From assembly GCA_051942165.1 (NCBI GenBank), contig JAVECS010000020.1, positions 1 to 43,680 on the forward strand: DNA of 43,680 nucleotides, in the 5' to 3' direction. Shown one piece after another: positions 1 to 43,680 of this stretch (the stretch's first letter is position 1; each line of letters starts with the position of its first letter). A model generated the notes under the pieces. The model ran no database searches. It was not told the DNA's origin and was given only the letters and a program-made list of their open reading frames with translations. A program made the translations under genes and the position numbers. Source of the stretch: Circinaria calcarea. Taxonomy: Eukaryota.

Positions 1-174
1 TGCCCGCTTCTTGGCCAATTGATCCGGTGTGAGGTTGGCCACGCCTCGAGAGCCCGAGGCCGACCCTCGCCGTCTCTTGTTCGACCGAGGCGCGCTGGAG
101 ACGGTGTCGGTGGGGGAGGGCGCCGCGGTACTGGGCGACAGCCTGCCATCGTCTTTATGCGCGTAGTCGGACAT
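1..174 (-). CDS. 5' end of a fungal bZIP transcription factor (DUF3425-type family), running off the window edge
   Basis: Manual translation from ATG at 174 gives MSDYAHKDDG...SNKRRRGSASGSRGVANLTPDQLAKKRA. This is the conserved lead-in to the basic region (…LAKKRANDREAQR…) of this family. Not in the ORF track. Confidence 0.8.
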   Translation of the reverse strand, partial: MSDYAHKDDGRLSPSTAAPSPTDTVSSAPRSNKRRRGSASGSRGVANLTPDQLAKKRA

Positions 175-734
175 GCCCAGCAGGACTAAAGTCCTGCCTA
201 CCTCATGAAGTTACTCCGTACCCTGTAATTGCGGTAATGCGTGGATGGAGTTATTCTCCGAGACGAGAGCTTATTACCTTAGTCGAGGGAGCACGCAGCA
301 CTGGTGACCGCAGAGAACCCTTGTTGAATTGGCACCCTGCCTTTCGATAGGTATACGATTATTGTCAGCTAACGACCCTTTCCCTCCCAATCCTTCTCGT
401 CAACTTTCCCGCTTACTTTGCTTCGATTCACCGAGTCATTTGGGGGGTTTTGTTTTTTTTTGTAATGCTCGGATGATGTTAGGTAGGCCCGGAATAACAG
501 TACTTCCAGCTAATCGATATCTCGTCTACAAGGCCACCCCGCATGGCTTTATATAGCTCTATTGTACATCCACAACGGAGCGATGTCATGCTAGTGGACC
601 TACTGTGGCCAATACGAATAAACAGTTTTTGCCAGCCTACCCTCCGTGCTTTACAGTATCAGGCCTAGCCTGTCGGTGCCGTACTCCCGAGCATAACAAG
701 TTTCTAGTAAAAAAGACCTAAACCCCCCAACTAT

Positions 735-893
735 GAAATACTGTATATGTGTAAAGTGTTGTGAAGGGGAATACTCGGGGGATCGCTGAGATATGGAGCG
801 AATAGCCGGCCCAATTAGCGCTGTTTCCCCGCTATCTTCTCCAGGCGCTCCAATCATAGCATTCGGTTATTTTTGGCTGGTTCGGCAATGCCG
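735..893 (+). repeat. Non-coding module B, copy 1
   Basis: ctcgggggatcgctgagatatggagcgaatagccggcccaattagcgctgtttccccgctatcttctcc...ttggctggttcggc aligns with the reverse complement of 30197-30350. Confidence 0.85.
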
Positions 894-1004
894 CCGAATT
901 GCGCTGCGAGGTTACCACGTGATTGCGACACTTGGCGCGGACTTTTTAAATTTTAACGTACCTTTCTGCCTTGTGTAAACGCGTTGCGGAGAGCAGTGTA
1001 CGGA

Positions 1005-1110
1005 CGGGGAATATCGCCAGAATTGGGCTCAAACCCCATTAGCGCTTTCAGAAAATCAGACGGGGGTATCACCAGGCCGGCCAAAAAGCAAGCGCTCATG
1101 GGATTTAGTT
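1005..1110. repeat. Non-coding module C, copy 1 (imperfect internal inverted repeat)
   Basis: ggggaatatcgccagaattgggctcaaaccccattagcgctt matches 34174-34215. ccaaaaagcaagcgctcatgggattta (1081-1107) matches the reverse complement of about 34198-34224. The two halves are partly complementary to each other. Confidence 0.75.
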
Positions 1111-1225
1111 TTGCAGATCGTACTAACAGCTGTTGCCCATCCGACCACAGTTGGTTTTATTTATAAACAACAAAATGGTGTCCAAGTAACCAACATCACA
1201 GCTTCATATAAACGTGGAATAGAAG

Positions 1226-3486
1226 ATGGAACAGCAGATTGCCAGACTTCAGCAAGAACTTGAGCAGGAGCGACGCCGACGCGAAGAAGCTGAAGAGTCT
1301 TCCAGGTTGACGACACTCCTAGAGTATCTCAAAATTTGTCACGAATCCTTCAATGCACCCACAGTCGTCACGGAGAAATCTTTAACAACTCAAGGCGACA
1401 CGACAGATCCAGACAATATCCACTCCGTATCATTCCCTGGGACGACTTTGTAACGGAACAAGATGAGATCTAGGGGCAGTTATTGACCCACTTAGAGTTT
1501 CTGTCGCTGAGGCAGTTCCCCTCCTCCAATAACGTGGAATACCTTCGCGAAACCCTCGGCCCGATCAGCTCAGAGGATGGCGTTGTACGCTACGGAAGCA
1601 GCATGATCGAAATCCCCGTACGGACGCTGATCGAAGCAGTGTATGAAGCTAAACTCCCGGATGCATTTAGTCTCCCAGGGAAGGTGGTTTTCCAAAGCCA
1701 CAGCAATTTGGCGCAGGGGAGTGGGAAGACAATTAAGGAAGGGATAGAGCAGATGTCAATCACTGGACCGAGTACCCCGATTCAGACGAGGGGAAAGACG
1801 AGGGAACAAGGGAGAGGGGCAGATAAGGGCACAGGGGTAGTCAAGCAGAGCGATTCCAAGAGCAGTGTTCGGAGAAGAGCTGGAATGTCGGATCGATTCT
1901 GCATACTTGAGGCAGACAGGGGACAAGCTACTATCATGATGACTGAATACAAGCCGCCTCACAAATTCTCATTGGACAATATAATCGCCGGACTCCAGTC
2001 GGGTGGGGAGATTTGCCCGGCCAAAGATATAATCGGAGAGGAGGGAACGAGCTTCGAATTCCAGTCGAAATGTCTGGTGGTTGCTGTGATCACGCAGCTT
2101 TTCTCGGACATGATCCGGAAGGGTTTGCGATGGGGCTATGTCTGCACCGTAGAAGCCAACATCTTCCTTCATATCCCCGACCATCCTTCGGATGTGTACT
2201 ACCACATTTCGATACCGAAGATTGACTACGAGAAAGCTAAGGAGAACAGTCTACACCGCGTGGCAGTTGCAGAGGTGTTTGCATTTGTCATGCGCGCAAT
2301 GAGGAACGAGGCACCCAACCAGTTATGGCGTGACGAGGCAGAAAAGCTACCAACATGGCCTAATGAACGTATCGATATTTTGAAAGATATCCCACCAACC
2401 CCCGGTGTGAGCGACGTCGAAGGCAGCGACTACAAGTCGAAGTACGTGGACGCCTATTGTAGCTCGCCGATCATTTTACGCCCTCGTAAGCAACTCCCGG
2501 CCTGCAAGGAGGCCGAAAATGATACATTTCATAGGGGCGATCGTGATGGTCACGATGATGGAGATGAGGAAGTCCCTAGCATGCCAAGACCCGCGCAGGG
2601 TAATAGTCAGGGCATGCGTGGGAGCCAAAATGCAGCCCCGAAGGGACGAGCAAGCAGTGAAACCACCAGTGGAACTGGCAAATACAATGACGGCGGTCGG
2701 AAGCGGATTGAGGCGATGTCGAGACCCAGGATCGAGGATCGGCCGTACTGCACACATAGCTGTCTGCTTGGGCTCGCCTTTGGCGGCGCGATGGACAAGC
2801 AGTGTCCTAATATTCAAGATCATCCTAAGCAGCACATTAACCAGGAAAATTTTCTCCGCCTCGTTCGTGACCAGCTTGCCACTGACCGTGGAAGCGATGC
2901 CGACTGCAAGCCATTGGGCATCAAAGGGGCACGTGGGGCGCTTTTTAAAGTCAGACTATCTTCACATGGATATATTGTAGCAGCGAAGGGAGTGGAGTCG
3001 CATAATCTTCGTTACCTTCAGCACGAGCACAATATTTATAAGAATCTTTGTTCTATTCAAGGGGAGCTCATTCCAGTCTGTCTTGGATCCGCAGCACTCA
3101 GACTCCCATGGTATTATGACATTGGTAGATATGTCAACATGCTCTTCCTTAGTTGGGCTGGGCGGCCACTCATGAACTACCTAGACCACAGCAATAAAGA
3201 ACTCTTCATCGACGCGACAACTCGTGCTCTGGAGTCTTTGCACAATCTCAAGGTGCTGCACAGAGATGCTGAACTAAGAAATATACTATTGGATGGGCAA
3301 AGCCGGCGTCTTATGTTTGTGGATTTTGAGCGAGCAGAACTCCTTGCTAGGCAGCCTTTGGGTAGCATCTCGCCGAATCGGAAGAGAAAACTGAGTGAGG
3401 GGAAGCAGACAGTAAAAAAAGATGATTTTAGTCTCGAAATACGCCGCGCTAGCGAGTGCATTTCCAGTTACGTAAGTTCAAAATAG
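1226..3486 (+). pseudogene. Spok (spore killer)-like nuclease-kinase protein with a frameshift and a stop near the 5' end
   Basis: N-terminal coiled coil (EQERRRREEAEE), TTLLEYLKICH...TTQGDTT, then after a frameshift near 1415 YPLRIIPWDDF, and TAG at 1471 (probably TGG). Open frame 1474-3486 carries the nuclease motif DRFC...EYKPPHK (1945), the Cys cluster YCTHSCLLGL...CPN (2746) and the kinase motifs VAAK, LHRDAELRNIL (D at 3265) and DFE. This is the Podospora SPOK domain order. Confidence 0.85.
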
Positions 3487-6400
3487 GCCTCATTGAGATG
3501 ATTTTGACTGCATAAGGACTCGCTTTATTTAACCTATTTTATTTGTAGTGATAGTAGAGTAATAAAATCCAGCTGCAGTGGTTTCGGTCTTAATAGCCGC
3601 TCCCATTACCGTCATATAGCAAACCCCTTCTCTATCCTGTTCGCGAGATGTCAAAAGTCCACAGCCTGCAAACTATGAGGCTTTGGTTGCTGTTGAGACT
3701 TTTTGCATGTTACCGGAATACTGGTTTTTGATAGCTTGATGCTTGGTAAAAACTGCTTCCTTCGAGAATCCTGTGTGACTCCTTTCTATTCTTCTAGCAA
3801 TGGCCTCTGCAGCCAGGCTCTTGCCCCTCTAATAAAAGCAACTGCGTTTTCTGCCGGAAATGCCAGCAGTTGATCAGGCAATCCGCGCTTTTTTCCCCAA
3901 AACGTCCACCCCTGTGCTGTAAGTCTTGGCAGACAAGGGGTTATATTCGCAGCCACTGACTTTCTAAACCAACCTCTACTCCTTCCCCTATGGATTTTGG
4001 ATGTCTCAACGCCAAATCAGAGGTTGTCGTGCCCTCCTCAATTTATCTTTTCTTGCTTGCGCTCTCTGTGATGATGCAATGAGTATTAAAGATTTTCTCT
4101 ATTGCGTCCGGCCTCTGTGGAAGGCCAAACTCGTCGTCCTCGTTGTACACGATATATGCGAATAAAGCCTGGTATGGGTTGACGTCGGGTGCATGTTGGA
4201 ATTTCAAGGAAAGCACTGGATGTTGAGCAGCATGTATGGTAGCATGCATGAATTGGTATGTGTGTGTGTAACTAAGTAAGCTACCTATGCTACGAAAAGT
4301 GCTTTTGTGGGTGTGTGGAGAGTGTAGAGCATGCATTACCGGTAGGTAACACATGACTCGGTAAGCCCTCTATGCCTTCCAACATATATAGAGTGTAGAT
4401 AGCTCGGGGTAAACGACCTAGTGTGCACAGACAAGGTTTATATACGCAACAAGATATACAGCCTTAACACCATCCATTCCGAGATGTCCAGACTCTATAC
4501 CATTATTTATGCATGAAGAAAGCGAGCCAGCCCGGGTGATATGCAAGCCAGCCGGAAGGCCGGGTTGCTTTTGAATTTTGAAAGCAACGGGCTAATCAGA
4601 ATGCAGGTAGCTGAAGCCAGTCAGAAAACTCGAACCTTGAATATGTAGCTGTTTTCCAGTTTTGGGTCCATCACAAGTATGTTAATTTAAAAGGAGTTAT
4701 CGTCTCTCAAATGCTTACTGACCTAATTGGTTCGATATTCTAAAGTTTCACATACGAGTACTCTTGGGAGAATATTTCTCAGTTGAAAAGGATTGCCGAA
4801 CTATTCTGTAAAATAATGCTCGAAAGGGAGAGTTCTTAAGACTAGAAATGATAACAAGATGGTTTCTTTTATATATCAGAGCTCCCCTGATAGCATAGCC
4901 TACCAGAAACATCAATGCGTGCGTAACTGGTTCAATCGTTCCCGTTACTCTAAACCGAAAAAACGGATATCAATATGATGATGGAGAATCCTCCCAGTTT
5001 ACAGCAGTGAGCTCGAAGGAGAATTGGGTATCTATACAGAGTCGGCAAAGGCCTACATCGTCCCTGGTACCCGAATGTCAAAAAGACTTACTAACCGCCG
5101 CAGAGAAAACACACTTCAGCGTGAACCATACGCCTCTCACTTCTGACGTTACAGAGTCCGGCTCTGGCTCTGGAACTTGCACATGGTGCAATATCGACTA
5201 GAATGTAGCTACAGGCATAGACATGGGTGATATAGATGCACATATTGCCACTCGGGACACCTCCAGCTATCGAGTAGTGAAGGATATATGGAGTATGGGC
5301 GGTCGCTGCCGCAAAACCAGTCAATCTGGATGTTGAATTTTCCTAGGTAGAGTAAGAGGCTCTGGTAGCGTTGGCCTTCTTCCTACGCGTTATTATCATT
5401 CTATAGGGACGGACTCGATTTCGCATACCTCTGGGTGTAGTAATGTCTTTCCAATTGAGTAGACCTTTTCTTGGTGGACTACGTGGTGAAGGAACGAAGC
5501 AAGGCGGAAATGAAGTAGAGTTGTTATAGGGACGAGCACCCAGGTTGTTGGGTTACTGAATTCGAAGTCGTGTGAACACCTCCTGACTCGTCAGACATGT
5601 TCGGGATCCATTTTATTGGAGCTATGCCAGTATTATTGGATCGATATATATTACCGTAACCTCATTAGACTATCAATCGCTGCTATCGAGAAAAGCTGGA
5701 GGCTCACTCCTGGCCGAAATCATGCCGGCGGAGCCAGGATTGGGCTGTTGTGTGTAAGGAGGAGGCTTCATGTAAGACATACAGGTCTGTCATAATCATG
5801 CATGTATTGCGGTATGTAGACATGCCAATGGCTTCTAGATATATTAAACCAATCACGGAAAAGGTAGTGTCTCAAACACAGATACTCGAAATCCTTACCT
5901 ACCTTATCCTATTTCCTCTCTGTCCGTATGTCGTCAGGAAATAACAGAGATCATGCCGTTGATCGACCGACTATCCGTTGATCGGTTGCATTCGATAGCT
6001 GAAGGTAATCTCGTGTCTATACTTCCCGCGGACGGAAGTAGCTGACGAGCCTTTACTCTTTGGTGTGTGTGCATAGCTCTTCTTACTTTGCTGAACGGCC
6101 TACACACCAGAATCATGCGTATTGTACTTAGCAAGACGCCCGACCACTCTTCCGGAGATGTTGAGGTTGTACACCTAATATTGACCTACGGAGCTATAAA
6201 TGTAGCTTCCATATCTCTTTCCAGTGGTCCCTTGATGACTATGATGCACTCCCACGTTTTGTCGAGGACCATTGAGATTACATGTGCCGTACCGTTTTCT
6301 GATTTGAAGAGTGGAATTTGCAGCTGTTTGACGTTGTATTCCTGCAATGCACTACGTTCAAGGATCATAGAATTTCTGCATGTTCATGTAACTAGGTAAG

Positions 6401-7797
6401 AGCAAGAGAGTTCGCTGAAAATACTGGTCGGCTTACGCCAGCCCCAACAACCCCAGCTGCCTATTTGTCTCAGAAGCTCAGACTGCTTTTGCTTCGCTGC
6501 CGGGTATTTTTCGGAATGGCTGTATGTAGTTAGTAGATGCTAAAAATAGCGTGCGCGCGAAGCGCAGTCTGAGGGAATTATCCAGCCTTTTTGGTGAGGG
6601 GAACAACATTTTTGTGTGAGAGGTGTTTTTTTCGAATTTATCAACAACTAATTAATAGAATTTAATATGGCTTATAATACTCGCTCTAAACGTCCTTTCG
6701 AATAAATTGTCAGAGCGGATTCTTCTATTATGCCTGCGTTAAGGCCCTAGAAACGCCGCCGTTCTGGTTCAGCTCTTTCCTCTCCTATTTTTACCCCCTA
6801 TATACAGAGGTTCTGTATGGAAAACAGAAGCTATATAAAGAATAGAGGTTCTAATAGTGGGTCTAAGATGTTCAATGGCAGTTTACTGCGAGCAGGGTCG
6901 TGTAATAGGTAGTTATAGGCGTTTATACTAAATTATGATCTTGGGTTATTAGCTTTTTGGTCAACAACCACTGGGTGGAATTAATTACTTCATGGGTTAT
7001 ATAATAGAGCAGAATATTTAGCACAGATTGTCAGAGCGAATTTAATTAAATTATGCGTGGTGGTTACGTGGTTGGTAAAAATCATGTTTTGGCTGCTCGG
7101 GAAGTTCGCGACACGTTTTAAGTAAATCCTTAACAAAGTTCGCGATTCCCAAAAAGGGCTATGTAATATCGGATCGAATAACCTTTTTTACGCGGAGCTA
7201 GTACGAAAGAAGTCTGAGGCCTCCGGAGTTTACGGAGGTGGCACTGAGGCAACGTGCCACCATCCAAACAGAAATCCCTGGAAATCCTCTGGATTTGGTC
7301 AAGCGCCATAGTCGTTTATGTGACAGGTCGGCATGCAATCGGTCAGTCTCTTTATCTTTTCTGCATGTACCCGGATTCCGAGGCATTTATCCCGGCGCAA
7401 AGTATGCAAAGAATGTGGGCTAGGAAATCGGCATCTTTTCCGAATAGCTCCTCTGAACCTGTGGCAGCGGGCGATGCGAGCTTCTCCCATGTGACGCTTG
7501 AAAAGCGTGGCTGCAGCCGTAAAACGCCGCGAAAAACGGTCAATACATCATGCTAGAATCGAGGTCACCAGCAAAGGCGTGGACAGGTCGTTTTGTTCTG
7601 GCCACGCAGAGCTACACATGGAGCTTGGGACCTCCGCTTCAGTCATCACAAGCACCCTCCCCTGCCGGGTAGGGAATAAAGATGCAGAATGTCGCAGGAA
7701 TGCAAGGACATTCCACGCTGCGTTGCCCTACTTTCCATTTCACTTTATCAATCTCATTCGGTCTCCCTCCAGGGCGTCCACACCGTTCGGGTCCTCA

Positions 7798-9883
7798 ATG
7801 CCCTTACTGACCATGGCCGAACAACATACCAAAGACCGCCCATCACACAGGTCTTGTATTCAAGACATTCCCCCCGAGCTCATGACGGAAATATTGACGT
7901 ACGCTCTTCTGCTTTTGCCCAACCCTACTATTAGCAGTCGATGCCGGATTAGCGGCGACCTTCACCGGTCAAGCTGCCTGCGGCTAAGAGCGGTATCTGG
8001 TACGTACTACGCCCTTTTGTTTTCCCTCAGAGAGACGTGTCCCCCCCGCGCGACTGATATGATTCAAGCAAAGTTTAGGAACATCATCCATGCAAACGTT
8101 ATGCCCAACCCAGAGAGCGTTGCTGCGATGATTTGTACCGACCTTGTGCCAGACATACGCCCGCTCCTACGTTTACTCAAATGCGTTGGAAAATCCGAGC
8201 CTCTCCGCTCGGAGCAGTTGTTGGCACTGCACAATGAAGCGACTGTGCACAACCACGATTTTATTATGCGTATACTTGTACAAGGTCCACCTATCGATCC
8301 ATCTCGGCGCCTTGATGTACCTGGAAGAACGATACATGCTAATTCCATTGGCACATTCAAGATACTACTTGACCATGGCTTTAACGATTACGCTGAATCC
8401 GACATAGACATATTTCGACTCTTACGGCAGCCTCTCATCGCGGTCATTATGTACGACCGTCTCGAAATGCTGGAGTTGCTCCTACACTCCAAAACCCCTA
8501 TTGAAGTGCAACTAGCTGCCGTAAGTCGGGGAAGGGTTATTAGTGAAAGCTGTGACTCGAATATATGGGTAGCGCAGGCACTGGCTTTGTCATGTGGAAA
8601 CGATACCCTCTCTCTCTTTTCCGCCCTATCGGCCAAATCACACTGGAAAGACGATGCTTCTCTTGAGTTGCGGACCGTCCTCCTCTTCCACGCGGTTGCA
8701 GGCCCTACAAGGTCATCTTTGGGCCGTGACTATAAGCCACATCATGTATGGTGGAATCCATGGATAAATAGCATTCTATTCTGGATAGAAGAACTCCGCA
8801 AGAATCGGCAAATCTTCCCAGCAGAAGTTGAAACAAATTCCCCAGAACCGACGCCGCGATGTTATCTCGTCCAAGAATTTCTGGAGACGAAGGCAGATCC
8901 TAGCTTGGCGGTCTATGGCGGGAAGACGGCGTTGTACCAGGCCGTTCTTCATCACGCTGGAGTGAAGATTTTGGAGTTGCTGTGCAAGCGATCAATCGAG
9001 TACTCCACTTCATCTCCTGCTCATGTCCCACCCCCCGCTAGGACCGCAGGGTACCCAGTGTTTGCTCGATCACGGTGCTCGGATTGACGTGGTCGATTAT
9101 GATGGGAATACCCCATTGCATGTAGCGATGCTACATTGCCACGAAAGCCCCTCGTTCTCCGCTTCACGAGCCCGCAACCTGCATCTGCTACTGAGCCACA
9201 GGCCCGTAATTCACTCTGTAATCAATCAACGCAACCGGTATGGCGAGACCGCCCTGTACATTGGCGTCGCCGGCTGCCACACTTGCTCCCGGTTCGATCA
9301 ACCACCCAGGACTCGCAGCTGTATGCAGGAGATGGTAAGAAAGCTGGTTGAACTCGGCGCTGATATAGATTCTCCTGACCATCAAGGCCGCACCCCGCTC
9401 CACAATGCGATAGCCGGAAAGTCCATGGCGATGGCGGACCTCCTGCTCACGCTCGGTGCAAATATTCACTCCCGTGATAAGGAAGGATACACATTACTAC
9501 ACCAAGCAGTCCTCTCTGGGGTTGTCAGTCTAGCGGAGCGTCTCTTATTCGGCGTGAACGTCAATTCCTACGACCGGGGAGGTTGGACTCCGGTACGCCA
9601 GGCGGCCTACTCTGGATCAGCAGAAATGACCGAACTTCTGCTATCGCATGGCGCTGATCCTGCAGTTCGGGACGAAAACTACTATTGCCTCGATTTTTGT
9701 ACCGCATGCTTCCCTAGGGTTCGAGATGTTTTACGCCGTTACCTACAAGAGAAGCCCATTCTGTCATCTCCGTCGATTGTTCGCCGTAGTAGTCAGAGAG
9801 GAATGCTTTTTGCCGGCATTCCTTTACAACTAGATGAGGATAGTGCTCCCCTACACCGTACTACCGGAGTGCTAGCGGATTAG
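7798..9883 (+). CDS. F-box-like plus ankyrin-repeat protein, apparent frameshift near 9030 (possible pseudogene)
   Basis: IQDIPPELMTEILTYAL...LRLRAVS is F-box-like. Probable intron 8000-8068 (GTACGT...ctgat...AAG). Ankyrin repeats GKTALYQAV, GNTPLHVA, GETALYIGV, GRTPLHNA, GYTLLHQA, GWTPVRQA. The frame changes in the C-run near 9030. Confidence 0.75.
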
Positions 9884-10249
9884 GAATTGTTAACGCGTCG
9901 AAAGTTGGAGGTATATGGCTGAGTGGGATGTGCAAGGGCGGAGTCGAGTATTGTGGTTGAGTCGCTGCTACTGGGAGCACTAAAGGCAACATAATATGAA
10001 GTCACTGCTACGGCTCGATGAATATGTAGATGTTGAAATTGTGTGATGTTCTGAACTTGCTATTCTACTCTGTTATTGCTGAAAAACTCGCGTTTTGGTT
10101 ATTTTCAATGCCCATCCCTCTAAAATTGAGCTTTATTACTCCGTGATTATGCATTAAACTATATTAGCCCAGCTCGGCTTCACTACCGAAGGTAAAGATT
10201 TTCCCGGGTGAAAGACCCTCAGAGGAGTGCTCGTTAATATATTGGACTG

Positions 10250-12700
10250 GAAGTAGCAGCGAGCAGAAGTACTCGGTATCTCAATGCCTCCACCTTCGGG
10301 TTAGGGTACACGGGTGGTACCCCACATGAGCTTCTGGGATGGAAGAGGTGCAGCCAGGGGGTGCGCCACGTACAATTGTAAGGCTGACAAACAGCGGATT
10401 ACGATAGACCGCCATCCTGCTCCACCTTCGCCGCAACCTTCGGCCTCGTTTCTCCATCCTGCTGTTCCTGCTCGCTAAAAGCAAGCTCCTTCTTCTTCGC
10501 GTCTTTCGCCGCTACCTTCAAAATCATAATATCATCATCAACCTGCTTTCCCCCCCGCCAATTGCCACAGCCGCAAGCCTTCTTCCCTAGACGGCTTCAA
10601 CACCCTATCACTACGCCTAGTACTAAGAAGGCTGTTGTGAATCCAGCTCCTTGTTGGGAAGAGCTTATATGCACTTTGATAGGGACAAAGAGGGTGGGCA
10701 TGGGAGTGGTGAAGTCGATTGGTCCAACGGGTAGAGTTCGTGATATCGAACGTGAAGGATTTGGACTAGGTCGTTGTAAGCTTGACCTGATAGGAAGCAT
10801 GCTGGGCCCAAGAAGAATAAATGCTCATTGCCCTGGGTGTCGCGGTGGATCGTGCCGTCACCTTCGACGATGTGATCACTCTTGACGATAGGATTAACGT
10901 CGTCCTCTACAACCTCTACCCTAGCATTAGTAGCCTCTTGATCCCGATTGCACACTACTTCCTCGTTCAGCTCCCTCAACTTGGCTTCGTGCTGCTCTTC
11001 TCTTTCTTCGTCCAACGTCTAGCCATCCTATCTTACTCCTTTTAATCTGCCCCGGCCTGGTCAAAGCTCATGACTTTCTATTTTGAATGATCAGATCCTT
11101 CCAGGTTAGTGGCGCGTCTAGAAATCTTGCAAATTCAACTTCTCTCTTCTTCTCCTTTGCTGGTAAAGGCTGACTACTTTGCTAATAACTTTATTAGGCT
11201 TTTAATTTGGTTCTGTGTTTGTAGCAGATAAGCAAGTTTGATGATATTGACCACGATACCTCGCAATATACTATAGACACATTTGCAGAATGATCCGGTC
11301 TTCCAAGTATCCAACATCAATTTCATCATCAGCTTCGACCAATGCCATCCTCCATAGGCTTCGTCAGCCAATTGACGAGCTCCCTCTTTCGTTTCCTACT
11401 CGGGAACTAATGCAGCAGCTGCTAGATCGCCCAGTTGCACCGTCGTAGCGTCACATGTAGCTGTTGCTTCCTGCGTCCCCAACCCCGCTCTTTTTGCTTC
11501 TGCTTTGCTAACCTTCTAGAAGTTTTAGGGTTCGTCGAGCTGGCAATCAAGCCAAACGCTTGGTTGGAAACTACAACACGTAGTATCAGCACCGCTTGTT
11601 GTACCATGTTGGGGCATCCATGCAATGAAAGATCTGAGTGAATGCTACCGGCGATTCCGAATATAATGGCAAAAGGCAACTGGGAAGGTCATGCCAGTGT
11701 TACTGACTTCACAGAAGTGGAAAGGAGTGAGCATCAAATGGTGAATGGGAACTACCCTCGGAAAAAAAAAGACTTAAGTTCGGTATCAACAAATTTTTGG
11801 TTTATTTGGCTCCCACCACTTAAGAATGATACCCGTCTGTATCATGAATGTACTTACATACCTCACCAGGGTCAATGGATAAAGAAATAGACGAAGATTC
11901 ATTCCAAGATCTAATCAAGCTCCCTGCTGCCGTCGTCCATCCATACCGTTTTGATCAGCGGCATAACTTAGAGGCCCATGGCTTTCACTCGAGCATGCGA
12001 TTCCGCTACCGCCATATCTTTGGCTATTCTTCTTCTTGGATCTGATAACTAGGTTGTAGAGTCCAGGGTTAAGTAAGTTAAGTCTAGGATTTTTATAAAT
12101 GGCCTGACGACCTGAGTAGGACAACTGACCTCTTGGCTTAGTGAAGTCGTCGCCAAATCTTTCCTCCCGGCCGAACTAGGTCCGCGTCTTACGGAATGGA
12201 TCCGGGCACGGGACAGAATTTAACGAGTTAACACCACTCAAGCGGCTCCCAAATTTTCCATCCCAGTCTTTTGGCGCCGATACCGCCTCAGCTTTTACCG
12301 GCCTTTTCCTCTCTCCTCTGTGCAAACACCCACTGCCATCCAGCCACGGCGTATCCATCGTTCTCCTTGCCTTATGTTTCACTTCCTCCGTTTATGTTGT
12401 CAACCGGTATCATCCAAGCAGTCACCAGGCAGTGTTTTCGAAATTCTTTCATCTCGAAAGTCGGCTAGTTAATTCATTCCCGAAGACATCACTGAACGTG
12501 CTGGTTGGCCAAGTCCACCTCAGATTTACGGCCCGACCTGGCTTTCTCGGCGATTTTGAAGAGGGTGGATTGGTCCAAGACAACGGAGGGGAGCATGGCA
12601 TTCTTAAAGGTATTGTTGAAGGGAATAATGGTACAGATATTGCCAAAATCGAGGAGAGCAAAGGGGGCGTATTGATTGGAGCTGCCATAGCCGAAGTTAG
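10250..12700 (-). mobile_element. Degenerate Mutator-like (MULE) transposase
   Basis: Fragments across several frames, in MULE order: NSVPCPDPF, LYNLVIR, SNTGMTFPVAFC, SESPVAFTQIFHCMD, RVVVSNQAFGLIAS, ILQMCL*YIA. Many stops and frameshifts. Boundaries approximate. Confidence 0.7.
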
Positions 12701-13444
12701 GATCGGTTACAACGAGTCTGCATTGCGGTAGGGGTTTCTCTGAAGGACGAAGCCTGGCTTTTCGGAGCTGTTTAGATTATATTGTAAAGCATACCTAGAG
12801 GAGAGTAGAATGTGGTATATTCTCGCTTTTCTCAAACCCTGATTCCGGCGTTCTTCCACCTTGAGATAATCAAAAATTCTATACTTTTCTTGCAAGGCCG
12901 CACTACTTCTAGAACACCACTCTCAGCATTGGTCCACGCGGCTATGAAGGGCTTGTGGTGTGATTATATTTCTTTGCGATACACATCCTCGATTCGATGT
13001 CAAAAGAGAAATTGTGTTCGCTCATTCTCTACCCTTCAACTTGCATACCAAGCTTACTGCGTGTTTCGGTTTCTACTTTCAGCCACCGCTTCGAGTAAAA
13101 CTCAAACGGCTGAGGTGTACGCTCCGGGAAGATTGATACGTCCCGCCAATCTCGAACTCGCCAGGCGGCAGTATCCTGAACAGACGGGCGGAATCCGTCA
13201 TGCCCAATCTTAAATCCTCTCGCAGATACTACAGCACATAGGTACGGCGTCTGCTTTTTTTTTGGCGATATCATTCCTGGGCCACTCTCATCTCACACAT
13301 TAGACGCTGCTGTGCACTCGAATTTCACATGAAATAAAATATTGGTGCTGGCCACCGTGATAGCTGGAAAACGCGCAGCTGCGTACGACTTGGACATGGA
13401 GATATATTCTTGAAGGCCGGTGGCATTGATGATGTGATCAGGGG

Positions 13445-15143
13445 TTATGATTTGTTTTTTAGTATTTTAGGGCGGAGAAATGATGTACCTATGTGGAGGT
13501 CTTCTCCCTCATAATACCACGAAAAGTATTTATTAATGGCCTTTGCATACGCATAACAAATCTCTTGTTGTGGAGGCCCGAGTGTACGCTGAGAGAATAA
13601 GTCGGCTCTGTGAAATCTTGTGATCTCGTTCACGAAAAAATGCTTTCCCAAGGATTCAGCATTTATTAAAATACTGATGTCCAATCTAACTCCGATTTCC
13701 AATAACTCATAATTTTGAATCAGTTGTCTCGATTTCGGATTTGGTTGTAGACAAGAAGCGTGAATAAATATAGATCCTGGCGGCCATGGGTCTTACAATA
13801 AGGTGAGTCCCAATCTATTTCCCCAACGATTTGAACACCAATCTCCCCAAAATTTTCATTTCCCCATTTTGTAATCACGGTACGGAGGATCTTTCCGCGT
13901 CTGTTTGGAAGGGCTCCTGTTACGGCTTCGGCCACGATGAAGACCCTGAACCCGCCAAACTCATGCAAGAAAATTATGTACTCTTGATGAATCCAACGAT
14001 CCCCACCCGAGGCGTTACAAAGGGTAACAGGGACTCTCTGATTAGTAGGCGGTCTATCATATATTCCTGGTAGCACAGATACGTGAGAACCCCCCGCAGC
14101 TTCCGGATCGTTTTACCACTGATTTTTCTCCAAGTCCTGTATCCATTCACGACAATGCTCAGCATCGAGAGGCCCCTTCCCCGAGACACAGTAACAAGTC
14201 TTCGGGCGATACTTGTACGCGTTTCGGGAGATGTTTGCTATTGCGTCTAGTACCCGGATGTCACCTAATTTCTGCGGCTCTTGTAGCATTTCAGAAAGTG
14301 ACGGAAAACATCGACATGACACTTCGCGTGATGCTTGCTGTGCCATAACTGCATTGTGGATAGAAGCAATCATGGGGGGGGCCGGATCGATAGTCCAGTG
14401 CAAATAAATTACGCATCCACGGTCTAATCTAGGAAAAGCCTCGTACAGAGCACACGTCTTCTTAGCACTCTTGAATTTGCCTGGTGGAATGCGTGCCCAA
14501 AGGAGGTTCATCTGATAAATCAACCAGGCCCAGGGTTGTATCAGAACGTCTCTCTTACATGCATGTTTAAGATGCTGTATCATCACGACGCCTTGATGGA
14601 GTATTGGAATGGTGCTTTGATGATGTTCGTCAAGACCATAATCTCCAAAACCTTTACCGAGATTTTCTATTATTTGAGCCATTCGTCTTTGGCGTACATT
14701 GCATATTCGCTTTTATACCGTGCAGCTGCACCATACGCATCGATACCTAGGTTTGGATGTTCAGCCACGGACTCAATTTCTGGGATTGGTATCCAGATAA
14801 ACGTCAAGTCATGAGAAGATTGAACTTTAACGGAAGTGATTGTTTTCGCAAATGGCTATACAAGTAGCGAATAAGGGCCTCTCCGCGGATTTTGGATGGA
14901 TTTTCTTCATTCATCGCAAGTCGTTCTAATCAAATTATAAGTGTAAGAATACTTACTCTTGACATAGAATCCAACTTTATCTACTAGAGCCGATGGAACT
15001 GTGCTTACATCCTCTTCGACTATACTGGCATTACTATCACGTTCGGTTGGTAGCTTTTTGTGAATATACCGCAGGAGCGACGCCTGTTGGGCCGAGGAAA
15101 GAGCTTCCATCGCTAGCCATTTATTAACGGTAGAAATCAACAT
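13445..15143 (-). pseudogene. Degenerate fungal ATP-grasp-like protein
   Basis: Joining frames gives VVKRSGSCGG/SHVSVL, WIHQEYI..L.EFGGFRVFIV, EIGVRLDI and FFVNEITR, in ATP-grasp motif order. Frameshifts near 14120, 14090 and 13710, and TGA at 13720. 5' extent uncertain. Confidence 0.55.
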
Positions 15144-16310
15144 CGACTAGGAATTAGAACTACCTTTCGTGAACTCTATGATACGCGTTTTCTGACCCTT
15201 ATTTAGGACGCCAGAGCTAAGAGTAGCTTTGGACGGTTAAGATTTGCTAGCCATAATAATTTTAGAACTGCTGGCTATGAGACTACTCTCTTCTGCTCCT
15301 TATAATTATATGTTTTAAAAAGTGGTGTGGTTCGGATTATACTGCCTATCGTGTAACAGAAAGCGTTGCCCAGAGGATTAAACACACTGCCTTGCGATCG
15401 ATGTACTACAGATTCGAAAGTGTCAACGCGTAGTACACCACTTCTACAAAACAGCCTGCGTGACAAAACAAGCTGCGTAGTAGAAAGATGAATACTTGTT
15501 CTGGTTTATGTGGTGAGGGATGCGTGTGGGTTAAGCCAAGCCTTTACTAGCGCGAATTAGCCTCGGTCCGAGCGGGTCAAACAGAGCCTCATACGGAGTA
15601 GTTTATCCATATGGTACCATGACTCTCTCGCACTTGCCAGAAAACCGCGGACACAGATTTGCCGCCGACTGCACTCTGTATTTCTTTTTTTGCTAAGCGC
15701 GAGCGTGAGCACAAGAAGAATAAGGATCTGATATATACTAGCTTTCTGGATTGGCTGTCGAATAGGTCGAGTACGACAATACGGATTTGGATATCATGCG
15801 CACCATATGCGTTAATATCGACCTAGTCAAGCACCGCCGCGCGAATGGCTCCCTTCAAACAAGATACAAGACTGGCTTGGGTATCGAAATACTTGGCCGG
15901 AAAAGTCGAGTCATAACTGCATGAATACCGATGTCATACGCCATGCTGACTCACTCTGGTATTTCCAATTGACGCTGTTGGGTGGTGCTATTCGAATCTG
16001 TGTCGTCTGGCGTGTAAACACTTGCATCCAGTGTTGGAAATTAAGATGTGTCTAATTTCTTTCCTTTCTTTTGATATTGAACTTCCGGGTCTGGACCTGG
16101 GAGTTCTTGGATTGAGTTGTTGTTATTATCGATTTCCGAATCAGTGTCAGAATCGATCTCTGTGATGACACTGGACTCTTGTATTAGCCATGGAATGTGT
16201 AGGTTAGTTTCTAGCATGGGCTCCTCAATCAGCTGTCGAAGATCTGGTTCGCTGGGGTCGTAGAATGCTGTTTCGTTAAAAATGACATCTCGTGTGCGTA
16301 TAATCTTGCG

Positions 16311-17084
16311 TTATGATGGGATCCATATGCGAAAGATGTTTGCGGAATGGTATCCAACGAGGTGTCCTAGGTGAGCACGTTCGGCTAACCTCTGTTTGCG
16401 TGGTATCTGGTTAATAAGCGCGTATGCCTTACATCCAAATGCTTTGAGATATCCAAGGTAGGGCACTTGTGTAGTGGCCATCTCGTAAGGAGTTTTCCAC
16501 TTCTGTTTCTTAATTGGTGTTTTGTTGGCGATATACGCGGCGGTGCATATGCATTCCGTCCACATGTATTGCGGTATGTTGACGCTGATGCGCATGGTGC
16601 GTGCTTTGGAGGCTAGCATGCCTCCTTTGCGTTCTGCATGACCGTTCTGGTCAGATGTGTGTGAAGGAAACGTCTCGAAGGTAATGCCGCGTGCTGACAG
16701 TTCGTTTTGGAAGGCATAATCGAGAGTTTTCTCTCCGTCTGTGCGTATGAAAACGACATCTTGACCATATCGTTTCTTGATGAGTGCTAAATCGTCAAGT
16801 AGTATTTGTGGTGCATCGCTTTTTGCTCGATGTGTATGAACGATGTTGAAATCTGTGTATTCGCATGCTAGGTGCGAAGCCCATTGGTGGCCGTTGTATG
16901 CGATACTGAAGTGCATAAGGTCGAATGATATGCGTTGGAATGGCCTCGTGGGAGGTTCCGATTTATCTTGTAAACGTGAGACGATTCGATGTATCGTCGA
17001 AAGAGCACATGATTCGCATTCGTTCGTCTTTGGTATGGTGGATTCTTTATCCATGATTTTCACCCCCCCGGCTGAAGACTCCAA
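16311..17084 (-). CDS. Copia integrase core (part of disrupted pol)
   Basis: CESC zinc finger, DDE motifs (FD, TDG, AER) and the YHSANIFRIW SH3-like region. Confidence 0.9.
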   Translation of the reverse strand: MESSAGGVKIMDKESTIPKTNECESCALSTIHRIVSRLQDKSEPPTRPFQRISFDLMHFSIAYNGHQWASHLACEYTDFNIVHTHRAKSDAPQILLDDLALIKKRYGQDVVFIRTDGEKTLDYAFQNELSARGITFETFPSHTSDQNGHAERKGGMLASKARTMRISVNIPQYMWTECICTAAYIANKTPIKKQKWKTPYEMATTQVPYLGYLKAFGCKAYALINQIPRKQRLAERAHLGHLVGYHSANIFRIWIPS

Positions 17085-17500
17085 CGCTTGGTGGATTCAG
17101 CTGATGCGTGACCGAGTATATTATGCCACTCATGCGCAGTCGCAGTCTTGACGGCATGGTGTGCTTGTGTTGTTGTGGGCGACGGGTTCGACTTCATGTT
17201 GTCCTCTAATAGGTAAAGTCCTCCCCAGCTCTTCACGTATGCAATGCATTTGCCATTCAGAACAAGCCATTTGCGTTGTAGTTACCAGTCCACCCCTTTA
17301 GCCTCTGCCTTGTGCAAGGAAACTAGGTTAGCAGGGTAGTCAGGAACGTATGCAACGTCCTGAAGGCGTATGGTGTCTGCTCCGCTGTCTGATGTGATGT
17401 TGATACTGAGTTCTCCATAACATTCGATTGGCATTCTGATACCTGATGTTATTGAGTCATTTGGGTGTGCTGGTCTAACTAACCTTTGTAAGACGGCTTC

Positions 17501-18694
17501 TCATGCTCTTGTTGCATATGTGTGAGTCAGATCCTGGATCGAGTATTCATGAATCTTTGAACGGTGAGTCGTTCGTGTTCGTATGGTAGGAGCTGACTGC
17601 TGTGAAAGCGGCGGTCTCTCTCGGTTTGGTAGCGGCGCTGCCTTCTGTATTTGATGTGTTGTTGTTTGCTTTCTGTTTGGCAATCTTATTCGATTTTTCG
17701 ATTTTTCGATTGCAGCATCGACTCTCTGTTTCATTCTTTGATCTTTAAGCCTGTCGTTCACCTTGATCTGGATGTCCCTGTTTGACGTCCATCCGCTTGG
17801 TCTGCGTGCCTTTGAGTTGAGATATGGGCAGTCACTCCACCAGTGTACGCCTCCGCATAGGCATTCTCGTGGTTGCGGTGATGGCTTTCGATTTATATTG
17901 CGTCCTTGGTAACTAGGACTCTCTGGCTGCTGATCGATTGATTGAGTTTGGAACGCTGAGTGATGCTTCGTCTTATCCTTCGATGATGTTGATGCCACGG
18001 CCTCGTACTGCTGTCGTTGCTTGAACTTGGATATGACTTCGAAGAGATCTGTAAGTAATCCATCCTCTAGCTTTTCCATTTGTATGTCCGAGAAGCTCTT
18101 ATCCTTCTTCGCAATGGCGATGAGAAAGTCAAGTATGGCTTCTTGTTCGTTTGATACCTCTGAAAGTTGAAGGGTTTTTGCTTGTGATATGGTGAGGACA
18201 TAGTCGTCTAACCATTTGTCGATGTTTTCGTTGTTCGAAGGTCCTTCTCTCATCGTAAGAAGCTTCTTCTTCAACTCGTATGTTCTGGTTTTGTCACTGA
18301 GTGACAGTCGTTGTCTGAGAGCTCTGAGTATGCTCCATGGGTGTGATTCAGTCTCTTGTAGGTACACGATGTTGCTGGCAGCAATAGTGTCCTGTATGTA
18401 TGTGGTGAGATCGGCGAATGCCTTCCTCTCTTTCTCGTAATCATCGAGTTTGAATTTGTAGATGTCCTTGTCGAGTTTGAAATCTTCAAGAGCAGCTTTT
18501 TGCTCGTCCCTTGGAAGCTGTTTGATTGCGTCGACATCTGGTCTTTCCGGTTTCTGTATGGAGTCTGGTTTGGAGGTGAGTGATGGGTTTACCTTCTCCC
18601 AAATTCCTAATTGGTCTGCCTTGATGCGTATGATTGAGATCCATGATGCCCAATCAGCTGGTTTAGCCAGGATGAGTTTCTTGGCGCTATCCAT
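17501..18694 (-). CDS. Copia Gag
   Basis: N-terminal IL...DW..W motif and a CCHC-type knuckle. Lies between the PBS and the protease. Confidence 0.85.
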   Translation of the reverse strand: MDSAKKLILAKPADWASWISIIRIKADQLGIWEKVNPSLTSKPDSIQKPERPDVDAIKQLPRDEQKAALEDFKLDKDIYKFKLDDYEKERKAFADLTTYIQDTIAASNIVYLQETESHPWSILRALRQRLSLSDKTRTYELKKKLLTMREGPSNNENIDKWLDDYVLTISQAKTLQLSEVSNEQEAILDFLIAIAKKDKSFSDIQMEKLEDGLLTDLFEVISKFKQRQQYEAVASTSSKDKTKHHSAFQTQSIDQQPESPSYQGRNINRKPSPQPRECLCGGVHWWSDCPYLNSKARRPSGWTSNRDIQIKVNDRLKDQRMKQRVDAAIEKSKNRIRLPNRKQTTTHQIQKAAPLPNRERPPLSQQSAPTIRTRTTHRSKIHEYSIQDLTHTYATRA

Positions 18695-18831
18695 GGCGTT
18701 TTAAGTATGTGTTGCCTCGAGTCAGCGAGTACTGGATTGTATTGATTCTGGTGATCGACTTTGTGTCGGATTGATTGGGTGAGTACTTGAATAAACGAGT
18801 CCTCTTTTTGTGTTGGTAATCGCGCGTTGTA

Positions 18832-19058
18832 CTGTGGTCGCAGGGGAAATTGCTCATAGCTCGGCGCTAAAGTCACTAGAATTCTCACCCAGACTATTAA
18901 AATTTTCAGGTATTTTGACTCCATCTCCTATTCTGATTGGTTCAATTGGTATGCATACGAAATACTAGAAGTAAATAAGAAATATTTTCCGGAGTTTAAC
19001 TATATTAGGCATTGATTTACTAGCGCCGAGCTATGAGCAATTTCCCCTGCGACCACAG
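18832..19058. mobile_element. MITE (Tc1/mariner type), 227 bp, inserted in the Copia leader
   Basis: Perfect 38-bp TIRs ctgtggtcgcaggggaaattgctcatagctcggcgcta (18832-18869 and 19021-19058), with TA on both sides. Confidence 0.92.
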
Positions 19059-19084
19059 TATGGTCACGATACCAGGCTCATAAC

Positions 19085-19584
19085 TGTTGAAACTTTTTGC
19101 CACTGCACCAAAAGGGGGTACCCCGCCCTTAGGCAGGCTGCGTAAACGTATATAGTTTGACAGTATGCTGTGTACTGGTCTACAAGTATATCAGTCATTA
19201 ATGCTATCTGCCAATACCCTGTTTTGCCAAGCTTACTAACGACCGATATGCTTGTACTTGGTCGCAGGGGAAATTGGTGCTAGCTCCGCGCTACAACCAC
19301 TAAATTTTATGATTATTTGACCGATCTTACTGGTAGACAAAGAGGCTCTAACTACATCAAATGCTGATTTACTAGCGCGAAGCTAGCACCAATTTCCCCC
19401 TACGACCAAGTACGGCTGTGGAGTACTCCGGGCTCCACTGCGGTCGCAGGCATATCAGTTGTAGGTACGATCTGCAGCGGTGGGACCGGTTCTGCAGGGT
19501 CGCGCCCTTGTAAACCATGGTTCAATGCCCATGTTTTCAGTGCATCTATGCAGATCGCGCGAGAAACTGTAACGTGCCTTGACA
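19085..19584 (-). repeat. 5' LTR of the Copia element, carrying nested insertions
   Basis: The minus strand reads TGTCAAGG...AAGTTTCAACA directly before the PBS. The termini resemble the solo LTRs at 30899 and 31216. The outer boundary is inferred. Confidence 0.6.
19257..19410. mobile_element. MITE related to the 18832 element, 154 bp
   Basis: Near-perfect TIRs cttggtcgcagggggaaattggtgctagctccgcgcta / tagcgcgaagctagcaccaatttccccctacgaccaag, with TA on both sides. Confidence 0.9.
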
Positions 19585-19999
19585 GCTCCGATCAACCCGT
19601 AGCTTAGGGCTTAGAAACTTCCAATTGGCAGGGGAGTATGGTATAGTCCAGCAAATCAGGATACTTCCGGATCAACACTGAGAGTGGACCCAAGATGTCA
19701 AGAGATTCGATCATCACGGTATTGCTTAACTATAAATATGGAAAGCTACGCTAGAAAGGGACTAGTCTAGTTTATACCAGATGCATTTGAGTTTTAAGCA
19801 ATGGTTGAATCAGAACCGAGAATCAATAATATATATACCGACTAACCGAAGATAAACCAAACCGAAAGGAGAACAGATTAAGAAACAAATATCACTCCCA
19901 GAAACACATATTTGTATACATTACGGTAGAAACAAAAGCTTCCGAAAGAATAAGCAATCTGACTGCGTTGACGGTAGAGAATCAAGTCGAGGAATTGAA

Positions 20000-21430
20000 C
20001 TAGTATAGTAGACTTTCCGAGTGTTCGCAAAGCGAGCTGCTAAGCAATGCAAGATCCGGCCCGCTCTCGAAATCACTGTTAACACAGGGTCCGCTATCCA
20101 CCCGATCAATACATCCAGTGATATCTGTAAAGGAATAAGGACTTGTACCGGAATATAACAACTGGCCGGTCGAGCTCGAAGTGATCGAGTAATTAGGGCC
20201 GCGGCTGCTGCTCAGGCCGTATAGATCCATCCCCATAACCGGGTCATGTTCGAACTCGAAAAGTACTGGCTTATCCCCCTCAATAATCTTTGGGTAGAAT
20301 TTCTGATTCTCCAACGCTTTCCTCAGTTTTGCGTGTCTTGTAGCCTTTCCGCCTTTGACGCCAGCTCTCTGGCGCTGAATAAGTGCTGGTGTGGTTTTAC
20401 CTAATTTCTTCCCGGGGACGATGATGCGATATCTTGTCGTACTTTCAACACCATTCGCGAGGGCAGAGGGTTCAAGTACCCAGATGAAACCTTTTTTGGA
20501 TTCGTCACCGGGAGGAGACTGGTTAACCTTTTTGAATGCCTAAACTTCATTGTCAATAAAGGGCCTTGAATACACCAAAAAAAGACTTACACCATTCATA
20601 GAGAGGTTATGCCTAATACTGTTCTGCCAGCCCTTTAATTCGGGATCCTTAGCCTTATCAGTGTTTTTCTCGAACCATTCGTATATATCTTTCAACACCA
20701 TCCGATGATCTTTGGCACTTTTCAGCGCTTGATAGATGAGCTGCGAATATGGCTCGGAATTGACACCTCCGTCAGCATCACTCTCCTCGACATGAAGGCC
20801 GGCGGGATTGCTAATGACTTCATAACTGTCTGTAGGCTCGGGGGTAATGGCCGGACGCATTCTTGACATTTCAGCAAGAGTAGAGCGTCCGAACTGAAAT
20901 CGCTGGTGGGGTGCCATCGACGAGGGGGAGGGCGCCAGATGCTTTGAAGGGTCAATATAGTATGCCGAGGGCGGATGAGCTTGCAATATTGATCCCACGC
21001 CAGTCTCCACCGCCGTATATGTTTCTTGACCAAAGGTATGAGGACACGTCATCGCCAAGTAGTGATCCCTTTGGTCATGCGGCACTCCATCGTCCAAGTG
21101 AAAAGCTCCGAGTTCTCTCCCGTTCGAGTCTTGCCCGTAAGCGCTTACATTGTAGATCTCATAGAGGTCCTGCGTGCATAATGATTCGTACAGCCCGTTG
21201 TTTGGGACTCCTAGACCTTGTTGTCCATTCCAATTCGGCGTGGTTGATGATGAGTTTGGAGAAGTGGCTCCATTGTGGATAGAAGGAAATGTCGAGAGTG
21301 AGATACAATCCTCTTCATGAACCATGTTGCTGTTGGCAAAGTGGCGATCTTGGATATCAGGTAAGATGTTTGGTGGCCTTTTTCTCCGTGGTCTTTGAAA
21401 ATCATCAACTGAGATAATTCCCTTGAGCAC
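20000..21430 (-). CDS. Forkhead-box transcription factor, apparently intact
   Basis: EPYSQLIYQAL...LKDIYEWF...GWQNSIRHNLSMNG, intron 20590-20540 (GTAAGT...TTTAG), then AFKKV...KKGFIWVL...GVESTTRYR in frame with ORF 20000-20314. True start or upstream exons uncertain. Confidence 0.9.
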
Positions 21431-23246
21431 AAAGAAGATAACGGATGGTGTTGTGTGAAAGCATTATTGTCTCTTCCTATTAAATGGACAATAAAGCGGA
21501 AATTTTAGCATAGTACAAGAATAGACACTGTCCGGTCCAGTAACTGCTATGCAGTAAATAATGATGTGTCCAAAGCATCTTTCGGAATACATAATATGAG
21601 ACGACAATCTTGATGAGCATATTGGCCCTGTGGAATAGAGCACCGGTCTGACAGATCGACCGGTTTCCGTCATGCAATCAGCCATTGCAGATGTCCAGGT
21701 ACATATGCAGAATACTGGTCTGCCCTGATAATTATTGCAGCAAACAACACCTCGAGATTGAAACTTGGAAACATTGTTTGAGATCTTCATAATGTTTTAG
21801 CACGCCAGTGATTGCCTGCATATAAGCTGCGGGTATCCACGTGCTAGCAAAGGAGTGGATGTGGATGGGGTACCATATGTGATATTTACATGGTACAAGG
21901 TTCCTCGTGGCATAAGGTTTGCAGCTTGCGATTGGCAAGAAGGAATGCTCCAACCAGTCATTAGTTTCCCGATCAGCGCCAGGGTCGAATCCGTCTGGAC
22001 TTTTGCCCTACAATCAGTGCACATGGTAGAGCCGGAAGTCGCCATAGCTGAGGTAGATGCTGTGCTGGAAAGCGGCTTCAATTCCGGTTGGGCACATCTC
22101 TCTTGGATCAGTCACCGTGTTGCGAGTGTCCCTCCAGCAATTGATGTGTCGGCTCGGACTCGGCGTGCCATCTCCATCTCCGACTAAAGCCGTTCTTAGT
22201 GACTGTCGATGGCAAGTTTCACCAGTGGGAGGAAAACAATCTGGTACAAACTCCGCAGAGATCGCCGGTGGAAAGTTGACTTTGCTAGGGTGGTTGGAAA
22301 CGCAGTTAGTTTCGGTATTACCCATGCGCTAACTAGAGCTTAGCCATCATGGATCATTCAGCCCGATAAAAGCACCATCTGTTCTCCTACTAACGGCAAC
22401 ACCATCAAATGGAACTTCGTCACATAAGCCTATCTCCATCTACCTCTACCTTTCCATCCCAAGACTGACTACGATTGTCATACAGCATTAACCTCTCCGC
22501 TTTTAACATCGTTCTCGTCAATAACAACAAAGTCAATCCCTCCGTCTCTAAAACCGTTGGCTCCAAAGTCAAGACCTCTGACAACTTCTATGAAATTGAT
22601 AGCTTGAAGGGGAGTCTCCGGCTAGGGCTACCAGATTAACCTTATATCCATCGATCTGAACCTTGCTGTACTCGCCTAGTTGGTTAGTTCGCCCTTTTGA
22701 TAAGGCCAAGTCCTCCAGCTCGTCCCTATCTTCTGCTTCCACTGCCTCTACCGCCTCCACAACTTCAGGTTAGTCTTGATTCTGGTCGGCGTGATTATAA
22801 TTAAAGATTTTGCAAACACGCGTCATCGTGTACAATTTGCTGACTGCACAACTATAGCCTCTGCCACTGCCTCCAAGTCGTCCATGCTCCTTGCCTCAGC
22901 ATCCGCTGCTTCGACTTCTATTCAACTTGTTGGCAGGTTTTTGAGGGGACGGCCCACGGATCTCGGGGGGAGGCTGGGGTTCTTGGGTTTTCTTTTGTTT
23001 TTTCCTCTAACTCACACCCGGTGTCAGTGTACCTTGGTAGGGTTGCAATTGCCTTGCGACTAAGCGGTCCTCTACTCTTTCTTTGGCCTTGAGTTCTGTT
23101 GGCGTCAGGGTGGCTAGTGGGATGCGCTGGGAGGTCTCAGTCTGGCTTAACTCGTGAAGGAATTGGTCGGAGTTGGGTAGGGTAGATCGGGCTATCGCTG
23201 AGCCGAAGGCGGAAGCGTCGGTAGCGGAGGACTCACAGTATAGTTC

Positions 23247-23490
23247 CAGCGCTGCCAGTAGTCTCAACGATGCAGTCCAAAGGGTAGACCGGGACTGCCA
23301 AGGCTTATATAGATATAGCGTAGTGGGCTCCAAATGAGCAGATATACTACGTATTTGATGCCCCCTCTTGCTAATCATGATATGTGTAACAAATATTGTA
23401 TTCCGCCGCCCCCGTCGTAGTGCTCTATTCCTCCGCTCCTCCCTTAGTAGATCCACCTCTTGTTATTCATAGGCCACTTCTAGCCAGGTT
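23247..23490. mobile_element. Single end of the TIR element family seen at 41574-42294
   Basis: Begins CAGCGCTGCCAGTAG. 23291-23490 aligns with the reverse complement of about 41975-42175 (cgtagtgggctccaaatgagcagatata...cttgctaatcatgat). Confidence 0.75.
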
Positions 23491-23499
23491 GTATCGGAG

Positions 23500-23810
23500 T
23501 AGGATGAGAGGCTGCTCCAGGGAGCTCGACCGCGAAGCCTCAAAGGCCATGCACCTCTGGGTGACCCGGTATGCTCTGACAATCATGTCAAAGGAGTGGG
23601 AGCAGGTGAAGAAGTGGGTAGAGGAGGGGGCATAGGGCCGGAAGAGCCTGGCTGCGTTCTTCATTGCAGCTTGCCAATCCAATTCGCACTCCCTTATCGG
23701 CATTGGATGTCCGAATTCTATATAGAGGGAACTCCTTTACCCCTATCTCTCATCCACCCTCGCTGGCTACTCGACGGGCCCCCTACGGACGGAGCGCGGG
23801 CAGTGTCTTG
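23500..23810 (+). mobile_element. MULE transposase C-terminal (SWIM-like) fragment
   Basis: LDREASKAMHLWVTRYALTIMSKEW followed by PGCVLHCSLPIQFALPYRHWM...PLPLSLIHPRWLLDGP. Confidence 0.65.
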
Positions 23811-23969
23811 GAGGTAAGAGGCTCCAGGTATTTCTTCGTTGTCTTCGACGTCTTCCGTGCTCTCCGCCCGCCCCCTCCGCCCCCTCTTGGCATTATTTAG
23901 CAAAGGATAACCCACTTCTCTTTTACTTCAAATTTGCAATCATCATAGCTGCTTCTGAACCGTTTAATT

Positions 23970-24230
23970 ATATAACAGCAGCATCACCTGCTGCTGCCAC
24001 TTGCTCCAATCCTAATCTCGCGTTCTTGCATCCGCTTCCGCTTGACCTTGGGTCAAGCTTCGCTAGGCTGGCAACTAAGCCCTTCGCTTGATCGGAAATC
24101 GCCACATATGATCCGGATACTATCTTATCGTGCCATACCAAAGCATTCATATAATGGAAGATGTGGGTGAATGCCTCCGACGATTCCGAGGATATATAGC
24201 AAAAGTACCTTGTCTGCTTGTCGTCCCCCT
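23970..24230 (-). mobile_element. MULE transposase catalytic-domain fragment
   Basis: FCYISSESSEAFTHIFHYMNALVWHDK...VAISDQAKGLVASL, clearly paralogous to the fragment near 11.6 kb. Confidence 0.7.
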
Positions 24231-25719
24231 ATTGCTTTGAGCTACTTATGACGCGTCTTAGTTCGTGCCGGCAATGATTCCCGCATGCTGTAAAGTTATA
24301 GCACATCTTTCTCGCTCGATCATGGGGTAGGTTAATATAAGGCACCTACGATATCGCATGGCAAGCCCCCTAGAGACGGGGTCGTCCGAAATCGGAGATG
24401 AAGCTATCGTGAATATGCGTAGGTGGATCCTTCCCCGGCCTAGCCCCGATAATCGCCCTTCACTACTTGCGAGGGACGATTCATCCGGGCAGTCATCCGC
24501 CGATTCAGATGGGTTAGCTTCTTCTCCCTCTCCTCCTCCCAGCACCGACTTCCTACTCGCTCTCTATCTGCTATCCTGTTCCCTGGTCGTCAGATCATTT
24601 TTCCCGGTCATCCCTCCTTCTGCCAGTGTATATATGATCAGCTCCCCACCCTTTCTGCCCCGCCTCCGCACCTTGCATCGGCCATGCCCTGTCCGGGCCC
24701 AAGCTCGAAATGCCACCTTACACCCGCGAGCATTTCTCTATATTACAAAAGCTCGGCAGGAACACGTGTCGTCAACCTGCCATCTGTGTCCATCCCTGGT
24801 GAGCCAGGAATCTTTGAGATGGCAACAGAGTTTCTTGATACTGGAGGCGGACAGCGTTTCTGACCTCAGAAACCTGGCCACCCACCCGTCCTTGATAAGA
24901 TGTACTGGCCCGAAGATAGACTCAAGTAAGCTAACAATCCTCCATTCGAAGCTATAACGGTCCCGACTAGGGCAGGATCGCAGGGCCCGTAACAGAAATG
25001 TTCTTGGAGCAAATCCGTAACTGCTGGATTGGAAAAACATAGAGCACCTACGACCACAGTACATAGAAAGGCCACTCCACCACGGGCCCTGAATAAATCA
25101 AGTGCTACTCGGCGTAACAGTTTCGAGGGCATTACTCTGACTGAAAACACTCATGATGCTGTGCCGCATCTTGGTGCGGCGCAATGAACGTGGATCATAT
25201 CGCGCAATCTAGGTACGCTTTGTTGGTCATTTTTGATGGCGTTGCAGCTGAGATAATCCCCTACTAATTGAACAAGCCCTATGAGTACGAATCAGGTCCA
25301 GCCTGCGTCGGTATTTACATGCCATAAATCCATTGCATTCGATAACTTGGAGGAGTTATTACTGTACCTTCGCCAGTGGCATCAAAGTAATCCAAATCTT
25401 ATCCCACCAGGGGCACTCCGTTTACACATGTCAACATTCAACAACAGCAAACCAAAGAAGGTAGAACTAGACAAGTTGTTTACTTATTATTGATAAGAAC
25501 TACATGGGACGGATACTGAAATGCTCAAACGGAAGAATTTATTATTTTTAGTATATTAGGTCAAACCCTACGGTTCTGAAATACCGAATATGGGCCGGTG
25601 AAGAGCTTGGGTTTATGAGAGATTGCATCCTATCTTACACGCCTGAACTTCTACTACTTCAAGAACACAAGCCAAAACTTCGAGTCGTACATTGCGATCT
25701 ATCTCGCGAGCTTGCAAGC

Positions 25720-27935
25720 GTTATTGATATCTACGAGCCAATTAGGAACGATGAGCTGTTGAATTCCTATAACCCTTTGTGTACGATGGCTTAGGGGGCT
25801 AATACGGATATGACACCTCCTACTAGTGCTGATGCAGTGCTCCGATACATCGCCAAATACTGCAGCAAGGCTGAAACGAAGTCGGCGATGTATGTTCCAT
25901 GCTGAAAAATGTGATGAGCCACGCTTCCGCCACTTATTCGCTCATATCGATTACCACTAAGCTTATGAATAGCCTCATTAGCGAATGGGATTGGTCAGCC
26001 CAAGAGATATGCCATTTGACGCTTGGCTTGCCCTTGCAAGATGGCTTTCGAACGACTATAGCATTGGACGCTCGGCTGCCAAACGAGCAAAGTGTTGGCT
26101 TCGAGGTCGAGAATGAAGAGGTTGTTACCCGGAAATCACCCATAGAACGCTATATGGGCCGGAATATACAGAAATGGCCACTGCTAAGTCTACGGGATAT
26201 GCTGCGGCACTTTGACTCGTCAAAATGAAACGCCGGCCACGAGCTGCGCCTCGAGTCGTCAATCTTTTCCCGCTCTACGATTCAAACCCTACCGGTGAGC
26301 AATACGAAGATTACTGCCGGCTAAAGCTTATGCTTCACCATCCTTTTACTAAGATTGAAGACCTACGCAGAGAATTCCGAGGTCCCAACAACCGTGTTAC
26401 AGATGTTGAGAGCTATTGGGAAGCTTATACGTTATGCAGAAACCATTGTACTATACACGGCCCTGACCCGCTGGACCCTATAGCCGAAAATAACCCTGAG
26501 GAGACGAATTCGAGGACCAATCGGATGTAGGAGAGATTCCTATGGAACGCCAGGCATGGGGGAGTTCGCCGGCAGTAGGGCGCCGAATGACGGTACAAGA
26601 ATAGAAGATCCGGACGATCTAGGGGGGCGTGATATGGACAGGGCTTTCAATTGGAATGCCAATGCCGCGGAGTACGAACAGTATGCAGCGCCGGAAGGGT
26701 TCCTGGCAACGGTCAAAATCGAGCAACTGCCAGATGAAGATATTCGAGTATTACTGTCGCCAGATATACTCCAGGCAGAGCAGCGGAAGACCTACGATGC
26801 TGTGATGAAGCAGTATGAAGATGAACTAGCTAAGCCACTGAACCGGCCACCTCCGCTGGCTCTGAATGGCGATGGGGTGGCCGGAACAGGTAAATCTTAT
26901 CTCATTGATCTACTTTCTCGACATTTATTGCGTAGGGCTATGGAAGCAGGCCTCCAGTCCCTGTAAAACGTTGTGCTCCTACCGGCGTTCCTGCATACAA
27001 TATTAAGGGTTGTATATTGCATTCTCCCTTGAAACTGCCTATTAGAAAGGAGTTTGACAAGCTGCAAGATAAACCCCTTGCAATTTTACAAGCCAGCCTA
27101 AAGCTTTGTTGATTTCTGATCATGGATGAAAAATCTATGATAAGTTTAACACAGTTGGCGTGGATTGATAAGCGGCTCCGGCAGATTTTCTCTGACTATC
27201 AAGATAAACTTTTTAAAGGTTTGAATATTATTCTATTCGGTGATTTCGCTCAATTGCCTCCTGTTTGTGAAACTTCGCTATACGAAGATAGGCCGCTCCT
27301 TCCAAGGCCTCTTCATTATGTTGGACGCCAAGCATATCATGCCTTTACGAAGTCTATTTCCCTTAAAAAGATAATGAGACAGCAGGGTAAAGACCCTACT
27401 AACGTACAATTTCGTCAAATGCTCCAACAGCTTCGAGATGGGCCCATCAGCGAGGAGAACTGGCGTCTACTACTTACGCAAGTTCAAAGATTCCTTGATG
27501 CAGAAGAGGTGGAATTATTCCGGGACTTTTTTCGGGTCTTTCCAACTAGGGCAGCTGTTATGGAACACAACACCGCTTGTCTCAAAGAGAGTGAGCGTTC
27601 CGTAATGGTCATCCGAGCAGAGCATACCCGGCCCGCAGCGAAATCAGCAACCACGGAAGAGGCCGAAAACCTACAGGCTGAAATTTAGGTAACGGTCGGG
27701 GCTAAGATCATGCTAGCACAGAACCTCTGGGTGGGAAGGGGCTTGGTAAACGGCTCCACCGGCGTGATTCATGATATCGTCTGGCATGAAGGATGCTTTT
27801 AACACCGTTCCGAGGATGCTACTAATCAAGTTCAAGGGGTATACAGGACCAGGGCTATTCGAACACGATGGAGTGCCGTCGTCTAGAAAGACTCTCCCGA
27901 TTGGTTTAGCATACGCGGTCACGGTGCATAAATGA
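25720..27935 (+). mobile_element. Helitron RepHel remnant (end of the HUH Rep domain plus PIF1 helicase)
   Basis: RNDELLNSYNP...*GANTD...LRYIAKYCSKAE, SAQEICH, KLMLHHPF, Walker [44 protein letters not shown]. Multiple stops and frameshifts; truncated at both ends. Confidence 0.88.
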
Positions 27936-28679
27936 TGGCGGTGGTAGTGTTGTTGTGTGGGGAAAAGGGAGAGGGCTTCCTGTGAGTCTTTAGTCCATAT
28001 TTTGGAAAAATGGGGGTATTCAGGGGAACCTGGTCGCTGTGGCTTAGTGTACCTTGCTGAGATAACCGTACCCACGGCCCTCCTTTGCGATTTCTTCTCC
28101 ACTCCAAGACTGTACCTCTCTATGCCCGTAGGAAATCCAGGCTGCCAGCGTATTCATCCAGCCCATTTATCCCGTACCCAGCCTTCTCCGCCTCCACCCC
28201 AGAGCCCCAGAGATAAGACTTCCGCGCTCACCCTCTCTATCCCTTCAACTAACCGCACCCTCCTTCCTGCAGCCGGAACTCCACACCCATCACTGCAGGA
28301 AGCACGTATACTCGACCCACACCTCCTCGACTTAAACCGTGGTGACCATAACTCCCCACTCGTCACGCGTTTCCCAAACCATCAGCTCGGACGCGTGGAG
28401 TAGAGAAGGAATATAAGGAAGAACAGCTGGTCTGCGTCCACATCTCGAGGGTAGTAATGGTGGTTTCTCGGCGGAGATGGTAGGAGAGCATTGTGAAACA
28501 CAAGATAAATACCAGCGGGGGTTTTTTTTTCGGTTCTGAGAACTTGGGATGGAGAGATGTTCCGGTTCGAGGGCCAGAATGAAAAAGCCGCGGCCTTTTA
28601 TTCTTGTTTCGAGGAACGGACTTGGAGATAGCAGATGGAAATGTATATGATATATATAGCATTGTTTGTCGGTTGAGGA

Positions 28680-28681
<2 letters not shown>

Positions 28682-28710
<29 letters not shown>
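28682..28710. repeat. (CT)n microsatellite
   Basis: About 14 perfect CT units. Confidence 0.95.
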
Positions 28711-28715
<5 letters not shown>

Positions 28716-30196
28716 TCCTACATCCCCACAGCTTATCCCTCGCATCCGCCTTCCCATTTAACGCCAGCCAAAAAGACCAATCAAACCAAGCCAACACTGC
28801 ACCTTCTCCAATATCCTCAATTCCTTCTCCCCCCTTTCTCCCATTCTCTCCCCTCTCCACGTCAGCCCCGCCTCCTACGTTCCGATAACAACACATACAC
28901 GCACTCGGTACTAGCATTAAACCGTCGATATTCAGATCCCCCCAACCCAAACGCTGTATCTCACGTTCTTCCTTCTAGACGCCACATCTAAATCCGTGGT
29001 TTCGCACCAGGAAAGTAAGATACGGACGTGGGCAGGTTCTTTCTCAGTTTGCGCGGTCGTCTTCGCTGAGGTTTTGGGAGGAAGTTTTTAGGCATGAGGG
29101 AAGGGGGAGCGGTCTGGTCTGGGTGGTGAGGGAGGGGTTGCTGAGAGGGTCTCATAGGTGATAGTAGGCGGAGTTGGTGGTTGTGGTCTAGGAAATGTCA
29201 TGTGAGCGATTTTGGTCTTTTGCACTGCAATACGCAGAATAAAGGGGGCACCCGTATCATATGTGCAGCGGCGTAAGATTGTGGTATTTCTGTCTCGGGT
29301 AGAATCGTAAGCATTTTGTATGCCTGTCCGTTTCCAGAATAGCAAACCACACCACCTTTACTCCATTTGCTATATCCAGGCCTATAGCGAGATATGAATG
29401 CTCCAGGGCGCTTGACATGGTTAATCAACCATGTCGCCAGTGGGTGCCTCCTATAGGCTTACGCTCTTACACTTACACCCTCAATGTCTCCCTCAAGCCT
29501 ACTTCAACCCCTCTATACCACCTCTCTGTCAATTCCAGCTCATCCCCTACCCCAGTCTCCGCCTCTTCTTTTCTCCTCCGTGCTTCCTTCGCCTTTGAAA
29601 TAGTCGTTGTTTTCTGCACATCTAGCGGCGTTAACTCGTTCTGCAGTCCGCTCCAATTCCCTGTTCTTGCGGGGCAAGCCTTGCTGAAGGTTCTTGAGTG
29701 GGTGACTGAGGATGCCTAGTTCGTTTTGCAGCGATGAGAGGAGGTCGAGAATCGCGGGGAGGGAAAGAAGAAAAAGTGAGATCGGTTGAAAGGGCGTTTT
29801 ACTGGGCGCGGAGGGTGGTGATTGTGAATTCGAGGGCCGAAATTGTGGAGGGAAGGGTGGAGAGCTGGGTTGTTTGGAGGGAGATGGTCTCATCTCCTAA
29901 GTATGACTGGTGAGTTGAGACTGACGACGACTTCGCCATTCATAGCCGTGAAATTACGAACGTTTGCTCACCCCTCGACCTCGGTCTTCCAATTCCATGT
30001 CTTCCTTCGAGAACGTGGGAAACGCTACTTTGGCCACGAACGATAGCACTTGAAAAAAGATTCTCCCTTTTTCAATTATTAAATATCCACACGAGAGCCT
30101 GTATTCTTACACTAGTAACCTCTGGTTGAGCAGGGATACCGTGTTTTATATTGGTGGCTGGGGGATATTCTGGTGGCTGGCACGCTGGGTGAAAAC

Positions 30197-30350
30197 CGAC
30201 ATCGCCGAACCAGCCAAAAAAAAGTGAATGTAATGATTGGGGCGCTTGGAGAAGGTAGCGGGGAAACAGCGTTAATTGGGCGCACTATTTGCTCCATATC
30301 TCAGCGATCCCGAGCATTCTTTTCCACACGTTACACACAGTTTCCATTTC
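30197..30350 (-). repeat. Non-coding module B, copy 2 (inverted relative to 735-893)
   Basis: The reverse complement reads ctcgggatcgctgagatatggagcaaatagtgcgcccaattaacgctgtttccccgctaccttctcc...ttggctggttcggc. Confidence 0.85.
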
Positions 30351-30494
30351 TTCTTTTGCTGCCTACTCTCTACACGGATAGTGTTCTATAGTATTACAGT
30401 AGCCTTTATCATACATTTCGGTATAGACCGTCGACCCCATTGAAGACAGTAGCGCCCTCCCTGTAATGCACCTCCTTTCTAGGGATAGAGTCAC

Positions 30495-30790
30495 TCCGGT
30501 ATGCACGATTACTAGAAACGTAATATTGGTTTACTGTTATCCCATGTATTGGGTCTATGAGCATGCTATTCTAAAGAGCGGAATAGCCTGCCTATATAAT
30601 AGTGTTGCTTAGGTGGCTTAAATCCTTCAACCCCCAATCCGTCTAATCTTTCTGAGCATAAAACCCCCATGCCCAGGTGGTTATTATGCCAAGGCCTCTG
30701 ATCACCCTGAGCACCGGAGGAACCGTCCTCCGAGTCTCCCGAGGTTACACACTTTAGTACGGCCTAGTGCCATAACACCGGCTACCAGAG
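30495..30790. repeat. Non-coding module A, copy 1 (diverged)
   Basis: Shares acgtaatat, gggtctat(g/a)agcatgctattctaaaga and tgccaag(g/a)cctctga(t/g)caccctgagc with 34283-34653, in direct orientation. Confidence 0.8.
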
Positions 30791-30898
30791 CTTAGTATTG
30801 CTGCTGGGCCTGAGTCATAGGCTAGCTGTCAGGTAACCGAATAAGCTGGCTTTAGGCCCAATGTAATACGGTCCGCGAGGCCTCGATTGGTGGCTCGA

Positions 30899-31053
30899 TG
30901 TCAAGCTATGGCGTCACTATGAGTGAGAGAATGACTTATTCTACTACTGTGTGTGTGTTCGCTGGCGTGTATAACTACAGCAGAAGAATCTATCTATATA
31001 TGCGGGTGCTCGAATAACCGTGCACCCGAGGTGCTAATTTAAAAGGTTTGACA
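30899..31053 (+). repeat. Solo LTR (older copy, no matching TSD)
   Basis: TGTCAAGCTATGGCGTCACTA...AAAAGGTTTGACA. Same family as 31216-31399, opposite orientation. Confidence 0.8.
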
Positions 31054-31123
31054 CGTGTTACAGCTGCTATGTCAGGTCTGCAGTAACCTCTGATTAGAGA
31101 AGAGTAAGACCTCACGCACCAGC

Positions 31124-33765
31124 CTATCCTTCGGCAGCTTTAATATCATCAATAGCCTTATCAAACGCTTTTATAACCGGCCCGTAAAGAATCTCCGGTT
31201 CCTTCGGTGTCCCTATGTCAAACCTTTTAGGATCGCTCCTCGGGCGTATATTCTTCCGACGCCCACACACACATACTTAAGCAGATTCCTCTGCGCGTTA
31301 CACACGCACAGAGCATAGCAGACCATACATACACGGTTGCACCAGAAGTTATTCTCTCACTAATTAATCGATGCCTCGTAGTGACGCCGTAGCTTGACAC
31401 CCTACAAATAGAACGTTGAGCACACTGTATGGAAACAAAATCCCTCGTAATTCTTTGCAGAACGACTTCAAACAATCGAAATGCGGTGCGAACTCATCTA
31501 GAATATCTTCAAATCCATCAACGTGCATATGCCCGCGTTTGGCGCTGGCGATTTCTCGATAGCTGTCAGTATACCACTTCGTTAGCAAACTCATTTTCGG
31601 CCACTTCTCCACCCAGCCACGGCGGGCACACTGCCAGATAAGTACGTAAAAGAACGATTCGAGATCATGGCGATAGGTGTGGGAGATCCCAAGCAGCACC
31701 TCAATCGCCATGAACTCCATCGTGCCTGTACGACAGCGTGCGCCGCTGTGCCCGCTGCCGAGCTCCTTGGCAAGATCCAGGTCGATCAGCATCCCCATGA
31801 CGCCAGTCTTTTGCGGGTCGGTTATAATGATGTTGTTCTCGGAAATGTCCCGATGCAGAATGTTGCCTTTGAGGTATAGAGACCTGTGGGCCTTAATGGC
31901 GTCTCGGAGTGCCCCTAGGAGTTCGGAAATCTTCTCGTACTTGTAGATCGCCTGACCAGCGGGGGAAATCACAAGACACCGGAAAATGCGGTTGTCATAT
32001 GAGCCATTGTTAGGATTGAGCAGACTGGTGGTCCCCTGGGCAGTCTCCACCTCATACGTAATCCCATCCTGTGGTTGGCTCGACCTCCGACTATTGGATC
32101 TAGGTTGTTTGGACGGTTTCCAACCAAAATCGCTGGGCTTGCGCTTTTTTGACGGCTTGTCGGCGATGTTGAGGTTATGGCTGAGTGATCGAGAAAGGAA
32201 GCCAGTGGGTTGAGACTGGGAGAGAGAGCGCGAAATTGATGAGGCGGCGCTTGGAGCATTTCGGAATGAGTAAGAATTATTAAACTTCAGGCCGGAGCGC
32301 ATCTCATCGACACTGGTGATGTCACGATGACCGATCAACTTGGCAATGCCCTCGACTCCTCTCTCGTGGGCTAATCTGAGAAGGTCTGCCTCTGGCTTTC
32401 GCTTGTCGGATGTCCACGAAAACTTGGCGACATAATTCCAATCCGCAGGCTCTGACGGCTTCGTGAGATAGCATGACGTCCCACGGCAGACGATTGCCCG
32501 CTGACGGGTGATAGGATTCGAGTTAAGTTGCAGCCTCTTCCTCCCTCCCGACCTATCTTGCTCAATATATATGAAGCGATCGTCGCCATTCTGCTCCGTA
32601 TATGTGTCCAAGCCCAGTTCCTCCTCATTCATCATGGTGTAGCCGGCGATCACCTGTATGAATAGTTCGGGCTCCTTATAAATATCGAACGATTTAGGGC
32701 TGTAACATCCTGAACGGTCAAACACCCAAATCTCCATTTGGTGTCCGCAGATTGTAAACGCGTGAACATATCGCCGTGTCGGTTGACAGGAGAAGACATC
32801 CCGCACGTATCGGCCAATCTGGAGAAGCGTCCCCTTTCTCTCTTTGTTGAACGCCTTGAGCTCGCCGATCACTTCAACGTTTTTCCAGTCGTGCGCCGCA
32901 TCCGGTGGCTGCCCATCTTTCCGCTTGATGAAGAGATCGATTTGCCGCTGGGCTTCGGCACCAACAAGATCCTTCGGGCTTGTGGTGGAATAGTAGCGGC
33001 GTTGTTCGTCCGAGAGGAAGTCGTTCTGGAACTTGAACCACCAGTCCAGGACTTTAGCCTGCACAGGAGGGTCGGGAAAACCGGTCAACACGTTATCGAT
33101 ATGTTGATTTTTCATCGCCTTAATAACATCCAGCGCACGATGTGTCCAGTCTTTCCCTTCAAAGTATTTCTCGAAGAATCCTTCCACATCGCGATATGTG
33201 CAGTCTTTAATCTCCTCAAATACCTTTTGTTCCACCAATTTACGCGTTTGTTCATCACCTTGCTGAGACGCCGAGGAATGGATAATAGGTGTGCTATCAT
33301 ACATGGCTGGGACACTCGCAGGCGGTGTTGTCGGTCGAGGGGTTGACGCAGCGACGGCATGATAAACCTTATTCCAGATAATCTCATCGCATTCGTTATT
33401 GAGTACTGCCTTCAGTAGAGATTTGATACTCTCACGTTAAAGTTGTTGGAGGTAACCGCCAAACTTAGCTCCGATAGATCGACAAGGAGATTTATATTGC
33501 CGGCTTGAGAAGGTAGCGATCGAGTTGTGGTGAGGCTTTGTAGAGCGTATATGAGGTCAAGCATAAGATCCTGTAGCCCTGGTGAAGTTAGTTGGAATCT
33601 GGTGATACGTGAGTGTCTAATACCTTCATCACTGATATGGTGCAATGTAGCTAAGTTTGAGGTACCCAGACCCTTACAAGTTGAATTGAAAGTGTCTCGA
33701 AAGGCGTTTAGACCTTGCCCGATGGGTTTGGTCTTTATTATCTCTGATTTGGATCGATCCGCCAT
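31124..33765 (-). pseudogene. FunK1/Sgk2-type fungal protein kinase with an N-terminal PD-(D/E)xK-like region; disrupted
   Basis: ATG at 33765 (MADRSKSEII..PIGQGL), intron 33623-33579, frameshift near 33435. Motifs IDLF...VIGELK, QPTRRYVHAF, FDRSG, RGT, VAKFSW, LHRDISENNI, LIDLDLA, TGTMEFMAIEVL, RHDLESFFYV. The C-terminus TPKEPEILYGPVIKAFDKAI lies beyond the LTR insertion; stop at 31124. Confidence 0.92.
31216..31399 (-). mobile_element. Solo LTR, 184 bp, with a 5-bp target-site duplication, inside the kinase CDS
   Basis: TGTCAA...TTGACA ends flanked by CCCTA at 31211-31215 and 31400-31404. Removing it restores LFVGTPKEPEILY. Confidence 0.93.
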
Positions 33766-34169
33766 GGCGAGAAATGCGCGGCAGACGTAGTCCTGAGACA
33801 ATCAACCTGAAAGTCTCTCTGTAGGGCAGAGCGATTAGCATAGCCTTGAATATTGTAGCGAGGCTACAGAGAGATATACATACATCCAGGGCGTTAGAAC
33901 GAAGATAAAAAGAAGCTGTGAAGCACGAAGAATGAAGGAGTTGGCATGCCGTGACACAAAAAGGCCAAGCCTCAGCCTAAGTTAGCGATCGGCTTAGCTT
34001 TTAGCCGAAGTCCGGTGCAGCAGATCAGAAGTCTTGGCTTCTTTCTAAATAACGACGATTTCCGGTCTTGACTATAGAAACACCCCATCCGACAATTGAG
34101 ACACCCTATTTTATTATTAAAAAGAATCAGACAGGGTACTGAAACCGCATATCATGCTTTACAGCGTTC

Positions 34170-34230
34170 GAGCGGGGAATATCACCAGAATTAGGTTTAA
34201 ATCCTATTAGCGCTTGCTTTTTGGCGGCGT
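34170..34230. repeat. Non-coding module C, copy 2
   Basis: ggggaatatcaccagaattaggtttaaatcctattagcgcttgctttttggc matches both halves of 1005-1110. Confidence 0.75.
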
Positions 34231-34282
34231 GTAAGAGCGCTGCGATCCTTGGGGCACAATGAGGAGCATGGTATGTCCCCAT

Positions 34283-34653
34283 CGGTACTAGCACGTCTTA
34301 CATAGAACGTAATATAGCTATTGTTGCTCGAGGCTCAATACCTCCGAATAGTATTGAACACGGTAATTGGGGTCTATAAGCATGCTATTCTAAAGAACGA
34401 GGAACAGCCCGCTTATATACATGGTTTGCTCGGGTGGCTCTCACGGCCAAGCTCTCTGAGCATCCTGAGCCAAACCTCATTGCTCAGATGGCTCTTGCTG
34501 CCAAGACCTCTGAGCACCCTGAGCGCCGTATGCTCAGGTGGTTCTGATGCCAAGCTCTCTGAGCATTCTGAGCATCAGCGGTGTAGTTCCCCCGCCTCCG
34601 GTATTACATGTCAGTACTACCATATGGCGTAGCGCCATAGCATATACCAAAGC
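34283..34653. repeat. Non-coding module A, copy 2, with three tandem palindromic units
   Basis: Units at about 34423, 34481 and 34531 with consensus GCTCAGGTGGCTC-N16/17-GAGCAYYCTGAGC. Flanks are homologous to 30495-30790. Confidence 0.85.
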
Positions 34654-34656
34654 CAC

Positions 34657-34811
34657 TCTATCGTGCCGGTACGACAGCGTGCGTCGTTACGCCCACTGTT
34701 GAGATCCTTGGTAAGGTTCAAGTCAATCAATATGCCCCTGAAACCATCCGTCTTGGGGAAGTGACGATGATGATGTTCTCCGATATGTCTCGGTGCAGGA
34801 CATTTCCATGT
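34657..34811 (-). pseudogene. Fragment of a second FunK1-type kinase
   Basis: HGNVLHRDISENIII / GFRGILIDLNLTKDLNSGRNDARCRTGTIE, paralogous to 31725-31870. Confidence 0.85.
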
Positions 34812-35548
34812 GAAAACCATACTTCTCGCATAAGCGCAGCGCATTTGGAGGATTCGTGTACACACCTCAAGACGTCCTTGGCCCGGTTCTAACGTGCTCA
34901 TAATGGCTAGATTAGCACTTCTTTCCTTATTTGAATTTCTTCTTAAATGCCTAATATCCAGTGCATCTGCAAATGTGGGTTGCATGGACACCATGGTGTT
35001 TTTAGTATCAATTGACAATGTCTTCTCAAAGTGTCTTCATATAAATTGCAAACTATCGAGCTCTTCAATAATGGTGTTTCTGCCTTAAGGAGGGTCCAAA
35101 GCGTTGTTGAGGTCCAGAGCTTCGCAGAGATGCTTACCAACATGATAAGATATCCAGAACTGGGAGCAGAGTACTCCTCCGACAATAGTCAGCTTTTAAT
35201 CCATAGTGTAAAATATCGTCGGAGAAAATCAAGTAAGGCACGTAAATCATTAGAACCCTTGCCTGCTACCAACAAGATCTGTGTTGCATTGAGCCAGCAG
35301 TCGGATCTTCGCATTTGTACGGTGGTCCTTTCGGGATCATCTTAACATACCCAGGGGATCTTCTTCAAGACCGGGCGCGTCTGCGGTATTGAATCTCATC
35401 ATGCATTGGCGCTTTGGTGCGATTTGAGCGCCTTCATATAAGGAGGATACGAGTTCCGGTTGTTTATTCAGTTCTGAAGTGTTTTAATAATCCGCGCGAG
35501 GATACAAAGTTTCTGTTGGCTTATTGGGATTCATAATTTGCTCCTCCA
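34812..35548 (-). pseudogene. Degenerate protein with two tandem KilA-N/APSES-like domains
   Basis: VQMRRSDCWLNATQILLVAG (from about 35320), then IVGG...FWISYHVGKHLCEALDLNNALDP. A second repeat ends GPRTS*GVYT...LRLCEKYGF. Compare Mbp1/Swi4 VMRRxxDxWxNATQILKVAG...QGTW. Confidence 0.72.
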
Positions 35549-35664
35549 TGAGTTGGCTTCACTGCATGTATTTTTAGGCCTTCTTGACGCATCTCGCTTG
35601 AAAGACTGTCAGTATCAGATCCAACTACCGGTCGCTCCCGTTCACTCAACTTCCGTAACCTCGC

Positions 35665-35942
35665 CTCCATAAGAACATAGCCATCTCGTCCTCGAATAGC
35701 TCTGGCTTCTCGATTAAATGTACGCAGAGGCCTTGTAATATAGAAGGTGTTATACTTCGCGGTCGTCCGACGCCGTTGAAGGGAGCTCTAGTAGTGCCAA
35801 AGTATCGTAGGTTGGAGTGGATATGTCGGACAGGACGCTTACTGCAGCCTGCAACGTCAGCTATCTGGGCAGTGATCAGTGAGGTACTGAGCATTATATC
35901 ACGCATAAGATAATGCTGGGACGCGGCGAGATCCGGTGCGAT
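35665..35942 (-). mobile_element. Tc1/mariner-type transposase N-terminal (HTH) fragment
   Basis: APDLAASQH...IADVAGCSKR...SNLRYFGTTRAP..GVGRPRSITP...KPELFEDEMAMFLW, typical of fungal DDE_3 transposases. The start codon reads ATC and the catalytic domain is absent. Confidence 0.8.
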
Positions 35943-36012
35943 TGTGACGGTTCTGTAGTTAGAAAATGCTGTGGGAGATGCGATTAAGCTTCGCTCCTCA
36001 AAATTGGTCTTA

Positions 36013-36142
36013 GACGTATTTACTAGCATTCTGACCAATCGGCCATTCTGACCACCCGGCCCGGGCTTAGTGGGTGCTTAGTGGGTGCCTCCTAATGCTC
36101 GGGCCGGGTGGTCAGAATGGTCAGAATGCTAGTAAATACGTC
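36013..36142. mobile_element. MITE (pogo/Fot1-like ends), 130 bp, almost fully palindromic
   Basis: TA-GACGTATTTACTAGCATTCTGACCA...TGGTCAGAATGCTAGTAAATACGTC-TA, plus the inner inverted repeat ATTCTGACCACCCGGCCCG. Confidence 0.88.
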
Positions 36143-36367
36143 TAAGCCTTAGCCCGGCCTGATTTTGCCAGCAGTGGCAGCGGTAACGCGAAACCCGTTG
36201 ATTGGCGAGTCTCGCGGGGTTTATTCGCCCAGCTAGGACGAACCTCATTCGGGTGTAGATAAGGACGCAATTTTGAGCATTCGCTGGAGCCCATACATGG
36301 TAATATGGGCCGTGAGCGGGCAACAGCTGGCATCGAGGACCCTTCGTAATGTCGCTATCGTAATCCC

Positions 36368-39300
36368 ATGTCAGGTAATAGTCAAAATATTAGCGGCTTG
36401 TCTACAAGGAATCATTCTCGGCTCTTCGCTAGCCAGACTCGCGATGTGTATTTTGGAAATGTGAAAGTGAGTTGCGGTTAGCTGGCTGTGGCGGCGGAAC
36501 AATAGGAAGCTAACTGGCAGTCCAGATCTGAATGATGTGCTTAACTCTTTGCCCACTGTTGCCGACGCTCCCTTCAACGCACACCAGCGACAACACGACC
36601 CGGCCTGCCTTCCCGATACCCGCGTCGACCTCCTTCAAGAGATAAACAACTGGGCTGATGGGCAGGACGAACTATCAATCTACCGGCTAAGTGGGTTAGC
36701 TGGCATGGGCAAGTCGACAATTGCGCGCACTGTCGCCATCAGATACTTTGACCGGAATCGCCTCGGCGCAAGCTTCTTCTTCTCGCGCGGCGGTGGAGAT
36801 GTGGGCCATGCAGGCAAGTTCGTCACGAGTGTTGCATAGCAGCTGGCAAGCAGCATACCGACTCTTGGTTAACAGATATACGAAGCTCTCTCAGAACGCC
36901 GCGACATTGCAAGCCAATCTCTTCGCGACCAGTGGCGGCAACTCGTCCTGCGTCCGCTGTCGAGGCTGAACAAGAATGGTGATCAAGGCTTGTACGTTCT
37001 TGTTGTCGATGCTCTTAACAAATATAATAATAACGACAACATCCGGATCATCATAAACCTCTATGCTGAAGCTCAATCGTTGAAATCGATTGGACTACGT
37101 ATGTTCCTGACGAGCCAACCAGAGATTTCAATTCGATATGAATTCTCCAAGATGCCAGACGCTGAACACTAGGAGTTTATGCTTCACAACATATCATAAT
37201 CGACCGTAGATCACGATATCTCCGTTTTCTTCGAGCATAATCTTAAGCTTATTGAACAGGAGTACTCTCTAGATGCGGGTTGACCAGGCGAAGAGATTAT
37301 CAGAGGCTTAGTCAAGATTGTAGGAGAATTGTTCATCTGGGCCCCGACTGCCTGTCGATATATCCACGATGGGAAACAATTTGCCGCCAGAAGACTTGAG
37401 AAGGTTCTTCTGGGCAGTAACAACGTTCCCACAGCACCAGAGAAGCACCCATACGAGATTTGCACAACCGTGTTAGAGCAAACTGTCAGCTCAGAATATT
37501 CCGACTAAGAGAAAGAAGAAGCACATTGAAAGTTGAGAAAAGCCCGTGGCAGCATCGTTATTCTGCTTATGCCGCTTTCTGCATTATTCTTGAGCAAGCT
37601 ACTTGGTATCCAGAAAGACGATATCAACCAGACGCTGAACGACCTACACTCAGTCCTATATGTTCCGAAAGACCAAAGCGAGCCTCTTCGTTTTCACCAT
37701 CCATCATTTCGGGACTACCTTCTCAGCAAGGACAGCGCAAAAACTCAGACTTCTGCGTGGACGAGAAGTAAGCCCATCACACATTAGCAGACAGCTGTAT
37801 TGAGCTCATACCGATATCTCTCAGGCAAGACATCTGTGGCGTCGGTACTCCCGGCATGCTCATAGCGGACATGGAGAAAAGCCAAGTTGAGCGAAGCCTT
37901 CCTCATGAAGTTCGGTACGCATGTCTGTACTGGATCCAGCATGTTCAGAAGAGCGACGCCCAGCTTCGCGACAATGACCAAGTGCACCAGTTCTTGCAGG
38001 AGCGTCTCCTTCACTGGCTCGAGGCTCTTGGATGGATGGGGAAGATCTCTGAAGGAATTCATGCCATCGTTTCTCTCTCGTCTATGACTGCCGTAAGCCG
38101 GATTCAAGTCGAGTACAAATACTTGGCTAACCCATAGCTTAGATGCATACATGTCAACAGCTCTTCAATTTCGTTCACGACGTACCGCGATTCATCCTTT
38201 ACAACCGTTCAGCGATCGAGCTCGCTCCCTTTCAGGCATACTATAGCGCGCTCGTTTTCGCACCCAGTAACAACCTTACTCCTAAGCATTTTGGCATCGA
38301 AATGCCTAAGTGGCTCCAAAAAGCGACACATACACAGAAAGAATTAAGCCATGCAAACAGATACTTGAGCACCGTGCTCCGGTAAATGCTTCGAATGATA
38401 AGACGGTGAGAATCTGAGATTTCACAACAGGCGAATATAAGCGGACGCTTAAGGACCATTGTTATACAATTTATAACATAGCACCGTCTCCCGACGGTTA
38501 GCAGCTTGTGTCTGCTGGCAATAACAAAACAGTTCGGCTATGGGACGTGGCAACAGGTCAGTACGATTATATACTCGACAGCCATCGTGGTTCTGTCAAG
38601 GCCGTGGTTTTTTTATCTAACGGTAGATGGCTTGCGTCTGGTTCTAACGATAATACGGTACGGCTGCGGGATCCGAGAAAAGGCGAGTTCGAGCGGAAAC
38701 TCGAAGGTCATCGTTCTGGCGTCACGATATAGTATTTTCACCTAACAACTCCCTTCTTATATCTGCATCGAATGGCAAGACCCTGCGATTCTCGAAGGCA
38801 ACGACCGGCGAGTGTTGCCGTACACTTGAAGGCCATCGCTCGGATACGTACTCTATAACCTTCTCCCTTAGCGGTACGCTACTCGCATCTACTTCGAATA
38901 GTAAAACAATGCGGATTTGGGACACAGACGGGCCAGTATAAACATCATTGAAGGCCACGATTCCTATATCAGTTTAATAGTCTTCTCTTCCGACAAGCTA
39001 CGTCTTGCTTCCGGCTCAGACGATAAAACGTTATGGCTCTGGAACGTGAAAACTGGCAAGTATAAAAGAACCCTAAAAGGTCATCAAAATTCCGTCACAG
39101 CTGTAGCCTTTTCGCCCGACGGCCAGCAGCTAGCCTCCGCTTCTAAGGACCACATGGTACGTCTCTGGAATGCTAGAGGTGGATATAAGCAGAAAGCGCA
39201 AGGATATCTTGGCTGCGTAAACGTGGGTAACGTTCTCGCCGGATAGCCAGTGGCTTGCAACTGCTTCAGCGGATAAGACCGTACGCTTATGGGATACCAC

Positions 39301-40020
39301 GGCATACACTTATAAAGAGGTTCTTAAAGGCCACCGTTCCGATGTTAATACCCTGGCGTTCTCGTCGGACTGCAATCGGCTCGCATGAGCTTCAAAAGAC
39401 AAAACCATAAGGATATGAGAGATTCCCGAGGTAGTTTGTGAGCAAATACTAGAAGGCCACGACTCTTACGTCTATGTTGTGGCCTTCTCTCCCGACGGTC
39501 AGCAGATCGCGTCCGCCTCAAATAACGAGACTTTGCGTCTTTGAAACGTCGATACTGAGAGTTATAATCACGTACTTGAAGGTCATCGGGCTCCTGTTAC
39601 GGCTCCGTATTTCTGCCAGATTGCAGGCAGCTCGCGTCCGCTTCAAAGTACTAAATAGTTCGTTTTTAAGATACGGTCACAGGAGATTGCCTGAAGGTAC
39701 TCAATACAGAAATCGTACTAGGGTGGTCTTCCAAAGATAACCGGCTGCTTCAGGAAACTTCAAGACTGCTTCATTTTAACTCTTTCGAATCAGCTTCCGT
39801 TTCTAACGCATCTAAGAAATACGACTTAGTTCATGCTGTAACAAAATTAATCCGGACTAGCAGGTCGCTAAACAATAGATTGTTTTCCGGTACAGGCTAA
39901 GTCTTCCGAAATAGACAAAGGCTCCTTTGGTTACCACCTGACCGCCGACCTGTCTTTAGAGATATAATCGTCATTGGCAATGCTTCAGGTGGCATTACCT
40001 CTGTTGAATTTAAGCTTTAA
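36368..40020 (+). pseudogene. NACHT-WD40 NLR (HET-E/NWD-like) pseudogene
   Basis: CLPDTRVDLL, Walker A GLAGMGKSTIA, ASFFFSRG, decayed Walker B VVDALNKY, HPSFRDYL, RYACLYW, LHWLEAL and multiple WD40 repeats (LASGSDDKTLWLWN, GHQNSVTAVAFSPDG). Intron 36467-36520. Many stops and frameshifts. Confidence 0.93.
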
Positions 40021-40640
40021 GCGCAATTTTTCTAATGTAGGACCGTTTCAATTTTAATCTTTGGTACAAATGCCACCTACCTCTATTAATAAACTTTGTT
40101 AGCGCTGTTTATAGAGTATTTTTGCTTTCGGGGACATATCTGGAAGAGTTACGATCCTGGAAGTTACTTTATAACATTTTTTTCTTCTTCAACGCCTCCA
40201 CTGCAGGTGTGAGATCTTTATATACTGCATAAAAACACACGAGCGGCGACAGCAGCTGATGACTAATGTTTGATTAAAGTTCAAAAGCTTTGAAATCAAC
40301 TTGGGGCTCAAGGTGATAATGTAGCAACTAAGGAGATCGAAGTCGTGGCTGGTGCTGAAGTACTCGAGTAGTGCTGTTGTGGCGTCAAGATGCGGCGGAA
40401 GTTGAGAGTACGGTAGGTGTGGTGCGGTAAAAGAGAACCAGCTTATCTACTTCTACTGTATTGGAAGGATCTAATTGTTCTTAGAGTGTTCTTGGCACTA
40501 ACTGCATATAGTACCATAAGCACTGACGGCTAATGTCTTGGCAACTGGTTCGAAGCCAAAATTTAGGCCGATTTCGCTAGTGACTGTATATTCTGATCCG
40601 CTTTCTCCTAACGAGGTGGACTCCTATTTCCCATCTCTAT

Positions 40641-41120
40641 TTATGTTGCTAGACCCACCGATACGCGCAGGCCGCCCATCACGCTCAATCTCCGCCATTT
40701 TTTTTTGGCGTAGGCGGTATCCTTCTCCGCTCTCCCTTGCAACATGTGCCACCGTAGACGCACTGCTCCCGGAATTCTGTGAGGAAATTCGGAGAAGATC
40801 TTCGTCCATGGCCAGTGATCCGTCTTGTATGCTAACAAACGCTTCTCTTCCGTATGCGACCATCGGCCATGGCTTTTCGCGTTCGGCCGCTCCCCCCCCC
40901 CCCCCCCGCTAGAATACTCATTCTTGCCATTGTCGCTAACGGCCTCATCCTCGTCGGTCATTTCATCTTCCGATGGTCTCTGGTCGCCTTGTTCAATGCC
41001 GCTTTGTTCAACGGTTTGGACCTGAGGGGGTGTGTCACAGGAACCATAGATGATACCTCTAAGGAGCCACGTATCCGAGGCGGTTGATATCATCCAATTC
41101 CCCTAAATGACCAATACTGC
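40641..41120 (-). CDS. Myb/SANT-like domain protein, probably 5'-truncated by the adjacent Copia fragment
   Basis: RWSHTEEKRLL...WPWTKIFSEFPHRIPGAVRLRWHML has the three-Trp Myb pattern and follows an acidic linker. Confidence 0.75.
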
Positions 41121-41211
41121 TCTGAAGAATCGTGCTTGACGCCCGGCCTAGCAAACTCTTAGGTCCGCCCAGCAAACTGTCGTTGAACAGAAAGCCGCGC
41201 AAACTGCCTCT

Positions 41212-42453
41212 ATGCAGAAAGCCATATCCGAAACCTCGTCCTCTGAGGACACGCCCCCCGATACGCCTGTCACCACCGCGACCATCGAAGCAGATGGCTC
41301 GGTAGCTTCAGCATCATCCAGCCCTGGACATTCATACGCCATAATGGATTGTGCCCTGCAAGATCGCTCTGCCCTTCGTCTTCCAAGCCTCTCGCCCGAC
41401 CCACTCGGCATGTACGCTTTCGTAGCACACGCCGGCTCGGAACCCTATGGGCCAAAGACATACAAGCAGGAAAGAAACGAGGATATGCACTCGAATTTGG
41501 ACCAAGCTATGAAGGAAGAACTGATGTCGCTGTCGAAGAACAAGACCTGGTCCTTGACAGAACTCCCAAAGTCCAGTGCCGCCAGTAGTTCGGCAGTTCG
41601 CACTAATAGTTCATACTTCAGGGTAGCTGGACTGAACTGTCAGTGTAGTTTAGAGGTAGTGAACTGAACTGAACTATCAGTTTGAAGTGCAGTTCGGGCA
41701 CTAATTTTAGTGGAAATTAGATACAGGGAAAGTATTTTGGTCGCAGGGGTATTAGCTATTAACACCACGCTAAAGCCTATTAAAATCTCCGGTTATTTTA
41801 CTGATTTTACATGTTACTTACCTGCGTGCCGGCGTACTCTACGCGCTTTAGCTTACTTTTCTTCACACTATTCTGCGTATTATTCTTCTGCTAAATGGAT
41901 CCTTTACCGCTACGTTTACCTGCTTTCACCTCCGCCTCCGCCTTTGCTTCCGCCTCTGCTTCCGCCTTTGTGTCAAAATTGCCAAGAGGCTTACGAATAG
42001 CAAGAAGTGGGATCTATAAAGGTACTAAAGGCTGTAGTGGAGGAAGATAGTATTACGAAAGGGCGCGGAATATTAGACGTGTTATAGGCATCATGATTAG
42101 CAAGGGGGGCTTTCAAATTTACAATATATCTGCTTATTTGGAGCTCACTACGGTATATATAAGTCTTGGCAGCCCGAACTGAACTAACAATTCGAACCGC
42201 AGTTTAGACTTGCAGTTCAGTTTAGTATACTAAACCGAACTGGCAATTACAGTTCAGGCGCTAAACTGTACTGTTTGAACTACTAGCGGCGCTGGTGTTG
42301 CCCTTGGAGGCAAATAGGTTTGTAAACACAAACGAGAACCGGGGGAAGAGATCCTTCGCTATAAAGCACGGTGGGTAGTCCGAGGCTCCCAACCAACGAG
42401 AAGGACTGGATTAGGATGACACTTTTGCGTCTTTGGTGAAATTAAAGAACTAT
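41212..42453 (+). mobile_element. Copia reverse-transcriptase remnant interrupted by a TIR element
   Basis: PKTYKQ...AMKEELMSLSKNKTWSLTELPK, then the insertion, then VALGGK*VCKHKR...ILRYKARWVVRG...EGLD*DDTFASLVK. Confidence 0.88.
41574..42294. mobile_element. Non-autonomous TIR element (hAT-like ends), about 720 bp
   Basis: Imperfect TIRs CAGTGCCGCCAGTAGTTC / CAGCGCCGCTAGTAGTTC and dense GAACT/AGTTC subterminal repeats. It splits the Copia RT frame. No TSD recognised. Confidence 0.8.
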
Positions 42454-42512
42454 CAGTGTTCTCAATACCCCACCCCACCCCACCCCAGGCCTCTGGGGGT
42501 GGGGGGGTACCC
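42454..42512. repeat. Possible hAT-like terminus with CCCCA repeats and a hairpin
   Basis: RT homology stops exactly at CAGTGTTCTCAATA, followed by (CCCCA)4 and a complementary G-run. Confidence 0.45.
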
Positions 42513-43680
42513 CAGACGAGCCTCGGAGCCATAGTGCACACTTCTGGCTTATTACGGAGCATATCAAGGCACTAAAGCGCTGGTATGCATGGAACATAGG
42601 ATGGAGTTTCGAGAGATAGGGCTAGATATTCAACAACACTGGTTTTATGTAATCTCTCAATTCTTCATCTGTCGCCACTTTCTCTCTTGCCGCCACCCCC
42701 CAACGTCTTGATACCCACTCCCGACCCTCCGGGACCCTGTCGCTGTTTTCCATCTTATTTTCGCAACTCCTCCTCCCCATTCCCACCCTCGGCGACGACA
42801 GAGGGAGGCCGCGCGGCCTTACGAGCCTTGCTTGGCCCCCAATCTTCGTACCGGCTCTGAAGTACATGCACGGCGAGAAGAGCAGGATGCCAAAAAGAAT
42901 CATGATTTAGGGCGGAACCGATGTGTATTTGATAATGTTAATATCGTTACCGCATCGGAATGGTCTATAACTCCTGGAAAATCGGTGAATGATAGGGTCG
43001 TCAGAACCAGAATTAGATAAATATAATAATTAGATATAATTTCCAATAGGAACTTTTGGACTATCTACGTTAATCAGAATAAGAGAATTTAACTTGTATT
43101 GTACTTGACCTCTAATTATTCTCGCCCGGGTCGTACTTCTCGTACGACCCATTAGGGTTCGGAATAGCGAGTTAGGACCATTTTAAGATTTTTATAATAT
43201 TATTCTTGATTATAATAATGGTAAACAGATAGTTCACCGGATTTCGGACTGTTCACAGTCCCAACAGCTTATCATTCGATGCGCCGTCCTCTGTCGTATC
43301 CACTGTACCTTCATAGGCATGCTTCTTGTGGAGAAAGATCTTAAAAACCCACGGGTTTTTGGTTTCGCTTTCCACTAAATTTATCTCAAGTGGCACTGTT
43401 GCAATTAATAAGTCTAGAGAGCAAATGCGCAGTTTCAGGGCTTACACGGGTGCAATAGCCTGTTTCACGGGGTACCTTCATCTAATTCAAACCTTGTGTG
43501 AGCAGCTAAGGCTATAGAGTCGTTTATATGAGAAGCTCACCTCATATCCTTTATTAAAGAGCATTTCCCTGTACTCTGGTCGTTCAAGACAACTATCTTG
43601 AATAACAGGACATTAAGATCTTCGATTCCAATATGTCTGGGTTTCTTGTAAGATTGCAATAGTCCAATCGGTACAGCGGA

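What the first reader, a model, noticed from the sequence alone, without database searches (positions are those of the whole stretch)
1226..3486. Spok-like meiotic-drive toxin-antidote gene broken only at its 5' end
Seen: coiled coil, D...EYK nuclease motif, CxxxC...C cluster and HRD/DFE kinase in one gene. A frameshift (about 1415) and a TAG (1471) are followed by about 670 uninterrupted codons, with an in-frame ATG at 1603. Established: Podospora SPOK proteins have this order; the nuclease is needed for killing and the kinase domain for resistance. Inference: this is a spore-killer homolog in another lineage. It is either recently inactivated or kept as an N-terminally shortened, possibly resistance-only, allele.
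Basis: partly seen in the sequence, partly recalled or inferred. Interest (0 to 1): 0.8.

Follow-up and report, generated by a model that had tools for sequence, protein, structure and literature searches.

The report
Recently broken fungal spore-killer gene
This is a copy of a well-known family of fungal 'spore-killer' selfish genes, in a genome labelled as a lichen fungus, that two nearby mutations near its start have most likely switched off recently, an ordinary fate in this family.

Summary
Observation confirmed. A Spok-family gene (1226-3486) has a 7-nt frameshift near 1410 and a TAG at 1471, then 670 open codons. The database gene model of this locus carries Pfam SPOK2_N. The read-through aligns at 42% to a published FuSpok homolog, and its N-half folds like type I/IIG restriction nucleases. 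It was not aligned to Podospora SPOK1-4 (not obtainable). Most likely a recent null allele (~0.7).

Against a resistance-only product from ATG 1603: that Met is not conserved (1 of 107), sits inside the first helix of the nuclease core, and follows four out-of-frame ATGs. Codons 30-82 upstream of it show no extra decay. The database's 47-nt 'intron' bridging both breaks removes conserved coding sequence, and 361 of 400 simulated lesion pairs can be bridged that way.

For it: both breaks are 5' (chance 0.03-0.05), and domain 1 and the nuclease diverge faster than the kinase. But the nuclease excess is shared with a sister locus, and intact homologs show similar ratios. No reads or RNA were available. 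Broken family members are common (7 of 19 loci). Resistance-only remnants were already proposed in 2019.

The parts
1226..1453 (+). 5' piece: start codon, short coiled coil and start of domain 1; after the frameshift the frame runs on to a TAA (75 aa)
   Evidence: 47% identity over 38 aa to FuSpok homolog P0488; N-terminus matches close homologs
1408..1416 (+). frameshift: 7 nt missing relative to relatives; not in a homopolymer run
   Evidence: DNA alignment with L024; protein alignment; sequence
1427..1473 (+). 47-nt GT..AG stretch that the database gene model P0004 treats as an intron; it covers conserved coding sequence and is probably a false intron
1471..1473 (+). premature TAG, in a column where 106 of 107 homologs have Trp
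1474..3486 (+). 670-codon open frame: rest of domain 1, nuclease, linker, Cys cluster, kinase and native stop
1573..1647 (+). predicted long helix (model residues 55-79) where the structural match to small PD-(D/E)XK nucleases begins; ATG 1603 lies inside it
1603..1605 (+). first in-frame ATG after the breaks (627 aa); not conserved (Met in 1 of 107 homologs); overlapped by the stop of an out-of-frame 9-codon ORF from 1577
1513..2391 (+). PD-(D/E)XK nuclease fold; catalytic D at 1891 and EYK at 1945-1953 intact; QxxxY motif reads QxxxD (2107-2109), as in the 4 closest full-length relatives
2749..2835 (+). cysteine cluster C-x3-C-x13-C-x5-H-x3-H (SPOK3 has x7 before the last His; FuSpok homolog P0488 has x3)
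2926..3354 (+). kinase-like (resistance) domain; HRD at 3259-3267 and DFE at 3322-3330 intact
   Evidence: Pfam Pkinase E 1.2e-6, below its cut-off; Kdo above its cut-off; fold of intact relative P0005

Best explanation
A recently inactivated (null) allele of a Spok-family single-gene toxin-antidote. Known from other members (shown in the cited papers): the nuclease half damages DNA in cells that lack the gene, and the Cys-cluster/kinase half of the same protein protects cells that carry it. Inferred here: the ancestor of this copy was kept under purifying selection, with faster change in domain 1 and the nuclease than in the kinase. It then lost 7 nt near codon 62 and gained a stop about 20 codons later, so translation from 1226 yields only a 75-aa peptide. 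The 670 codons are still open because little time has passed. A 5' first break is also what toxin-antidote logic favours: a break between nuclease and kinase would leave an unchecked toxin, as Spok3(1-490) is, whereas a 5' break is harmless (inference).
For: The breaks interrupt sequence that is coding in the family: Trp in 106 of 107 homologs at the stop column, and P, I, P, W, F and Q at 94-100% in the stretch between the breaks. The other indels against L024 are net in-frame (3, 2+1 and 6 nt). Pairwise dN/dS against L018 (82% nt, dS 0.42) is 0.36 overall. In simulation, 670 codons stay open with P 0.13-0.53 at 1% neutral divergence and 0.01-0.34 at 2%, depending on the assumed indel rate, so a short neutral period fits. 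Codons 30-82 show no excess change against sisters (3-6 vs 4-6 in 9 triplets; branch ratio to kinase 0.89). 7 of 19 metagenome loci of the family are broken. Pseudogenes and false introns are reported for Spoks (PMC6660238; PMC12693581). The neighbourhood has other decayed genes and transposon pieces. No close cognate paralog was found in the assembly; the two others are about 35% identical.
Against: Both breaks fall in the first 126 of 753 codons (P 0.028 if uniform, region chosen after the fact) and within 20 codons of each other (P about 0.05). Domain 1 after the breaks and the nuclease carry more deviations at conserved columns than any of 107 homologs (10/32, 7/20, 31/106), while the Cys/kinase part is average (8/108, median 9). 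The bootstrap ratios to the kinase exceed 1 (domain 1 1.5-3.4, nuclease 1.2-2.8; 40 replicates). L025 has a break only in its 3' half, against the idea that 5' breaks must come first. The breaks could not be checked in reads.
Confidence: 0.7

Rival explanations
1. Resistance-only remnant: a product from ATG 1603 (or 1753 or 1885) lacks the coiled coil and part of the nuclease core, cannot kill, but its intact Cys/kinase half still protects against a cognate killer allele in the population.
For: Kinase dN/dS 0.23 (0.14-0.36) vs nuclease 0.40 (0.26-0.62) against L018. Only 2 private deviations in the kinase against 13 in domain 1 downstream of the frameshift. QxxxY reads QxxxD. ATG 1603 cuts the first helix of the nuclease core, so the product should not kill (inference). 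A K240A mutant and a natural Spok2 allele resist without killing. Both breaks are 5'.
Against: Met at 1603 in only 1 of 107 homologs. Four out-of-frame ATGs lie upstream (1226, 1353, 1463, and 1577 whose stop overlaps 1603). Codons 30-82 have not decayed, so this state cannot be old. The fast stretch spans both sides of 1603. The nuclease excess is shared by sister L018 (12 vs 13 private changes), and intact P0034, P0038 and P0006 have similar domain-1/kinase ratios (3.15, 3.25, 2.02 vs 2.19), so it predates the breaks. Vogan et al. suggest the coiled coil matters for resistance. No cognate killer was found in this assembly.
Confidence: 0.12
2. New-intron rescue: the 47-nt GT..AG (or 53-nt, to the CAG at 1479) is spliced, restoring a 737-aa protein (database model P0004) that lacks about 18 residues of domain 1.
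For: The model exists in the database and bridges both breaks with canonical ends; the stop codon itself supplies the AG. It would explain the clustering of the breaks and the conserved exon 1.
Against: 361 of 400 simulated lesion pairs of the same geometry can be bridged by some GT..AG of 40-100 nt. The removed stretch is the best-conserved segment against L024 (72% nt vs 54-67% elsewhere), and the matching residues of intact P0005 (82-102) are modelled at pLDDT 97-96. Spok coding regions lack introns and false introns are common in their annotation. Donor GTATCA and branch TGTAAC are poor matches to the fungal consensus (consensus recalled; my genome-specific test was underpowered).
Confidence: 0.07
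3. Assembly artefact: the gene is intact in the organism and one or both breaks are errors of this fragmented metagenome-assembled genome.
For: 5512 contigs for 31.5 Mb. False frameshifts in Spok genes from sequencing errors are documented. A single assembly, with no reads seen.
Against: The documented errors are single bases in G runs of nanopore data. Here one break is a 7-nt loss outside a homopolymer and the other a substitution 60 nt away. No second near-identical copy that could have been collapsed was found.
Confidence: 0.08
4. The ancestor was never a driver: this sub-family is a nuclease-kinase of another function, and its loss is unrelated to drive.
For: Four of six Fusarium homologs had no effect in yeast, including FOXG_14774, whose primers read the same catalytic-loop type (LHH.AEPRN) as this sub-family. 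The closest branch lost the QxxxY tyrosine.
Against: The spok on Fol4287 chromosome 12 (FOXG_14774) stabilises its chromosome in a K240-dependent way in F. oxysporum (bioRxiv 10.64898/2026.10.04.756499). Patchy, multi-copy, often broken occurrence fits a selfish gene.
Confidence: 0.03

Closest known systems
Podospora SPOK1-4 (Vogan et al. 2019, PMC6660238; Urquhart and Gardiner, PMC9972908)
   Same: Order coiled coil, domain 1, PD-(D/E)XK nuclease, C-x3-C-x13-C-x5-H, kinase; similar length. The third-ranked structural hit of the N-half model is V. vulnificus HsdR (3h1t, Z 8.5), the protein that was Vogan's best HHpred hit.
   Different: Broken; QxxxD instead of QxxxY; last His at x3 rather than x7; a different sub-family. 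No direct alignment was possible. The paper's table gives FOXG_14774 26% identity to SPOK3.
Fusarium FuSpok homologs (Sandell et al. 2025, PMC12693581), e.g. KAJ4191929.1 = P0488, and FOXG_14774 on Starship Arwing
   Same: 42% identity over 682 columns to P0488, which the paper's Supplementary Table 2 lists; same catalytic-loop type as FOXG_14774 (primers).
   Different: Host labelled as a lichen-forming Lecanoromycete. No Starship captain on this contig. FOXG_14774 itself was not in hand for alignment. P0488 has not been tested for killing.
SpokPsi1 and the strain-A Spok2 allele of P. anserina
   Same: Decayed or killing-dead Spok alleles keeping the resistance part; proposed as resistance genes on the way to pseudogenes.
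   Different: SpokPsi1 lacks its 5' end and has many stops and a transposon. This copy has only two breaks and keeps all its domains as DNA.
Nearest database relatives: Coniosporium tulheliwenetii H2199_008749 (P0005, 61%) and metagenome locus L018 (65% aa, 82% nt)
   Same: Same branch; share QxxxD and other nuclease changes.
   Different: P0005 is intact and from a Dothideomycete. L018 is partial and has several breaks of its own.

Membership tests
Spok homolog family (sequence and architecture) | Pfam SPOK2_N (PF27653) domain | tested here: met
   Precomputed on the gene model P0004 and on 119 of 120 listed hits; name. The local Pfam scan did not return it.
Spok homolog family (sequence and architecture) | N-terminal coiled coil | tested here: met
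   Short one at 1226-1300; helix 2-42 in the model of intact P0005
Spok homolog family (sequence and architecture) | PD-(D/E)XK nuclease with catalytic D and ExK | tested here: met
   D..EYK present; model matches BpuSI (Z 10.9, rmsd 3.8, 151 aligned) and HsdR (Z 8.5, rmsd 3.5, 129 aligned)
Spok homolog family (sequence and architecture) | Cys cluster C-x3-C-x13-C-x5-H followed by a kinase with catalytic Asp | tested here: met
   final His spacing x3 as in P0488, not x7 as in SPOK3
Spok homolog family (sequence and architecture) | Full-length similarity above 30% to an accepted Spok homolog | tested here: met
   42% to P0488, a listed FuSpok though not one of the assayed genes
Spok homolog family (sequence and architecture) | Direct full-length alignment to Podospora SPOK1-4 | not testable with these tools
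   No stored protein begins like SPOK3 or the assayed FuSpoks; the supplement alignment rows were cut
Active Spok meiotic driver | One uninterrupted, intron-less reading frame | tested here: not met
   frameshift and stop in the assembly; reads not seen
Active Spok meiotic driver | QxxxY motif of the nuclease | tested here: not met
   QxxxD; Tyr in 95 of 107 homologs, Asp in the 4 closest
Active Spok meiotic driver | Killing and self-resistance activity; transmission bias in crosses | not testable with these tools
   needs experiments
Starship-borne Spok | DUF3435 captain and element boundaries around the gene | tested here: inconclusive
   21 captain matches on 13 other contigs, none on C20; the contig ends 1.2 kb upstream of the gene

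The most novel reading that the evidence does not exclude
A Spok caught in the act of becoming a resistance gene in a lichen fungus. The killing half (domain 1 and nuclease, QxxxY lost) had been relaxing for a long time while the kinase stayed constrained. The two 5' breaks then removed the full-length toxin, while a downstream start or a newly made 47-nt intron still yields a protective protein, showing that the antidote needs neither the coiled coil nor an intact nuclease core.
Probability: 0.17. Interest if true: 0.62.

Novelty: new member of a known kind. Interest (0 to 1): 0.24.

Why it matters
As a null allele it matters little: one more decayed copy of a widespread selfish-gene family. 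Three side results have some use. First, the structure search puts the first helix and strand of the nuclease core inside what the 2019 paper calls 'domain 1 of unknown function'. Second, a branch of the family (this gene, P0005-P0008, L018) lost the QxxxY tyrosine; intact members could test whether killing weakens before drivers die. Third, a genome labelled as a lichen fungus holds three divergent Spok homologs, two with open frames; my two searches found no paper devoted to Spoks in lichens (listings; one paper opened, where 'spok' was only a place name). If the resistance-only reading were true, it would be a natural test of the minimal antidote and of the driver-to-suppressor life cycle proposed for Spoks.

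Tried and rejected
Read-level and expression check: no run was listed; this is no evidence either way.

Genome-specific splice-signal test on 600 kb of the 15 longest contigs: underpowered (207 anchors, about 40 excess donors), inconclusive.

RIP as the cause: no signature in the gene (TpA/ApT 0.64; (CpA+TpG)/(ApC+GpT) 1.31). The single G-to-A change is in a RIP-like context but is uninformative alone.

'5' breaks come first' rule on other broken loci: too few full-length cases, and one counter-example, L025.

Getting SPOK1-4 or FOXG_14774 sequences: three homolog searches, one representative search and the supplements did not give them. P0452 and P0480 are annotated 'putative spok spore killer' in Podospora but do not begin like SPOK3.

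Sequence and full-length fold searches of the PDB listed only kinases; no solved Spok structure was among the rows shown.

First metagenome scan with the single protein: 0 of 176 candidate stretches confirmed.

Rfam: no match in 1-6000. Earlier findings of the scan: none.

The Fisher contrast for residues 84-177 against the kinase (p 1.7e-5) was set aside: the region was chosen after seeing the data, relatedness is ignored, and two homologs rank higher. L023's stop was not counted as a break, because it aligns to an N-terminal extension of the query. No complex prediction was run.

Full report
1. Observation. The window is a whole contig (G000:C20) of a 31.5-Mb, 5512-contig assembly. A database protein identical to the long ORF, on a contig of the same length, is labelled 'MAG: hypothetical protein Q9187_000326 [Circinaria calcarea]', a Lecanoromycete (that it is lichen-forming is my own knowledge). 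ATG 1226 starts a coiled coil whose frame closes after 75 aa. Homology resumes in another frame at about 1411, meets TAG 1471-1473, and then runs 670 codons to the native stop at 3484-3486. Alignment to the DNA of relative L024 shows 7 nt missing at about 1410; the other gaps are 3, 2+1 and 6 nt. The stop lies in a column with Trp in 106 of 107 full-length homologs (107 of the 119 hits other than P0004, kept by length 690-920 aa).

2. Family. The gene model and 119 of 120 listed hits carry PF27653, which is SPOK2_N. The read-through aligns at 42% over 682 columns to P0488 (KAJ4191929.1), one of four stored proteins whose accessions appear in the FuSpok table of PMC12693581. A model of the window's N-half (mean pLDDT 78.6) matches restriction nucleases: BpuSI Z 10.9, V. 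vulnificus HsdR Z 8.5, and many smaller PD-(D/E)XK enzymes; a mitoribosomal protein ranks second at Z 8.9, rmsd 5.2. The model of intact P0005 (pLDDT 82.2) matches kinases, with Rio2 at Z 13.2. The primers for FOXG_14774 read LHH.AEPRN around the catalytic Asp, the loop type of this sub-family. That gene had no effect in yeast but stabilises its chromosome through K240-dependent killing in F. oxysporum. I could not align to SPOK1-4 or FOXG_14774 directly. Differences from SPOK3: QxxxD for QxxxY (shared with P0005-P0008; Tyr in 95 of 107) and x3 for x7 before the last His.

3. Is the long ORF still used? For this: deviations at columns at least 70% conserved are 10/32 and 7/20 in domain 1 after the frameshift and 31/106 in the nuclease, each higher than in all 107 homologs, but only 8/108 in the Cys/kinase part (median 9). 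dN/dS against L018 is 0.40 in the nuclease and 0.23 in the kinase, with overlapping intervals. Both breaks are 5' (P 0.028-0.05, post hoc).

Against: (a) L018 shows the same nuclease excess (13 vs 12 private changes; kinase 5 vs 2). Among 20 of 33 tips with long enough kinase branches, intact P0038, P0034 and P0006 have domain-1/kinase ratios of 3.25, 3.15 and 2.02 against 2.19 here. The asymmetry is therefore older than the breaks and not peculiar to them. Domain 1 has been proposed to set specificity. (b) Codons 30-82, which a start at 1603 would free from selection, show no excess change, while the fast stretch 84-177 (excess in 6 of 9 triplets at p<0.05) lies on both sides of 1603. (c) The Met at 1603 is found in 1 of 107 homologs and follows out-of-frame ATGs at 1226, 1353, 1463 and 1577, the last overlapping it. 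(d) It falls at residue 65 of the modelled piece, inside helix 55-79, where the matches to minimal nucleases such as Hjc begin (residues 51-56). Such a product should not kill; whether it would fold and protect is untested. (e) 670 open codons are compatible with 1-2% neutral divergence, small beside dS 0.42 to the nearest relative, so dN/dS against relatives cannot see the period after the breaks.

4. The database intron. P0004 (737 aa) skips 1427-1473 and so bridges both breaks. The skipped residues include P, I, P, W, F, Q and W columns conserved at 94-100%, and the segment is the least diverged from L024. 361 of 400 simulated pairs of breaks can be bridged in this way, and false introns are a known fault in Spok annotation. 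My test of splice signals on 600 kb of the genome was underpowered, so splicing is disfavoured, not excluded.

5. Context. Two other homologs in the assembly have open frames and are about 35% identical (L002, 739 aa; L003, at least 743 aa). No near-identical copy was found. The contig holds an ankyrin gene in two frames, a retrotransposon piece, a PIF1 piece, an open FunK1-type kinase frame and a NACHT-WD40 gene in several frames (some frame changes may be introns). Starship captains occur on 13 other contigs, not here. Among 19 metagenome loci of the family, 7 are broken (some may be assembly errors). No RIP signature was found.

6. Mechanism and verdict. Shown: family membership by sequence and fold, the two breaks in the assembly, past purifying selection, and faster change in the killing half. 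Taken from the literature: nuclease-dependent killing by DNA damage and kinase-dependent resistance in SPOKs. Inferred: the ancestor of this copy worked the same way and was switched off recently, by breaks at the end where loss is harmless to the carrier. Odds: null allele 0.70, resistance-only from a downstream start 0.12, assembly error 0.08, intron rescue 0.07, never a driver 0.03. Resistance-only remnants were already proposed for SpokPsi1, and a natural killing-dead Spok2 allele is known, so even the bolder reading is a variant of a known idea.

7. Papers seen. PMC6660238: abstract, sections 17, 18, 19, 22 and 24, passages, and the list of supplements. PMC12693581: abstract, methods part 1 of 2, results parts 1-2 of 3, supplement parts 1, 29 and 30 and a search; alignment rows were cut and may bear on clade placement. 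bioRxiv 10.64898/2026.10.04.756499: abstract, sections 7, 8 and 11; supplements not seen. PMC9972908 and PMC13535494: passages. Others: search listings only. Grognet et al. 2014 is cited only through these papers.

Noticed in passing
L003 (G000:C1478:3822-6833), ORF 784-3012: This open-frame Spok paralog is about 75-85% identical to many proteins from Leotiomycete genera (names as listed; class from my own knowledge) but only about 42% to the C39 paralog: horizontal transfer or a foreign contig in the metagenome-assembled genome.
   Followed up: no
L002 (G000:C39), 826-3045: Intact 739-aa Spok-family paralog with DQFC, EYK, QTFHYM, the Cys cluster and the catalytic Asp; a better candidate for an active driver than the window gene.
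   Followed up: partly
window 975-1110: Two partial copies, head to head, of a roughly 100-bp dispersed repeat found on six other contigs (80-91% identity), 120 bp upstream of the start codon. Its consensus holds a GGTTCAAATCCC word resembling a tRNA B-box (recalled); no Rfam match.
   Followed up: partly
window 1573-1695: The structure search places the first helix and strand of the nuclease core inside the published 'domain 1 of unknown function'.
   Followed up: partly
window 36471-39243 (+): NACHT-associated (NPHP3_N), winged-helix and WD40 matches spread over several frames: probably a decayed HET-E-like NLR gene.
   Followed up: no
window 31364-33436 (-) and 34620-35036 (-): A 690-codon open FunK1-type fungal kinase frame (E 3e-139) and a weak fragment of a second one.
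   Followed up: no
window 7495-9883 (+), 16311-18700 (-), 27113-27688 (+), 20000-21463 (-), 40641-41102 (-), 12492-12776 (-): Ankyrin-repeat gene in two frames, retrotransposon remnant, PIF1 helicase piece, forkhead gene (its in-frame stop probably lies in an intron), Myb-like piece and an aconitase C-terminal fragment.
   Followed up: no
L024 2571-3782: Close relative (59% to P0005) with 8 stops, five at Gln codons and one at an Arg codon of P0005: a C-to-T decay pattern unlike the window gene.
   Followed up: partly
L025 2629-4895: Homolog with an open N-terminal half and a frameshift only in the Cys/kinase half; if real it should be an unchecked toxin unless its nuclease is dead.
   Followed up: no
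L037-L096 (G000 C1-C15, first 40 kb each): The longest contigs of the assembly show little intron signal (207 branch-acceptor anchors in 600 kb), so they may be gene-poor accessory DNA.
   Followed up: no
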